From positions 1 through 64,000 of IMG/VR virus record IMGVR_UViG_3300014204_000011: a DNA stretch of 64,000 nucleotides; one strand, written 5' to 3'. The notes below the pieces were generated by a model, which worked only from the letters and a program-made list of their open reading frames with translations, had not been told where the DNA came from and did no database searches. Both the position numbers and the translations under genes were made by a program. Origin of the DNA: a virus. Lineage: Duplodnaviria; Caudoviricetes. Positions 1 to 64,000 of this stretch are shown here, one piece after another. Numbering within the stretch: position 1 is the stretch's first letter; every line of letters begins with the position of its first letter.

Positions 1-118
1 ACTCAATCTTTGTAAGACCTGTAAATATATTAATTGTTTTATGCGAGGTATGCTCAGTAGAACCATTATATGCCAGAAAGAAATTGATATGGAAAATAAT
101 TAACATGGAGGGCGAGAG

Positions 119-295
119 ATGAATGAATTAATAAAGGCGTATAAGGCATATATTAAATTTCTTGGAAAAGATATCTCAGATAACGCAATATATTTAATGA
201 TACACGGAATGAGTCCCTCACCTGAAAAGATTAAAAAAGGGTCAGATTTAAGAAGAAAGATTGCTGATCTTGAAAAGAAGTTTAATATTACTTAA
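119..295 (+). CDS. small hypothetical protein (58 aa)
   Basis: GGAGGGCGAGAG RBS then ATG at 119; open to TAA at 293-295; below the ORF-track cutoff. Confidence 0.75.
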   Translation: MNELIKAYKAYIKFLGKDISDNAIYLMIHGMSPSPEKIKKGSDLRRKIADLEKKFNIT

Positions 296-311
296 ACCAA
301 AGGAGGACGAG

Positions 312-491
312 ATGACAGAACTTTCGGCGAGAGAACAAAAAGTATATAGCGATGGGAAAGATTATAGTCATTTAGAAGTTAATAGCTTTAATTACCCAGA
401 ACACGAAGAATGTGTATGTTGCGGAAGCACTGAAGTTACTATAACAGATGATGCAGATATTTGCCATGAATGTGGCTATGTTTATACTTAA
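312..491 (+). CDS. small Zn-ribbon protein (59 aa)
   Basis: GGAGG RBS before ATG 312; CVCCG...CHECG cysteine pairs. Confidence 0.75.
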   Translation: MTELSAREQKVYSDGKDYSHLEVNSFNYPEHEECVCCGSTEVTITDDADICHECGYVYT

Positions 492-509
492 CCCGAAGGA
501 GGGCGAGAG

Positions 510-686
510 ATGAGTTATTATAAATATCTAAACAGCGGTGAAACAATCTTGGAGGGGGACGAAGTTGATATGTGTAATGATGGATGGAAGGAAGAACCTA
601 AATGGGTCAGAGCTACTTGTATAGGAGAGAAAGCACCTGACCCACAATACCCATCGCATAGACAATATAGACGCCTAATTACTTAA
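510..686 (+). CDS. small hypothetical protein (58 aa)
   Basis: GGAGGGCGAGAG RBS, ATG 510, TAA 684-686. Confidence 0.75.
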   Translation: MSYYKYLNSGETILEGDEVDMCNDGWKEEPKWVRATCIGEKAPDPQYPSHRQYRRLIT

Positions 687-818
687 ACCACATTTTGTAA
701 GGTAGGTAATTTCGCAAAAGTGCTGTCCTTAACCCGTATAAGCGTCACAATTGACGGAGACAGGCTTTAAGAAAAGCAAAATGAGGGGATTTGTTTAAAA
801 AAATAAAGTCATGGAGAA

Positions 819-1142
819 TTGATTATGTTAAGAGCTAGAATTGTAAAAGATAAACAAGAAGACTTCTTTAAAGAATTTATTATTGAATGTGAAAGGCAAC
901 TTATAATTACAGATACATTCACGGAAAAAATGTTTTTTGATATATATCACAAAGATCCTGCTTTCCATAGTTTAGTTACATGGTATTCTAATGTTGAGCA
1001 AAATTTAACCCATAATGAGCGTATAATTTTCTTTTCATGTTTCAAGGTTTTATGCTTAAAATGTATGTATGAATATTTTCCGGATATTCACCCGAACAAT
1101 ATATTGAAAAATATAAAAATAGATTGTAATATAAAAATTTAA
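819..1142 (+). CDS. hypothetical protein
   Basis: ORF track; GGAG upstream. Confidence 0.6.
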   Translation: MIMLRARIVKDKQEDFFKEFIIECERQLIITDTFTEKMFFDIYHKDPAFHSLVTWYSNVEQNLTHNERIIFFSCFKVLCLKCMYEYFPDIHPNNILKNIKIDCNIKI

Positions 1143-1162
1143 ACCGTGGAGGATTGATTGTA

Positions 1163-1258
1163 ATGAGTGAAATAAAATGTCCTTATTGTGGCAAAACCGC
1201 AATAGTCGGTTCTTGTGGCTCTTTTTGGTGTTCTCATTGCAAAACCGGAAGATGGTAA
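1163..1258 (+). CDS. 31-aa Zn-ribbon peptide
   Basis: GGAGG RBS; MSEIKCPYCGKTAIVGSCGSFWCSHCKTGRW has two CxxC pairs. Confidence 0.65.
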   Translation: MSEIKCPYCGKTAIVGSCGSFWCSHCKTGRW

Positions 1259-1287
1259 AATTACAAAATAAAAAAAGGAGAAAAGTT

Positions 1288-1560
1288 ATGGAATATTGTA
1301 GTAAATGTGGAGTGCAAATTAAAACCACTAGTCATGTTTGTGATTTTAGTAAAGATCAATGGCAGGGTAATTGGCATGGTGGACAGCAGACTAGTGGTTA
1401 CATATCTCCGGTCATTCCGACAATAAGAGATTTATTTGCTATATCAGCAATGCAGGGAATACTCTCTACGGGTGATAGTTTATATTGTTTTGGAGAAGAA
1501 GAATTAGCGGAACAATGTTATAAATACGCTAATGCAATGATGGCACAAAGAGACAAGTAA
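1288..1560 (+). CDS. phage hypothetical protein with a RDLFA..AMQG-type motif
   Basis: AGGAG RBS before ATG 1288; TIRDLFAISAMQGILS...YANAMMAQR resembles a common small phage family. Confidence 0.7.
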   Translation: MEYCSKCGVQIKTTSHVCDFSKDQWQGNWHGGQQTSGYISPVIPTIRDLFAISAMQGILSTGDSLYCFGEEELAEQCYKYANAMMAQRDK

Positions 1561-1561
1561 T

Positions 1562-2246
1562 ATGCCAGAAATAAATTATAGATCAATTTTAGAAACTATC
1601 TGGCTGCATTATGGTAATAAATTAAATGATTGGGAAACTAATTTTATTGATAATCTTATGAGCTGGACAGGCAATTTTAGTGAATCTCAAAAAGAGAATA
1701 TTATAAAGCTTAATAGGAAATATGTGGTGAAGAGGTAATTATGAAAAAAGTTATGAAAAAAGAAAACCAGGCTTTGATAACTGAAGTTGATACAATTATT
1801 AAATCTCTCGAAAGAAGACTGTATAATAATAAATATAATCTGAGACAGCTTGCTGAAGATAACAGAGTTATTAAAAGAGAATTATCAACTTGTATCAGGC
1901 TTAAAAATTTAATAAAAAAGGAAGAGGTATAGAAATGACGCTTGATGAAATGAAAGAAGAAATTAAAAAAATAGAATATGAATCAAGTTTGCTAATTAAA
2001 AAAGTTCAAAAACAATATGCAATGTCAAATAATCCCTACAAACTTGGAGATATAATTGAGGATCATCTGTGTAAAATAAAAATAGAGAATATAAAATATG
2101 CTGTCCTTTATGGTATTCCAAGCAGTGTTTATTACGGAACTTTAATTCAGAAAAACGGCAAACCTTTTAAAAATAATAAACAGGACTGTATTTATCAAAC
2201 TAATATAAAAAAAGAGATTGCCGATGATCATAACCAGGAAAAGTAA
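1562..2246 (+). CDS. three small hypothetical ORFs (1562-1738, 1741-1932, 1935-2246)
   Basis: tightly packed co-oriented ORFs with GAGG RBS. Confidence 0.65.
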
Positions 2247-2541
2247 ATACGGCACTCACCAGATCGTCATTGATGACGCTGATTTTGAGCTGATTAAAAG
2301 CTATGGTCTTTACGTTGTTTATCACAGTGCTTCAAAAAACTTCTGCGCAAAGCTATATCGGACTGAGGGCAATCGGCAAGTTCATATTTACCTGCATAGG
2401 TTCTTACTAAAATGCGAAAAGAAAGATGTGGTTAAGCACTTGAATGGCAACACTTTAGATTGTCAAAGACATAATATAGTAAAGCAGACGCAAGCTGATA
2501 AGATGAAGTATGCAAGGAATTATTGGAAGGAGAAAGAATGA
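2218..2541 (+). CDS. HNH endonuclease-like protein, possibly degenerate
   Basis: YLHRFLL...VKHLNGNTLDCQRHNI matches the phage HNH pattern vdHiNgntLDnRrxNL. Confidence 0.65.
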   Translation: MPMIITRKSKYGTHQIVIDDADFELIKSYGLYVVYHSASKNFCAKLYRTEGNRQVHIYLHRFLLKCEKKDVVKHLNGNTLDCQRHNIVKQTQADKMKYARNYWKEKE

Positions 2542-4142
2542 GCGTTCATAACAAGAAAAAAGCCTGTCTAAGGCAATGGCAGATTCAAAAACGAAGTGGT
2601 AAACACTGTCTTGTAGGTGAAATTGTTAGTCATCCCAGACTTATAGAGGGTGAGACAACTATAAGTACTCCTCTTTTATTCGTATGTTTTAAGACCATGA
2701 CGGCTGAGACTGAAGATCTGGTTTATGAGCTGATATAAGGAGAAAGAGAGTTATGAAAGAAATAAAATTTGAAAAAACAACAAAATTTTTCAGAGATCTT
2801 AGAGATAAAAATCTTAAAATAACAAAAAGAAATGGCTATTACCTTTATGGTAAACCTGAAGAAGTTGTTCGTAAAAATATTCTTATCGGGGGAGATTGGA
2901 TTTATATTCCTGATATAATAAAAGTTGAAATAGAGGATGATAAAATATGAGTGCGAAAAAGAAAAAGGAAAGTAAAAAAGAGCGCAAGAAAAGATGTGAT
3001 CTGAGCTGGACAAAGCAAAGAGGTGCGAATATGCAGAAAGCAAGAAAAAGAAATCCCGTAAGAATGCCGGAGAGTTGGGAAGAAGCGGAGAAGATGGGGA
3101 TATTGAAATAAAAAGTAAAAAAATTTTACTTTTTATTCTTGACAAACCCTAATGATTAAGTAATATGGATTTAAATAAAAGTTGGGGAGTTTATCTATGA
3201 AAAATTATAAAGATGAAATTCAAAAAATACACAATGATCATGCTCTAAAGCTAGATAAAATTATAGATAATGCTGTAGATCAAACTTTCAAAGAAATGAA
3301 TATAGCGTTTACTGTTTTTATTGTAGTATTATCAATTATTATAATTCCAATATTTTTATAAAATAAAACAGGAGAAAATCTATGTCAAACCAATTCAGAG
3401 AGTACAAACAGCCTGATCCTTATAGCTTCGGTACTACGGCAAGACTTCAGCAGCAGATCAGAGCTGAAAAAGAAGAATTTAAGACAGAAGAATTAAAAAA
3501 AGAAGCGGAAAATAAGTAAAGAGCCGATAATAAAATAAAAAGGAGAGTTTTATGGAAGGTGAAAAGCTTTATAGAGAAAATGACTGCAGTTTTACATGTA
3601 AGTGCTGTGGCAGAGAAACTACGATAGGATTTAACATACTTCAGGAACAGTCTTTTGAAAAATTTAAAGACGAATGTGTTGAACAATCTACTTGCGGTAA
3701 ATGCCTGGTCAGGAACAGAATAAACGTAATGACTGACTATGATCCGGTTTTACTTGAAACGGCAAAAAATATGATATGCGTGGGTGTGATATGAATCAAA
3801 GCGATAAAGAAATCATATTAGAGTCACAGCTTGAAGTCGCTATGGAAATAATAGATAATCTTAAAAATTGTGCTAATTGTGTCAATTATAGAGAAAAACC
3901 ATGTCAATTAATTGATCCTCAAAAAGTATGTTCTAAGCATGAGTGGGATAAAATGGAACGCATGGAGCGAAGCTATGATTAGAAACGTCTTAGCTGCAAT
4001 ATGGGGGTTTTCTATTTGTTTCTTTCTTATGTATGATGAAAAACCCTCTTTATTTTTAGCTTTTATAGTCATAGTTATTACAATTCTATTTATAGCTTCT
4101 TTAACTTTTAAAGAATATTTAAAAAGAAAAATAATACCATGA
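2538..4142 (+). CDS. run of small hypothetical ORFs (2538-2738, 2753-2950, 3197-3361, 3552-3794 Cys-rich, 3791-3982, membrane ORF ending 4142)
   Basis: co-oriented ORFs with AGGAG RBS and ATGA-type overlaps. Confidence 0.55.
3139..3166 (+). promoter_or_regulatory. sigma70-type promoter
   Basis: TTGACA-N16-TAATAT in an intergenic gap. Confidence 0.6.
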
Positions 4143-4585
4143 AAGGAATTCCTAAAACTATAAATGGCATGAGAACATGTTCAGTTCCAGAATGCGGAAA
4201 AACATATCCGGCGACTACTGAATATTTTCATCGTGCACATGTTAAATCTAAAAATGGAAATATAATCTGGAAAGGTTTAAGACCCGAATGCAAGTTTTGT
4301 CGTAATAAAAAGAGAAGAGAGAAACTTTCTCTTAAAAAAAGATACTGTCCAGAGCCAAATTGTAGTAGAGAACTTGAAAAAGGGCAACATTTTTGTAGTG
4401 AATGCGCTCAAATAAGAAGAGATCTTTCAAATATTACTTCCGGACATACTCATGATCAAAAACCGGAACGCATAGAATCAAAATCAAAATATCATAGAAA
4501 ATATTATAAAGATCATAAAAAAGAAATTACAGCATATAATAAAGAATATCGTAAAAAAAATAAAAAAAAGGAGATAAAACAATGA
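4139..4585 (+). CDS. multi-Zn-finger basic protein
   Basis: CSVPEC, CKFC, CPEPNC and CSEC motifs; K/R-rich tail. Confidence 0.6.
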   Translation: MKGIPKTINGMRTCSVPECGKTYPATTEYFHRAHVKSKNGNIIWKGLRPECKFCRNKKRREKLSLKKRYCPEPNCSRELEKGQHFCSECAQIRRDLSNITSGHTHDQKPERIESKSKYHRKYYKDHKKEITAYNKEYRKKNKKKEIKQ

Positions 4586-4627
4586 ATCTTTTCACAGTTT
4601 TTATAATAGTATTGGTAATATCATATA

Positions 4628-5682
4628 TTGCTGATAAACAAGGGTATAAAAGGGGTTATCGAGATGGATATAACAGTAGAAATAATTAAAATATCAATTA
4701 CAGTATTGCTTGCTGCTCTTTTCTTTATAACTCTTCCTGGACTTGTAAATCAAAAAAGATATGATAAAGATGAAGAAAAATGTAAAAATTGTTCTATAAG
4801 TAATGGAACATGGTATGAATACTGTAATGGATGTAAAAAAGATAATTTTAAAGGTTTTAAGGAGAAATTATGAAACTAATTCATTGGCTCACGGATATGT
4901 TTAAAAAACGGCATGATTTAAAGCTAGCTATTATTGAAAGAGAGCGAACACAGGCTTGCAAAGACAGACTCATGTTACTCCGTCAATATGAAAGAGATAT
5001 AAAAAAGCATGATGCAGATTTAAGAAAAGAATTTGAAAATGAATTAAAAGAAAAAATGGAATCAAAACAAGATGAGATTGATAATTTAAAAAATTTAATT
5101 CGTTACATAAAAAATAGCGGTGAGAATATTCAAATATTAAGCAATGAATTTGAAATGGAACTTAGAAGTTTATTGCTTATGCTTGGTCGTATGCAAAATA
5201 GATTTGGAAATATTGAAGACAGAGCATTCAGGGAAACTAAAAAGATTGAAAAGAAAGTTGATAAATTTATTCAAGTGGAAGATATATGAGCGACCAATAT
5301 TTTAAAGATAAAGCAGATGAAATTTTTAAATTAGTAGAAATGAATATTAATTTCGAGGATATTTATAAAGCCATTTATATAGGACTTAAAGAAGTTGCTC
5401 GTGATCAAAGATATGCTTGTATTGATGCTGTTAGAAATTATCCGCATACAGATGCAGTTAGCAATCTACAAGGATTAATTCAAAATGCTAATATTGAGGT
5501 AAAAAATGAATTTAAAACCAATTCCATATAATGATTTAACTAATTTTATAAATAAAAGCGCAGAACATAAAAGATATATGGAATTTATGACAGAATTAGT
5601 TTGTGAGACTATGGGATTAAGTCCAGATGATTTAAAATCTAAAACTCCAGGATATACTATTAAATTAAAGGATAAATCATGA
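4628..5682 (+). CDS. four hypothetical ORFs (4628-4873 membrane/Cys-rich, 4870-5289 coiled coil, 5286-5531, 5506-5682)
   Basis: ORF track plus manual translation; overlapping start/stop codons. Confidence 0.55.
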
Positions 5683-6548
5683 CTAAAAAAAAGATCAATA
5701 TATTACCGGCAATAATAAAAGAACCAGAAAAAAATAATCTGGTTCTTGCTGTTGATAGGCTTAAAAGCATAAGTCCGGAAACTAAAAAAACTTATAAATT
5801 CGCTATGAAAAGCTATGATAATTATTGTAAATCAAAAGGTGTTGTTGCGGATCTTGACAGTTTAATGGCCTGGCTTGAAAGCGTAGATGCCAGCACTACA
5901 CAAATGACTTATATAGCAGCGGTTAAAAAGATATTTTCCGAGATTTATCGAAATGATCCTAGATTACCGGATTTAAAAGCTAGTTTGGAAGAGATAAGAC
6001 CGGTTAAAAGAGATATGACGATAACCTCATCAAAATATCTGACTAAAAAAGAAATAGATGAACTAGTTAAAATCAGCCCTCCCAGATTATCTCTTATGAT
6101 CGAAACCATGTTTATTACAGCTCTTCGTATATCTGAATTATTAAATCTTAGGCATGATCACATGACTGAGGTAAAAGACGGTAAAAAAACTTATTATGAA
6201 ATGAGAATTGTGGGTAAGAGAAATAAGGAAAATACGGTTTATATAAGCTCAGAGCTTTACAAGAGAATAAACAAAGTTTTCAACAGTAAAATCTTTTTAT
6301 TTGAACATAATGGCAGGCAATATCGGAGAGAATTTATCACAATGGAGATTAAGCGTTTTGGTAAACTCCTGGGTAAAAATATCAGTGCCCATAAAATTCG
6401 ACACTCACGGGCCATGAATCTTGCCGAAAGAGGGGTAAGTCTGGATAAAATAAGTAAATTCCTTTGCCATGCCAGTATAGGAACTACGGCTGGGTTTTAC
6501 CTGCATTCTAAACCTTCTTTAGATGAGTTAAATATATATAAAAAGTAG
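5679..6548 (+). CDS. tyrosine recombinase (XerC/D-like)
   Basis: LRISELL (catalytic R), HKIRHS (HxxR), FLCHASIGTTAGFY (His and Tyr nucleophile); 289 aa. Confidence 0.92.
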   Translation: MTKKKINILPAIIKEPEKNNLVLAVDRLKSISPETKKTYKFAMKSYDNYCKSKGVVADLDSLMAWLESVDASTTQMTYIAAVKKIFSEIYRNDPRLPDLKASLEEIRPVKRDMTITSSKYLTKKEIDELVKISPPRLSLMIETMFITALRISELLNLRHDHMTEVKDGKKTYYEMRIVGKRNKENTVYISSELYKRINKVFNSKIFLFEHNGRQYRREFITMEIKRFGKLLGKNISAHKIRHSRAMNLAERGVSLDKISKFLCHASIGTTAGFYLHSKPSLDELNIYKK

Positions 6549-6565
6549 TTATCAAATCTGATAAC
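6548..6565. promoter_or_regulatory. palindromic operator-like site, copy 1
   Basis: GTTATCA-AATC-TGATAAC; the same 16-bp core recurs at 28548-28563. Confidence 0.55.
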
Positions 6566-6602
6566 GTGAGAAAAAAAGTTTACAAAAAGGAGAAAAGTTA
6601 AA

Positions 6603-6773
6603 ATGAATATAAAACCAATAGAATTAGGATTTAATTTTTATAAAAAATATAGATTTTTTAATTTTTCAATACTTAAAATTAATCATGAAAAAGATTTATT
6701 TGGTGTTTTTTATAATAATGGAACAGTCATATTAACTATATTTTTTAAAGAATTTGTATTCAAGCAAAAATAA
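6603..6773 (+). CDS. small hypothetical protein (56 aa)
   Basis: AGGAG RBS; ATG 6603 to TAA 6773. Confidence 0.55.
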   Translation: MNIKPIELGFNFYKKYRFFNFSILKINHEKDLFGVFYNNGTVILTIFFKEFVFKQK

Positions 6774-6781
6774 TAAAGTGC

Positions 6782-6809
6782 TTGACAGATATTGAATAAT
6801 ATTTATTAT
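6782..6809 (+). promoter_or_regulatory. sigma70-type promoter facing a terminator
   Basis: TTGACA-N16-TATTAT. Confidence 0.6.
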
Positions 6810-6853
6810 CAAGTAAACTTTTTTTCATTAACTTCTCCTATTTTATTTTGCGG

Positions 6854-6877
6854 AAAGCCTGGGAAACCAGGCTTTTT
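6854..6877 (+). terminator. intrinsic terminator
   Basis: AAAGCCTGG-GAAA-CCAGGCTTTTT, at the 3' end of the convergent Bro-N gene. Confidence 0.85.
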
Positions 6878-6887
6878 GTATTAATAT

Positions 6888-7499
6888 TTAAAAATTTCTT
6901 ACAATCCATTCCAAAGCTTTTTTCTTACTCATTAAATAATTATTTAATTGTCTAAAATCATTATTTTTAGATATTTCACTTATAGTCCAGTTGCCATTAT
7001 ACCCCCTAATGGAAAATTTTAAATCCTTATAATCAACAACAATAAACTGATCCCCTTCTTCTATTATTTCAAATTCATCTTTTATATCATATAGTTTATT
7101 AGTCTTGCCATATATATATTTTTTTGATTCAATAGTTTTAAGAACTTTACGAGCGACTTCATTTGTTATTTTTTCAAAACTTTTATCATCAACTTGTAAT
7201 GCTCTTATTACCGGAATAATTTTACATATAACCCATTTCTTAAAAGCTTTAGAATTAGGTTTGTCAGATCTTATAATTAAATTATAAAGACCTGATTCGT
7301 TAATAATATATACTGCCCCAGATAAACCTCCCATGTTAAATATAGTCACTTCATCATCATCAAGCATTGCTATTGCTTTTGATACATCCGATAATTCCAG
7401 AATATCACACACATCTTTTGCGACCCAGAAAACCTCTCCATTAACCTCTACTGTTCGCAATTCTTTTGATTCATAATTAAAAATCTGTAATTCTTGCAT
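6888..7499 (-). CDS. Bro-N domain antirepressor-like protein
   Basis: MQELQIFNYESKELRTVEVNGEVFWVAKDVCDILEL...INESGLYNLIIRSDKPNSKAFKKWV. Confidence 0.92.
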   Translation of the reverse strand: MQELQIFNYESKELRTVEVNGEVFWVAKDVCDILELSDVSKAIAMLDDDEVTIFNMGGLSGAVYIINESGLYNLIIRSDKPNSKAFKKWVICKIIPVIRALQVDDKSFEKITNEVARKVLKTIESKKYIYGKTNKLYDIKDEFEIIEEGDQFIVVDYKDLKFSIRGYNGNWTISEISKNNDFRQLNNYLMSKKKALEWIVRNF

Positions 7500-7520
7500 A
7501 TTTACACCATCCTTAAAATA

Positions 7521-7627
7521 AAAAAGGGATAAATTTCTGTCATCCTAGCCGATTAACAGAAAAATATCCCTTTTTAAGAGTTTTAAAGATTACTCACGTC
7601 CGGCTAGGTAGCGTCAATAATCTCTTT
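7521..7627 (-). promoter_or_regulatory. structured leader of the Bro-N gene (two hairpins with complementary loops)
   Basis: long stem 7521-7540/7556-7575; CCTAGCCG 7544-7551 is complementary to CGGCTAGG 7601-7608. Confidence 0.55.
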
Positions 7628-7702
7628 ACAAATACATAATAATTAAAATTTACATCATTCGTCAACAAAAATTTTGGATAAAAAGTTAAAAAATAGACTC
7701 TG

Positions 7703-8202
7703 ACCATATACTTAAACGATAAGTATATGGTAGTATTTAATCAGATTTTTTAAACATTATATACTGGTTTTAACACTAAAAATCAGTATATAGTTAGGTT
7801 GTAAATACAATTATAAAATTCTAAAATTCTAAAATATTTGTAAATTTAATTACATACTGGTTTTTAAAAAATAATCAGTATGTAAAAATAAGTATGTAAT
7901 CAGCTATTTTCATTACGAATTTGAATATACAAGAGCACTGAATACTGGATCTTATTCTTTATATATTTATATATTATCTATATATATGGATATTAATATT
8001 AATAATGTATAGTTATTTCAATTACATACTTTACATACTGACTTTTTAATAAAAAAAAACCAGATGTAATGACATAGTTCTTTTCTCTATATGCAATTAG
8101 TTTCATACTATACAAAAATATACATGTTTTTATATTTTATAAATATATATATAAAGAGGGGGTGTTATTTTTTGATTTTTTTTAAAAAAACCAGTATGTA
8201 AT
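7703..8202. repeat. AT-rich non-coding repeat field, putative replication origin or partition site
   Basis: about 10 copies of TA(C/T)ATACTG(G/A)TTTT-like motifs in both orientations; perfect 11-7-11 palindrome at 7703-7731. Confidence 0.7.
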
Positions 8203-8229
8203 CGTTTTTTGTTATTTTATATAAAATGA

Positions 8230-8257
8230 TTGACAAATATTATAATATATATAAAAT
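8230..8257 (+). promoter_or_regulatory. sigma70-type promoter
   Basis: TTGACA-N16-TAAAAT upstream of the AAGGAG RBS of ORF 8290. Confidence 0.75.
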
Positions 8258-8289
8258 GTTTTTATTAAAAATAATAAAGGAGTTAGATT

Positions 8290-8454
8290 ATGGCAGATGA
8301 AAAATTAAATCTAATGGTTAGGATTAAAAAAGATGATTATGATTTTTTTAATAAAATCCAAAAAGAGAATAAAGCTGAAGGTATAGCTGGAGCAAATGTA
8401 TTCAGTCAGTTTGTGCAAGCTTATAAAAAAGAACGAGGGATAGATAATGCTTAA
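8290..8454 (+). CDS. ribbon-helix-helix (CopG/Arc-like) DNA-binding protein, 54 aa
   Basis: MADEKLNLMVRIKKDDYDFFNKIQKENK...ANVFSQFVQAYKKE: beta-strand followed by two helices. Confidence 0.55.
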   Translation: MADEKLNLMVRIKKDDYDFFNKIQKENKAEGIAGANVFSQFVQAYKKERGIDNA

Positions 8455-9082
8455 AAGAGAAATGGATAATTATAAAACTGTTCACGATTTTATTAAAGGT
8501 AGTATTGATTATGGTGTACATATATGGACTTTTCCAATAGCTCCCGATACCGTGGGTAAGAAAACTGATAAGACAAGTGACGTGCTTGTAATTGTTAAAA
8601 ATAGAGTTTATCAACTTTATGTAACTTGTTGTGCTTCGCAAACTGAAAATGATGCGGAAAATTTATATAAAAAAAATGGTGATTCAAATCCTGAAGATTA
8701 TTTTTCTGTATTTGATGATTTGCTTGCTGATATTATTAAATTAAAAGATCCTATTGCTCAGATGAAAGTAAGGAAAAACTTTTTAATTCATGGTTGTTTA
8801 TTACCTATTGAAATTATGCTTATAAGGCAATATGTTTTTGCTGCCGATGAAAAGAAAATTGAAAAACAGGCAAGTAAAACGGATAAAGTATTTGAGTATA
8901 TTAAAAGTGCTGGAACTGAAGGTAGAACCGGAAATGAAATTACTCAGTTTATAAAAAATTATAAACCCGAACTCCGAAAAGAAGTTGTAGAGCTTCTTAC
9001 TGAAAACGAAGATATACGAATTGTCGAAACCGGCGAAGGTAGAAAAAAAACTACGGTTTATTTTTTTAATAGAGATAACTAA
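8447..9082 (+). CDS. protein with C-terminal winged helix, possibly replication-associated
   Basis: YIKSAGTEGRTGNEITQFIK...RKEVVELLTENEDI...GEGRKKTTVYF resembles the wHTH tails of phage primase-type proteins. Confidence 0.45.
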   Translation: MLKREMDNYKTVHDFIKGSIDYGVHIWTFPIAPDTVGKKTDKTSDVLVIVKNRVYQLYVTCCASQTENDAENLYKKNGDSNPEDYFSVFDDLLADIIKLKDPIAQMKVRKNFLIHGCLLPIEIMLIRQYVFAADEKKIEKQASKTDKVFEYIKSAGTEGRTGNEITQFIKNYKPELRKEVVELLTENEDIRIVETGEGRKKTTVYFFNRDN

Positions 9083-9444
9083 TGGTAGTATTGATGTTGC
9101 CAAAAGTAGAACTGCCAAGAATTAATGATAAGTTTAATAAAAATTTCAGTTTAAAACAAACCTATCGAAGTAAAAAAGAAAATCTTGTCCGAAGATTGAT
9201 TGATGATAATAAAGGACTTGAAAAAGTCAAACCACCATATCAGGTTGAAATAGAAATTGGAACTCATTATGATATAGACTCTTGTATTAAGCCCTTACTC
9301 GATTCTATGCAAGATGCAGAATTGATTGACAACGATAAGAATATACTTAAAATGATTATTGAAAAAGAAAAGGTAAAACGAAACGAAGATAATTGGATTA
9401 TTGTAACACTAATACATTATGAAAAAAGAAAAGGTATGAGATGA
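9082..9444 (+). CDS. rusA: RusA-like Holliday junction resolvase
   Basis: YDIDSCIKPLLDSMQDAELIDNDKNI matches the DxDNxxKxxxD...DD motif. Confidence 0.8.
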   Translation: MVVLMLPKVELPRINDKFNKNFSLKQTYRSKKENLVRRLIDDNKGLEKVKPPYQVEIEIGTHYDIDSCIKPLLDSMQDAELIDNDKNILKMIIEKEKVKRNEDNWIIVTLIHYEKRKGMR

Positions 9445-9749
9445 AAGATAAACAAAGGCAAAGAAGCCGTCAACTAATGGAAATAAATCTTTACAGAACT
9501 CTTTGTATAGAGCTTATTAAAATAATTACTGCTTCAGGTATAAAATTACCTGCGCATGTGATGAAAGTGGTCGATGTATGCTTTCCTATGGCATCTAAAA
9601 TTGTTCCAGAGGGACTTTTACAGGAAAAACGATGTACGATATGCTCTAAGGCAAAAAAATGCAATACAGGGCTTTATCGCTTTGCTATAGGTGGATGTGG
9701 GGATAGGTTTTCTAAAAAATGGTGGTTGTTTTTTAAGAGGATAGGATAA
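9441..9749 (+). CDS. hypothetical protein
   Basis: ORF track; ATGA overlap. Confidence 0.6.
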   Translation: MKDKQRQRSRQLMEINLYRTLCIELIKIITASGIKLPAHVMKVVDVCFPMASKIVPEGLLQEKRCTICSKAKKCNTGLYRFAIGGCGDRFSKKWWLFFKRIG

Positions 9750-9750
9750 T

Positions 9751-10356
9751 ATGCCCGAAGATGTAAAAAAATCTAAACCAGTAAAGAAAAAATCGGTTAA
9801 GAAAAAAAAAGAATCTGATCAACCTAAAAAAATTGAATTAAAAGATTTTAAACCAGATCACCAAAATTTTATTTTAGAATATATTCGTACCGGTAACAAA
9901 GTTAAATCTTATATGTTTGCTTATCCTAAATCTAAATATGGAGCAGCAAGTGTCAATAGTTTTAAGTTGCTAGAAAACGCTAGAATTAAAGAGTATATAC
10001 AAAGTTATTACGATGAACTATGGAGTGATAGGAAAAATGAAATAAGCAAAACTTTTAATAATCTGTTAAGAATTGCTAATGCTGATATTGCCGATGTCGT
10101 TGAATACGAAGAAGACGGTATGAGAGTTAAACCTTTTAGCGAGAGTGATACTTTTTTAATTGCTGAAATAAAAGAAACAGTTAGCGAGACTATGAACGGT
10201 ACAAATGTAAACAGATCTGTTAAGCTTAAAGATAGTTCTAAAGCAATATCAGAGCTTGTCCGTGTGCTTGGTATGATAACTGATAAGGTCGAACATAGTG
10301 GTACTATAGAAATCGTACCAGCTAAAAAACCTGAGAAGGGAGAAGAAAAAGAATGA
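9751..10356 (+). CDS. terS: terminase small subunit
   Basis: FILEYIRTGNKVKSYMFAYP...LLENARIKEYI HTH; K..A+..L.+.LGM C-terminal motif. Confidence 0.85.
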   Translation: MPEDVKKSKPVKKKSVKKKKESDQPKKIELKDFKPDHQNFILEYIRTGNKVKSYMFAYPKSKYGAASVNSFKLLENARIKEYIQSYYDELWSDRKNEISKTFNNLLRIANADIADVVEYEEDGMRVKPFSESDTFLIAEIKETVSETMNGTNVNRSVKLKDSSKAISELVRVLGMITDKVEHSGTIEIVPAKKPEKGEEKE

Positions 10357-10874
10357 GAAAAAGAATGAAATTTAACTCAGGAGATAAAGTAACTTATAAA
10401 ACTCCATATAAAACCGAAAAAGGAATTGTTAAAAGTATATCTGATGAAAATTATACTTTTGTTGTCTATCATTGTGGAGATGATTGGAAAAATTATAGAG
10501 ATTATACCGCAGCGAGAACACCTAATCAAAACTTAGTTCATGGTTGGAAATAATATATGACCGAAATAGAAAAAGATAATGAAATATTTGATGAAAAAAT
10601 AATAATCAATCATGATGAATGTTGTTTCTGTAAAATAGAATTGACTGAAGCTAATAAAAGTGTTTATCGTATGCATTTTAAAACAGATGATAATAAATCA
10701 AGTATTGGTTGTTTATGTTTAATGTGCAAAGAAACATTTGAGCGTCTTCAAGGTTCTATTGTTTGTAAGCCTGTAAAGAATGAAAAAAATATAAAAAAAG
10801 AATTGATTAATGAGGGATGGACTGATGAATTATTAAAAGTTAAAGAAGAGAGTGAATTTGCAGTAATAAATTAA
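10353..10874 (+). CDS. two hypothetical ORFs (10353-10553; 10557-10874 Cys-rich)
   Basis: ORF track. Confidence 0.6.
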
Positions 10875-10891
10875 AATAAAAAGGAGAGAAG

Positions 10892-11452
10892 ATGAAAGAA
10901 GAGATTATTGAAATGTTAGCAAGTTGTAATAGAGATGGAATGGCACATTTACTGCATTGGCTGGAAAATGAAACTGATTATTTTACAGCTCCAGCAAGTA
11001 CAAAATATCATGATAGTTTTGAAGGTGGATTAGCGAAACATTCAAATAATGTTTTATATTGTCTTTTGAATGTTTTAAAAATAGAACAATTTTCTATATT
11101 TGATATAGATCGACAATCTATAATTATTTGTGCGTTGCTTCATGATATATGTAAGACTAATTTTTATAAAGTTTCTGAGAAAAATGTCAAAGACGAAAAA
11201 ACCGGTAAATGGAATAAAGAAAATTATTATACCATTGAAGACAGTCATTTTTATGGACATGGTGAATGCTCTGTCATGCTAATTGAAAAGCATATAAAAC
11301 TAACTGATGAAGAGCGTTATGCAATTCGTTGGCATATGGGCGCATGGAGTGATGATAAGACTGGTGCATTGAATAAAGCTTTTAAAACCTATCCGCTTGC
11401 GCTTGCTTTACATATGGCTGATATGATGGCTTCTAATCTGGAGATTGAATAA
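10892..11452 (+). CDS. HD-domain phosphohydrolase
   Basis: FTAPASTKYHDSFEGGLAKHS, LLHDICK, GHGE, IRWHMG and LHMAD motifs. Confidence 0.9.
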   Translation: MKEEIIEMLASCNRDGMAHLLHWLENETDYFTAPASTKYHDSFEGGLAKHSNNVLYCLLNVLKIEQFSIFDIDRQSIIICALLHDICKTNFYKVSEKNVKDEKTGKWNKENYYTIEDSHFYGHGECSVMLIEKHIKLTDEERYAIRWHMGAWSDDKTGALNKAFKTYPLALALHMADMMASNLEIE

Positions 11453-11667
11453 TGAAAAGTAAATATTCTAAATGGATTCCGCTAACCGTTTATAGTAATG
11501 CAATGATGACACGGTATTTGCTTATGGCAAGGAAAAATCATAAAACTGGAATTATCAGTTTTAAATCTGTAAAAGTAAATAGAGTTACATCACATGATAC
11601 TTTTCTTACTACTTTAGAAATGAGTACACAGTTTAATAAATTACTTGAAGAGGTTGAAAGTAAATGA
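11452..11667 (+). CDS. hypothetical protein
   Basis: ORF track; stop/start overlap. Confidence 0.55.
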   Translation: MKSKYSKWIPLTVYSNAMMTRYLLMARKNHKTGIISFKSVKVNRVTSHDTFLTTLEMSTQFNKLLEEVESK

Positions 11668-11966
11668 AAAAGTTAATGTTTATATTTTTATTGTTTTGTT
11701 TCATAGGTTGCAATGAATTTACCGGAGATGGAATTGTTACTGATAAAGGTATTGATTATATTGATATCCGGACGATGATAGACGGATTCGGAATTAAAGA
11801 AACTGTAAAAAGTGATCCTAATAGTATTTCTATGTACTGGATTAAACTTAATACTTGCGAAGATAAAATATATATAAATCAATTTTCATGGGAAGATCTG
11901 GAAATTAAAGATTTTGTTAAAGTTGGGCCGGAGCATTCTGATATAAGATTTCAGAAGGAATATTGA
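11664..11966 (+). CDS. putative lipoprotein
   Basis: [16 protein letters not shown] signal peptide with lipobox-like Cys. Confidence 0.7.
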
Positions 11967-11968
11967 TT

Positions 11969-12574
11969 ATGGATTTATATAAAGAACTCGGCGTTAATAA
12001 AGATGCAAATATTGATGAAATAAAAAAAGCATATAGAAAACAGGCAAAGGCAAATCATCCGGATAAACACGGAGATGAAGAAAAAATGCAATCTATCAAT
12101 AAAGCTTATGCAATATTAAAAAATCCTTTTAAGCGTGAACGATATGATAGATTTGGAGAAGAGGAAACTGTTAATAATGATGATGCAAAATTAACTCAAA
12201 CAATTTGTGATATTGTTGCATCTTTAATTTTGAAAAATCCTGATGATATTAAAGTTTTCTTACAAGGTTTAAAACGTGAATGGAATAGTAATTATAATTC
12301 AGGTATAATAAAAGTTAAACAAGAAAAGCAATCTTTAGAGAATTTTAAAAAGAGAATATTAAAACATCCTGATAATGATATTATAAATAATTTTATTGAT
12401 GGTAAAATAAATAATTTAGAATTACAAATTATAAACATTGAAAAAGATTATGAAATAAGATTAAAGGCTTTGGGTATTCTTTTAGATGATTATGTTTATA
12501 AAATAAAGGCAGAAGATCCGTGGGTTGTAAACGCTCGACAAATGGGTTATACAATCATTGAAGGGTTTGAATAA
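11969..12574 (+). CDS. J-domain (DnaJ-like) protein
   Basis: [31 protein letters not shown]...[18 protein letters not shown] with intact HPD. Confidence 0.92.
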
Positions 12575-12753
12575 TAAATGCCTATCAGCAAAAATAGAAT
12601 ATATCAAAAATGTAAATATTGTGATCATACAAATATACATTTAAAAAATATGAAGTTTCCTGATTGTACATTGAAGAATAATAATCCTATAGTAGTTGGT
12701 TGTGTTTTGGGATTAGATTTTGTTTTAATTTCTCCTGAGTTGAAAAATAAAAT

Positions 12754-14127
12754 ATGAAAGTTGATTTTTCTAATTATTATGATATTTTAAACCCTTGTTA
12801 TTATGATTTCTTTGAAGATAATAATCGAATAAGACTTTTATATGGAAGTGCCGGTTCAGGTAAAAGTTTTTATTTAACTCAGGAATATATTTATAAAATT
12901 ATTGTATTAAATAAATTCAATTTGCTGTGTATGAGGAAAGTGGCGAATACTCACCGGACTAGCTGTTTTGCTTTATTTCAACAGGTTATATCTTCGTTAA
13001 ATGTGGAGTCTTTGTTTAAAATAAACAAAACAGATTTAACTATTGAATGTATTCATAATAAAAATATTATTATTTTTAAAGGATTAGATGATGGGGGAGA
13101 AAAAATTAAATCCGTTACCGGAAAGAACGGTATTATTACATCTATATGGATTGAAGAGGCTACAGAGTTAACAAACATTCAGGAATTTAATCAGCTTAAT
13201 GTTAGACTTAGAGGTAAAAGCGAAATACCTTTACAAATCACTCTTTCCTTTAATCCGATTAGTGTAAATCATTGGCTTTATAAAGAGTTCTTTTTAAAGA
13301 AAACTTTTCAAAAAAATTATTCAGTTACTATATTAAAAACTACCTACCTCCAGAATGAACATCTCGATGAGGATTATAAAAATGTACTTGAATCATATAA
13401 AGATATTGATGAACAATTTTATCGAGTGTATTGTCTCGCAGAATTTGGAATTTACGGCAATACTATTTTTAATAATTATAGTTTAGAATCTTGTCCTTAT
13501 ACTGAGGATGAATTTGATTCAATATATAATGGATTAGATTTTGGTTATTCACATCCGCAAGTGCTAGAAAAGCTTGGATTTAAAGATGGTACAATGTATT
13601 CTTATAATGAATTATGTTTATTTGAAAAAACAAATAAAGAATATATTGAGGAAAATAAAGAATATGATATATTGCATGAAAATGAAAATGTTATATGTGA
13701 TAGTGCCGAACCTTCAAAGATTAAAGAACTGGTTCAATATGGTTATGGTGCAATTCCAGCAATTAAGGGTAAGGATAGTGTAAGTAGAGGTATAGATTTT
13801 TTAAAAAGTCAAAAATGGGTAATTGATCCTGATAAATGTCCAAGACTAGCTCAAGAGGTTGAACAATATCATTGGAAAAAAGATAAAGAAGGAAATATAA
13901 CTGAAAAACCTGTAGAACTCTTTGAAGATGCAATCCACGCATGTTTTTATGCTTTAGAGCCATTGAGCCGATCAAAAGGCAAGCCAGGCGTTTTATCCGG
14001 TTCAATTAGTGATCAGAAAAAAGGCTTAATAGAAATAAAGAAAGCAGAAAGAAGAAAGCGTAAAGAAGTTATGATTGCACAACGTAAGAAAAAAAGAGAA
14101 GATGTTGAAAATTTTATTGAAAAGTAA
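12754..14127 (+). CDS. terL: terminase large subunit (PBSX-type)
   Basis: Walker A GSAGSGKS, WIEEATE, LSFNP, GLDFGY, CDSAEP, C-terminal nuclease Asp motif. Confidence 0.95.
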   Translation: MKVDFSNYYDILNPCYYDFFEDNNRIRLLYGSAGSGKSFYLTQEYIYKIIVLNKFNLLCMRKVANTHRTSCFALFQQVISSLNVESLFKINKTDLTIECIHNKNIIIFKGLDDGGEKIKSVTGKNGIITSIWIEEATELTNIQEFNQLNVRLRGKSEIPLQITLSFNPISVNHWLYKEFFLKKTFQKNYSVTILKTTYLQNEHLDEDYKNVLESYKDIDEQFYRVYCLAEFGIYGNTIFNNYSLESCPYTEDEFDSIYNGLDFGYSHPQVLEKLGFKDGTMYSYNELCLFEKTNKEYIEENKEYDILHENENVICDSAEPSKIKELVQYGYGAIPAIKGKDSVSRGIDFLKSQKWVIDPDKCPRLAQEVEQYHWKKDKEGNITEKPVELFEDAIHACFYALEPLSRSKGKPGVLSGSISDQKKGLIEIKKAERRKRKEVMIAQRKKKREDVENFIEK

Positions 14128-14136
14128 AAAAAATTG

Positions 14137-14165
14137 TTGACAGGGTTTTCTATAATTGATAGGTT
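14137..14165 (+). promoter_or_regulatory. putative sigma70 promoter for the RNA locus
   Basis: TTGACA-N17-TAGGTT just after the terL stop. Confidence 0.5.
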
Positions 14166-14202
14166 TTTAATCAGTAAAGTAACCCATTAGAATAATAATG
14201 GT

Positions 14203-14265
14203 TGAGAAGTTCGGTACATAAAAGACTCATTATCTTTTATTATGGTTCGATTCCATTTTTCTCAC
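14203..14265 (+). pseudogene. D-armless tRNA-like element, anticodon CAT
   Basis: acceptor TGAGAAG/TTTCTCA; anticodon arm AAAGA-CTCATTA-TCTTT; T-loop TTCGATT; only 11 nt where the D-arm should be. Confidence 0.6.
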
Positions 14266-14269
14266 ATAA

Positions 14270-14542
14270 AATCCTACCGTAGCCGGATTTGCGGATAAGG
14301 TGTTAAGATGCTGACGTTATCAGCTATAACGACTTAACTTAGTAAATAATGGGAATACCATGAGGTTTTATAAGCTTCACCATTATATAAGTTGCTAAAA
14401 ACCGGTTTTTCAAAAAGAGGTCATAGTCATATGGCTGAGAATACGAGAATGGGGCAACCTTCTATGACCGTATTTAACTTCTTACTGCTAAAACCAGTAA
14501 AGACTGCTTTTTCCCGATTATAGCAGTAAAAGAAAATCGGAA
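14270..14542 (+). ncRNA. densely structured intergenic RNA
   Basis: stems GCTGA/TCAGC, ATAATGG/CCATTAT, GGTCATAG/CTATGACC and TTACTGCTA/TAGCAGTAA, plus a CCGATT/AATCGG pseudoknot. Confidence 0.45.
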
Positions 14543-14543
14543 C

Positions 14544-14616
14544 GGGGCAGTAGCTCTAATGGGAGAGCGTCTGGTTTGCAACCAGAATGTTGTGAGTTCA
14601 AGTCCCACCTGTTCCA
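14544..14616 (+). tRNA. tRNA-Ala (TGC)
   Basis: cloverleaf; acceptor GGGGCAG/CTGTTCC with G3:U70; anticodon arm TCTGG-TTTGCAA-CCAGA; discriminator A; one T-stem mismatch; CCA not fully encoded. Confidence 0.9.
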
Positions 14617-14660
14617 AATTCCAGCGACAGTATGCACTGGAGTAAAAAATAATTAATTTA

Positions 14661-14764
14661 GGTTATATTGAATTGTTTCAAAGATTTCAAAATTGAGCTT
14701 TGGTGGTCGCAAGATAGAAGCAAAGGCTTATAACCCTGACTGGTGACGATCCCAGGGCCACCTA
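14661..14764 (+). ncRNA. pseudoknotted 5' leader of ORF 14804
   Basis: GGTTATA/TATAACC and GGTGGTC/GGCCACC helices cross; inner CTGG/CCAG hairpin. Confidence 0.45.
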
Positions 14765-14803
14765 AAAAATCAAAATTTAAAATTAAAAAGGAGATAAGAG
14801 AAA

Positions 14804-15445
14804 ATGGAAAAAGAAAGAATGACTATTACAAGAGGACTGAGAGAGCTTAAACTTCTTGATGATAGACTTATGAAAACAATTTCAGAGATGAAATTTGTTG
14901 ATGTTTATCAGGGTAAAAATCCTGGAGTAGTTTTAATAAGCAAAAAACAAAAAGCAGTTTTTGAAAGTGACATAAAAGAAAAGATTCAATCTTATGAAGC
15001 TCTCTTAAAAAGAAGAACTGCTATAAAGTCGGCTATTATGAAGTCAAATTCAGAAAATAAAATAAGAATAGCAAGTAAAGAGTATTTTGTAATTGACGCA
15101 ATTGAAAAAAAATCATCATTAAAGTATGATAAAGAATTTCTAAAAAAAATGAGATCAGATTGGGTTCAGATTTCAAACAATATTGAATCTAATCGAGTTA
15201 ATATAGAAAATCAGGTTAATACTATTGTAACTCAGGCTTTTGGAGCAAATAAAACAAATGATAAAGAAACTTATGATAATATCGCAAAGCCTTTTATCGA
15301 GGCTAATGAATTGAAACTTGTTAATCCGGTTGATATTTACAAAAGAATTGAAGAGCTTGATAAAGAAATTGTTGAATTTGAAGCTGAAGTTGATTTTGTT
15401 CTTTCAGAGTCAAATGCAAAAGTTGAAATTGAAATAGAAATTTAA
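14804..15445 (+). CDS. coiled-coil protein, possibly distant DIP1984/DUF6847-like
   Basis: AAGGAG RBS; MTITRGLRELKLLDDRL...IKSAIMKSNS...VDFVLSESNAKVEI; family link is from recalled pattern only. Confidence 0.5.
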   Translation: MEKERMTITRGLRELKLLDDRLMKTISEMKFVDVYQGKNPGVVLISKKQKAVFESDIKEKIQSYEALLKRRTAIKSAIMKSNSENKIRIASKEYFVIDAIEKKSSLKYDKEFLKKMRSDWVQISNNIESNRVNIENQVNTIVTQAFGANKTNDKETYDNIAKPFIEANELKLVNPVDIYKRIEELDKEIVEFEAEVDFVLSESNAKVEIEIEI

Positions 15446-15446
15446 A

Positions 15447-15819
15447 AAATATATGGAGGCTTGTCGAAAATCATAAACTTATGCTCGCCAACTCAAAGGC
15501 GTTAAAATCAGAGATCATAATAGCAATGGCAATATTGCAACTCCCTGTTAAGGAGCTTTAGAACAATGAGTCAACGGTTCAAATCCGTTTATTCCCATAA
15601 TGCGGAATATAGCTCAGTTTGGTTAGAGCAATTGTTTGAAAAAAAAATGAAAAGCTAAAAAATTATGATTTAACTTTTAAAAATCAGGATTAAAACTTTA
15701 AGCCGTTAAAATTAAAAAATATAAAGTTTAAAGATTGATAAAATCCTTGACTAATGGTTAAAAACTGATAGCATAATAGAGAATTGATTTCCACAAGGCT
15801 GATAAGTCTCCATATTTTA
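15447..15819 (+). ncRNA. ~370-nt structured RNA closed by a basal stem
   Basis: ATATGGAGGCTT (15451-62) pairs with AAGTCTCCATAT (15804-15); internal AGGATT/AATCCT and AAACTTTA/TAAAGTTT stems. Confidence 0.6.
15521..15630 (+). pseudogene. tRNA-derived parts: Asn(GTT) anticodon arm, T-arm and acceptor 3' strand, then a tRNA 5' half
   Basis: CTCC-CTGTTAA-GGAG; AACGG-TTCAAAT-CCGTT; TATTCCCA; then GGAATA-TAGCTCAGTTTGGTTAGAGCA. Confidence 0.7.
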
Positions 15820-15836
15820 AAATTTAAGAGGTATGA

Positions 15837-16127
15837 ATGTATAATAAAATTTTCAATCCGATGAGTGAGGCTCTAAGGCTTCTTAGAGTTTATTCAGATA
15901 TAAGCCAGGGTGATATGGCTTTAAATCTTCAGTTTCAAAATAATGTACTTTCTCAAATAGAAAACGGTCGAAGGGAAATAACCGTTAAAACTCTTGAAAA
16001 ATATGCTGAATTTTTTAAAATTCAAGTTAAAGATATAACATTTTTTGCACAACAAATTAAAGAAAATAAAGATATAAAAAAAGAAATATTTTTAACAATT
16101 ATGAAAAATATTAAAGAGGGTGTATGA
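15837..16127 (+). CDS. XRE-family HTH regulator
   Basis: LRLLRVYSDISQGDMALNL....VLSQIENGRREITVKTLEKYAEFF. Confidence 0.85.
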   Translation: MYNKIFNPMSEALRLLRVYSDISQGDMALNLQFQNNVLSQIENGRREITVKTLEKYAEFFKIQVKDITFFAQQIKENKDIKKEIFLTIMKNIKEGV

Positions 16128-16318
16128 GTTTAAGAATTGATTCTGAAAAATGTATTCATTGTGGTATGTGTCATGATAATTGTGAACATCATGGCTTAAC
16201 TCTTGTAAGCACTCATGATACTGTTTTATATATTCAGAACATGAAATGTATTCAATGCAAAGAATGTATAAAAAATTGTCCGGCTAATGCAATTTATGAA
16301 GAGGTAGAAAATGTCTAA
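16124..16318 (+). CDS. 2x[4Fe-4S] ferredoxin
   Basis: CIHCGMCHDNC and CIQCKECIKNCPANAI. Confidence 0.9.
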   Translation: MSLRIDSEKCIHCGMCHDNCEHHGLTLVSTHDTVLYIQNMKCIQCKECIKNCPANAIYEEVENV

Positions 16319-17598
16319 ACGCTATTCACAAATAGGTAAAAATATTATAGAATGGGATCAGACCTATTATATAACTTATGCTGGGGGTAAAAGAGAACTT
16401 CCGGCTAAAGATCAAAAAGAATATGATAAAACTCTTAACTTGCCTTTTGCATTGCAAAGACAGGAATTAAAAAAACTGGGATTTGAAAAGAATCCTAATG
16501 TCGTACCGATTAAAGGATTGTCTTTGATTGAATTATTTAAAGACAGATCTTTTATACCTTTTTTTGATGAGTATTTTAATCAATCACATTTAATTCAAAT
16601 TCATGATCAGATTGTTTATGAGTCTATAAAGCAAAAATCTTATGACTTGTTGTTGAACATTTAATGAAAATAAATATCTCTAAAATTATTCAGCAAATAT
16701 ATAAATCTGAAATACCGGTTCGTATTGAATTTATGTATGACATGGGTTTTTGTTGGAGCTTGATTGATGAGAAAATATTTCCTAGAATATTCTATGATTT
16801 TAAACTTGAAGGTGTTGCTATAGAAAATATATTGACAAAAGATAAAGTTCCTGTATTTGAAAAGGATTGGATTGCTAAAGGAGTTTCACAATCTTTTGAC
16901 GATGCTATAAAAAAACTATGTGAGGCTATTGTAGAACATTTACCTGAAAGTAGTTTTGCTGAATGGTGGAGAGGTATAAATTGAGGCATAAGCATGAAGA
17001 TTTTGAAGAAGATGAAGCTAGTGTTGATAGCCGTGAACGCAATAAACAGTTAAAACAGGATTTTGATGAGCTTTATATTCATAATTGTAAAAGATCTGGT
17101 AAAAAGTTTACATGTGTTCAAAATACTACAATCTTTGTTAGCGGAAATATAACAAGGTTATTGTTACCGCCTAAAACTCATTATGCTGATTGCCTTAAAA
17201 GAATTAGCGAAAATATGTATGTACAACTCAAAACAATAAAGGAGTAACAGAAAATGACATTTGAAAAAGCGATAGAAAAAGTCTTTGATCGGGACGAGAA
17301 AAAATTCGGGACTGTTTTTGCAGAAAGAAATACTCTTTCCGGACTTGATGAACTAAAAATTGCTGCGAAAGTATGGAATATTGTAGCTTTAGCACTGGAA
17401 GAAAAAGGGCTTGACGATTTTATTATTATCAATAATGTAGGTGGTATTGTATCTATTCCCCTGAAAGAGGAGAACATTAAAGATGATTCTAAAGGAAAAA
17501 GCAAAAGTCCGAAGACAGAGACAGCTTCAGATGATGCTGTAAATGGCAAAGAAGAAAAATCAAAAGAATCTCCAGCCACAACAAAGCCAGTTAAGTAA
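16311..17598 (+). CDS. four hypothetical ORFs (16311-16664, 16664-16984, 16963-17247, 17254-17598)
   Basis: ORF track; coupled stops and starts. Confidence 0.65.
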
Positions 17599-19201
17599 AG
17601 ATACATATCTTGATGCTTTTAACGCCGGTCGTGCAGCCGTTAAAGCTGCTGACCGAGCTTTATATAATTCAGTTCCTAAAGGAATACAATATAACTGGCT
17701 TCATAACGTAAACTACAATAATGTAGTTTATCCTATAGATAAAATCCCCGATAGATTATTAAGACTCATAGAAAGAAAAAATCCCGTAGTTGGTGCTATT
17801 ACTACTTTGCGTATTCAGCAGGGTATTGAATATGCACATATCAGCCATGATAAAGATGTGCCTGGTTGGGAAATATGTTTATCAGATGAAAAAGCCACAA
17901 TAAGCCCTGATCAGGAAAAGCAAAAGAAATTTCTTGAAAATATTCTCATGTATGGACATAGAGAAGATTATGCGCCTTATCAGGTTTCGGACATGCCTCC
18001 AACTTTCAGAGAACGTATGACTATGTATATGAGAGACAGACTTTTAATTGATAAAGTTTGTTGGGAAATAGAAAGAAACCGTAAAGGTGAAACTGTTGCG
18101 CTCTGGACTCTTGACGGTGCGACTATATATCCGGTTTTACCTGGTGGATTTTATGGCAGTGTATCTCAAATTAGCACGGGTATGATAGGTGGATTTAATA
18201 AACTTACCGATGAAATAAGAAAAGCAAAGATTGAAAATATACCTCCGGTTGAAGAAATTGCTTTTGTACAGGAGCTTTTATATGGTATGTCTGGTGGAGG
18301 AATTGCTGCTGCTTTTAGGAATACTGATCTTATTTATGATATAAGCTCAGATCTTAATGATATTAGATATTATAAACAAGGTTATTCTGTAGTTGAAAAA
18401 GCTAATATGGCAGTTACGGCTTTTATAAATTCGTTGTCTTATAATAGCAACGGACTTTCAAGAGGTGCAATCCCGAAAGTTGCTATAGCTATGGGAAAAG
18501 AAAGCGGATATACACAACCACAGCTTGAAGACATGCAAGATGAGTGGATGGCTAATTTTGAAGGTGTAGACGGTCAATGGAATATCCCTCTTCTTAATGG
18601 TGATGCTAAAATATTAAATCTCATGCCTAATAATAGAGATATGGAATATCAGAAATATATGGAATTTTGCGGTGCATTGATTTGTTCAATCATGGGTGCA
18701 GATCCGGCAGAAGCTGGGCTTAGATTTAACCAGGCTCAAAATGTATTATCAGAAAACCAAGATGCAAAACAAGTATTTTCTAAGAACAGAGGACTTAATC
18801 AGCTCTTAGGAGATTTTGCATATATTGTTAATCGTTGGCTAAGAGAAAGCGGATATAAGTTTGGAAGAGAATTTGTATTTAAGTTTAATGGACTTGTTAA
18901 TTCTGATAAAGGATTTGAAGCAGATCTGTTAAAGAAAAAAGCTGAAACTTATATGGAAGTTAACGAAATAAGAAAAGAACTTGGTTTAAAACCTCTTAAA
19001 GACGGAGATATAATTCTTAATAGTATATATTTACAGGCTAAACAGGCTAATGCAATGTCAGAGCAAGGTGGGGGAGAAGATGGAGCTGAAGGTGAAAGTG
19101 ACGAAACAGGTTTTGGTGGATTTAGCGAAGATGATATTGACGGAGCTGTTGACGAAGCCGTATCAGGTATGGAAAAAGCAAAAAGCATAAGATTAATATA
19201 A
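17543..19201 (+). CDS. portal protein
   Basis: 552 aa after terL; RDRLLIDKVCWEIERNRKG, SRGAIPK, WNIPLL, RDMEY and EIRKELGLKPL motifs; acidic tail ending in MEKA. Confidence 0.88.
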   Translation: MAKKKNQKNLQPQQSQLSKDTYLDAFNAGRAAVKAADRALYNSVPKGIQYNWLHNVNYNNVVYPIDKIPDRLLRLIERKNPVVGAITTLRIQQGIEYAHISHDKDVPGWEICLSDEKATISPDQEKQKKFLENILMYGHREDYAPYQVSDMPPTFRERMTMYMRDRLLIDKVCWEIERNRKGETVALWTLDGATIYPVLPGGFYGSVSQISTGMIGGFNKLTDEIRKAKIENIPPVEEIAFVQELLYGMSGGGIAAAFRNTDLIYDISSDLNDIRYYKQGYSVVEKANMAVTAFINSLSYNSNGLSRGAIPKVAIAMGKESGYTQPQLEDMQDEWMANFEGVDGQWNIPLLNGDAKILNLMPNNRDMEYQKYMEFCGALICSIMGADPAEAGLRFNQAQNVLSENQDAKQVFSKNRGLNQLLGDFAYIVNRWLRESGYKFGREFVFKFNGLVNSDKGFEADLLKKKAETYMEVNEIRKELGLKPLKDGDIILNSIYLQAKQANAMSEQGGGEDGAEGESDETGFGGFSEDDIDGAVDEAVSGMEKAKSIRLI

Positions 19202-19216
19202 CGAGGTATAATAATT

Positions 19217-20311
19217 ATGACGGTTAATAGATTAAATATAAGAGCTTGCCAAGTTCTTTATCTTGCAAAAACATATGATGTGCTGATTGGTATTTATCAT
19301 GATGATGAACTTGATAATGCTCTTCAGGAATGGGCCTTGAATAAATGGGGTGTAGCTCTTTCTTTACCGGCTGCGCTTGTATATAATAAAGATGTTACGG
19401 AAGTCCTGACTTCAATGGCTATTGACAGTTATGCGTATTTGCAAAGCCCTGTAAGCGCATATATGGATATGCCTAGATATGCAGGTATAAAAGGAACTTT
19501 TCCCACTCTTCCCGTTGTTCTTGATACTAACAGTAAATATGTATGTCCGGAAACAGATATTTATATTTATTCTCTAGCTGGACAGGATGGGGTTTTCGGA
19601 GAATATAGTGTAGCCGAACTTGCTCTTACGCCGAATGTAGGAATAAACTTTTTAGGCATATCTTATGCTAGTGCCGTTCCTGTATGGGTGTTTTATACTG
19701 CTGAAACATCTTATAATTATTCTTCTATAATTCCAGTTGCTACAGTTCTCTATTTTCAAAGCACAATATTTAATATTCCATTTGGTCAAACCGGTTATGG
19801 ACTTGCTGAAAAAAGTCTTAAAGTAGGACATAGACGTAAAAAATTTGAAATACTTGATACTTATACTTTCGTTAATTCAGGTCTTTATGTTGAATTGAGT
19901 GCATTAAAAGTCAGTAACGGAGTAGAAGAAATAGATTGCCTGGCAATGGACACACAGACATTGCTAAATGATATGTATTTATATTATAAAGACAGTTCTC
20001 AGGTATGGCAGACTTCAAAAGTGACAACGATTGATAATCTTCAATATCAGAGTGCTTCCGGTCTTGCTAATCTAAGTGCTGGAGAATTTGTTATAAATAA
20101 CATCTTTAGAGTTGTTACAGAAGATGGATTATTATTATTTAATGTACTTTCTAATAAATTTGCAACTGCTCAATTAGCAATGAATTCCGGAGAAGTTGAA
20201 ATACCTGCGATTATAAGAGATAGTGCCGTTTGTGTAGGCCGGTTTATAATTGAACAGGCTTCCAGTTCTCCAGTTGTACAAAAAGTTCAAAAAGTAATAT
20301 TTGGTAATTAA
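19217..20311 (+). CDS. putative virion structural protein
   Basis: 364-aa beta-rich ORF directly after portal. Confidence 0.5.
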   Translation: MTVNRLNIRACQVLYLAKTYDVLIGIYHDDELDNALQEWALNKWGVALSLPAALVYNKDVTEVLTSMAIDSYAYLQSPVSAYMDMPRYAGIKGTFPTLPVVLDTNSKYVCPETDIYIYSLAGQDGVFGEYSVAELALTPNVGINFLGISYASAVPVWVFYTAETSYNYSSIIPVATVLYFQSTIFNIPFGQTGYGLAEKSLKVGHRRKKFEILDTYTFVNSGLYVELSALKVSNGVEEIDCLAMDTQTLLNDMYLYYKDSSQVWQTSKVTTIDNLQYQSASGLANLSAGEFVINNIFRVVTEDGLLLFNVLSNKFATAQLAMNSGEVEIPAIIRDSAVCVGRFIIEQASSSPVVQKVQKVIFGN

Positions 20312-20313
20312 AA

Positions 20314-20922
20314 ATGAATAGGGGAACATTTGATAAATTATCCACATTGAAGTCGATGTTCCCGTTTGTGGAAGATGGGGATTATGCAGAAGTTTCTGAA
20401 ACTAGTTTAACTTATGTTTTTAGTCAAGGAAGCTGGAATCCTGGAACACCTGCTGCTTATTCTAATACATTTATAGAATTACCGGATACTCCACTGACTT
20501 ATAAAGGTAGTGTCGGTCGTGCTGCTGTTGTTAATCCTGAAGAAGATGCTCTTATTTTTGTCTCCACGGAAGGAACAGGAGATATGCTTGTTGTAGTATA
20601 TGATCCACAAGGGATAAATGATGATGCTTTTGATGTAGATAATCATACAGATGGTATAATAAATAAAGTTTTTTCTGCTGAAGAAAAAATAAAAATAGAT
20701 AATCATATTGCTATAACAGATGGGAATCCTCATGGTACTGATAAAATTGATATAGGTTTAGGAAATGTTACAAATAATGCACAAATTAAAAAAATTTCTT
20801 CATCAGTCAATGGAAATTTATTAGAATGGGATGGAATTACGGGTGATACTGTTAAAGATTCGGGTTCATCAATATCAGATTTGGAAATTTTTTTTACATC
20901 ATTTTCTATAGCTTTAGGATAG
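20314..20922 (+). CDS. fibre/appendage-type virion protein
   Basis: HIAITDGNPHGTDKIDIGLGNVTN matches the phage fibre NPH...GLGNV motif. Confidence 0.6.
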   Translation: MNRGTFDKLSTLKSMFPFVEDGDYAEVSETSLTYVFSQGSWNPGTPAAYSNTFIELPDTPLTYKGSVGRAAVVNPEEDALIFVSTEGTGDMLVVVYDPQGINDDAFDVDNHTDGIINKVFSAEEKIKIDNHIAITDGNPHGTDKIDIGLGNVTNNAQIKKISSSVNGNLLEWDGITGDTVKDSGSSISDLEIFFTSFSIALG

Positions 20923-20929
20923 GTGAGAT

Positions 20930-22270
20930 ATGAAACAATTAATCGGACATGATATAGGAACTTATGTTTTTGATAAAGTCGCAAAAACTATAAAATTTTC
21001 TGGTGTTACTATTACACAAGATCAAATATTATCAATTACAAATACAACTCATGGAATAGTATTATATTTATTTAATAAATCTACACTTTCTGGTTCTTTT
21101 TCAGTCGATACATTGACGCTTGATTATGATACCTCTTCAATGGCAAATACAGATAAATTACAAATATTTATAGATATACCGAATGTAATAGAAATTATAA
21201 AACCAGTTGATGAATTAGACGTTGCTTATGGTATAAAACAAATTGATGGAAAGCCTAGAGTTTCATCAATGCCTTATGTTTATGATATTGCAGAAGGAAA
21301 TGTTCTTAATCATTATCCATTGACAAAAATAGGATATTTGCCTTCATTTACTCAGAATGTAAATACTGATGTTTGGAGTTATGGAGGAGTACAACCTGTA
21401 TATTTATTTCCTGACGTTGCTATGGGTATGGAATTTTTAAGCTCTGATAATACTGATGATATAGGTACAGTTATAAAATCAGGAACATCTACAGGTGGAA
21501 CAATTACAAGTCTTATAGATTCAGGAGTTGATTTTACTACCGCTACAGCAGTGGCAGTAGGAGATTGTGTAGTGCTTGATAAATCAGGAACTACACCTGA
21601 ATTTGGATATGTAACTGCAATAGCGCAACATGAACTTACAATAGCAGGTGGATTTAGTTCTGGTGGATCTGGATTATCTAGGGCTTATGAGATAATAGAC
21701 TCAAGTGCTCATGATGGAGGACATGCCGTAGAAATATCCGGTTTAAATGGGAATTATGAAGAACAAAAAGAAATAGGAATTTTAAACGGAACTACTGTAA
21801 TACCAACAGTTAAATTAACATGGTTTAGAATAAATAGTTTTAGAATAATAGCTGCTGGTGTAAATAAATTACCAACAGGAAATTTAACCATTCGACATAT
21901 AAACAATACTCCTGTTTATAGTTATATTACGACAAAATTCACTAGAGCGAGAAATGCTATGTATAATACTGTTCCTTTAGGTAAAAATTTATATGTGACA
22001 GATGTTTCTGGTGGTTATGCAATAGCAGGAAGCCCAAACAAAGAATATTGTAGAATTACAACAAAAGCAAATATTGATCCTACAACTAAATTTAAAACAG
22101 ATGGAATATTTTATCCTTTTACCGATTTATTTGCACAAAATATATCTGTTTCAATAATGTTTACTATGCCTACAAAATTACCTCAGAAGACAGATATAAA
22201 AATTTCAGCGATAGGCAGTGCGAGTGGATCAGTAATTTCAACATTAAGAGGTTGGTTGGAATCAAATTAA
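20930..22270 (+). CDS. putative virion appendage protein
   Basis: Gly/Thr/Ser-rich beta protein; N-terminal YVFDKVAKTIKF...LTLDYDTSSM domain recalled from phage structural proteins. Confidence 0.5.
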   Translation: MKQLIGHDIGTYVFDKVAKTIKFSGVTITQDQILSITNTTHGIVLYLFNKSTLSGSFSVDTLTLDYDTSSMANTDKLQIFIDIPNVIEIIKPVDELDVAYGIKQIDGKPRVSSMPYVYDIAEGNVLNHYPLTKIGYLPSFTQNVNTDVWSYGGVQPVYLFPDVAMGMEFLSSDNTDDIGTVIKSGTSTGGTITSLIDSGVDFTTATAVAVGDCVVLDKSGTTPEFGYVTAIAQHELTIAGGFSSGGSGLSRAYEIIDSSAHDGGHAVEISGLNGNYEEQKEIGILNGTTVIPTVKLTWFRINSFRIIAAGVNKLPTGNLTIRHINNTPVYSYITTKFTRARNAMYNTVPLGKNLYVTDVSGGYAIAGSPNKEYCRITTKANIDPTTKFKTDGIFYPFTDLFAQNISVSIMFTMPTKLPQKTDIKISAIGSASGSVISTLRGWLESN

Positions 22271-22308
22271 ATTTAAAGTACGTCAGAGGACGAAAAAGGT
22301 ATGAAGTC

Positions 22309-22623
22309 ATGCAGCAACAACAATTTCAGATTTCAAATGAAATTTTATTACAGATTATTGTCTGGCTTGGTTCTGTCAGTATTGGTTTGTTATTTACTAT
22401 CGGGGGTATTATTTTATATGTATTTAGAAAATCTACCAAAGACAATGACAGTGAACACTGTAGAATTGAAACCGATAATAATTCAGAACATATTAGAATT
22501 GAAAAAACGATAACAGATAAATGTAGTGAAATATCTTCTAATCTCTGTATTTTTAGAAAAGAAATTAGAGATGATATAAAAGGAGTCCACGCTAGAATAG
22601 ATTCACATTTAGAGGTAGAATAA
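22309..22623 (+). CDS. single-TM holin/antiholin-like protein
   Basis: hydrophobic ILLQIIVWLGSVSIGLLFTIGGIILYVF followed by coiled coil; internal repeat DNDSEHCRIE/DNNSEHIRIE. Confidence 0.5.
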   Translation: MQQQQFQISNEILLQIIVWLGSVSIGLLFTIGGIILYVFRKSTKDNDSEHCRIETDNNSEHIRIEKTITDKCSEISSNLCIFRKEIRDDIKGVHARIDSHLEVE

Positions 22624-23181
22624 ATGAATAAATCACAAGCAAATATTTTAATTTCAATAATAGAAACTCATTTTCAGTTTCAAAAACAACATCCAGGAAA
22701 AAGATCTATTCTTTTTGATGATATTAAGAAAGTTCTGGAATGCTCTCAAGATTATGCTGAAAAATTTGCTAGTACACATTGTAATATGGTTAGTTTTTGG
22801 GGACTTAATTATTCTCAGAAATTAACTACTATGCAGTATGATGAATTTTTTGAAAATATGCTTGAAAATAATTTTTGCAATAAAGAAGGTAAGATCAAAG
22901 TTGAAAAAGGTGTTGTCTGTGAACAAATCTTTGGATATGATTTTAAAATTAAATATTTTGAAGACTATGAAGATGTTTTAAACCCTTTGACAAGATTAAA
23001 TCCTGAAAAAGGATATCAGCTTAAAATGAAAGGCGATACAAGCGGATTTCATTTTATTGCATGTTATATAGATGTTGAAACCGGTTTAATGATGGGTGTA
23101 GATTCAAGTTATAGAGGTACACCTTTTATATTATCCGAAAAAGTTAATTCTAAAAATTTTATATGGTTATTAGAGGTTTAA
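22624..23181 (+). CDS. putative C39-like cysteine peptidase (candidate endolysin)
   Basis: HCNMVS, FHFIAC and GVDSSY give papain-like C/H/D order; lysis-type context. Confidence 0.35.
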   Translation: MNKSQANILISIIETHFQFQKQHPGKRSILFDDIKKVLECSQDYAEKFASTHCNMVSFWGLNYSQKLTTMQYDEFFENMLENNFCNKEGKIKVEKGVVCEQIFGYDFKIKYFEDYEDVLNPLTRLNPEKGYQLKMKGDTSGFHFIACYIDVETGLMMGVDSSYRGTPFILSEKVNSKNFIWLLEV

Positions 23182-23182
23182 A

Positions 23183-23380
23183 ATGACTAAAAAGCATGAA
23201 ATAGATAATAAATATGAAGCAGGTACAAGCATTTTCAAAGAAACTTTAAAAAAATGGTGGGCCGTAGCTTTTTTAATAATAATTTCAGGAGCAATATTTT
23301 TTATCTTGCAAATTAAAACATTTCAGTGTGGTAATGTAGTTATTGAGAAAGATCCAATAAAAACACCATTAAAAAAATAA
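23183..23380 (+). CDS. small single-TM protein (holin/i-spanin-like)
   Basis: KKWWAVAFLIIISGAIFFILQIK. Confidence 0.45.
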   Translation: MTKKHEIDNKYEAGTSIFKETLKKWWAVAFLIIISGAIFFILQIKTFQCGNVVIEKDPIKTPLKK

Positions 23381-23390
23381 GGAGAATATA

Positions 23391-24155
23391 ATGATTAGAG
23401 ATTTTCTTATTGTAATATTTATTTTTTGTTTAACTCTTGCGTCTTATGCTTCAGAATATGAGTCTCCAATGTCAATTTACAAAGATAATTATATAATTGC
23501 CGGAGATAAAGACAATCAGGTAAAAATTCAATTATCAGCAAAATTTAATATTTTTTATCCTTCAAATACCGGATTTAATTTGGGTTATACGCAATTAAGC
23601 AATTGGTATTGTTATGGCGACAGAGATACTTTTTATACTATGTACTGCCCTGAAGTTTTTTATAGATTTGAAAGTGGTAATAATCTATTTGATAATGCTG
23701 TTATACCTTTTATAGATTTTTTACAAGTATCTCCAATAGAACATAATAGTACAGGTGTTGAAGGTGAAAATCATAGAAGTATAAATCAATATTATGCACA
23801 GGCTCAATTAAGTTATGGAGAGGTTTATAATGTAGGTGCTGGCGGTAAATATTTTAGATACTATTCTATAAGTGATAAAAATGAAGATATAAATAAATAC
23901 AGAAAAAATTATGAAGCAGATATATTTTTTAAAATACGATCTAAAACTGTAAATTATTTAGATAAAGAGGAACTACATTTTAAATTTGGCGGTAATCCTT
24001 TAGGTAATGGCTGGTATTGTATAGAGGCTCAATTCAGGCTTATATCAAGTAAATTTCAGCCAAAATTTATGATCCAATACTATAAAGGATATTCGGAATT
24101 CATGGTTCAATATAATCGCAAAGATGAAGCGGTAAGGATAGGGTTAGTATTTTGA
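23391..24155 (+). CDS. pldA: outer-membrane phospholipase A (OMPLA)
   Basis: signal peptide; NY..., VKIQLS and YTQLSNW motifs; HNSTGVEGENHRSIN has the H/S/N triad spacing of E. coli HDSNGRSDPTSRSWN; C-terminal Phe. Confidence 0.88.
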   Translation: MIRDFLIVIFIFCLTLASYASEYESPMSIYKDNYIIAGDKDNQVKIQLSAKFNIFYPSNTGFNLGYTQLSNWYCYGDRDTFYTMYCPEVFYRFESGNNLFDNAVIPFIDFLQVSPIEHNSTGVEGENHRSINQYYAQAQLSYGEVYNVGAGGKYFRYYSISDKNEDINKYRKNYEADIFFKIRSKTVNYLDKEELHFKFGGNPLGNGWYCIEAQFRLISSKFQPKFMIQYYKGYSEFMVQYNRKDEAVRIGLVF

Positions 24156-24319
24156 GTAATATAAAAATACCGGCAGAAATATGGTGTAGAACTTGCGGTT
24201 ATTTTCGACCTATAGCAAATCAAAATAAAGGTAAAGCTGAAGAATTTAGAGAAAGAGTTAATTTAAAAGTTCCTTCTCATGAAGTTTTATCTTCTCAAGT
24301 TAAAAGGAGTATATCATGA
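24152..24319 (+). CDS. 55-aa stand-alone NrdD C-terminal (glycyl-radical) domain-like peptide
   Basis: TTG start overlapping the pldA stop; EIWCRTCGYFRPIANQNKGKAEEFRER matches the class III RNR tail R(V)CGYxRP..xNxGKxxEFxxR. Confidence 0.75.
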   Translation: MSNIKIPAEIWCRTCGYFRPIANQNKGKAEEFRERVNLKVPSHEVLSSQVKRSIS

Positions 24320-24648
24320 ATAAAATAAAAATAATAATTATATGTCTTTTAATTCTTTCCGGTGCTGCTAATATTTTTTTCTTATCTGGTTGTAAAAGCT
24401 TTGATCCTGTAATCGTTCCAGGTCAACCGGATGAATGTAATGATTTTTATTCAGTTATGAAATATTATTCAGTTGAGGGCAAAGACAGTGCTTTTGTCGG
24501 TACAGTTTATAATGAATGTAAAATAGCAAGAACTAGTGTTCGTTTACAAATTAGAGAGAAACACTGTAAAGAACTTATATATGGTCAAGTTGAATTAGAT
24601 AAAGCTGATTATAAGAGATATTCAGAATATCAGGAATGTTTGAAATAG
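24316..24648 (+). CDS. lipoprotein (o-spanin candidate)
   Basis: AAGGAG RBS; hydrophobic leader ending in the LSGC lipobox; several Cys. Confidence 0.7.
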   Translation: MNKIKIIIICLLILSGAANIFFLSGCKSFDPVIVPGQPDECNDFYSVMKYYSVEGKDSAFVGTVYNECKIARTSVRLQIREKHCKELIYGQVELDKADYKRYSEYQECLK

Positions 24649-24654
24649 ATATTT

Positions 24655-26043
24655 ATGCCTGATGATAAAGACCAACAACATGAAGTCAAAGAAGAAAGAT
24701 ATGTTGAAGATTTAATTCTTTATTATCAGACTTATGTAAATGCGGTTATAAATGAAATATTTGTAGGTATAGGCATAAGTCTTGGTCAGACAGAAAAACA
24801 AGCTTATGCAATGGCTAAGACAGATCCTAAAAAACTTGAAAAAGCATTTTTTAAAGATGTATTTGAAAAGTTTAAAAATGTATTCAAACATAAAATTCCT
24901 AAATTCAGATTAAAACAAAATATATTTAACAAAGGCAAGCCATTAACCGAAAAGCAATGGGATGTTATAAGTAAAGCAATAGCTGAATACTGGAAACAAA
25001 ATACTTCCAAAGTCACTGAAGATGTAACTGTAAAAGGTTATGTGCTAGGCATAAAATCCTCTAAATATCGTAAAACTAAAATTGATAACACTAAGAAAAC
25101 CTTACCTGAAATAATCAAACATGAAGAAAAGGAAAGCGGAAAAAAATTTGCAGATAAGTTTGAAGAAGCTTATAAACGCTATGATTTTAAAAATAGTGAA
25201 AAAAATGCTATGAACAGGGCTTTTTCAAATATAGCTATGCACGTTTCTGATACTGGTGATGGAGTTAAGCAAGCCATAAGAAAAGTTGTTACTGAAGGTA
25301 TAAATGAAGGTAAAAGTCCGGTTGAAACTGCTTCAGATCTATATTGGAATATTCAGAAAGAAACCGGTAATGAAACTGCTGAAAGTGTAAGAAAAAATTG
25401 GAATAGGATTGCTGCAACAGAAATGAATTCAATATTTGAAGCCGGTATTTTAGCTCCTTATGAAGCACAGGCTATGGAAAGCTTGAAGACCGGTAAGGGT
25501 GTTTATTTTGTCAGAGTAAACGGAACGTGCGATTGGTGTAAACCAAGACAGGGTACTATAGTTAGATTAGTTCCTACAAGCATAGTAGGTGATGTAAATG
25601 ATGACAGTTTAAAATCTATGGGTATTGATGATCCCTATACCGATATAGCTATATGGGTAGGTAAAAACAATGTAGGTAGGAAAAAACAGGACTGGCTTAT
25701 ATGCTGTCCTGCTCACCCATTTAACAGAGCAAGCTTTTCACTTATTGATTTAGATACACAAGAATATGAACCTAAATTTGGAAGAGTAGTTAATAAAGTT
25801 CCTGAAAGTTTAAAACAATATGGAATTAAAAGAGATACATCTTTTGCAACTCCGGAATATAAAGAAAGTAAAAAACCGGTTAAAATAGGTGATAATCTTG
25901 TAAGATTTTATGATAGTGTTTATGAAGCTGTAGACAAAGAAAATTATAATAAGAAATTAGAATTATGGAAAAAAGATCCATCTCAACCTATACCTGTTAG
26001 TCGTAGCAGTACAGATTATAAACATATTTTTGGTGATTTATAA
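24655..26043 (+). CDS. MuF/SPP1 gp7-like head morphogenesis protein
   Basis: NWNRIAATEMN, CDWC and CPAHPFNR motifs; LEKA site near the N-terminus. Confidence 0.8.
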   Translation: MPDDKDQQHEVKEERYVEDLILYYQTYVNAVINEIFVGIGISLGQTEKQAYAMAKTDPKKLEKAFFKDVFEKFKNVFKHKIPKFRLKQNIFNKGKPLTEKQWDVISKAIAEYWKQNTSKVTEDVTVKGYVLGIKSSKYRKTKIDNTKKTLPEIIKHEEKESGKKFADKFEEAYKRYDFKNSEKNAMNRAFSNIAMHVSDTGDGVKQAIRKVVTEGINEGKSPVETASDLYWNIQKETGNETAESVRKNWNRIAATEMNSIFEAGILAPYEAQAMESLKTGKGVYFVRVNGTCDWCKPRQGTIVRLVPTSIVGDVNDDSLKSMGIDDPYTDIAIWVGKNNVGRKKQDWLICCPAHPFNRASFSLIDLDTQEYEPKFGRVVNKVPESLKQYGIKRDTSFATPEYKESKKPVKIGDNLVRFYDSVYEAVDKENYNKKLELWKKDPSQPIPVSRSSTDYKHIFGDL

Positions 26044-26816
26044 TGATCTTTGATATTAATCAAGATATTATCATGGACACCATAATGTCAAATATTGAAA
26101 ATGCAAAAGAAGAATATATTCAAGAAATAATTGAACGTATAGATGATTCAATTCCTGGAGTTTTAGAATTACTTTTAAATGATTCCACTGAATATTGGAA
26201 AGAAACCGCAATAGGCAAAGGTGGTGGATGGGGAGAAATATATGCCAGTGCCATTAAAAATAAAGGTACAAGTGATGGTGGCGAAGTTTATATTGATGAA
26301 AGTGTAAAAGGTAAAAATAATAAACCTGCAAAAATGTTTTCAGAAATGGTAGAAAAAGGTGTTAAAAGTTGGTCAATACAAGATGCACTCTTAGCAAGTT
26401 CAAAGGCTAAAACAAGTAAAGATGGGATAAAATATATTGTAGTACCTTTTCCTGTTCGTACACCTTCTAAAAAAGGACAGGGTAAAGTAGGTTCAAGGTT
26501 TGGCGGTAGAGAGATGTCCTCTGATGTGTATAAAATTGTAAAAAGTGGTGGTAAAATATCTAAAGGAACAATGCTTACAACTGCATCAGGAAAAGAAATA
26601 GATATTGGAGGTCTTACAAGATTTCAAACACAAAAATTTCATAGTGGTTATGGTATATTTAGATGTGTAAGTAAAAATTCTAATGGATGGCAATATCCTG
26701 ATAAATCTCCAAGACCGGTATTTCCAAGTGTTGTAGATTATGTAAATAAAAGAGTGGCAGAAATAATTGAAGAACTCTGCCAAGCTATTGTTAAAGAATT
26801 TGATATGAGAGATTAA
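26043..26816 (+). CDS. neck/tail-completion-type structural protein
   Basis: YIVVPFPVRTP...GIFRCVSKNSNGWQYP pattern recalled from large-myophage neck proteins. Confidence 0.5.
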   Translation: MIFDINQDIIMDTIMSNIENAKEEYIQEIIERIDDSIPGVLELLLNDSTEYWKETAIGKGGGWGEIYASAIKNKGTSDGGEVYIDESVKGKNNKPAKMFSEMVEKGVKSWSIQDALLASSKAKTSKDGIKYIVVPFPVRTPSKKGQGKVGSRFGGREMSSDVYKIVKSGGKISKGTMLTTASGKEIDIGGLTRFQTQKFHSGYGIFRCVSKNSNGWQYPDKSPRPVFPSVVDYVNKRVAEIIEELCQAIVKEFDMRD

Positions 26817-27604
26817 TCAAAAACCTTAATCTTTATATTCTCACCAATTCTTGACGGATCTCCTCCATAAATATTAAGTTTATTTTTTATATCATCCTGA
26901 AGAGTATAATGAGTATTACCGTTCTTACATACTTTTAATTTAAAATACTCGTTTTCTGATTCAGGTTTTTTATTAGTTCTTAATTGATCTATAATTGTAT
27001 GATCTGGTAATTTTTTTCCGTCCAGGATATAACAAAGTTTCTCAAGATCATCTGTAATAGTTGGCTTATCTCTATAATAACCAAAAACACGAGAATAATC
27101 ATATGTGGTTATAATAAAGGTTGTATCTATGCCGTTATTGTTACGTTTCTTTTTAGTGCTGGAATTGTAATTACTACCTCCAGTATAATAATAACTGTCT
27201 GTAATTCGTTCATAAACTGATTTCATCATGGTTTTGATATTATCATAAATAATATCTTTTAAACTGGCTATATATCCTTCGGCGTTTTCAATAGTAAATA
27301 CGGGAAAATCAAATTGATCAATTTGTTTCTGCATTTTTTCATAATCAGTACAGAGCATATATTTTTCAAGTTCAAATAATCTGATAAGATATTGCCAGCA
27401 TGTTCTATCAATGTATTTTTCAGCTCTGTTATCACTATAATTATCAAATCTATATTCAATTCGATAAGGTCGATAACCTTTAATTTCAGAAAGATCTTTT
27501 TCTATTTCATTATCAAGCTTTTCAAGCATTGATAATTGAGTTAAAAGTATTTGTTTAAGATTAAATATTTCAGTTATTGATTTGCGCTTTACTGGTAAAT
27601 TCAT
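26813..27604 (-). CDS. DUF4942-like protein
   Basis: IDRTCWQYLI, DDLEKLCYILDGKKLPD and ENEYFKLKVCKNGNTH match the recalled DUF4942 pattern. Confidence 0.7.
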   Translation of the reverse strand: MNLPVKRKSITEIFNLKQILLTQLSMLEKLDNEIEKDLSEIKGYRPYRIEYRFDNYSDNRAEKYIDRTCWQYLIRLFELEKYMLCTDYEKMQKQIDQFDFPVFTIENAEGYIASLKDIIYDNIKTMMKSVYERITDSYYYTGGSNYNSSTKKKRNNNGIDTTFIITTYDYSRVFGYYRDKPTITDDLEKLCYILDGKKLPDHTIIDQLRTNKKPESENEYFKLKVCKNGNTHYTLQDDIKNKLNIYGGDPSRIGENIKIKVFD

Positions 27605-28505
27605 TTTATCACTTCCAGTTCAATATCTACAAAATTCAATCCACCTTGTTTATTTTGAATATATTCTAAATTCTCAGGACAATTATCAAGTTTAACAAGA
27701 AAACATTTAGATAAAAATCCGGTTTCAGCTTCTTTTGAGATTATAGTTCCTTCTCCGTAACAAGTTTTAACTCTATCGTTTATTTTCACTTTACCTTCCT
27801 CCTGCACTCTTCTAATAAGCTTTCAAGCTTTTCTATTGTAGGATTACGGTCAAGAATAATCCGTACATATGTAATACTTCTATCAAGCAATAGGCTTAAT
27901 TTCTCTGTACTGCCTGCTCTGTGAATATAAAGCCCTATCTCTTTTGCGAGATAGAGCTTTAATTCTGTTCGGACTTCTTTATAGTTTTTACTGGTGATCA
28001 TTTATCCTCTGATTTTTTGAAAGTCTTTTTAGGTCTTTTACTGTCGTGATGTTTGACGTATGCCATAACTTCAACGTCTGACATATTCACTTGTAATGCT
28101 TTTTTAAACTGCTTAATGCTTTTTTGTGTCATTGTCCTTACCTTTTATCCCTTTTTTTATTTTTAATAAAGCTTTGATTCTTGCCTTGTAGTGTTCGTCA
28201 CTTTCTTCATAATATTTGAGCTTACCCGTAAAGTCATAGATCGGAATTGTAAAGTTTTTGTTTTTAAAATTTCTTACCCTTCTTAAAATACAATTCATAA
28301 CTTGCCTCTTTTTTAGATGGAAGATCTGGTTATTTTGCTATATACAAAATTGTGAAAAATATTTATTCATATCAATTTTTATTATTTTATTATTTTCTAG
28401 TTTAAAATAAAGATATTTATGACCAACTTTTACTAATGTTGAATTATTATGAAAAGGGTGAGAAAGTTTCCCAAGATTTTCAATGGTGTTGAAATATTTT
28501 TTCAT
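27601..28505 (-). CDS. leftward small ORFs (27601-27807, 27786-28001 HTH-like, 28113-28298, 28338-28505)
   Basis: ORF track plus manual translation; AAGGAG RBS before 28505. Confidence 0.55.
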
Positions 28506-28546
28506 TTTGTATCTCCTTTAAAATCAATCTCTTATCTATTTATACT

Positions 28547-28564
28547 ATTATCAAATCTGATAAT
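28547..28564. promoter_or_regulatory. palindromic operator-like site, copy 2, within divergent promoters
   Basis: ATTATCA-AATC-TGATAAT; minus-strand TTGACA at 28573-28568; plus-strand TTGACA at 28619-28624. Confidence 0.6.
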
Positions 28565-28673
28565 GTTTGTCAACAATAAAAGTTAAAATTTTTTACTTTT
28601 TTTGATTTTTTTTCGTACTTGACAAAATCTGAATTTATTATGTAAATAAACCATTATTAACCAGGAGTTATTT

Positions 28674-30686
28674 ATGAATAGAGATCAAATAATTGATTTA
28701 ATAGATAGACAAATAGACTTTACTGATATGAAAAAAGCTGGTCTTGCACTGCAAAAACATTATGAAATTAATTCAAGACGCATGGAAGCAATAGATGTTA
28801 AAAACTGTCTTGCTAATGGTCATCCAATTGCCATACAGGGAAAATTGATTATTGGTTATGATATGCAAAAAGCTTTTGAAAGTAGTGATAGCGAATTTTT
28901 TGATATAGAAAGACCGGTTGAAGCTATTGAAATTGTTGAAACTCTTCCAGAGCGAGAATATTTCGCTATTGTAGGTCGTAACGAATGGGGAGATATTTCA
29001 GAATTTAATAATATCATAGGTGATTTAAGACTTGGTGAAATATATCTGCCTAAACATTCTGCAATATTCAACTTCTTAAATCCTACGGAAAAGACTAAAA
29101 AAGAAAAAATTCAAAGTGTTCTTAACGGAGTTCAAGTAATTGTTTATGAAAGAGAAAACTATGTAGATAACTGCTTCCATGAGATCGGACACCTGTTCTG
29201 GAGAACTTGTACAAGATTTGAAGAAAAGATGCAATTTAAAGAATTATTTAAACATTTACGAACATCTTGTATTTATGAATACGAATGGGAGCGAAGTACG
29301 GAAGAAGAGGTTTTTTGTACAATTTATAAATGGTATATGAAGTCTGTGCTTATAAACAAGAGTTTTTACAACATACTTGAATACGAAGAAAGCTATGGAC
29401 TTAAATTATTACAAAGTGTTTTTGACCGTATCGCTAAAGAACGGATCATTGACGATATATGGGAAATGAGCAAAGAAGATGTTATTGAATATTTAAACCC
29501 TCCCCTGGATAAAACGACCGGAAAATATATTCGTAAATCAGGTATGTTTGATAAGATTAAAGATATAGAACTGCCTGAAAGCATATTGAACCGGATTGAA
29601 AGCGTACAGAATGGACAGGCTTTTGTTGGGCTTGGTAAAGCCGTAGTGCCGGTTAATAATAATCTGATTGATTTTGATAGAATTAAAATGATACCTTTGG
29701 AGAAAGCTAATGGTAAACCAACAATATATCTCGATCAAGATGGAATTGTTACAAATTTTGCAGAAGCCTACAAGATAGCCTTTAATCGTGATGTATTTAA
29801 AGATGACAGTTTTACAGTGACAGAAATGTGTAAAACTGAGCCAAGATTTTTCTTAACTATACCAGTATTACAGCGTGGTAAAGAATTATATAATCGCTTG
29901 GTTAAAAAGTATAATATAATATTTCTCACAACCGCTATGGATGAACTTGAATATTGTAGATCTGATAAAGTGACTTGGCTTAAACAGAATATATGTTCAG
30001 AGCCTACAATAATATTTTCTGATAATAAAGCTGATTATGCACATTCTGAAAAAGATATACTCGTGGATGATATGGCTCATAATTTAACCGCATTTTATGA
30101 AGCTGGAGGGACTGCAATCAATTTTAATTCTATGTCGAATGATGAGATAATGCAAAAGATTGCAGAGACATTAAATCCACAGGAAGAAATAAGACAGATA
30201 AAGCAACAAATTAAAGAAATGAAAGTTAATGTAGAGCCGAGTGAAAAACAAAAAGAGAATGGAAATTACGCTAAAGGAAAAATAATATTTAAACAGATAC
30301 CAATAACTATAGAAAATCCAAAGGGAAGTATAAGATCAGGCATAGGCGCAAACGGTGTGAAATGGTTGTCTAAAATGAGTTCACACTACGGATATATTAA
30401 AGGTACTGAAGGCAATGATGGAGATGAAATTGATTGCTTTATTGGAGATGATTTCAGCACAAACAAAGCCTTTGTTGTAAACCAGGGTTTTAATAATTTA
30501 TTCGATGAGCATAAAATTCTCCTCGGTTTTAATACAATAGAGGATGCCAGAACCGCTTTTCTGAAATGTTATTCTAAAGGTTGGGAAAAGAATATCATGA
30601 ACATAGTACCGACCAATACAAAAGTGTTGAGACAGTGGCTAAAGACCGGCAATTATAAAGAGCCGTTTAGTGGTGAGTTTAAATAA
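28674..30686 (+). CDS. polyvalent protein: zincin-like domain + HAD 5'(3')-nucleotidase-like domain + inorganic pyrophosphatase domain
   Basis: HEIGH; IYLDQDG...LVDD; IENPKGSIRSG...HYGYIKGTEGNDGDEIDCF...DEHKILLGF. Confidence 0.85.
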   Translation: MNRDQIIDLIDRQIDFTDMKKAGLALQKHYEINSRRMEAIDVKNCLANGHPIAIQGKLIIGYDMQKAFESSDSEFFDIERPVEAIEIVETLPEREYFAIVGRNEWGDISEFNNIIGDLRLGEIYLPKHSAIFNFLNPTEKTKKEKIQSVLNGVQVIVYERENYVDNCFHEIGHLFWRTCTRFEEKMQFKELFKHLRTSCIYEYEWERSTEEEVFCTIYKWYMKSVLINKSFYNILEYEESYGLKLLQSVFDRIAKERIIDDIWEMSKEDVIEYLNPPLDKTTGKYIRKSGMFDKIKDIELPESILNRIESVQNGQAFVGLGKAVVPVNNNLIDFDRIKMIPLEKANGKPTIYLDQDGIVTNFAEAYKIAFNRDVFKDDSFTVTEMCKTEPRFFLTIPVLQRGKELYNRLVKKYNIIFLTTAMDELEYCRSDKVTWLKQNICSEPTIIFSDNKADYAHSEKDILVDDMAHNLTAFYEAGGTAINFNSMSNDEIMQKIAETLNPQEEIRQIKQQIKEMKVNVEPSEKQKENGNYAKGKIIFKQIPITIENPKGSIRSGIGANGVKWLSKMSSHYGYIKGTEGNDGDEIDCFIGDDFSTNKAFVVNQGFNNLFDEHKILLGFNTIEDARTAFLKCYSKGWEKNIMNIVPTNTKVLRQWLKTGNYKEPFSGEFK

Positions 30687-31456
30687 TGCTTTATTTAAAG
30701 GTTGGTGAGAACAAATATATAAAGCTTGAAAGTCTTGAAAAGGCTAGAAGTCATAAATATGTAAGTAGAAAGCCTGATGGAAAGGGTGGGTGGAAATATT
30801 TTTATGCGGATAAAGATAATAAACCTTCGGTAAGAATGGCTAATTACAATGACAAATCTTTAAGAATTTATAACAATTTTGAAGGTAATATTTTTAGTGA
30901 AAGGCATGGAATAATACAATCAACAAGTAAACAGTCTATCATTAAAAGTATTGAAGTTGAAAAAGAAATTGTTAAGAATACAGATTTTGAAACCGGCGCA
31001 GCTTTTGACAAAAATGGGAAACTTCTAATAAAGAAAAAAGGTGTTTATGATAAAGTTAATTTTGTAGATCCTGAATACAGAATAATAAATGGTTCGGAAA
31101 TTTTTACACATAATCATCCAGAAGACAAATCTTTTAGTGATGACGATCTTATTTTCGCTCTTGTTTTAGGCATTAAAGAAATGCGAATTATATCTCCCTT
31201 AAAAACATATTCTTTTAAAATTAGCCATAAAAATAAATCTAAAGATTTACAAGAACTTTCTGATAATATAAAATATTATCAGAAAAAAATAATTCAACAT
31301 CAAAAAATTATTCAATCTGAGAATAGTGATTTAATGAATCAAAATCCTGATGAATATTTTTTAAAAAAAGATCATAAAGTGATAGAATCACTAAAGAATG
31401 ATTCTAATTTTTTAAAACATTTTAACATAAATTACGAGGTAAAAAATAATGAATGA
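30686..31456 (+). CDS. leader + KY..R.P.G.GG motif + JAB/JAMM-like toxin domain
   Basis: LEKA-RSHKYVSRKPDGKGGWKYFY; E...THNHPEDKSFSDDD. Confidence 0.7.
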   Translation: MLYLKVGENKYIKLESLEKARSHKYVSRKPDGKGGWKYFYADKDNKPSVRMANYNDKSLRIYNNFEGNIFSERHGIIQSTSKQSIIKSIEVEKEIVKNTDFETGAAFDKNGKLLIKKKGVYDKVNFVDPEYRIINGSEIFTHNHPEDKSFSDDDLIFALVLGIKEMRIISPLKTYSFKISHKNKSKDLQELSDNIKYYQKKIIQHQKIIQSENSDLMNQNPDEYFLKKDHKVIESLKNDSNFLKHFNINYEVKNNE

Positions 31457-31800
31457 TAATTTTTTTAATCCCATAAGTAAGGAAACGAAAGAAAAAGGTT
31501 TTTTTTCTTTAGGAGGTATGGAAAAAGATATAAAGAGGCAAGAAGAATTAAAGAATATAAACCTTAAAGATTTGGAAAAAGAAATAGAAGAACTGGAGAA
31601 GAGATTGGATCATGAATAATATTGAAATAAAAAATCCTGAAGTCCATATTGACGGATCTTCTAATAAATTATTTTATATTTTTGCAGATAAAGTCTTTAA
31701 AACAGGTAATAATCAAACCGAAAAAGAACAGCTAAAAGTTAAAATCAATAAATCAATACTTAATATCGAAGAAAAAAATATGCTATTAGGTTTTTTATGA
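31449..31800 (+). CDS. two small ORFs (31449-31619, 31612-31800)
   Basis: manual translation and ORF track; coupled overlaps. Confidence 0.5.
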
Positions 31801-32075
31801 CAGATTTAGAGAGTAGAAATTATCGTAAAGTTTTTCATCCAAATGGAATGAGTATAGATACTATAGATATGAATGAATCTTTTAAATGGGAGAAATCTTG
31901 TGAATATAGTTTTTCTGAAAAATCAAAACTTATAACTAAGATATTAACAAAATATGGTATTGAGGATGAAATAATAGTTCAAAGATTAAAGAAATGTTTA
32001 CCAAAAGGTAAAAATGAATTTTTATCTTATACAGATAATGAATACGAATCATTAATAAAGGAGTTTAACTTATGA
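31797..32075 (+). CDS. putative immunity protein, paralogue A
   Basis: shares SEKSK.I.KIL...Y...R.KKCLP.G.N...DNEY..L.KEFNL with 36056-36361. Confidence 0.6.
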   Translation: MTDLESRNYRKVFHPNGMSIDTIDMNESFKWEKSCEYSFSEKSKLITKILTKYGIEDEIIVQRLKKCLPKGKNEFLSYTDNEYESLIKEFNL

Positions 32076-35000
32076 AAACAAAAATAGACTTCTCGCTCTA
32101 TACTCCTCAGATGTTGCGTGATCAGATTCAAGAAGAGCTTTTAAAAGTCGATGATGCAAAGCAAGCGTCATACAATGCAATTGTTTTTCTCAATAATTTA
32201 TATGGAGCAAAGAACATGCAGAAGGCAAAAGAACTTTCCAAACTTATAAAAAAACAAATTATTGATAAAACTGGTAAATCAACTACAGTTTATGTCAAAC
32301 CCGAAGGATCTAAAACTGAATGGCTAAATAAATTCATTAGTTTCTTTGGATTTAGTAATGCAGGTCAAGCTAATCAGCGTATTGAACAGGATTATAAAAA
32401 GCTTGAACTTGATAAAAAAGGCGTGACCTGGTCAGATTGGAAAAGTCATGTAAGTGAATATTTCAGCAATAAAGATAAATGGGACAGATTTTTTTCAGGT
32501 AAATCTTCAGAGAAAAAAGCTACAGAAAAAAAAGAAGATGCAAAAGCAAAGAAAGCTGAAAAGAAACCGGTTAAGCAGACTTTTAAATTATCTCTCATGA
32601 AAGTAGTTGCAGGATTGTACGGTAAAGCTCCGGAGAAGAAGAAAGAAGAACCGGTAAAGGCGGTTGAAAAACCCATTGAAAAACCTATCGAAAAGCCAGT
32701 CGAAAACAATTTTGATACTATGCCAGAAACCGTTGCAGAACCTGAACCAGAACCAGTTAAAGAAGAGCCTGTTAAATCAGGTGAAGAAACTCTTCAGGGT
32801 AAATTCGATAGATGGAAAACAGGAGATTTAACAGGTGTTGAAGGTCATAAATTTAATATGACTAAAACTATGATGGGTAAAGGTGGTCCTAAAACATTTT
32901 TTAATGAAATTATTATAGAGAAAATATCAAATGGATTTATGAGTTATGTTGATGCTGTAGGTGGTAGGGAAAGTTTTTCAGGTGGCATTTCTGAAAAAGG
33001 GTTTATTAATGATTTAAAAAATGGTTCGATGATTCCCGTAGGTCTGGAAAAAACCATTGATACCGGTAACGGATCTAAGATTGAAGCTGTTAAAGCCTAC
33101 ACTCCTGAACAGAGAAAAGAGGTTAATGCCGATGCTAAAGAAGCGGCGAGAGAGGGTTATTTTAACGAACGACCGGCTGAGATATTAAATGTCGGTAAAG
33201 ATGTATGGGGTGCAGCTAGACATAATTATGATACTTATCAGCAAATGAACGCTGATGTAAATCAAATGGAAAAAGAAGGAACTGCACAAGCATATGTAAC
33301 AAAGAAGAACCTTTTCGGAGATTATGGACTTGCCAATAAAGATGAAAGAGTTGGCAAAGGTGAAACCGAATATAAGGTATTAGCAAGTTTTGTAATGAGA
33401 GAATATCTTTCTAAAATGCCTCCGAATAATCCTACAGATAGAGCAATGTATATGGATTTTTGTCGTGCCATTTCAAGACTTGATCAAAATACAACTGATG
33501 CTAAAACATTTTATTTTGGTATGGCTGAGACTTTTGCTCAGATGTTTCCGATAGAAGCACAAAAACCAGCCACTCCTGGACAGGGTATAAGCGTACTTGA
33601 TATGATACCACAGAATAGAAAAGGTAAAAAACCTGAAGACATTATAGGCCCTGTTCTTACGGCTTTATTCTATTCACTGAATCAGCAGGCTAATCAGAGC
33701 CGGAACATATATTACGGTATGGATAAGAAAGAACGTAAGCAGATGGATGTAATGAGTGCAGCACTTCTAGCTGAAATCGGTAAGACTAATAAGACTTATA
33801 ATGAACTTGAAGTTATGATTTTTGGAGAAACAAAACTATCCGGCATTAAAATGAAAAAAGGTGATGCGGTTGTGTTTGCTGAAAATCTTGCTGATCATGT
33901 TTATGCTATAAGAATAGATTATGCTAGTGATGAAGATAAATTAAAGCATGATGCTTTAATAAAAGAAATTAATAATATTGGAGCAGATGGTCATTTTCTA
34001 TATCTTTCAAATAAAGAAAAAGAAAAGAAATTACCTGAACTCAATAAGAAATATGGAACTAATTTTACTATGGATAAATCGTGGGAAGTTACGAAATATA
34101 TAGATGAATTAGTAAGAGAAAAATCAGTTGAAGCTGCTAAATATAGAATAAGAACTAAAATTTTCCCAGAAGAAAAAGGACAGATTATAAAAGTTGGTAA
34201 AAGTGATATAGAGGTTGCATTCAAATTTCCTAATGGAACAATTAAAGGTTTTAGAATGAAACCAAGTGAATTAAAACCTGAGAATGTAGAATCTATTTCA
34301 AAAGACATAAAAAGGAAAGAGACACTAATATTGAATCTTGCCGTTGAAAAAAAAGTAATTCGTAAAGGTGGTAAAGATTTCTCAGGTCTTTCAATTACTG
34401 AACTTCAAAATAAACTTACCGAAGATTTTAAATTCAAAGCTATTCAGTACGGAAACAGTGTACCAGATGACGAAAGACAGTATCATACACAATGGACTCT
34501 TGAATCAATGTCTGATCTTGAAGATATTACAGGCATACCATTAGAGCAACTTACAGCACGGGGTAAACTTGGTATAGCTTTTGGAGCAAGAGGTAAGCCT
34601 ATCCCTGGAATTGGAGCAGGTGCTTTAGCTCATTATGAACCTACAACTAAAATGATAAATATTACCCGTGCCAATGGTTACGGCAGTCTTGCTCATGAGT
34701 GGGCGCATTTCGCCGATAATATTTTATCACCAGATATGAATGATTATATTACTATTCAGCCCAAAGCTATTGTAAAAGAAGTAAACTCTTCTAATATTAA
34801 AATAGGTTCGATTTATGAACACGAAACAAGGAAAGGTAAAAAGACAATTACAGAAAGATACTATTATGATGGTAAAGATCCAGAATGGCCTTTTGCTAAA
34901 TTAAATAATGGTCAGAGTGAACCCGATAGTAAATCAATGCACTCTAACTTTTATAAATTTAAAAACGGGCAATCTCTAAAAGTTTTAGAACCTGATAATT

Positions 35001-35428
35001 TACCTTTTATGGAGATAGCTTCTAAAATTGCAAGATTATCACAACAGTCTTTGCACGATCAAGCCAATAAGATCGATGATGGAATAAACAAAAAGCATAT
35101 ATTAGAAGATCCATATTTAAATGACAGAAAAGAATGTTTCGCCAGAGCTTTTGAAATATATATTGCAGATAAACTCAAAGAAAAGGGAAGAGTGAATACA
35201 TATCTTGTAAGTCATAGAAAAACATTTGAACAGGATGGAGCTTCAATTTATCCGCAGGGAACATTTAGAACCGAAATAAACAAAATGTTTGATGAGTTTT
35301 TTATAGAAATAAACAAAAATCAGGAGATGAAAAAAGCAATAGACAAATTATTAAAACAGAATAAAAATGTTTATATAAAGAAACTCAATCCCATAACTCA
35401 AAAGCCCGAATACAGGAAGGTAAAGTGA
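32072..35428 (+). CDS. large polyvalent protein with LPD1-like C-terminal domain
   Basis: 1118 aa; LGIAFGARG, AHYEP, GSLAHEWAHFADN and ECFARAFEIYIADKL...NTYL. Confidence 0.8.
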   Translation: MKTKIDFSLYTPQMLRDQIQEELLKVDDAKQASYNAIVFLNNLYGAKNMQKAKELSKLIKKQIIDKTGKSTTVYVKPEGSKTEWLNKFISFFGFSNAGQANQRIEQDYKKLELDKKGVTWSDWKSHVSEYFSNKDKWDRFFSGKSSEKKATEKKEDAKAKKAEKKPVKQTFKLSLMKVVAGLYGKAPEKKKEEPVKAVEKPIEKPIEKPVENNFDTMPETVAEPEPEPVKEEPVKSGEETLQGKFDRWKTGDLTGVEGHKFNMTKTMMGKGGPKTFFNEIIIEKISNGFMSYVDAVGGRESFSGGISEKGFINDLKNGSMIPVGLEKTIDTGNGSKIEAVKAYTPEQRKEVNADAKEAAREGYFNERPAEILNVGKDVWGAARHNYDTYQQMNADVNQMEKEGTAQAYVTKKNLFGDYGLANKDERVGKGETEYKVLASFVMREYLSKMPPNNPTDRAMYMDFCRAISRLDQNTTDAKTFYFGMAETFAQMFPIEAQKPATPGQGISVLDMIPQNRKGKKPEDIIGPVLTALFYSLNQQANQSRNIYYGMDKKERKQMDVMSAALLAEIGKTNKTYNELEVMIFGETKLSGIKMKKGDAVVFAENLADHVYAIRIDYASDEDKLKHDALIKEINNIGADGHFLYLSNKEKEKKLPELNKKYGTNFTMDKSWEVTKYIDELVREKSVEAAKYRIRTKIFPEEKGQIIKVGKSDIEVAFKFPNGTIKGFRMKPSELKPENVESISKDIKRKETLILNLAVEKKVIRKGGKDFSGLSITELQNKLTEDFKFKAIQYGNSVPDDERQYHTQWTLESMSDLEDITGIPLEQLTARGKLGIAFGARGKPIPGIGAGALAHYEPTTKMINITRANGYGSLAHEWAHFADNILSPDMNDYITIQPKAIVKEVNSSNIKIGSIYEHETRKGKKTITERYYYDGKDPEWPFAKLNNGQSEPDSKSMHSNFYKFKNGQSLKVLEPDNLPFMEIASKIARLSQQSLHDQANKIDDGINKKHILEDPYLNDRKECFARAFEIYIADKLKEKGRVNTYLVSHRKTFEQDGASIYPQGTFRTEINKMFDEFFIEINKNQEMKKAIDKLLKQNKNVYIKKLNPITQKPEYRKVK

Positions 35429-36072
35429 CTAACAGACTTATAATTAAACTGGCTGATGGTCTTTATATAGATTTAAGTAAAGCCCGAAGTCATAAATATA
35501 TCAGTCGCAAACCTGATGGTAAAGGAGGTTGGATTTATACTTATTATAAAAAACCTGTTGGAAATAGTTATGCTGTAAATTATAATGATATGAGAGATTT
35601 TGATTATGAAAAAGCAGTTCAAATATATAAAGATACAGAATCTATAAGAAATATTAAAAATTATGAACATTCAAAAATATATGATAATAAAGGGATAGTG
35701 TTACTTTATAAAATATTTCCTAAAACTGGAGGGAGTTTTACTAATGAAGAATTAAATAAAATTGAAAATTCAAAATTATTAATACATAATCATCCTTCAG
35801 GAGATTCTTTTTCCACAAAAGATATTCAGTTAATTATCGAAAAAAATATAAATGAAATTAGAGCCATAGGTCAAAAAGAAAAAACAAAAACTATTTTTTC
35901 TTTAAAATTGGAAAAACAAATTCCAATTGAATTAAAAAGAGATTTATTGAATTACCATTTTAGCTTATGGAATATAAATAAAACAACTGGAGATAAATTT
36001 TTTGCTCATAAAACAATGCAAGATTTTATAAAAGTTTATGGAGAATATTTTAAATATGAAAGAATTAAATAA
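35425..36072 (+). CDS. leader + KY..R.P.G.GG motif + JAB/JAMM-like toxin domain (paralogue)
   Basis: LSKA-RSHKYISRKPDGKGGWIYTY; E...IHNHPSGDSFSTKD. Confidence 0.7.
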   Translation: MTNRLIIKLADGLYIDLSKARSHKYISRKPDGKGGWIYTYYKKPVGNSYAVNYNDMRDFDYEKAVQIYKDTESIRNIKNYEHSKIYDNKGIVLLYKIFPKTGGSFTNEELNKIENSKLLIHNHPSGDSFSTKDIQLIIEKNINEIRAIGQKEKTKTIFSLKLEKQIPIELKRDLLNYHFSLWNINKTTGDKFFAHKTMQDFIKVYGEYFKYERIK

Positions 36073-36361
36073 AAAAGATTTTAAAAGAAATAAAATTTAT
36101 CATGAATTGTTTTATCCAAATTCGCCTTTAGGTTTAGATGGAGAAGAAATGTCTTCTGAAAAATTTGCGGAAAAAATAAAATCTTCTAAAATATCTGAAT
36201 CAGAAAAAAGTAAAATAATTAAAATATTGATACAAAATTATGATTTTATAGATAAAAATATATACAACAGAATAAAAAAATGTCTACCAAATGGATTTAA
36301 TTCAATGTATTCAATAGAGGATAACGAATATTTTGAATTAAAAAAAGAGTTTAATTTATAA
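36056..36361 (+). CDS. putative immunity protein, paralogue B
   Basis: overlaps the stop of the JAB gene; paralogous to 31797-32075. Confidence 0.6.
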   Translation: MKELNKKDFKRNKIYHELFYPNSPLGLDGEEMSSEKFAEKIKSSKISESEKSKIIKILIQNYDFIDKNIYNRIKKCLPNGFNSMYSIEDNEYFELKKEFNL

Positions 36362-36402
36362 AAAAACATGAATATTATTAATAAAATGGAAGGTTAAATA
36401 AC

Positions 36403-39400
36403 ATGGCAAATAAAATATTTTTTAAAACAGTTGAAGGTAAATATGTATCACTTGATAAAGCTTCAAATCCCGAAGATAAAGTTCGTAAGGTTATGGGTGA
36501 GTTTAAAAGAGGTACTTTACATTCCAGTTCCGGTCAAAAGGTAACTTCAAAAGACCAGGCTTTGGCAATCGCAATGTCGGAGAGTGGATTATCTAAACAA
36601 ATGGTTGCTGATATTCTTATTGATTATGATGATATGGAAAAAGCAAGTCAGATAAAAGAAGGGATTAAAGTAGAAAAAGAACATATTCCTACTATGAAAT
36701 ATATTAAAGATAAGTTTGGAAAATATCATAAAATGGCTAATACTGAAGATATTGCCGAGCACATCGCCGGAGACCATCTTGAAGAGATAAAAGATTATTA
36801 TACAAGATTACTTGAAATGGAAAAACAGGCTAAAGGCGATAAAAAAAGACCTCAAATCGAAATTGATGTAATTAAATTTTTAATTGATAATCCGAATCCT
36901 GCGGATAGTAAAGTTCATACTTTTAGTGATAAAATAGGCATAGACACACATAAACTTGAAGCGATATTCTATAAACTTGCTACTGAAAGAGCTGAAATGA
37001 GTAAAGACATGCAGAAAGCTAAGTCTGCAATAGGTACTACTGCAACTTGGGCTGACGGTAAACAATATCGTAAAGTAGCTGAAGGTCAATGGGAACAGGT
37101 TAAGGGTGACGGTAAAAGCCATAATGCTAAATTAGGTGGCGGAGCACATGGTTATGGCAAACACGATGTAAGTACAGCACCGAAGCTTCATAAGAGATTT
37201 ATGGATTATCTACAGAACATGAGCCAGGAACATCGGGACATATTCAGAGGCGGTAAGTTTGATTTTGAAAAGAAAACATTTACAGCTATAGGCGGTAAAG
37301 TAGCTTTGCTTTGGAAAGATGATAAAGTTAATATTGTTAAGACTGATAAAATGGATAAAGCCCGTGTGACCAAATATATAAAAAGAGTGCCGAAGCCGTC
37401 AGGTAAGGGTTATTATTATTTCTATACAAAGCAGCAGTTTAACCAGTATAAAGAGACTGGAAAAGTTCCTGAACAAGAAAAAGGCGATTCAGCTTTACAA
37501 AAGATATTCAAATTTTTAGGTGTTGATAATTGGATGGACGGTAGTAAAAAAATAGGTTCAATATACGAATCTAATAAAAGCTCTCTTCTTGAAAATAATG
37601 TCGATAAAAAGACTTTTGCTGAATACAGTGTAGAATACTTATCTAATAAGGAAAAATGGGATTCTCGTTTAAGTGGTGAGAAAAAAGAAAAGTCAGAGTC
37701 AAAGCCTAAGTCTGAACAGCCTAAATCTGAGAAAAAAGAGAGTGGTGATAAAAAAGAAGGTAAATGGAACATGGGTGTAATGCGAGCTATTGCAGGGATT
37801 TATGGAAGCGGAGAAATAAAGAAAATTGATACAGAAATGCCTATGCCTACTACTCCCAACAAAAAAGATGATAAGAATAAAAAAGATAAGGAAGCCCCTA
37901 AAAAAGGTTTTGAAGATGAGCTAAATGAACGGGAAAAAGAAGGTAACAATAAAACTTATACTAATAAGATAAAGCAATTACAAAATGAAATAAATAGTTT
38001 TTCCAAAACAGCTTCCGGAGGAAGTAAATATTCTCTTGATTCTAAAGGAAATGAAGATTCTGGAGAAATGTCTATTCAATTAAAAGATAGTGTATCTGGT
38101 AAAATTATTCCTAATACACAAATAACTGGTAAAATTAAAGATTTTTTAAATATTAAAAATCAATTGATTGAAAAAATGAAAGAAATAGACAGTAATGACA
38201 AATCCCCTGACAACTTCGATACTATGCCGGAGGGGGACGATATAGAAAAAGGCATAGAGGATTATTATAAAAAAATTACAGAAGAATTTAGTAATGAAAA
38301 ACCTGATTTAAATAAAATCAAGAAAGTTGCTAAAGAAAAAGCTGATAAAATAAATTCAATTATGAATAAAGAAATTTCTTTAGATACAGGCGGAATAGTT
38401 AAGTCAAATAAGAAGTTTATACTTGAAAAATATGATCCAAAAGAAGATAAAATGACTTTTAAAGATAATAACGGAAAAACTCAGGAAATAACTTTTTCTA
38501 AATTTGAAAAAGAAAATCCTAAATTTTTTAACAGTCAAAAACCCTCCGCAACCGAAGCACTGAAAACTTTTACGATAGTAGATAATAATAATCCTGAAAG
38601 AACCGTAAAAGTGCAAGCTAAAGATGAAAATGAAGCTAAAGATAAAGGTGCTTCAGAACTTAAAACTACAAACATAAGAACTTATGAGTCAAGTAATAAA
38701 GTAGAAGCACTGAAAGATGAGTTGGGGAAGAAAAAGAGCGAGAGTAGAGAAAGAGAAATAACTGTTTTTGGTAAACAGCAAAAAGTTAAAACTAAGCCGA
38801 TAGAATTAAACTTGGGATATGGTCATCCTTTTGAGATTGCTAAAAGAGAATTTGGAAGTGGTCGCTCAGATTGGATTATTCTTGAAAGTAGTACGGGTTT
38901 AAAGGTTGGAGATGGCAAAACTCAAAAAGAGGCTATTAGTAACGCTGAATCTATGATAAAAAATTATACTCCAACAGAGAATGAATTTAAAAAATTAATT
39001 GAAAAAAGTTTATCTTCCGAAAATGTTTTAAAACGTGAAAAAGAAATAGAAAAAAATAAAGAAATAGATAAAAAAGTTGAAAAAGATTTTGAAGATAAAT
39101 CTGAAAAAGGCCAGTCCCAAATAAAGAAAAACGAAGAAGATGATAAGCGAAAACAGGTTCAAAAAGATAAATTAAATTCTTCAGATCCACAGAAAAAATA
39201 TGATGCAATGAAGGAAGAAATTAGAGATTTTTCAGAAAGAAATAATATATCTGAAAAAGAAATAACAAAAGAATGGATAAATGAAGAAAGAAAACGTTTT
39301 CAACAGGATATAAAAGATGCTTATAAGTATAAAAAACCGAAAGAAGCTGGAGTTTATAAAGTTGGATTAAAAGAACTTGATAATATTGAAAAATATCAAA

Positions 39401-39861
39401 AAGAAATGATTTCTTTAAAAGAAGAACTACTCGGCCCGAAAATGTTCAAAGCCCTGTCAAATCTAAGAGAAGAGTTAATGTTTAAAGCCCAAACTACAAA
39501 ATATATTAAAAGAATACCCGATCCAAAAGGCAAGGGATATATTTACTTTTACACACAAGATCAGGTTAAAGCATATCAGAAAGATGGAACTATACCAAAT
39601 CAGCAGAAAAAGCCTAAGACTAAACCAGAACAAGGTGGTAAAACTAACATAGAAAAGCTTAAAGAAACTACAAAAAAAATAGCCACTATTGTTGCTGATG
39701 CTTTAAGTGCTAAAGATGCGGTAAATCCTGCTGGACAGGCAGTAGAACAAGCCGGAGAAGATATAAACGAAAAGAACAAAATGAAAAAAAGACTTGAAGA
39801 AAAGCAAGTACCTGATAAAAAGAAACAAGTTAATAAACCGGAGGAAAAACCGAAAAAGTGA
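36403..39861 (+). CDS. 1152-aa multi-module head cargo protein (DUF6496-like, DUF5661-like, two KY..R.P.P.GKG repeats)
   Basis: KVRKVMGEFKRGTLHSSSGQKVTSKDQALAIAMSE; GIKVEKEH...DHLEEIKDYYTRL; modules preceded by LDKA, MEKA, MQKA, MDKA and MFKA. Confidence 0.75.
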   Translation: MANKIFFKTVEGKYVSLDKASNPEDKVRKVMGEFKRGTLHSSSGQKVTSKDQALAIAMSESGLSKQMVADILIDYDDMEKASQIKEGIKVEKEHIPTMKYIKDKFGKYHKMANTEDIAEHIAGDHLEEIKDYYTRLLEMEKQAKGDKKRPQIEIDVIKFLIDNPNPADSKVHTFSDKIGIDTHKLEAIFYKLATERAEMSKDMQKAKSAIGTTATWADGKQYRKVAEGQWEQVKGDGKSHNAKLGGGAHGYGKHDVSTAPKLHKRFMDYLQNMSQEHRDIFRGGKFDFEKKTFTAIGGKVALLWKDDKVNIVKTDKMDKARVTKYIKRVPKPSGKGYYYFYTKQQFNQYKETGKVPEQEKGDSALQKIFKFLGVDNWMDGSKKIGSIYESNKSSLLENNVDKKTFAEYSVEYLSNKEKWDSRLSGEKKEKSESKPKSEQPKSEKKESGDKKEGKWNMGVMRAIAGIYGSGEIKKIDTEMPMPTTPNKKDDKNKKDKEAPKKGFEDELNEREKEGNNKTYTNKIKQLQNEINSFSKTASGGSKYSLDSKGNEDSGEMSIQLKDSVSGKIIPNTQITGKIKDFLNIKNQLIEKMKEIDSNDKSPDNFDTMPEGDDIEKGIEDYYKKITEEFSNEKPDLNKIKKVAKEKADKINSIMNKEISLDTGGIVKSNKKFILEKYDPKEDKMTFKDNNGKTQEITFSKFEKENPKFFNSQKPSATEALKTFTIVDNNNPERTVKVQAKDENEAKDKGASELKTTNIRTYESSNKVEALKDELGKKKSESREREITVFGKQQKVKTKPIELNLGYGHPFEIAKREFGSGRSDWIILESSTGLKVGDGKTQKEAISNAESMIKNYTPTENEFKKLIEKSLSSENVLKREKEIEKNKEIDKKVEKDFEDKSEKGQSQIKKNEEDDKRKQVQKDKLNSSDPQKKYDAMKEEIRDFSERNNISEKEITKEWINEERKRFQQDIKDAYKYKKPKEAGVYKVGLKELDNIEKYQKEMISLKEELLGPKMFKALSNLREELMFKAQTTKYIKRIPDPKGKGYIYFYTQDQVKAYQKDGTIPNQQKKPKTKPEQGGKTNIEKLKETTKKIATIVADALSAKDAVNPAGQAVEQAGEDINEKNKMKKRLEEKQVPDKKKQVNKPEEKPKK

Positions 39862-40052
39862 AAGAAAAGATAATTATAAAAGATGCGGTTAAAAGAAACT
39901 GCCCGTTTTGTGGTACTATGTATGCTTACGAAAATAAAGAATTAGGGCAGGTTGTATATAGAAATGTAGCTTTTATATTTATAGATAAAGCAAAAAGCAT
40001 TGAAACTATAAAATGTAAACAGTGCGGAAATGTAGTAGCAATCAATACTTAA
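39858..40052 (+). CDS. Zn-ribbon (Com-like) protein
   Basis: CPFCG...CKQCG upstream of the prohead protease. Confidence 0.6.
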   Translation: MKEKIIIKDAVKRNCPFCGTMYAYENKELGQVVYRNVAFIFIDKAKSIETIKCKQCGNVVAINT

Positions 40053-40061
40053 AATTAAGAC

Positions 40062-40091
40062 TTGACAGATTTTATATTTTTGTTTTAGAAT
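40062..40091 (+). promoter_or_regulatory. sigma70-type promoter of the capsid operon
   Basis: TTGACA-N18-TAGAAT. Confidence 0.6.
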
Positions 40092-40160
40092 GTACTCTAA
40101 ATAATAAACAAATAATCCAGCCGTTACAAGGAAATGTTTATTTCTCTAAAGAGAGGTAAA

Positions 40161-41045
40161 ATGTTTTTTCAGATTAACGGCTTAACCATCCAAAACCTAC
40201 AAAAAGCTTCAGACGACAAGCTTGTTAAAGTTGATATTATAGCCAATCATCTTACCGAAGATAGTGACGGAGAAGTAATACTCAAAGAAGCATTTTCTCC
40301 CGAAGTTATCAATGATTTTCTTTCGACCGGCGTAATTAATTTCTGGCATGATAATAAAAATCCTCTCTTATCAAAAGAAGAGCAAATGAACGCTTTACTT
40401 GGTAAACCCATAGCTTTTAGATGGGAGAATGGAAAGCCTGTAGTTACTGCACAACTTACTAAATCACATCCTATCGTACAAACAATGATGCCTCATCTTG
40501 AAGCAGGTAATCCTGTGTATAGCGCAAGCGTAGATGGATCTAAAATGGTTATGCTTGTAGAAAATAGTGAAGGTGAGAAAAAGAAAGTCATACCTAAAAT
40601 CAAATGGAACGGACTTGCCATAGCCCCCTGTAATTCAGTAATCAATCGAGAACCAGGTGTTAATGTTAAATTGTTAAGTAAGGCAAATGATATAATTGCT
40701 GAATTTAACGATATGGATAGCTTTAAAATGATGTCTGGACAGATCTTCTCCCAAGAAACCGAACTCCGTAAAGCTTTATCTGCCCCTGAAAGTGTAGGTG
40801 ATATGCAAAACACTTCAGGAGGAGTTATAACAAAACAAGATTTAGAAAAAAGCGTTACATCTTTAACCTTTTCCGAGGATGAAGCATGTAATCTTATAGA
40901 TACAATATTAGGTATTAAAAATGGTTCGATACCAATAACAATAAATGAATATAAGAACCATTTTAAAAATAATGAAGAATTTGCTGATAAGTCTTATCGG
41001 CTGTTCGATAAATATTTCAAAAAAAACAACAAGGAGCAATCGTAA
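40161..41045 (+). CDS. prohead (maturation) protease
   Basis: DSDGEVI, FWHD, SASVDG and LAIAP...N motifs of HK97-like proteases; GAGG RBS; upstream of scaffold and MCP. Confidence 0.85.
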   Translation: MFFQINGLTIQNLQKASDDKLVKVDIIANHLTEDSDGEVILKEAFSPEVINDFLSTGVINFWHDNKNPLLSKEEQMNALLGKPIAFRWENGKPVVTAQLTKSHPIVQTMMPHLEAGNPVYSASVDGSKMVMLVENSEGEKKKVIPKIKWNGLAIAPCNSVINREPGVNVKLLSKANDIIAEFNDMDSFKMMSGQIFSQETELRKALSAPESVGDMQNTSGGVITKQDLEKSVTSLTFSEDEACNLIDTILGIKNGSIPITINEYKNHFKNNEEFADKSYRLFDKYFKKNNKEQS

Positions 41046-41046
41046 C

Positions 41047-41826
41047 ATGATAACAAAAGAAGAATTGTTACAGAAAGGAATTGATCCTGCCGAAGCTGAT
41101 AAGATAATTTCGGCTCTCGAAGGACAAGCTGAAAATTCCTCTCCCCTTGAAGCTCTAAATAAGGCTCTAAAAGATGATTCAGAAATGGATTCTCTTTTTA
41201 AAGCAGCCAAAAAGGGAGAGGGTGATGAGGATGACGAAGAGGATGAAGAGGAATATGACGAAAAGTTCATGAAAAAGATGAAAAAGTACATGAAGTCAAA
41301 AGGCAAAGAAGACAGTGGTGATGACGATGACGACAAAGGCTTTTTCGGAAAAGAAATGAAAAAAGCTGTTGATGACATTAATCCTGATTCAGATGGACTT
41401 GTTATTGAAATGGCTGATTTTAAACCGGTTTTTGAGTCTATGGTATCGACAATACAAAAGATGTCAAAAGCTATATCCGGACTTGAAAGAAAGGTTGAAG
41501 TTCTTTCAGAGCAAAACTCTGATTCTTACAGTCTTTTGGCTAAAGCTGCTGCTGTTACTGCCGAAACTGCGGAGATTGTAACTGGAATGGGTAATATTCC
41601 GGCTGGAAGAAAAGGTGCTTTAATAGCAGACATGAAAAAAGCTAAACAAGTCGAAAATGTAGATCCTCAAAAAGTTTGGACAGCTCTCGCTAAGGCTGTA
41701 AATGCCGGTGATTTGAAAGCTGGAGAAATTGGATCTAAATTTGAAAGTGCTGGAAAAAGATTCGGTTTTCTATCTGATCCAGAACAGGCTTATGTTATGG
41801 AACTTATGAAAAAGGAGGCTAACTAA
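41047..41826 (+). CDS. capsid scaffold protein
   Basis: AAGGAG RBS; acidic and helical; seven [L/M]xKA sites. Confidence 0.8.
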   Translation: MITKEELLQKGIDPAEADKIISALEGQAENSSPLEALNKALKDDSEMDSLFKAAKKGEGDEDDEEDEEEYDEKFMKKMKKYMKSKGKEDSGDDDDDKGFFGKEMKKAVDDINPDSDGLVIEMADFKPVFESMVSTIQKMSKAISGLERKVEVLSEQNSDSYSLLAKAAAVTAETAEIVTGMGNIPAGRKGALIADMKKAKQVENVDPQKVWTALAKAVNAGDLKAGEIGSKFESAGKRFGFLSDPEQAYVMELMKKEAN

Positions 41827-41827
41827 G

Positions 41828-43342
41828 ATGGATGAACTATATATGTTAGCAGAAAACGGGATGGGGGACATGGGGCTTGGCTCTCTATCGCAACTTGAAG
41901 CATTAAGTAAAGCTCTTTCTGCCCCTGCGAGTTATACAGATCTTTATACAACTCCAGGTGGCTCACTTACAATGCAATCATTGGAAATGATGCTTGCAAC
42001 TCTTACTCTTAAAGCTACTGATTTTACTCTATGGCAGGATATGAACAAGATGAAAGCATATTCTACTGTTGAAGAATATGATCAGCAGACTGGTCTTGGT
42101 ATCTCTGATGGTGGATTTGTTGACCAATTCAGCAATCCTACATTTCAAGACGCTGATTTTATCAAACAAATCTCAATTGTTAAGTTCATGAGAGAAGGTT
42201 GGAAGGTTGGTGATGTACAGGAAGCAACCAGAACAACTATAGACATAAGAACAAAACAACAGCAAGCTGCTATGGCAAGGATGTTGAGAAACCTTGACCG
42301 TGCGCTTTATAACGGTAACTCTGCATGGATTCCTGAAAGTATTGATGGTCTTGCTAAAACCATTGCTGCTTCTTCTTCAGAACAGATTTATGATATGAGA
42401 GGCGGTAATGTAACTATGGGTACATTTAACCTTATCGGTCAGCTTATCACTGAAGGAAATGGTCAGGTAGAAAATGCGAAAATATATGTTTCTCCGGCTG
42501 GAGTTCAAAATCTAAGCACTATTACTGAAGACGGTACTACTGCTGCTAATAACAGAAAGATAATGAAATCTGGTGATGCTAATATTACTATCGGTGGTAA
42601 AATATCAGGTATTATGACAAATTTCGGTGAGATGAAACCGAGAATGGATAAAATACTTGGTCTTGAATTTGAAGCACAAGGCGTTCCTAAATACAGGAAT
42701 AATACTACCGGTCTTTGGGTAGAAGGTGCTACTGCTGATAATGCTCCTTCAGCTCCGGCGGTTGCTCTTACTGTTAATGCTGTTGGTACAGGCTCTAAGT
42801 TTAGCGCAGGTACAACCAGACCTTCAGGCGTTGCATATTCTTATAGAGTAAGTGCAAGGAATAAATATGGAAGATCAATAGCTTGCGCTGCTGTAACGGC
42901 TGGTTCAACTGTAGCTGCCGGTGGATCTATTTCAATTGCTATTACTCCCGCTGCTGGAGATAGCGGTGCGAAAGTTCCTTCTTGTTTCGTAATTTATGCT
43001 AAAAAAACAGAAGATGCGAATAATGATTATAGATACATGGACACAATCGCTGCGGATGCAACTAATCCTCTTGCTGCCGTAACATATGAAGATAAAAATC
43101 TTTATATACCAGGTACAGCGAGAATGTATGTTATAGACCAAACTACACAGGGAGAAAGCAGAGTTCTTTCTTATGCTCAGTTACTTCCTATTCACAACAC
43201 AGATCTTGCTAAAGTCGGGCCTTATAGCCAGGGACTTATCAATCTGTATGGTACTATGAAATATTACAAGCCGAATGTTCTTGTTGAAATCAGAAATATC
43301 GGTGTATCTCAGACAAATGCAAATCTTTACAATGTAGTTTAA
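41828..43342 (+). CDS. major capsid protein
   Basis: 504 aa; LEALSKA propeptide junction, QSLE, STVEEY; Fn3-like insert YSYRVSARNKYGRS. Confidence 0.9.
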   Translation: MDELYMLAENGMGDMGLGSLSQLEALSKALSAPASYTDLYTTPGGSLTMQSLEMMLATLTLKATDFTLWQDMNKMKAYSTVEEYDQQTGLGISDGGFVDQFSNPTFQDADFIKQISIVKFMREGWKVGDVQEATRTTIDIRTKQQQAAMARMLRNLDRALYNGNSAWIPESIDGLAKTIAASSSEQIYDMRGGNVTMGTFNLIGQLITEGNGQVENAKIYVSPAGVQNLSTITEDGTTAANNRKIMKSGDANITIGGKISGIMTNFGEMKPRMDKILGLEFEAQGVPKYRNNTTGLWVEGATADNAPSAPAVALTVNAVGTGSKFSAGTTRPSGVAYSYRVSARNKYGRSIACAAVTAGSTVAAGGSISIAITPAAGDSGAKVPSCFVIYAKKTEDANNDYRYMDTIAADATNPLAAVTYEDKNLYIPGTARMYVIDQTTQGESRVLSYAQLLPIHNTDLAKVGPYSQGLINLYGTMKYYKPNVLVEIRNIGVSQTNANLYNVV

Positions 43343-43356
43343 GGAACGGTTAAGTC

Positions 43357-44338
43357 ATGGCAAATTACATATATGTACCTTATTCTGATAATCCTGTAGG
43401 GCATATTGCCCCACAGGATATGTACAGAAACCAGAGAATTTTATCTGGTACAGATCCAGAATTATTAACGGCTGACGGTATATTTTTTCTTGATACTTTA
43501 GTCCTTGCAACTGGGGAAACTGTTAATATTAAAGACGGTAACGATAGAGTTGTTGTTGATAATATGCTTGGTGTTACATTGAACAATAATCATATCAGAT
43601 GTGATTATGGTATTAAAATTACCGGAGATGTAATAATGGCTAAAGGCTATCTTGTTGAGAATGTGTTAAATCCATGATTTTAAACGTAAATGAAAGATTG
43701 CAGTTTCAATATCTATTACCAGCGCAAGGGAATTTTAAAACTCTTGAACTGGTAGATAGTATTTTACAAAAATTAAAAATAACAAATTTAGAAGAAACTG
43801 AAAAGGAATTTTCCTTTAGTCCGGACGAAAAAAATTTGATTCATGATTCTTTTCAAGCTCTTGATCAAAGTAGCAAACTTCCCTATCAATCTCTTTCTGT
43901 ATTAAGAAAAATTAAGGAGGAACTTGTATGACTCAATATATAGGCGATTATGACGAAAGCCAGGGCAGTCTAAGTTTTGCAGCTCTACAAAATCTTATAG
44001 ATAAACTTACACCTACTGTTATTAAATCAATCGAAAGAGTGTGTAAAACAGTAGTAAGTGGTTCGGCAGGTGTAGAAGCTGACATACCGATGGGTGCGGA
44101 AATTATAGATGTAACAAGTATATGTCTAAAATCAAACGGAAGTGGAAGTATGACTGTTAAAACCAATGCTGATACTCCGGTTGATATTTCAAACGCTCTT
44201 CAAGCTGCTACTGCTGATGAAGTTGCGAGAGCTGCTACAATTGATACTACTTATTCGATTGTCGGAGTTGACGGTATTTCAATTTTCGGAAATGGTGCTG
44301 CGGATTACGCTGCCGTTTATATCAAATATTTGCTATAA
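43357..44338 (+). CDS. three small structural ORFs (43357-43677, 43674-43931, 43928-44338)
   Basis: coupled ORFs after MCP. Confidence 0.6.
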
Positions 44339-44348
44339 AGGATAAAAA

Positions 44349-45281
44349 ATGACCTGTTCTAATTTAGTAGGTTTTGCTTTTAATAATCCTGATATTACCA
44401 ATGATTATCACGCCCCCAAATGGGGGCTTTTGGTAAGTCCTCATGAACTTCGATATGATGAACTTTTCGGAAACCCATTAATAGCCGAAGCTGATTCTTT
44501 TACATTTACAGATGAACAATTAATGGATTATGCTAGAACTGCTATAGGATTTATGGAAAGAGAATTAAATATTGATATATTACCGAGACTTATAAGATAT
44601 AGAGATCCGATTGATTCTAATGGAAATGAATTAGCCAGAACTGATATTGATGATAGTGCATATCTAACATCTCTAAAAACAGGAAAACAAAAAAATGCTC
44701 TTTATATTAGAGAATTAGGATATGGATATAAAATAATTCAGGCAAGGCACGAAGCCAGGGTTAAATTGAGGAGAAGACCTGTTCGAGCAGTATTATCGGC
44801 TAAATTTTCTACGCCGTATATTGATACTACTGCAATAGATCTTATGCCTTTTCGTATGTTAAAAAAAGATTTTTCTGGAGTTCTAACCTTTAGACCAAAC
44901 AGAACACCTTTAAGAAGTTTAGGTTGGGATCAGGTTTGGCAGACATATTTACTTGCTCCATATCTTCGAGATTTACAGGATATATTTTTAATAGATTATA
45001 CAACTGGTTATGAAAATTGTGAAGATGTTCCAGAAGACATAAGGTATATAACAAAAAGAATAGCTGCATGTACTCTTATGGCTACATATGGAGATGGAAA
45101 AATGTCATCCATAGCAAGCAGATCTGTAAACCTAAACTCAGTAAGTGAGGCTATTTCAACTACAATGTCTGCAACTTCCGCAGCTTTTGGAGCTAGAATT
45201 TTACAATATCAAAAAGAAATAAAAACATGGTTCGCTACTAATCGCCAAAAATACAGTAATACAAGTATAGGTGTTTTATGA
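44349..45281 (+). CDS. head-tail adaptor
   Basis: FMERELNIDI, IDYTTGY...VPEDI and SVNLNSVSEAIST patterns; position. Confidence 0.7.
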   Translation: MTCSNLVGFAFNNPDITNDYHAPKWGLLVSPHELRYDELFGNPLIAEADSFTFTDEQLMDYARTAIGFMERELNIDILPRLIRYRDPIDSNGNELARTDIDDSAYLTSLKTGKQKNALYIRELGYGYKIIQARHEARVKLRRRPVRAVLSAKFSTPYIDTTAIDLMPFRMLKKDFSGVLTFRPNRTPLRSLGWDQVWQTYLLAPYLRDLQDIFLIDYTTGYENCEDVPEDIRYITKRIAACTLMATYGDGKMSSIASRSVNLNSVSEAISTTMSATSAAFGARILQYQKEIKTWFATNRQKYSNTSIGVL

Positions 45282-45664
45282 TAACTCAATCTTTTAAAAA
45301 TGGTAAATCTGAAATAAGATTTGAAAATGCAGAATCTATGGAAGATGCGAAAAAAAACGGATTTACTGATGGAGTATATACCAGGTTTTTTATAGATAAT
45401 AAACCGGTTCAAAACTATATGGCTTTAATGCAATATATTGTAGATGAAACAAGAAAAACCGGTAAGCGTTTTATACCTCCTACTCATGAAGATTTAAAGA
45501 ATTTACAAAAAAAAGTTATACAAACTCAAAATAACGAAATGAGAACACAAATACAAAACTTGAAAAATCAATATATTCAAATGAACGCTCCAGAGCATGT
45601 TTTAAAACAACTTGATGAAGCTATAGATAAAATAGATTTAGTTGGCATGAGAGTAGTTCAATAA
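45278..45664 (+). CDS. hypothetical protein
   Basis: ORF track. Confidence 0.6.
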   Translation: MITQSFKNGKSEIRFENAESMEDAKKNGFTDGVYTRFFIDNKPVQNYMALMQYIVDETRKTGKRFIPPTHEDLKNLQKKVIQTQNNEMRTQIQNLKNQYIQMNAPEHVLKQLDEAIDKIDLVGMRVVQ

Positions 45665-46851
45665 TGGGCCAGAATCTAAACATAGGACAGGAAAACAGTC
45701 TTGTAGTTTATGGCAATCCCGAAAGCTTTAAAAAGCTGATTAAAAATCATGGTCAATTATGTAAAATAAAACAGGCAATCTTATGCCCCTGTGTCACAGC
45801 AAATAATGGTAGTGCTGATATGTATTGTACTATTTGCAAAGGCACTGGTTTTGTATATACTTATCAAAGACGTTTTATGGTCGCAGATGAACAAAGTCAG
45901 GTTAATTGTGATGTCACTGAAGTAAATCCTTATTATATACCCGTTCTTGAAGTTTCAAAAGTTGAAAGAGTAACGAGTGTTGTTCAAGGTGGAATTCAGA
46001 CTATGCCTGTAACAAGTTTTAATGAAACTACTATTTTTGTAGAAAATAATATAGACGCAAAATATTATGATAAAATGAGAGTTACTTATTTTTTCGATGG
46101 ATGGACGAAAGTTGAAGGTGATATTTTAACTGTAAATGAAGAGCATGGTTTAATGTGGCCTACTGAAACTTTTTTTGATGCAGGGTATCAAAGCAGTAAT
46201 CCTTTACAAGCTGAAGCCGATATTACTCAGATCAATAGAGTTTATAATATTGTTACGGGTGTGGAAATTACAGAATATACGAGATTAGGAAATGCAATAA
46301 AAACAAAAGAACCTATTGTTTCCGGTCAAATGGCTGCTGATTATTATTATGCAGATCTTACTCAGATTATTACCGCAGATTTAAAAATAAAAGATGACAA
46401 TGAAGTTTGGACTTATGAAATGTCATCCGGAAATTTAAGACTTGCTTTATTTCCGTGGTGGAATGTTGCAAAAGGAGATATTGTTGTAATTGCTGCGGAT
46501 GCTCAATTTAAAACAGAACTTTTTGTTCATAGAGGAGATCTTGATCAACTTTTTCAAATGGAAGTTGTAGAACTTAATGATGTCTGTATGGATAGTGACG
46601 GTAATACTTATTATAGAGATGAAGATTATATTCTTGTAGGTAATAGATATGTTTCATGGATTTCTGACAATAAACCAAAAGATGAAAAAACAGTTTCTTT
46701 AAGGTACGGATTTAAACCGGCATTTATTTGTTTTGAAGATCAGCCGGAGCGTAATAATTTAGAGAATAAAAAGTACCCCACAATTATATATGTAAAAGCA
46801 TGGACTAAAGAAAACAAAGATGATATTACTAAATTGTTAACGGCGGTATAA
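45664..46851 (+). CDS. neck/head-closure protein
   Basis: CPC...CTICKGTG motif; position. Confidence 0.6.
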   Translation: MGQNLNIGQENSLVVYGNPESFKKLIKNHGQLCKIKQAILCPCVTANNGSADMYCTICKGTGFVYTYQRRFMVADEQSQVNCDVTEVNPYYIPVLEVSKVERVTSVVQGGIQTMPVTSFNETTIFVENNIDAKYYDKMRVTYFFDGWTKVEGDILTVNEEHGLMWPTETFFDAGYQSSNPLQAEADITQINRVYNIVTGVEITEYTRLGNAIKTKEPIVSGQMAADYYYADLTQIITADLKIKDDNEVWTYEMSSGNLRLALFPWWNVAKGDIVVIAADAQFKTELFVHRGDLDQLFQMEVVELNDVCMDSDGNTYYRDEDYILVGNRYVSWISDNKPKDEKTVSLRYGFKPAFICFEDQPERNNLENKKYPTIIYVKAWTKENKDDITKLLTAV

Positions 46852-47630
46852 TGACAGTTATAGCTAAATATAGCGATTATTCAGTTCAAAGTATTGAATA
46901 TTTTATAGATGCTATTAAGGATGAATTAGCGTTAAGAGATATTTCAGGACTGACTAATAACACTATACAAAAAATAAATGTAACGAAACAACATCCACTT
47001 GTAACGCTCATGGATAGTTCAATTAATCCGAATAAAAATCTTGATGATACAAGATCAAGTATAATACCTGCAATTTCTGTAACTCCTGGTAATATGGCTG
47101 ATGAAGCTGCAACTATGGGTAAATCTTATCAAGCTTTTGTTATTGATGACGATTGGATTACTGAATTTAAAGAAATTGTAAATAAGACACAAAAAGAAAT
47201 TTTGGAAGATGGATTGATAACAGTTGATCAGGCTAATGCTATTATGACTGAATATAGGCGTGGTCAGGGTGTAATGCGTTGTCAAAAACATATGTGGGGA
47301 TGGAATGAGGAGATAAATATTAGTTTGTGGTCTAACACTCCGGATGTTGATGTTGTTATGGCTACACTTCTTGATAGTATTCTTGCTGAAATTGCTATGG
47401 GTACGGTAGGTGATAATTCCGCTTTAAAAAACATGAAATATAGACCTACAAAAGGTCTGACTAATTTCAATTTCGGGCGTGTTCTTTTCGGTACAGAATA
47501 TAACTTGACATTTTTCAATACTTACCATAATTATACGATATTCACTGAAGATCTTATATCAGGACATGATCTTCAAGGTACATTCACAGTTCCAGGGAGC
47601 ACGGAAACATGGCAAACACCGACCGAATGA
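46851..47630 (+). CDS. tail terminator/completion protein
   Basis: position before sheath; NFNFGRVLF motif. Confidence 0.5.
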   Translation: MTVIAKYSDYSVQSIEYFIDAIKDELALRDISGLTNNTIQKINVTKQHPLVTLMDSSINPNKNLDDTRSSIIPAISVTPGNMADEAATMGKSYQAFVIDDDWITEFKEIVNKTQKEILEDGLITVDQANAIMTEYRRGQGVMRCQKHMWGWNEEINISLWSNTPDVDVVMATLLDSILAEIAMGTVGDNSALKNMKYRPTKGLTNFNFGRVLFGTEYNLTFFNTYHNYTIFTEDLISGHDLQGTFTVPGSTETWQTPTE

Positions 47631-47794
47631 CGCTAGATACTTACCTTGCTAATTATTCAACAAAACGTAGAATAGATGGAGTTATAAAACAATGGTTTGC
47701 GTCTAATTATGGTGCAAAATATTGTGTTAAAACTAAAGAAGAATGGGAAAAAGATATAAAAGATTTTTTTTCTAAGACTGAAAAGAAAATTTAA
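47627..47794 (+). CDS. small protein upstream of sheath
   Basis: ATGA overlap; typical position. Confidence 0.5.
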   Translation: MTLDTYLANYSTKRRIDGVIKQWFASNYGAKYCVKTKEEWEKDIKDFFSKTEKKI

Positions 47795-47810
47795 TTAAGA
47801 GGTAAAAGGT

Positions 47811-49598
47811 ATGGCAGTATATTATGATTTTGCCGGACAGAAGATTATAAAACCTGGTTCATATACTAAAAGGTCTTTTCCTGCCGAACAAGGGTTGGGA
47901 AATCTTACCGGTCGTGTTATTATCATGGGAGAAGCTACAAAAGGCGGTATTCCTTTTGATGCTTATACAGATGTCGAAGACGTAATAAATACTGTAAATG
48001 GTCAAGCCCAGGCATTGAATGTTTTCGGAGGAGGCCCTTTATATTATAGTACAGAATTTTTTCTCACACCTACAAAAGATCCGAGATTTAATACACCTTC
48101 AAAAGCTGATTGTATAGTTGTAAATCAAATGACTCAGGCTTCCGGAACTCTCAATAATAGCGCAACACCTATTATTGATGTTAAGTTTAACAAGTTTGGT
48201 ACAGACGGAAATCAGGCTGCAATTAAAGATAGTGCCGGATCTTCTACCGGTAAACTACTTCAATTACTTTATAAGGGCGAAGAGCTTCTAAACAAAGATA
48301 ATCTTACATTGCCAATGTTTAGTCTTCAATATACTGGAGCTAGTACAGGCGCATTGTTAAGCATAAGTGCTACAAAAATAACTACTGTATGTTCTGGTGC
48401 TACAGGGGATAACCTTGATATTACTCTTTCAGAGTATGATGATTTAGGCAGTCTTGTAAATTATATAAACAGTAAATCAGTTTATACATGTTTATTGACT
48501 GGTAAAAGTGACGAAAAAGTAAATATTTTTGATGTTGTAACTTCTCAGGATATTTTAACAGCAGCTTATCCATGTGTAGCTATTGTAGAAGCTCTGATAA
48601 GAGCAATTACCGGAAGTGAATCTTTTACAGCGACACTACATACCGGAAGTACAAGGCTTGTACCTGATAATCTTAGTGATTATTTGTTTATGGCAGGTGG
48701 CACAGTAAGCGCAGCAACTACACAAAACTGGACAGACGCACTTGAAAAACTTGAAAAGTATGATGTAAACTGTCTTGTAATTGCAAGCGGAAGCGCAACT
48801 ATTAAAGCTCTTGTAAGTTCTCATATTACTAAAATGAATGGCTTGACTGTTAAAAAATATAGACAAGCTATATCCGGAGCAAGTACAGTTGAAAATACAA
48901 AATCTTCAAGAATTGCAGAAATGAAATCTTTGAATAATGCTTATTTTGAATACTGTGTAAGCCCATTTAAACGATATGATTATGTAAATAAAGAAGTTCC
49001 TACAAATGATTTTGAAGCATATTATCTTGGTGCAATGATCGCAGGTCTTAGATATTCAAATAATGTAGGTATGGATGTAGTTTTTAAATATCTTGATGTA
49101 CTTTCTACTCCGGAAATAGCTGAAGAAGATCAAAACGATTATGCTGAAGCCGGTGCAACACTTATTCAAAAAACAAATAATGTTTTTAACGGTACTCAGA
49201 ATTTTGAAATATTGATAAATAACAGCACTTTCCAGGGGAGTCAGGTAACAAGAACTAATCCTGCATGTGTTTATGAAATCAATGTTTTGACTAAGTATTA
49301 TGAAGAATACATCACGGAGCAGTTAAGAGCATTAGATGGCGTTGCAAATTCTGTAGTTATCGCAACAATACAGAATAAAATAACAACCTATCTTTTCCCT
49401 GTTCTTTTCAGGGATTCATACAAATGGATTACTGATTATACAGATCCAGATACAGGCGCAGTTCAAGCAGCTTTTTCAAATGTAGTTTTTAGGCAAGAGG
49501 GTGAACAGTTTATAACTACGGCAGTTTTTACAATGTCTGTAACACCTAGATTTGCTTTCAATTTCTTTACTTTTATAACACCAGGACAGAATGTTTAA
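47811..49598 (+). CDS. contractile tail sheath protein
   Basis: 595 aa; YDFAGQKIIKPGSYT, IMGEATKG and GGPL motifs. Confidence 0.92.
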   Translation: MAVYYDFAGQKIIKPGSYTKRSFPAEQGLGNLTGRVIIMGEATKGGIPFDAYTDVEDVINTVNGQAQALNVFGGGPLYYSTEFFLTPTKDPRFNTPSKADCIVVNQMTQASGTLNNSATPIIDVKFNKFGTDGNQAAIKDSAGSSTGKLLQLLYKGEELLNKDNLTLPMFSLQYTGASTGALLSISATKITTVCSGATGDNLDITLSEYDDLGSLVNYINSKSVYTCLLTGKSDEKVNIFDVVTSQDILTAAYPCVAIVEALIRAITGSESFTATLHTGSTRLVPDNLSDYLFMAGGTVSAATTQNWTDALEKLEKYDVNCLVIASGSATIKALVSSHITKMNGLTVKKYRQAISGASTVENTKSSRIAEMKSLNNAYFEYCVSPFKRYDYVNKEVPTNDFEAYYLGAMIAGLRYSNNVGMDVVFKYLDVLSTPEIAEEDQNDYAEAGATLIQKTNNVFNGTQNFEILINNSTFQGSQVTRTNPACVYEINVLTKYYEEYITEQLRALDGVANSVVIATIQNKITTYLFPVLFRDSYKWITDYTDPDTGAVQAAFSNVVFRQEGEQFITTAVFTMSVTPRFAFNFFTFITPGQNV

Positions 49599-49609
49599 GG
49601 AGGTTTTAT

Positions 49610-50068
49610 ATGGCTTTTAGATCAGGTGGAGAACCACAAGGGCCTGTTGGAAGTGGTATAGATTGCTTCCTTATGCAGGATAATACAATTCTCGGTTATT
49701 CGACCGAGATGAATGTCAATGAAGACTACATGTTGGACGGCGTTCAGAGTCTTGGATATTACGGTTACAGAGATTTACTCAGTTTGGGATATAACTGTGA
49801 TTTTGACTTGGGAACTTTTTTACTTAGAGGTGCAGATGTAACCGGATCTGTCTCAATGCCAGGTTGGCAGCCAGACGGAAATAACAATATAAACAGTGCC
49901 GGTTTATTTACATTTACCGCATTGGATATTCACACTTTAACAGTTCTTTTTACTTTAATGGGTGCTAAATATGGCGGTGGAAATTTAACTGTTGCTGTAG
50001 GTGCGTTAATGAAACGCCAGACAAGATGGCGTTGCAGAATGTTGCTCCCCGGTTTACAAACTTCTTAA
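49610..50068 (+). CDS. tail tube protein
   Basis: 152 aa directly after sheath; AAGGAGG RBS. Confidence 0.8.
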   Translation: MAFRSGGEPQGPVGSGIDCFLMQDNTILGYSTEMNVNEDYMLDGVQSLGYYGYRDLLSLGYNCDFDLGTFLLRGADVTGSVSMPGWQPDGNNNINSAGLFTFTALDIHTLTVLFTLMGAKYGGGNLTVAVGALMKRQTRWRCRMLLPGLQTS

Positions 50069-50090
50069 ATACTAAAATACTTTGAATTTT

Positions 50091-50127
50091 AAAAATCGGG
50101 ATTATCAAATTGATTTTCCCGATTTTT
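50091..50127 (+). terminator. intrinsic terminator after tube
   Basis: AAAAATCGGGA...TCCCGATTTTT stem. Confidence 0.75.
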
Positions 50128-50211
50128 CTATTTTGTAAATTATTTTTCTTACTTGACAAAAAATAAATATCAATTACCTTAAAACAAATTAAATAAAAAT
50201 GGAGAAAAACT

Positions 50212-50586
50212 TTGAATTTATTAAATATGGAAGAAGAGAAATTTAAGGAAATAGAAGTTAAGGGTTATAAATTTAAAATCAGGGCTATGTCTCCTAAAGA
50301 CAGGCGAATTATAACACAAAGAAGAGTATTTTTACAAAATGGTCAACCCGTATCATCTTTTACAGATGATGATTTTTATTATCTTGAAAGCCTGGCTATG
50401 AATGATATTTGCATTGAAAAAATGCCTGATCCGGAAGGAGATAATTTTAAACCGAATATGTCTTGCGATAATTGGGATGATGTGGATTTGATAAATCTTG
50501 TCGCAAATGAAATAAGAAAACACACCGCTTACATTGAAGAGGAGTTAAAAAAAAATAGACCTTCTACTGGAATCGTCAAAGGATGA
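50212..50586 (+). CDS. tail assembly chaperone (N-terminal form)
   Basis: between tube and tape measure; TTG start after GGAG; promoter-like TTGACA at 50153. Confidence 0.7.
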   Translation: MNLLNMEEEKFKEIEVKGYKFKIRAMSPKDRRIITQRRVFLQNGQPVSSFTDDDFYYLESLAMNDICIEKMPDPEGDNFKPNMSCDNWDDVDLINLVANEIRKHTAYIEEELKKNRPSTGIVKG

Positions 50587-51025
50587 TTATTTTATAGACG
50601 GGTTTTTGCTCCGTCATTTTAATATATTCCCTCCTACTTTAGATAAGGAAAATCTTTATGAAGAACAGAAGATTTTCCTTATCTATTTAATGGCTCAAAT
50701 ACCTGAAATAGACCACTGGAAAAGAAATGTCGAATACAAAACTAAACTTGCCGAAATTAAACAATTAGATGTAAATAAAATAAAAATAGATAAAACCATA
50801 ATTGATCTTGCTTCTATAAATGGCAAGGATATGAAAAAATTAAAAAAAGAACAACTTTTACTTGAAAAGAAAAAACGTATTACTGAGCTTAATAAAGAAT
50901 ATGGTATTAAAGATCCGGAAAAAGAAGCAGAAAAAACAGTTGATATAAAACAAGATATAAATAATAATAATCATAATCCTACAAGATTATGGGATATTTT
51001 ACATGGTAAGGGACTGGTAAAATAA
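50549..51025 (+). CDS. tail assembly chaperone C-terminal frame, probably frameshift-accessed
   Basis: frame opens at 50549 inside an A9 run; no convincing RBS or ATG of its own. Confidence 0.6.
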   Translation, partial: KKIDLLLESSKDDYFIDGFLLRHFNIFPPTLDKENLYEEQKIFLIYLMAQIPEIDHWKRNVEYKTKLAEIKQLDVNKIKIDKTIIDLASINGKDMKKLKKEQLLLEKKKRITELNKEYGIKDPEKEAEKTVDIKQDINNNNHNPTRLWDILHGKGLVK

Positions 51026-52636
51026 ATGGATTATAATATAAATTTTAAATACAAGTCTGGTGGTGGTACGGCAAGTTCTGGTATGTCTGCAATTACAGGG
51101 GCTAGACAAAAAGCTATGCAAGCCAATACTAAACAAAATGCAACATTAAGACCTGATGAAAATTCTCGAAAACTTATTGATACAAATATAAAACTCAGTA
51201 CAAATATTCTAAAACTAAATCAATCTATTGCTATGCTTACAGGTGTTATAAAAAATCGTGGTTTAGGCGGTGGCGGTGGTGGAGGTTCGCCAGCTTTAGG
51301 CGGTAATTCTGGTTTAGGGAGTGTAGGTTCTGCTCTAGGATATATTGGTGTACCAGTAGCATTAGCCGGTTTTGCAATACAAAAGATAAATCAAATAGGT
51401 AGTGCATATATAGAAAAAGTTAGTCAACAAAAAGGAACTGTAGGTGTTGGTGGTTTCCGTAAAGAAAGAGAGGGTGCTTATCTTGGGCCAGAAGTTGGGG
51501 CTGCTTATAAAGCTCATAGAATGGCAGTTGGAAAATTCACAGGTGAAGTCGATCCTATGGCTTTTAAGATGGGGACTATTTTTGGTCAATCGGCTGAAGA
51601 AGTTGGTACACAATCAGGTCAAATAGCAAGATATGGAAAATCTTATGGAGATATTGCTGCAACTGGAATGGGGGCAGGTATAGAAACAGATTTACCTAAA
51701 TTTATGCAAGCCATTGCAGGTGAACTTGAAGATGCGGTTAAAAATGGTGTAAATTCTTCAAATATGAGTAGTGACATAGGTGATGAATTATCGGTTTTAA
51801 CATCTAAAACAAATACAAAAAGTGTAGAAATGGCTTTAGGTATAGTCAGCAAAACTAAAGCTTCAAAAGAAAGTGCTTCAATGGGGCAAATAGGGGGTGT
51901 AGAATCTTTAATGACATGGAAAGCTGGACAGACTAAGCTTTTAGAAGAATTAAATGCTCCTAATGCGAAAAAATCTCAAAAAATAAATAGTCTCATAGGT
52001 CAAGGACTTTTAACAGATGCAGAAGGTGTTGAACTTTTAAAAAAAGATAAAGTTGATGAACAATTTATTAGAAATAAAATTGGTCAAAGTGGATTTTCAA
52101 CCTTAGTTAGAAATGAAATAGATAGTATGAATAGTGTAGAATCAGCAAGATTATCTATGAAAGAAACTCAAAAATCTTTGAAGCTTCCAGAGGGAGTTGA
52201 GGGGATGAGAAGATTAAATGCTATACTTCCTCAATATGGAAGTTCATTAAAAACATCTGAAGTACAAGCTTTATATGCAACAGTTAATGATCCTGAAGCA
52301 TTTAAGAAAGTCATGGAATCTCAAGATGTAGGTCGTCAAAAATTGCAACAAAAATTTACTCAAGTTGAAGGTTTTGAACCTATGCTTGGAGTTCAAAAAG
52401 CGCAAATGATGGATAATTTATTATATAAACATGGCCCAATGCTTGCAGAAGCTAGTTTAAAACTCGAAAAAACATTAATTAAAATGGCTGATTCTTTAGC
52501 AACTACAGCAAAATCAGTCATTGATACACTTTCAGGTGGTAATATTCTTTCAGCAGAAGAAAGAGCTGCGGTTCAGCAACGCATGAATAATACACCAATG
52601 TCAACATGGGGAGATGATCTTTCTGGTGGTTTGTAA
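51026..52636 (+). CDS. tape-measure-like protein (short)
   Basis: helical, G/A/S-rich; follows the chaperones. Confidence 0.7.
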   Translation: MDYNINFKYKSGGGTASSGMSAITGARQKAMQANTKQNATLRPDENSRKLIDTNIKLSTNILKLNQSIAMLTGVIKNRGLGGGGGGGSPALGGNSGLGSVGSALGYIGVPVALAGFAIQKINQIGSAYIEKVSQQKGTVGVGGFRKEREGAYLGPEVGAAYKAHRMAVGKFTGEVDPMAFKMGTIFGQSAEEVGTQSGQIARYGKSYGDIAATGMGAGIETDLPKFMQAIAGELEDAVKNGVNSSNMSSDIGDELSVLTSKTNTKSVEMALGIVSKTKASKESASMGQIGGVESLMTWKAGQTKLLEELNAPNAKKSQKINSLIGQGLLTDAEGVELLKKDKVDEQFIRNKIGQSGFSTLVRNEIDSMNSVESARLSMKETQKSLKLPEGVEGMRRLNAILPQYGSSLKTSEVQALYATVNDPEAFKKVMESQDVGRQKLQQKFTQVEGFEPMLGVQKAQMMDNLLYKHGPMLAEASLKLEKTLIKMADSLATTAKSVIDTLSGGNILSAEERAAVQQRMNNTPMSTWGDDLSGGL

Positions 52637-52659
52637 AATGATAATAGGAATTAAATTAA

Positions 52660-54453
52660 ATGCCAACAAGTAATATAGTACAATATTCTAAAGATATGAT
52701 GAATAGTCCAAGCATTAGTGGAAATACTAATGCTCATAAAATTATATTCAATGCTGGAATTGAGTCTTCTCTTGAATATGCCGAACCTAAAAAAAATATA
52801 GTTCCTAAAATCCAACTTCTATTTTCTCCTTTTGGATTGCCTTTTATACCTTTGGAAATAGTCGGTTCTGATATGGGTAAAATAATATCTCAATTGGGCT
52901 GGACTAAAGATAGAACAAATGCTGGAGGCGTATTATCTATTTCTATTACCCCTGATTCTAAAAGTATTAAAGATATGGTTAATATTTTAAATAAATATTC
53001 AGGTAATTATTATTCTAAAATTTGGGGAGAACTTGGCGTTGATTTAGAAGATTTATTCAAACCTATGACATTATGCCAGCTTTGGATTAATGGTTATCAT
53101 GTTATGACTGGTACTGTTAATTCATGTAGAAGAGGTGCTTCTGTAGGTAATAATTCAAAAGAAGTTTATTATAATATAAGCATAAATGAATTAGGTTGTT
53201 TATATGATTTTAATATAATAAGCCTTGATACTAATATTTTTGATGGACTTAAAACTGTTACAAAAGATTCTATAAAATCAGCTTTAGAATTAGTTTCTAA
53301 TATAAAAGGCCCTTCATTATCTCAAGGGATTCAAGCTTTAGTTACGGCTTTTTTAACTACATTTTTACAATCCGGTGTCAGCCTTAGTGATGGATTACCT
53401 TTATTTCTAAGAATGATCGCAAAAGAAAGTCCTTTGGGCGGTTTATCTAATCTTTCATATGCTCAAAATATGATTGTAGATACAGCAATGTTTGAACTTA
53501 GCGGAGGTCAATCATTCTGGAGTTTTTTAAAAAATTTCATCCCTAATCCGTGGATGGAAATTTTTACAGAAAGTGGAGGTAGAACTTTTGTTTCTGATAA
53601 TTTAGGAACTCCGGCTGTTCTTTTCCCTGGATTTAATTATATAATTTCAAGATCAGTACCTTATTCAAATCCTTTATTAGGTATAGTAAATCCATCTATG
53701 TTAGCACAAACCGTACCTTTTGATTTAAGTGCATTAAATCTTTTATTAGGTGGAGATTTTATAATTATTACAGATGATGATATTCAAGATAAAGATCTTG
53801 GATTTGATTCATCTAATCAAAGCACAATTTTCCATGTCAGATATTCTGCAAATGGTGGGATGATGCCTTTAGATAATGATGATAAGCCCATTCATTCCAT
53901 AGGCCCATTAAACCCCCTTGCAAGTGGGGGTATGAAAACTTTTGGATTAAGGGATATGTTTCAAACTATAAATTGTACTCATTTATTTAATATGGGTACA
54001 GCTTCAAATTATGTTGAACGTCTTGCTAAAAACAAACTTGGATTTCCTTTGGAGATAATGTCTAAACCTGCAATGGCTAATCTTTTGGCGGTTTGGTTTA
54101 GAAATCAAAGTAGATTTAGAGAAGGTAGCGTTACGACAAGATGTATCCCTTATGCAAGAGCAGGTATGTATTGTCTTTATCTTCCAACTATAAGCGGTAA
54201 AAAAGTAGAAAATTTAAGAGATATTGGAATTTATTATATTGATAGTTTAAGTCATAATTATGCAATAATGAATAATTCAGTATCTTTCACTACAAATCTT
54301 AATTTAATTAGAGGCGTACCTTTACCTTTAACCGTAGCTCAAACAGCTTTATTATTATTTGATTATGAAATATTACCTCCTGAAAGTGGTTTATGGGACG
54401 GAGAATATGCGATTTTATCAGCTTTAAGAAAATCTTTAGAATTTGGAATTTAA
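52660..54453 (+). CDS. baseplate hub protein
   Basis: 597 aa after TMP; C-terminal REGSVTT...YARAG..YYIDSLSHNY...TNLNLIRG. Confidence 0.7.
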   Translation: MPTSNIVQYSKDMMNSPSISGNTNAHKIIFNAGIESSLEYAEPKKNIVPKIQLLFSPFGLPFIPLEIVGSDMGKIISQLGWTKDRTNAGGVLSISITPDSKSIKDMVNILNKYSGNYYSKIWGELGVDLEDLFKPMTLCQLWINGYHVMTGTVNSCRRGASVGNNSKEVYYNISINELGCLYDFNIISLDTNIFDGLKTVTKDSIKSALELVSNIKGPSLSQGIQALVTAFLTTFLQSGVSLSDGLPLFLRMIAKESPLGGLSNLSYAQNMIVDTAMFELSGGQSFWSFLKNFIPNPWMEIFTESGGRTFVSDNLGTPAVLFPGFNYIISRSVPYSNPLLGIVNPSMLAQTVPFDLSALNLLLGGDFIIITDDDIQDKDLGFDSSNQSTIFHVRYSANGGMMPLDNDDKPIHSIGPLNPLASGGMKTFGLRDMFQTINCTHLFNMGTASNYVERLAKNKLGFPLEIMSKPAMANLLAVWFRNQSRFREGSVTTRCIPYARAGMYCLYLPTISGKKVENLRDIGIYYIDSLSHNYAIMNNSVSFTTNLNLIRGVPLPLTVAQTALLLFDYEILPPESGLWDGEYAILSALRKSLEFGI

Positions 54454-54454
54454 A

Positions 54455-55372
54455 ATGCCTATAGGAAAACAAAGACGCTTTGCTAAAAATAATGGAAGAG
54501 ATACACATGTTAGAAGTGTTGAACGAGATTTATTTAAAGTACAATCTACAAAAACTTTTGAAATAAAAACAGGTGAAGTTTTTTTAAATCAGGTTGAACC
54601 GGCTTTTAAACAAAATGCAGTATCAATAAAATTATCTAAAGGTGGTCGAATTGACGGAGTGCCTTTACCTGGTGCTTTCATTGATCCTTTTACCGGAAAT
54701 TTACATGGAAGTTATGAAGGTGTTATACCTGGTCAAATGATAAGCATAGGTTTTGTTGATGGTAATAGCGCAGCTCCAATAATTTTAAATAGATATCCTT
54801 ATCAAGGCAAAGGAAATACTTTAGTTGAAGATCAGTTTCTTACACCTATGTATAAAGCCGGATATATGGCAACAGATGTTCTTTTGGGACATTTTAGCGG
54901 ATCTAAAATTGGTTTATACACTGGCGGTGGTCTTAATGGGGCATTGCCTGGAAGTATAGGTATAGATGCTTTTACAGAATGTAATGTCACGGCTAAAACA
55001 AATATATTATTAGATGCTCTTGTCAGTGCTGAAGTTAAATCAGCTATGATTAAATTAACAGGTAGCACAAGTATTGAATCTTCTGCTCCATCAATTAAAT
55101 CCAACGGAAGTACAACGAATGAAATAAGTGCGCCTTTAGTTAAAATAGATGGAAGTGCAACTGTAGAAATAAATGGGAATACAAAACAATTTGTAACATG
55201 GTTGGAATTAAATACAGCACTTCAATTGCTTATATCTGCAATTACAGTTCCTTTAGTTGTAACAGGTGCAGTTCCGGCTTCTCCCCCTAATCCTGTAACA
55301 GCTTCATGGACTATTCCACCAACAATAGATATAACACTTGCTAAAACAACAAAAACATTATGCGGTGCTTAG
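54455..55372 (+). CDS. baseplate spike (gpV/gp5-like)
   Basis: OB-fold-like N-terminus (ISIGFVDGN) and beta-repeat C-terminus. Confidence 0.7.
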   Translation: MPIGKQRRFAKNNGRDTHVRSVERDLFKVQSTKTFEIKTGEVFLNQVEPAFKQNAVSIKLSKGGRIDGVPLPGAFIDPFTGNLHGSYEGVIPGQMISIGFVDGNSAAPIILNRYPYQGKGNTLVEDQFLTPMYKAGYMATDVLLGHFSGSKIGLYTGGGLNGALPGSIGIDAFTECNVTAKTNILLDALVSAEVKSAMIKLTGSTSIESSAPSIKSNGSTTNEISAPLVKIDGSATVEINGNTKQFVTWLELNTALQLLISAITVPLVVTGAVPASPPNPVTASWTIPPTIDITLAKTTKTLCGA

Positions 55373-56394
55373 AGAAAATTCTTATGTTTTTCTTTTATCA
55401 TTGATTCAATACTTTTATTTATTCCACTGCCTCTACAGCCAAGAGGACATATATTTGGATTAAAACCTTTGTTCGTTACATGATTAAACATTAACTGTCT
55501 TTCATAAAAATAATTTTCATAATCACAAAGATTTGTGATTCTATAATCATCTAAATGTATTACATGACAGCATTGATAAATGTCTCCGTCTGCGGTAATA
55601 GTAACTATAAATTCACTTGCATGGCATGTACTGAATCCGAAGTCTTTACTGTTATTAAATATATCCTGCCATTTTTCGCTGATAATGACTTTTTTATCAT
55701 TTAATAAAAAATCAAATTCTTCTTTTATAATTTTTAAATTCAAACCGGTATATATTTTTTCGTTTATTTTTGATTCAATTGGCCTGATATTTATATAATC
55801 AATATCAGGAAATATAATTGATAATTCACGAACTATTTCTACTATTATATCACAATTAAATTCATTTACAACAATTTGAATACCAACAACAAGTCCGGAT
55901 TTACTTTCTTTTTTATTAGCTAATAATTTACTTATATTATTTTTAACAATTTCAAAACTATGCGTGCCTCTGATATTAAAATAAGTCTCATCATCTGCTG
56001 AATCTAAACTGATTCTTACCCATCTGAAATCACGCACATATCTTTTTATCAACTCGTCAGGCATTACAATTCCGTTTGTAATCATACCCAACTCAATATT
56101 TTTCAACTCATCAATAACCATAAGAATATCTCTATTAAGTGTTGATTCCCCTCCTCCGCTAAAATAACAGGCTTTTACACCGACACTATCTATAAACTTA
56201 CGCAAGAGCTTTATATTTTCAAGACTCATGTTTTCATTTTTATGATTCTGCTTCTGTCCACAATAAGTGCAGGCATTATTACATCTATTACTTAAATGTA
56301 TTTCAGCCGTTACAGGCTTGACGGTTTCATCATTAATCCATGCCTTTAAACGATCAGGATGATAGAATATTTTATCCGGTGCAATGTATTTCAT
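55369..56394 (-). CDS. radical SAM/SPASM protein
   Basis: CNNACTYC, FSGGGES, ITNG and WVRISLD; C-terminal Cys cluster. Confidence 0.9.
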   Translation of the reverse strand: MKYIAPDKIFYHPDRLKAWINDETVKPVTAEIHLSNRCNNACTYCGQKQNHKNENMSLENIKLLRKFIDSVGVKACYFSGGGESTLNRDILMVIDELKNIELGMITNGIVMPDELIKRYVRDFRWVRISLDSADDETYFNIRGTHSFEIVKNNISKLLANKKESKSGLVVGIQIVVNEFNCDIIVEIVRELSIIFPDIDYINIRPIESKINEKIYTGLNLKIIKEEFDFLLNDKKVIISEKWQDIFNNSKDFGFSTCHASEFIVTITADGDIYQCCHVIHLDDYRITNLCDYENYFYERQLMFNHVTNKGFNPNICPLGCRGSGINKSIESMIKEKHKNFL

Positions 56395-57488
56395 TTAAGC
56401 AGTTCTCCTCTAATTATTTTCATACTATCATCTAAAGCATTTTTAACCGTTACATCCATGTCATTGTATTTATAAGTACCAAGCCGACCTGCGAAATGCA
56501 CATTTTTTTCTTCTTGTGCCATTTCAAAATATTTCATATAAGTATCAATATTTTTATTATTTTCAACAGGATAATAAGGTTCTTCCGGATTATTGCAGGG
56601 ATATTCTTCAGCATATACAGTATAATCTTTTTCAAATGCTTCGTTGAATGGATTGAAATGTTTGAATTCTGTAATTCTAGTATAATCATATTTTTTTTCA
56701 GGATAGTGTATGACACTTATACCCTGAAAATCTTTAACAGATAATTCTTTAAATTCAAAACGAAGTGATCTCCAATCTAATTTTCCATGATAATTAAAAA
56801 AGTATTCATTTATTGGGCCGGTATAGATTATTTTATCAGCTAAAGATTTTAAATAAGGCATATCGTTTAATAAAAAATGCGTATTTAATCTGATTTCAAT
56901 TCCTTCTAATAAATTTTCAAACAAAGCATTATATCCTTTAAAAGGTATGCCTTGATAATAATCGTTAAAATAGCTATCATCGTAATTATCTCTAACCGGT
57001 ATTCGTTTAATAATAGATACCGGTAATAATTTAGGATCACAATTCCATTGTTTTTCAGTATATCCTTTTATAAATTTAGCATATAATATGATTCCAACTT
57101 TCGAAATTGCATATTCTTCAAAATTTTGAGGATTATCATTTTCAACTATATCCGGAATTTTATTCATCCCCCATACATCAAAAATTGTTTTTTTATTTAT
57201 TGGAAAATTAAACACTCTTTCTACTGAATCAACCATTATCTTATGAGTAAATTGCCTGAATTCTCCGAACCTGTTTATATAATTCCACACCTGTTTATCG
57301 CTAGTATGGAAAACATGAGGCCCATATAAATGAACATCAATTCCGTTCATATCAGCACTTGCGCAATTACCGCCTATTCTATCTCTTTTATCAATGACAA
57401 GAACCTTATAACCTGCATCAGTTAAACGTCTTGCCATAACAGATCCGTATAGCCCTGCGCCTACGATTAAAATTTCGTAATGTTTCAT
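56391..57488 (-). CDS. glf: UDP-galactopyranose mutase
   Basis: IVGAGLYG, IGGNC, HLYGPHVFHT, YTEKQW, RITEFKHF and GRLGTYKY. Confidence 0.95.
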   Translation of the reverse strand: MKHYEILIVGAGLYGSVMARRLTDAGYKVLVIDKRDRIGGNCASADMNGIDVHLYGPHVFHTSDKQVWNYINRFGEFRQFTHKIMVDSVERVFNFPINKKTIFDVWGMNKIPDIVENDNPQNFEEYAISKVGIILYAKFIKGYTEKQWNCDPKLLPVSIIKRIPVRDNYDDSYFNDYYQGIPFKGYNALFENLLEGIEIRLNTHFLLNDMPYLKSLADKIIYTGPINEYFFNYHGKLDWRSLRFEFKELSVKDFQGISVIHYPEKKYDYTRITEFKHFNPFNEAFEKDYTVYAEEYPCNNPEEPYYPVENNKNIDTYMKYFEMAQEEKNVHFAGRLGTYKYNDMDVTVKNALDDSMKIIRGELLK

Positions 57489-58339
57489 ATATTAAACATC
57501 TCCAGATTAATATCTATTCTGAAAGAATCTGTTTTATTTTTATTTTTTTCAATCATTAAATCCCAAAGATGTTTTAATTCGGGATCTTCTTCAAGCATTT
57601 TTTCAGCAACATGAAAATATTTCGGATATCCTATTTTTATCCAGTTTTCAACTTGTAATTTCATTTTGTTTTTAAATTGTAAATTATTTCTATGCGGAAA
57701 ATGAGCGTAAAAAGCTATATCTGGATTTATTTTATAAATTTCTAGAGGTTCAATCCCGTCATCGAACCTAATGCAAGAATCTGTTCCTAAATCAGTAAGT
57801 TCATTTATATTATTAACTATAGTATGAAATCCCGAACAATAAACCATACCATCATTAAATTTACCTATTGATTTATAAAAATCTCTTGGTTCTTTTGCAA
57901 AATATTTTAATTCGATAAATGGATTTTCATCTTTAATGTCTTTATCAATTTTACATTCATACCATGTAAAATTTAAAGATAAATGACTAATATGATCATA
58001 ATCTATTATTAAATCTTCTATTGTTTTATGTTTTTTTAAAACAAGTAATTCATCCGCATCACTGCCTATAACCCATTTAAAGCCATCGGTTTTTGCTTGA
58101 TCTAATAATATTTTACTTTGTTTTTCGTGTCTGTGGTCATCATCATCAGAATAGAAAATTTTAAATTTTGAAGAATATAATTTATCAAAAACATCTTTAA
58201 TTATATTAGTTAATTTATCGTTAGATTTATGCAACATTAAATAAAAATCACGAATACCTAAATTATAATAATATATTAATGTATAATATATAATATCACT
58301 ATCAGCAGGATGAATCACAGATATATAAGCTATTTTCAT
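57485..58339 (-). CDS. GT-A glycosyltransferase (family 2-like)
   Basis: WVIGSDADE (DxD); paralogue of 58336-59172. Confidence 0.8.
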   Translation of the reverse strand: MKIAYISVIHPADSDIIYYTLIYYYNLGIRDFYLMLHKSNDKLTNIIKDVFDKLYSSKFKIFYSDDDDHRHEKQSKILLDQAKTDGFKWVIGSDADELLVLKKHKTIEDLIIDYDHISHLSLNFTWYECKIDKDIKDENPFIELKYFAKEPRDFYKSIGKFNDGMVYCSGFHTIVNNINELTDLGTDSCIRFDDGIEPLEIYKINPDIAFYAHFPHRNNLQFKNKMKLQVENWIKIGYPKYFHVAEKMLEEDPELKHLWDLMIEKNKNKTDSFRIDINLEMFNI

Positions 58340-59172
58340 TTAAACATCTCCGGATTTATAGGATCTAAAAAATATTCCATTTTATTTTCACTTTTAAGAC
58401 TTTTATCGTTATTGCAAACCTGCCTTTGACCATTAGTTGTTATCAATCTGTCAGGCCATATCTGTTTTAAATAATCAGGATTTTCTTCAAGGTCTTTATC
58501 AAGATAAAAAAAACCGTATCGCCTTAACCAGTTTTTACGCTGAAGCAAAGTCTTTTGTTCGTATTGTTTAAAATTACGTTCGGGAAAATGAGCATAAAAA
58601 GCTTGTTCGGGACAGACTTCGACAATGTTTTCGCAACCACTGATATCGTGAAAACCGGTTATAAACTCCATGCCTTGACTGAATTTACCGCTGCTTTTTA
58701 TCCAGCCCTTATCAGTAATATCCATATATTCTTTACAACGATACCGCATGTTAGCGAAAGCATTTTCACTAACATCAGTTTCTGCTCTATAATCAATCCA
58801 TTTAAAATGAAGAACTACTGTTTCAAGAATATTATATTCTTGTAGAAAATTTTCAATATTTTTATGTTGTTTTAATACAATCAATTCATCTGCGTCACTG
58901 CCAATAATCCAATCCATACCATCTCTTAAAGCTATATCGGTTAAAACTTTTACATTTTCATCATGATTATGTTCATCTTTATCATTAAAATACCATGAAA
59001 CTCTTACATCATAATCTCTTTCAAAAACAAAAGAAATATCTCTCAATACTCTATCTGCTTTATGAAGCATAAGATAATAATTTCGTATGCCAAGATTATA
59101 ATAATATACAAGCATAAAATCAATTATATCATTATCTTGAGGATGAATTACACTTACAAGAGCTATATTCAT
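58336..59172 (-). CDS. GT-A glycosyltransferase (family 2-like)
   Basis: WIIGSDADE; AHFPER. Confidence 0.8.
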   Translation of the reverse strand: MNIALVSVIHPQDNDIIDFMLVYYYNLGIRNYYLMLHKADRVLRDISFVFERDYDVRVSWYFNDKDEHNHDENVKVLTDIALRDGMDWIIGSDADELIVLKQHKNIENFLQEYNILETVVLHFKWIDYRAETDVSENAFANMRYRCKEYMDITDKGWIKSSGKFSQGMEFITGFHDISGCENIVEVCPEQAFYAHFPERNFKQYEQKTLLQRKNWLRRYGFFYLDKDLEENPDYLKQIWPDRLITTNGQRQVCNNDKSLKSENKMEYFLDPINPEMFK

Positions 59173-59756
59173 TTCTTCACCCTACAAACTACAGTTGAAC
59201 CATTTCCTACTTTTGAATCTGTTTCTTCATAATCAATTATCTCCCATCCTAGATTATGTTCTTTGTTGCAATAATCAATTAAACCAACCATAGATGATAA
59301 TGTAAATATCCAGATATGACAATGTTCATCTGTTAAAGGTTGTGGATTATTATATTGTTTATAAAAATCTGATATTTCAGAGATAGGTCGATTTACATCA
59401 TTCGGATCTGCATCACGTTTTGGAAATATCATAAAAACTATTCCCTGATCTTTTAATATCCTATTCCATTCAAAAAAAGCTTTTATCGGATTAGGAACAT
59501 GCTCAATTACATGAGAACTTATAACATAATCAAGACTGCTATTTTCAAGTGGAATATTTTCTGCATCACCATACATATCTGGTTTAATAAATTCTCCACA
59601 TGAATTTATTTCTGATTCTCTCCAAAATTCAACTCTTTCTTTATTGGCAAGGAATAGACAATCTTTTAAATTAAACGGATTGTGTGCTGCTGCGCCAATT
59701 TCCAACCCGTGACCGATACAATATTTGTGAGCAAGTGCGCTTTCGGGGAATTTCAT
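59169..59756 (-). CDS. class I SAM-dependent methyltransferase
   Basis: GLEIGA; DYVISSHVIEHVPNP..FFEWNRILKDQG. Confidence 0.85.
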   Translation of the reverse strand: MKFPESALAHKYCIGHGLEIGAAAHNPFNLKDCLFLANKERVEFWRESEINSCGEFIKPDMYGDAENIPLENSSLDYVISSHVIEHVPNPIKAFFEWNRILKDQGIVFMIFPKRDADPNDVNRPISEISDFYKQYNNPQPLTDEHCHIWIFTLSSMVGLIDYCNKEHNLGWEIIDYEETDSKVGNGSTVVCRVKK

Positions 59757-59757
59757 A

Positions 59758-60753
59758 TTAAATCATCCATTCAGGATTTTCTAAAGTCCATTTAACGGTT
59801 TGCTCTAACGATTCTCTAAAAGTCATAGGTGGAATCCATCCCATTTCTTTTAATTTTGAACCATCGAGAGCGTAACGCCTATCATGACCACTTCTTGTTT
59901 TATGAAAATCTTCAAGTTTATAATATAGTGGCTTTTGTAATATATCAGCAATTATTTCAGCAACTTGAAGATTATTTAATTCTATTTCTCCAACTATATT
60001 ATATCTATCTGGAACAATTATACTATCAATATTATCTTCATACATTTTAACAGTAGTTTTTTGTAAGATAAATAGTAAAGCATCGGCTTTATTCCTTGCA
60101 TGGATATAAAATCGTGATCCAATGTCTCCCTCACTTCCATGAATAATAACTTCTTTTCCGGAATTTATATTCTTAATAAGCATTGGTATGAATTTTTCTG
60201 AATCCTGACGTGGACTAAAAACATTCATGGTATTTGTTAAAACAACAGGGACTTTAAAAGTTCGCCAATAAGAAATAGCTAGAGCTTCTTGTGACGCTTT
60301 ACTTGCACTATAGGGGTTTGAGGGTAGTATGGTTGACCATTCTTTATGCCGAGTATTATGTAAAGCAGGGCCGTAAACTTCATCGGTTGAAATTTGAATA
60401 AACATTTCTGGTTTAACCTTACGGGCATATTCAAGCATAGTAAGCACAAGCTTGAAATTATTCTCACAAAAACTTACCGGATCAGTAATAGATCTATCAA
60501 CATGACTTTCACTTGCCATATTAACAATAAAATCTATGTTACCAATTTTATGTATTAATCTATCTGATATAGGAGAAGTTAAATCATGAGTAATTATTTT
60601 ATATCTTTTAGGATCTTGATAAATACGCAAAGAATCTCCCCTATGTCTAAAACTATCAATTCCTATAATTTCCCAATCTGTATTTTCAAGTATATGATCA
60701 ACTAAATGACTTCCTATGAATCCTGCGCTTCCTGTAATTAAAACTCTTTTCAT
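59758..60753 (-). CDS. NDP-sugar 4,6-dehydratase/epimerase (RmlB-like)
   Basis: ITGSAGFIG, ASESHVDRSI, STDEVYG and YSASK. Confidence 0.9.
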   Translation of the reverse strand: MKRVLITGSAGFIGSHLVDHILENTDWEIIGIDSFRHRGDSLRIYQDPKRYKIITHDLTSPISDRLIHKIGNIDFIVNMASESHVDRSITDPVSFCENNFKLVLTMLEYARKVKPEMFIQISTDEVYGPALHNTRHKEWSTILPSNPYSASKASQEALAISYWRTFKVPVVLTNTMNVFSPRQDSEKFIPMLIKNINSGKEVIIHGSEGDIGSRFYIHARNKADALLFILQKTTVKMYEDNIDSIIVPDRYNIVGEIELNNLQVAEIIADILQKPLYYKLEDFHKTRSGHDRRYALDGSKLKEMGWIPPMTFRESLEQTVKWTLENPEWMI

Positions 60754-61727
60754 ATATTCTCCTCAATTATTTGTATTCGTTTTTGATTTATTTTTGAAAG
60801 TAAAAGATTTTCCTGAATATAATCTAAGCTTTGCAAATAGTTTTCCTGTCTGAAAGATTTACTCTTTATAGCTTTTTCAAGTAAATATTGAAAATTATCT
60901 TTATAATTTACACATCCTGGTTTATTAAATTCTGGAAGATTTGGTGCAATACAACAAGCTCCAGCATAAGTACCCTCGATCCAACTTATATTTGATTTTG
61001 CGGAGTTAAATACGCTATTAATAAGAGGAACTATATGTATTGCTGGTGTAATTTCAGATAATAATTTATTATATTTAATAAGTTCAAGTTCACTATTTAT
61101 TACTGCACTATTTATTATATCTTCCGATATAAACCATACATCTGATCCGATAAAAATCCAATCCCAATCAGGATTATTTATAGAAGCATATTCCATTCCA
61201 TCTTTACAAGATAACAAATCTCGTCTATGTGTAGAACTTCCACGCCAAGATATTCTTTTTGAAGTTATATCTTTTTTAATGAGTTTATAATTATAATCAT
61301 TAAAAGCATTTTCTATGACTATAATATCAGGATTTATATGTTTATAATAATTTTTGATTGTTTCTGTACTTACGGTTACAATATCTGAATTTTTAATTGA
61401 ATATTCTACATTATCAAGAATACGTTTTTGGCTAAAATAAGCATATCCTGGATTATCTTCTGGAAGCTCAGGAAACAAATCATCAAAATCAGACCAGACT
61501 TTAATTCCAAAATCTTTTGCCATATCAAGACTTTCGATATAATTATCTCCAACAGGGCGTAAGAAATAAAGAATATCACAATCGCTAAGATAATTCCAGT
61601 TCATAGAATCTATGAATTCTACATCAATATCTGGTCTTATTTTTCGTAGTTTAGAAAGAACTCCCCAACCACGATAATAACTACAAGCTCCTTTTGGAGC
61701 AACATCACATATTTTTATTTTTATCAT
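60750..61727 (-). CDS. GT-B glycosyltransferase
   Basis: CSYYR, DFDD, DIVTVST, IENA, WRGS..H and KSNISWIE pattern of large-phage GT-B enzymes. Confidence 0.8.
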   Translation of the reverse strand: MIKIKICDVAPKGACSYYRGWGVLSKLRKIRPDIDVEFIDSMNWNYLSDCDILYFLRPVGDNYIESLDMAKDFGIKVWSDFDDLFPELPEDNPGYAYFSQKRILDNVEYSIKNSDIVTVSTETIKNYYKHINPDIIVIENAFNDYNYKLIKKDITSKRISWRGSSTHRRDLLSCKDGMEYASINNPDWDWIFIGSDVWFISEDIINSAVINSELELIKYNKLLSEITPAIHIVPLINSVFNSAKSNISWIEGTYAGACCIAPNLPEFNKPGCVNYKDNFQYLLEKAIKSKSFRQENYLQSLDYIQENLLLSKINQKRIQIIEENI

Positions 61728-61860
61728 TTGTTTTCCATTTGAATATTTTTTTTAATTCTTTGTTTAAAATCTTCGTCAGTCTCATCTTTCATTTTTAAAA
61801 ATGAATCAAGTTTTTTTTAATCCTGAATAACTTTTAATAAAATTGGTTTTCCCCTGTTTT

Positions 61861-62247
61861 TCATTTATTTTTAAACTCCGGATGATCTTTTTTGAGGGCT
61901 TGAATGGTTGCAAACATTTGATTAAATAAAAAATATGGAGATTCAGAATCCTTATATTCTGTTTTCATTTTTTCAGTTTCTTCAACCAATATTTCAAGAT
62001 CGGATTTTGGAATAACACCGTTTTTTTTAAACAAATCTACGAACTGTTTTCTAAGTTCGCTACTTATTTCAGATATAGGAAATACTGGAAAAATATTATT
62101 AATAATAAAATCATTTGCTTCTTCTTTTGTCATTTGTATTTTTTTTATAGGTTCATTAGTAACCCATTTAGTACAATACCTCAATCCTATTGTTCTAAAT
62201 TGTTTATGTTCACATATTATTTGACCGCAAGAATCACAACTTTCCAT
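61861..62247 (-). CDS. hypothetical protein
   Basis: AAGGAGAGG RBS; ORF track. Confidence 0.65.
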   Translation of the reverse strand: MESCDSCGQIICEHKQFRTIGLRYCTKWVTNEPIKKIQMTKEEANDFIINNIFPVFPISEISSELRKQFVDLFKKNGVIPKSDLEILVEETEKMKTEYKDSESPYFLFNQMFATIQALKKDHPEFKNK

Positions 62248-62279
62248 ATTAAAACACCTCTCCTTTTTTTATTTAAAAA

Positions 62280-62383
62280 AATTTAACTATTTTTAAAAAA
62301 CCTGTCAAGAACTTTTGTAAAAAATTTTATCATTTTTTTTGTAAATTTTAATACTTGACAAGAACTGTATTTAATACAAAATA
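62280..62383. promoter_or_regulatory. divergent sigma70-type promoters
   Basis: minus TTGACA 62308-62303 with TAAATT at N17; plus TTGACA 62355-62360 with a weaker -10. Confidence 0.55.
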
Positions 62384-62432
62384 AAGCTATAAACCGACTC
62401 TTATAAGGTAACTGGAATGAAAAGGAAAAGTT

Positions 62433-64000
62433 TTGCAAATACCTCTAATCATAAAGGCTTTAACCGGAGAGTTTGTTTTAAGTGGCTTGTATTCTTTCGA
62501 GTTCGTAGATAAGAATAGAAATACTATCACTGAAATCTTCTTTATGATACCTCCTAAAAAAAAGGATATGGCGGAGGTTACAAGATCATCCACAAACCCC
62601 ACACTTTCGAGCAATTATATAACTGATGCTGGTAACGGCACAAAACAACTTAATTTATCTGGTGAACTTTTCTTCCCGTATGTCGGTAGTCCCGATAATC
62701 CTGTAGCCAGAGATAGTTCACAACTTGAAAATCAAATAGATGGTATGACGGAATTTTTTAAACTTCAATGGATGCTTATTCGCTATCGTGATTATACCAT
62801 GACTAAAAATGGTAAAATGGTTATACCTTCTACGGTTATGAATTCCAGTCCTGAAATTACAGCTTTATATAAAAAAGTCAGTCAATTAGTTAAAAATAAA
62901 ATTGGTGCTTTATATGATGAGATACAACTTATTGTTCATGATTACGATATGGATGATCATTATTATTGTAGAGTCATTTCTTTCAGCGGTTCTCAAAGTG
63001 ATACAAAATATATTGCAGTAGAATATAATATCAGTTTAGAATTGCACGAACGAGATAATATGCAAAGTGCAAAAACTGTAGAAATAAGAAGAAGTTTAAA
63101 TGAAAGTGTAGATGTTGCAAATACTCAAATGCAAAATACCAATTTCAGTGTTACATTTGAAGATATTCAGTCTCAAATCAGTTATAACGCCGATTTTTAT
63201 ACTTTTACCCTGGATATTGACGCTTTACTCACCAGTATAGATACAGAAAATACTAATATTCAGTCTGGAATTTCTACACCTATGGATTTATTACCTTCTC
63301 TTTTAACATCTTTATTATCTACAATTGATATGGTTAAAAGATCGTTTTTAACTGTTTTTTTTACGGATGCACAAATAGCTCTTTATGAGACAGGCGATTT
63401 AACAATTGATGAAGTTTTAAATATAGATTTATTATCTTTTTATAATAGTATTACCAAAATAGGGATATACGCCGAAGGATTACTTGGAGTTATAAATTCA
63501 ACAGTAAAAAAAGATGAAATAAGATATTATGCAAACGCTGATGATTATACCCTGACTACAGAACAATTTGATGAAGATGGAAGTAACAAAGTCTTAAATG
63601 ATACATCTTTTAAATACTATACAGTTCAAGATGGAGATACCGCCCGTATTATTGCACTTAGAGAATTAAATGATTCTGAAAAATTCATATCAATATTAAA
63701 AATAAATTCAATAACTGAATCTGATTTCATAGAAGGAACTTTAATTGGTCAAAAAATAATTATTCCAATAAGCGCAAGCTCGTTAAGCAGATCTGAAGAA
63801 AATCTTGTTTATGTTGCTGATGACAGCGATATTAACAATTTTTTACATGGAGGGGATATAAAACTAGGTATCAATGGAGAAATGCTTGTCAGTGCAACCG
63901 GAGATATACTTGGTCAAACCGGAGTTCAAGTTACATATGATTCTCTTTTAAACAGAATAGAGTCAAGAAAAGGTTCTTTAAATGTTTTCTCTCCCGATTG
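62433..64000 (+). CDS. baseplate-associated protein with LysM domain and start of a gp25-like domain (runs off the window)
   Basis: TTG start after AGGA; YTVQDGDT...GQKIIIP LysM near 63615-63767; absent from the ORF track, consistent with no stop before the window end. Confidence 0.75.
   Translation, partial: MQIPLIIKALTGEFVLSGLYSFEFVDKNRNTITEIFFMIPPKKKDMAEVTRSSTNPTLSSNYITDAGNGTKQLNLSGELFFPYVGSPDNPVARDSSQLENQIDGMTEFFKLQWMLIRYRDYTMTKNGKMVIPSTVMNSSPEITALYKKVSQLVKNKIGALYDEIQLIVHDYDMDDHYYCRVISFSGSQSDTKYIAVEYNISLELHERDNMQSAKTVEIRRSLNESVDVANTQMQNTNFSVTFEDIQSQISYNADFYTFTLDIDALLTSIDTENTNIQSGISTPMDLLPSLLTSLLSTIDMVKRSFLTVFFTDAQIALYETGDLTIDEVLNIDLLSFYNSITKIGIYAEGLLGVINSTVKKDEIRYYANADDYTLTTEQFDEDGSNKVLNDTSFKYYTVQDGDTARIIALRELNDSEKFISILKINSITESDFIEGTLIGQKIIIPISASSLSRSEENLVYVADDSDINNFLHGGDIKLGINGEMLVSATGDILGQTGVQVTYDSLLNRIESRKGSLNVFSPD

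Follow-up and report, generated by a model that had tools for sequence, protein, structure and literature searches.

The window, that is, the whole stretch of 64,000 nucleotides analysed here (positions 1 to 64,000 of IMG/VR record IMGVR_UViG_3300014204_000011), belongs to an 85.7-kb myophage. Between its portal/MuF genes and its protease-scaffold-capsid genes lies a polyvalent array (28674-39861), which is split into translationally coupled genes. The features of this region are listed below.

28674..30686, + strand: putative cargo protein with a zincin-like HEIGH motif, NT5C and InPase (a polyvalent-protein domain) and four [LMIF]xKA sites
30686..31456, + strand: JAB1, 256 aa, confirmed in the ORF list
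30686-30745, + strand: JAB1 leader (aa 1-20), terminating in LEKA (aa 17-20)
30746-30805, + strand: JAB1 HKY hairpin module (aa 21-40), followed by a low-confidence linker
Within JAB1, about aa 75-256, + strand: JAB/JAMM domain, from the predicted structure model and fold matches
Within JAB1, + strand: predicted catalytic residues E102 and H142-x-H144...S151..D154 (31109-31147), all invariant alignment columns
31449..31619, + strand: 56-aa ORF overlapping the JAB1 stop codon, with no [LM]xKA site and no known family
31612..31800, + strand: 62-aa ORF with no homologue among the fetched proteins
31797..32075, + strand: first small-family member, 92 aa, with KKCLPKGKN...DNEY..L.KEFNL
32072..35428, + strand: putative cargo protein, 1118 aa, with a HEWAH motif (by eye) and LPD1 (Pfam)
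35425..36072, + strand: JAB2, 215 aa, GTG start
35425-35484, + strand: JAB2 leader (aa 1-20), terminating in LSKA (aa 17-20)
35485-35544, + strand: JAB2 HKY module (aa 21-40)
Within JAB2, about aa 60-215, + strand: JAB domain
Within JAB2, + strand: predicted catalytic residues E81 and H121-N-H123-P-S-G...S130..D133 (35785-35823)
36056..36361, + strand: second small-family member, 101 aa, overlapping JAB2 by 17 nt
36403..39861, + strand: putative cargo protein, 1152 aa, with DUF6496, DUF5661 and the same short leader, terminating in LDKA
37372-37425 and 39499-39552, + strand: KA+KYIKRxPxxKGKGxxYFY modules inside the preceding protein
40134..41045, + strand: candidate prohead protease, assigned by gene position and motifs seen by eye, with three [LM]xKA sites
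40945..41826, + strand: acidic scaffold-like protein with seven [LM]xKA sites
41828..43342, + strand: major capsid protein (phrog_752, E 2e-69), with LSKA at aa 26-29

The sister-phage orthologue of the first cargo protein has an additional ART-PolyVal domain. The 1118-aa protein begins with a long leader, MQKA and a degenerate module, and ends with MKKA and a second degenerate module. Support for a protease at 40134..41045 came neither from Pfam nor from PHROG annotation nor from PDB sequence searches; the C-terminal ELRKA-LSAPES of this protein mimics the N-terminus of the capsid protein. Of the two ORFs that follow JAB1, the 56-aa one is conserved (70% identity) and accompanies a JAB1-type gene in the sister phage. 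The 62-aa one shows no detectable trace of descent from a short JAB gene.

JAB1 and JAB2 are paralogues (BLASTP, E 7e-19, 32% identity over 176 aa), as a preliminary description of this DNA had proposed from their common leader and RSHKY module. Both proceed from the leader to L(E/S)KA-RSHKY(V/I)SRKPDGKGGWxYxY and later to HNHP-x3-SFS-x2-D, with the N-terminal 40 aa kept between them and the remainder diverged. The two copies of the module show synonymous codon differences, so their conservation points to purifying selection on the protein and not to recent gene conversion. The same description took the C-terminal domains to be JAB/JAMM-like, and structural comparison agrees. With an AlphaFold2 model of JAB1 (pLDDT 77), the top 16 VIA matches are JAMM/MPN proteins only (Z 9.0-7.2), including PfJAMM1 (9.0), Cap3 (7.8), a bacterial Ubl-DUB (7.5) and RadC (7.2), and the best Foldseek matches are AMSH and RadC. 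The catalytic E, H-x-H, S and D are unchanged throughout the aligned relatives, and the residues noted as invariant in JAB2 are E81, G90, H121, N122, H123 and D133.

A profile search places these domains in a family of 3163 cluster representatives. Among the best 162 of these, 147 keep H-x-H-x5-7-S-x2-D, the His-to-Ser spacing is six residues in 142, and HNHPSG is the most frequent form of the motif. Three relatives (P0025, P0031 and P0063) score above the Pfam RadC cut-off; JAB1 and JAB2 themselves have no match in a Pfam search of the window proteins, toxin-JAB included. Some copies of the domain stand alone; others are built into very large polyvalent proteins linked to MuF, where ART, RelA/SpoT and exotoxin domains are their neighbors. 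It is fused to MuF in P0025, P0042, P0074 and P0063, to Phage_min_cap2 and ADPrib_exo_Tox in P0049, to RelA_SpoT in P0044, to ART-PolyVal in P0023 and to an XkdF protease in P0043, while distant stand-alone relatives adjoin portal, MuF, DRAT and InPase genes. From sequence and model, JAB1 and JAB2 are predicted to be free-standing versions of a RadC-like JAB/JAMM metalloenzyme domain that is widespread, has no annotation and lacks a Pfam model of its own. Like RadC (Pfam PF04002, PDB 2qlc) and the prokaryotic JAMM peptidases PfJAMM1 (5ld9), CBASS Cap3 (9ild) and a bacterial Ubl deubiquitinase (8tyy), the window proteins have the MPN fold and an E...HxH...S..D metal site, and they have the HNHPSG signature in common with RadC. 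However, the loop from the second His to the Ser has six residues instead of seven, and there is an extra C-terminal helical hairpin. Near the window JAB genes, no partner of the Ubl, E1/E2 or CD-NTase kinds was noticed. The substrate may be either peptide or nucleic acid; RadC-type JAB domains have been argued not to be ubiquitin-tail peptidases (Iyer et al., PMC5512222).

Of the four copies of the RSHKY-type module that a pattern scan detects in the window, the 1152-aa protein contains two. An [LM]xKA site always precedes the module, as in JAB1, JAB2, the 1152-aa protein (twice) and the 1118-aa protein. The module is not special to JAB1 and JAB2, as it recurs in the neighboring giant ORFs and in foreign polyvalent proteins. 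Two to three copies occur inside foreign giant proteins that carry RelA/SpoT, ddrB-ParB, Zeta toxin and ferritin-like domains, and the NUDIX protein P0134 has one. It is modelled at low confidence (pLDDT about 58-60).

These distributions alter the earlier picture of a non-MuF delivery module carrying a variable toxin tip. An N-terminal non-MuF element is indeed common to several head-module proteins and flanks Zeta toxin, RelA/SpoT and ART domains elsewhere, but a more fitting description of the carrier is a short leader, an [LM]xKA site and a repeated hairpin of about 20 aa, which label each cargo fragment, also at sites within giant proteins. The JAB domain does not behave as the variable C-terminus; it recurs as a part of MuF-linked polyvalent proteins, in which the toxin-type domain proper often lies downstream of it (P0049, P0044, P0025). 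In these cassettes, the domain behind the module is always JAB, with no polymorphism at the locus.

The [LM]xKA motif is about seven-fold enriched in the head and cargo proteins, a set picked after the first counts had been seen: 27 sites are observed against 3.7+-1.9 in shuffles, and none of 500 shuffles reaches 27. All other ORFs contain five (4.8 expected), and the tail proteins of this phage none. In the sister phage, head and cargo proteins contain 24 (2.8 expected) and tail genes one (1.6 expected). Besides the capsid, scaffold and protease-candidate sites, the motif stands at aa 17-20 of both JAB proteins, and the LSKA of the capsid protein aligns with ALNKA of SPO1 Gp6.1. On this pattern, [LM]xKA is most likely a prohead-protease site.

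The claim that one small family follows both JAB genes also holds: the products of 31797-32075 and 36056-36361 match with E 2e-11 (50% identity over the C-terminal 44 aa), and a KKCLPxGxN...DxEY..L..EF block is invariant in eight family members. A motif scan finds neither a leader nor an [LM]xKA site in the two window proteins, and a Pfam search finds no match to an immunity family. The 17-nt overlap with JAB2 suggests translational coupling. The small gene lies directly 3' of a short JAB gene, overlapping it, in six contigs representing four distinct pairs; the overlap with the stop codon is 17-35 nt in every examined contig with an intact short JAB gene, and L004, L006-L009 and L010-L012 have the arrangement of JAB2 and its partner. 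The pair sits at two alternative genome sites, small-protein identities (81, 63 and 45%) track JAB identities (76-77, 58 and 51%), and the family was not found away from these loci among 5.8 billion proteins. Co-occurrence is therefore strict behind short JAB genes, but not general. In L017, the closest relative of 31797-32075 lies behind a leader-and-module stub without a JAB domain, and most of the thousands of JAB relatives, including long-leader paralogues in sister phages, have no small partner. In L001, its place behind a JAB1-type gene is due solely to a recombination that left 54 aa of a short JAB gene, so the linkage may partly reflect cassette history.

The array has counterparts in the phage polyvalent proteins (Iyer, Burroughs, Anand, de Souza and Aravind 2017; PMC5512222), which are likewise late/head-region genes next to MuF, have InPase, LPD1, zincin/MPTase-like and (as in the sister phage) ART-PolyVal neighbors, and were predicted to be delivered with invading DNA and released as units by proteolysis. 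In other phages, the JAB-like domain is fused into such giant multi-effector proteins, whereas the window array consists of individual coupled genes. That account names RadC/JAB only in conjugative-element polyvalent proteins, while the family described here is MuF- and head-linked. Because the terms capsid-targeting and JAB-partner are absent from its text, and the core motif of the HKY module was not found in the literature searched, the leader, the [LM]xKA site, the HKY module and the small partner are apparently new to the literature.

The MuF polymorphic toxins of temperate phages (Jamet et al. 2017; PMC5576092) likewise belong to the head module and have been proposed to be injected. They, too, keep a conserved N-terminus and have a small ORF downstream as the suggested immunity gene, and JAB relatives exist as fusions to MuF and to ART or RelA-like toxin domains. 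However, the window JAB proteins have no MuF domain, their C-terminal domain is not polymorphic at the locus, and that paper makes no mention of JAB. [quoted passage not shown] The likeness is a short leader terminating at the consensus of the capsid/scaffold protease, with DNA-ejected enzymes or anti-defence proteins as cargo, which in the present phage is a prediction. The differences are a consensus of [LM]xKA and not LxE or (A/S/G)xE, and a repeated 20-aa hairpin module after each site; the capsid belongs to a distantly SPO1-like lineage that is not related to T4.

The JAB proteins look like injected effectors because they bear the same address tag and predicted cutting site as other putative head cargo and have a linked small partner. 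We give an about even chance to the reading in which JAB1 and JAB2 are protease-trimmed, head-packaged, injected effectors whose small partner is retained in the producer; cleavage, packaging, ejection, target and JAB-partner binding are all predicted steps.

The small family could instead be functionally unrelated to JAB, a moron or regulatory gene marking the 3' flank of a recombination hotspot, with JAB still cargo. Its retention after loss of the JAB domain (L017) or replacement of the original short JAB gene (L001) fits this, as do the unrelated small ORFs that follow distant JAB relatives and are common anywhere in phage genomes. Set against the constant overlap, the parallel divergence and the restriction of the family to these loci, we consider it unlikely. 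It is also possible to see a true polymorphic toxin-immunity system, in which virion-delivered JAB toxins arrest growth, the small proteins are cognate immunity for lysogens or producers, and the leader and HKY module replace MuF for trafficking. The conserved 40-aa N-terminus, the tightly coupled and strictly co-occurring small gene, the mobility of the cassette between two sites with recombination at conserved ends, the toxin-type domains flanked by HKY modules and the L017 gene, "orphan" behind its stub as orphan immunity genes often are, are compatible with this, and a tyrosine recombinase encoded in the genome is compatible with a temperate lifestyle. However, the leader is always followed by JAB in these cassettes, fusions such as P0049 and P0044 place JAB ahead of a distinct toxin-type domain, which suggests that it serves as an accessory or general effector, Pfam toxin-JAB and immunity families do not match, and most JAB family members and the other cargo enzymes of the operon lack such a partner. 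Toxin and immunity roles for the pair are purely conjectural, and we regard such a system as distinctly unlikely.

JAMM enzymes typically cleave after Gly-Gly tails, and GKGG is present in most HKY modules. JAB could then be a morphogenetic or processing enzyme that trims or de-conjugates cargo, for example near this Gly-Gly, in the producer or head, with the small protein timing its activity; JAB and HKY modules occur together in giant proteins (P0023, P0044), P0043 is fused to an XkdF-type prohead protease, and in-built peptidases processing polyvalent proteins were proposed by Iyer et al. (PMC5512222). This is very unlikely, as Gly-Gly is missing from the internal modules of the 1152-aa protein (GKGYYY, GKGYIY) and from the degenerate variants, and lies in the turn of the predicted hairpin in the JAB1 model. 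In addition, the independent, strongly enriched [LM]xKA motif already explains domain boundaries, and the RadC-like signature argues against a ubiquitin-tail peptidase.

Under the injected-effector reading, each cargo protein would begin with a short leader terminating in [LM]xKA, which would bring it into the assembling prohead. The prohead protease would cleave after KA, as in the capsid protein, the scaffold and the protease itself, and the mature fragment would then start with the basic/aromatic HKY hairpin module. The JAB enzyme would leave the head together with the DNA and, once in the next host, may act at an early stage on a protein or nucleic acid of that cell. The small protein encoded downstream, having neither leader nor cleavage site, should remain in the producing cell, where it would most likely bind the short-type JAB enzyme as an inhibitor ("immunity-like") or chaperone.

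The virus record is complete at 85,750 bp, with direct terminal repeats, and the window is its first 64 kb; the phage is uncultured (IMG/VR record), and the G+C content of the window is about 30%.

Features of the window (coordinates, strand, description)
5679-6548: tyrosine recombinase gene (PF00589, E 1.6e-25)
17543-19201, +: portal protein
23391-24155, after the portal gene and before the MuF-like gene: OMPLA-type phospholipase A1 (Pfam PLA1, E 5e-21)
24655-26043, +: MuF/head-morphogenesis protein, weak match (phrog_2468, E 3e-5)
28674-39861, +: tightly coupled cargo array
ORF 28674, in the cargo array: InPase and NT5C domains
30686-31456, in the cargo array: JAB1 (256 aa)
31449-31619 and 31612-31800: ORFs of 56 and 62 aa
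31797-32075: first small partner (92 aa)
ORF 32072, in the cargo array: LPD1 domain
35425-36072, in the cargo array: JAB2 (215 aa)
36056-36361: second small partner (101 aa)
39885-39902, between the cargo array and the protease-scaffold-capsid genes: terminator-like hairpin
40062-40091, between the same gene groups: promoter-like site, the best of the region
40134-41045, +: protease candidate
40945-41826, +: acidic scaffold-like protein
41828-43342, +: major capsid protein, MCP (phrog_752, E 2e-69)
After the capsid genes, +: tail genes, among them an ORF of 595 aa; its counterpart in a sister phage has a weak sheath match

The tyrosine recombinase gene may indicate a temperate phage, and the OMPLA-type phospholipase gene, which is also present in the sister contigs and is followed there by a 55-aa NrdD-like ORF, suggests a Gram-negative host. 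A promoter and terminator scan within the cargo array gave nothing informative.

The preliminary description had proposed two paralogous pairs, each consisting of a JAB-like protein and a small ORF, and this paralogy is confirmed: JAB1 and JAB2 align with E 7e-19 and 32% identity, and the two small ORFs with E 2e-11. The second small ORF overlaps JAB2 by 17 nt. Searches of Pfam, PHROGs and PADLOC with JAB1, JAB2, both small proteins and the 56- and 62-aa ORFs detected no significant family, the matches returned (DUF3979, and Csm6 at E 3e-4) being at chance level. A PDB sequence and profile search with the JAB alignment produced no match, tblastn of JAB1 against 50,697 phage records produced one weak match, and megablast of the region produced none. 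Only 15 close homologues were found among 5.8 billion proteins; a profile built from them detects 3163 cluster representatives with a limit of E <= 1e-3, of which 957 remain at E <= 1e-10.

An AlphaFold model of the JAB protein (mean pLDDT 77, with high values for residues 70-256) was compared with known structures using VIA-align, and every one of the 16 best matches is a JAMM/MPN protein, with Z scores from 9.0 down to 6.3. The best match is PfJAMM1 (5ld9; Z 9.0, rmsd 3.3, 109 aligned), and further matches include Cap3 (Z 7.8), a bacterial Ubl deubiquitinase (Z 7.5), Sst2, Rpn11, BRCC36 and RadC (Z 7.2). Foldseek places AMSH and RadC at the top with probabilities of 0.93-0.97, but with weak expectation values (~0.01). 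The catalytic residues are invariant or nearly so (E102, H142, H144, S151 and D154 in JAB1; E81, H121, H123, S130 and D133 in JAB2). An H-x-H-x5-7-S-x2-D motif is kept in 147 of the best 162 of the 3163 representatives, and in 142 of those 147 the His-Ser spacing is six, rather than the seven of E...H-x-H-x(7)-S-x(2)-D. The corresponding string is HNHPSG in JAB2 and HNHPED in JAB1, and most of the 147 have HNHPSG, the commonest form, or HNHPGG; HNHPSG is also the signature of RadC.

The Pfam RadC threshold (PF04002, cut-off 22.1 bits) is exceeded by three relatives with fused domains, P0025 (28.8), P0063 (28.1) and P0031 (23.5), in matches that cover the HNHP segment only, one of the three also touching Prok-JAB. 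The window JAB proteins and nine stand-alone relatives have no match to either the RadC or the toxin-JAB family of Pfam, and no Pfam or PHROG family covers them. Given this lack of a family, together with the JAMM/MPN fold and the motif, the domain is placed in the JAB superfamily, with RadC as its nearest member by sequence signature. The suggestion of a JAB-like domain is thus supported by the model comparison and the catalytic motif, and the same two lines support its treatment here as a predicted active metalloenzyme.

Two forms of the JAB domain occur in the best 150 of the 3163 representatives: it makes up a stand-alone protein of 150-260 aa, or it is built into a giant protein as one module. 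Fusions are found with MuF (P0025, P0042, P0063 and P0074), with Phage_min_cap2 and an ADP-ribosyltransferase exotoxin domain (P0049), with RelA/SpoT (P0044), with ART-PolyVal (P0023) and with an XkdF-type prohead protease (P0043), often with a separate toxin-type domain downstream of the JAB domain. The distant stand-alone relatives adjoin portal, MuF, DRAT-like, InPase/ART-PolyVal and SNF2 genes. These fusions and gene neighborhoods lead to the view that head-linked polyvalent arrays regularly include the JAB domain. Polyvalent-array features are also found in the window, where the array contains InPase (ORF 28674) and LPD1 (ORF 32072) domains and has the portal gene on one side and the capsid protein gene on the other, and elsewhere, with ART-PolyVal in the sister-phage orthologue of ORF 28674 and the JAB domain fused into such proteins. 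The carrier had been proposed to be something other than MuF, and neither JAB1 nor JAB2 has a MuF domain in the same polypeptide. They differ in this respect from the MuF toxin family (Jamet et al. 2017, PMC5576092), whereas the four relatives fused to MuF do contain that domain.

The N-terminal 40 residues of JAB1 and JAB2 are nearly invariant, far above the conservation of the remainder, and consist of a leader, an [LM]xKA motif and a hairpin element of about 20 aa, the HKY module. The DNA copies of the module in the two genes differ at synonymous positions; selection therefore acts on the protein, and recent gene conversion is ruled out as the source of the conservation. Four copies of the pattern KYxxRxPxxxGxGxxxYxY occur in the window, at residues 21-40 of JAB1 and of JAB2 and twice inside ORF 36403, and degenerate versions are present at both ends of ORF 32072. 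In some homologues a variant, DL(S/T)KLxKKxxxDKNGxxxTVxVK, replaces the HKY form at the same place. In foreign proteins the HKY form is internal, with up to three copies (P0044, P0059, P0068, P0087, P0148, P0055 and P0023), or single (P0134), and these proteins carry RelA/SpoT, Zeta-toxin, ddrB-ParB, NUDIX, ferritin-like or ART-PolyVal domains. In the window and in close relatives, [LM]xKA stands directly before every module copy; the KA/KG contexts of the foreign copies are looser. The "non-MuF delivery module" first proposed is a real shared element, but is better described as a leader, a putative processing site and a repeated hairpin module, which all cargo fragments have in common. An Atlas feature search with the first 48 residues of JAB2 yielded no usable result, and a full-text literature search for the motif string PDGKGG found no paper. 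Near one HKY module of P0055, residues 471-492 have a sub-threshold match to Pfam DUF3892 (20.2 bits, cut-off 22.3), which may be a lead to the fold of the module.

The sister-phage orthologue of window ORF 28674-30686 (670 aa) is an 856-aa protein (contig L004, 7430-10000) with an extra ART-PolyVal domain behind a DLSKL-variant module. This domain is flanked by KA-type sites, the first of which, EKAK, departs from the exact [LM]xKA pattern; at the junction in the window protein the sequence is LEKA. The difference is one of domain gain or loss at module boundaries. In two other contigs, a GIY-YIG/NUMOD3 homing-endonuclease gene separates the InPase gene from a long-leader JAB gene (L002 9165-10004; L003 7669-8508), and it is possible that this gene drives cassette exchange in the region.

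The frequency of [LM]xKA was evaluated against 500 within-protein shuffles. The head/cargo set (portal, MuF, five cargo ORFs, protease candidate, scaffold and MCP; 5525 aa), which was defined after a first look, contains 27 sites as compared to 3.7+-1.9 in the shuffles, an approximately seven-fold excess, and none of the 500 shuffles reaches 27. All other window ORFs of at least 90 aa (11,885 aa) contain 5 sites, with 4.8 expected. In a sister phage (82.5-kb contig) there are 24 versus 2.8 expected in head/cargo proteins and 1 versus 1.6 in tail genes, and the positions are conserved. The sites include residues 26-29 of the MCP, seven in the scaffold-like protein, three in the protease candidate and residues 17-20 of both JAB1 and JAB2; none occurs in the window tail proteins, in either small partner or in the ORFs of 56 and 62 aa. 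A distant relationship links the MCP to SPO1 Gp6.1 (E 3e-26), and in Gp6.1 the aligned residues read ALNKA. Towards its C-terminus the protease candidate contains ELRKA-LSAPESVG..., similar to the LSKA-LSAPASYT... in the N-terminal segment of the MCP, and a profile of the protease-candidate family weakly matches residues 19-60 of Gp6.1 (E 0.75); the common segment may be a prohead-incorporation segment. Pfam, PHROG annotation and PDB sequence and profile searches offer no support for ORF 40134 as a prohead protease, and its 140 homologues are all unannotated. It is likely that [LM]xKA is the prohead-protease consensus of this lineage, with cleavage predicted at these sites.

In phage T4, gp21 removes the capsid-targeting sequence of internal proteins, and the JAB leader with [LM]xKA, a predicted cleavage site, parallels that targeting sequence. 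As with the T4 internal proteins, the N-terminal leader ends at a motif that is common to the MCP and the scaffold. An N-terminal capsid-targeting sequence is present in T4 IPII and IPIII, and gp21 digests the scaffolding core (PMC9958956).

The small family is rare, with seven relatives in the 5.8-billion-protein database and one in IMG/VR. In every contig with an intact upstream gene, both those with DNA and the one covered by a gene table only, that gene is 200-216 aa long and its stop codon is overlapped by the small gene, and alignment of representatives from L004, L006, L007 and L010 identifies these upstream genes as short JAB genes. The pair is found at one of two sites: inside the cargo array (the window, L004 and L006-L009), or between 128-aa and 390-aa tail-region genes (L010-L012), which in the window abut with nothing between them. 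At the second site, L001 contains a JAB1-type gene, a 55-aa companion, a 54-aa ORF (11013-11177) and the small gene; the 54-aa ORF is the C-terminal remnant of a short JAB gene, the rest of which has been replaced by the JAB1-type gene and the 55-aa ORF. At the tail-region insertion site of L017 (3710-4249), an intact small gene comes after a 74-aa stub that has leader, LEKA and variant module but lacks a JAB domain. The two alternative sites, the L001 remnant and the L017 stub point to a mobile cassette whose conserved ends are sites of recombination, and the L001 and L017 arrangements indicate that the small gene can outlive its JAB.

No small partner was found beside the long-leader JAB paralogues or the fused P0023, and the small partner itself has neither a leader nor a KA site. 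If the address-tag model holds, the small partner would stay in the producer cell, a location that fits an inhibitor or a chaperone, with putative binding to the JAB protein. Complex prediction for JAB2 and the small partner gave a score of 0.65, as compared to 0.55 for a control with an unrelated chain 1, and counts neither for nor against binding. An Atlas feature search with the small protein gave nothing usable, and a PDB search with the small-family alignment returned only chance-level MarR matches (E 0.07). The 62-aa ORF and the region 31440-31800 were rejected as short-JAB remnants, as blastx detected no similarity, and the small ORFs behind distant JAB relatives were rejected as a single family because they are not alignable.

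The JAB proteins are read here as head-packaged, protease-processed and injected effectors in the polyvalent-protein sense, with packaging and ejection predicted. The preliminary description instead favored toxin-immunity pairs, along the lines of the polymorphic toxin systems reportedly treated by Zhang et al. in 2012. This is possible, but several observations weaken it. The near-invariant N-terminal 40 aa agree with such an architecture, but the C-terminal part at the locus is always JAB; in the foreign giant proteins, the module flanks Zeta toxin, RelA/SpoT and ART domains. The downstream small gene, the putative cognate immunity gene in this view, overlaps short JAB genes and is strictly linked to them, with L017, the long-leader paralogues and P0023 as exceptions. 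The JAB domain is unlikely to be the tip of a polymorphic toxin, given its regular presence in polyvalent arrays and its frequent position upstream of a separate toxin-type domain.

A more elaborate version of the injected-effector reading, which we consider improbable as a whole, would make leader-[LM]xKA-HKY a portable capsid-addressing and processing code for interchangeable enzymatic warheads, the JABs injected counter-defence hydrolases, and the small protein a dedicated, virion-excluded inhibitor. The JAB activity might then be, for example, reversal of ubiquitin-like or CD-NTase conjugation, or host nucleic-acid processing, and the inhibitor, kept out of the virion, would hold the JAB inactive in the producer cell. 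In this version the two proteins would form a novel type of effector-inhibitor pair, resting on a domain family that has more than 3000 clusters and no Pfam model.

New here are a JAB family that lacks annotation, an apparently undescribed module and a partner gene specific to this lineage. In the polyvalent-protein concept of Iyer et al. 2017 (PMC5512222), conjugative elements were taken to be the only setting of RadC; if the present reading is true, a RadC-like domain would extend that concept beyond them, and a large unannotated JAB/RadC-like family would be a standard component of head-delivered effector arrays. A short leader, [LM]xKA and a 20-aa hairpin would then form a sequence grammar that predicts head-packed, injected proteins of uncultured phages, in a lineage that is abundant in metagenomes and distant from SPO1 yet related to it. 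The pairs would offer an effector-partner system in which a small protein left out of the virion may regulate the enzyme that is injected, with relevance for early host takeover and counter-defence.
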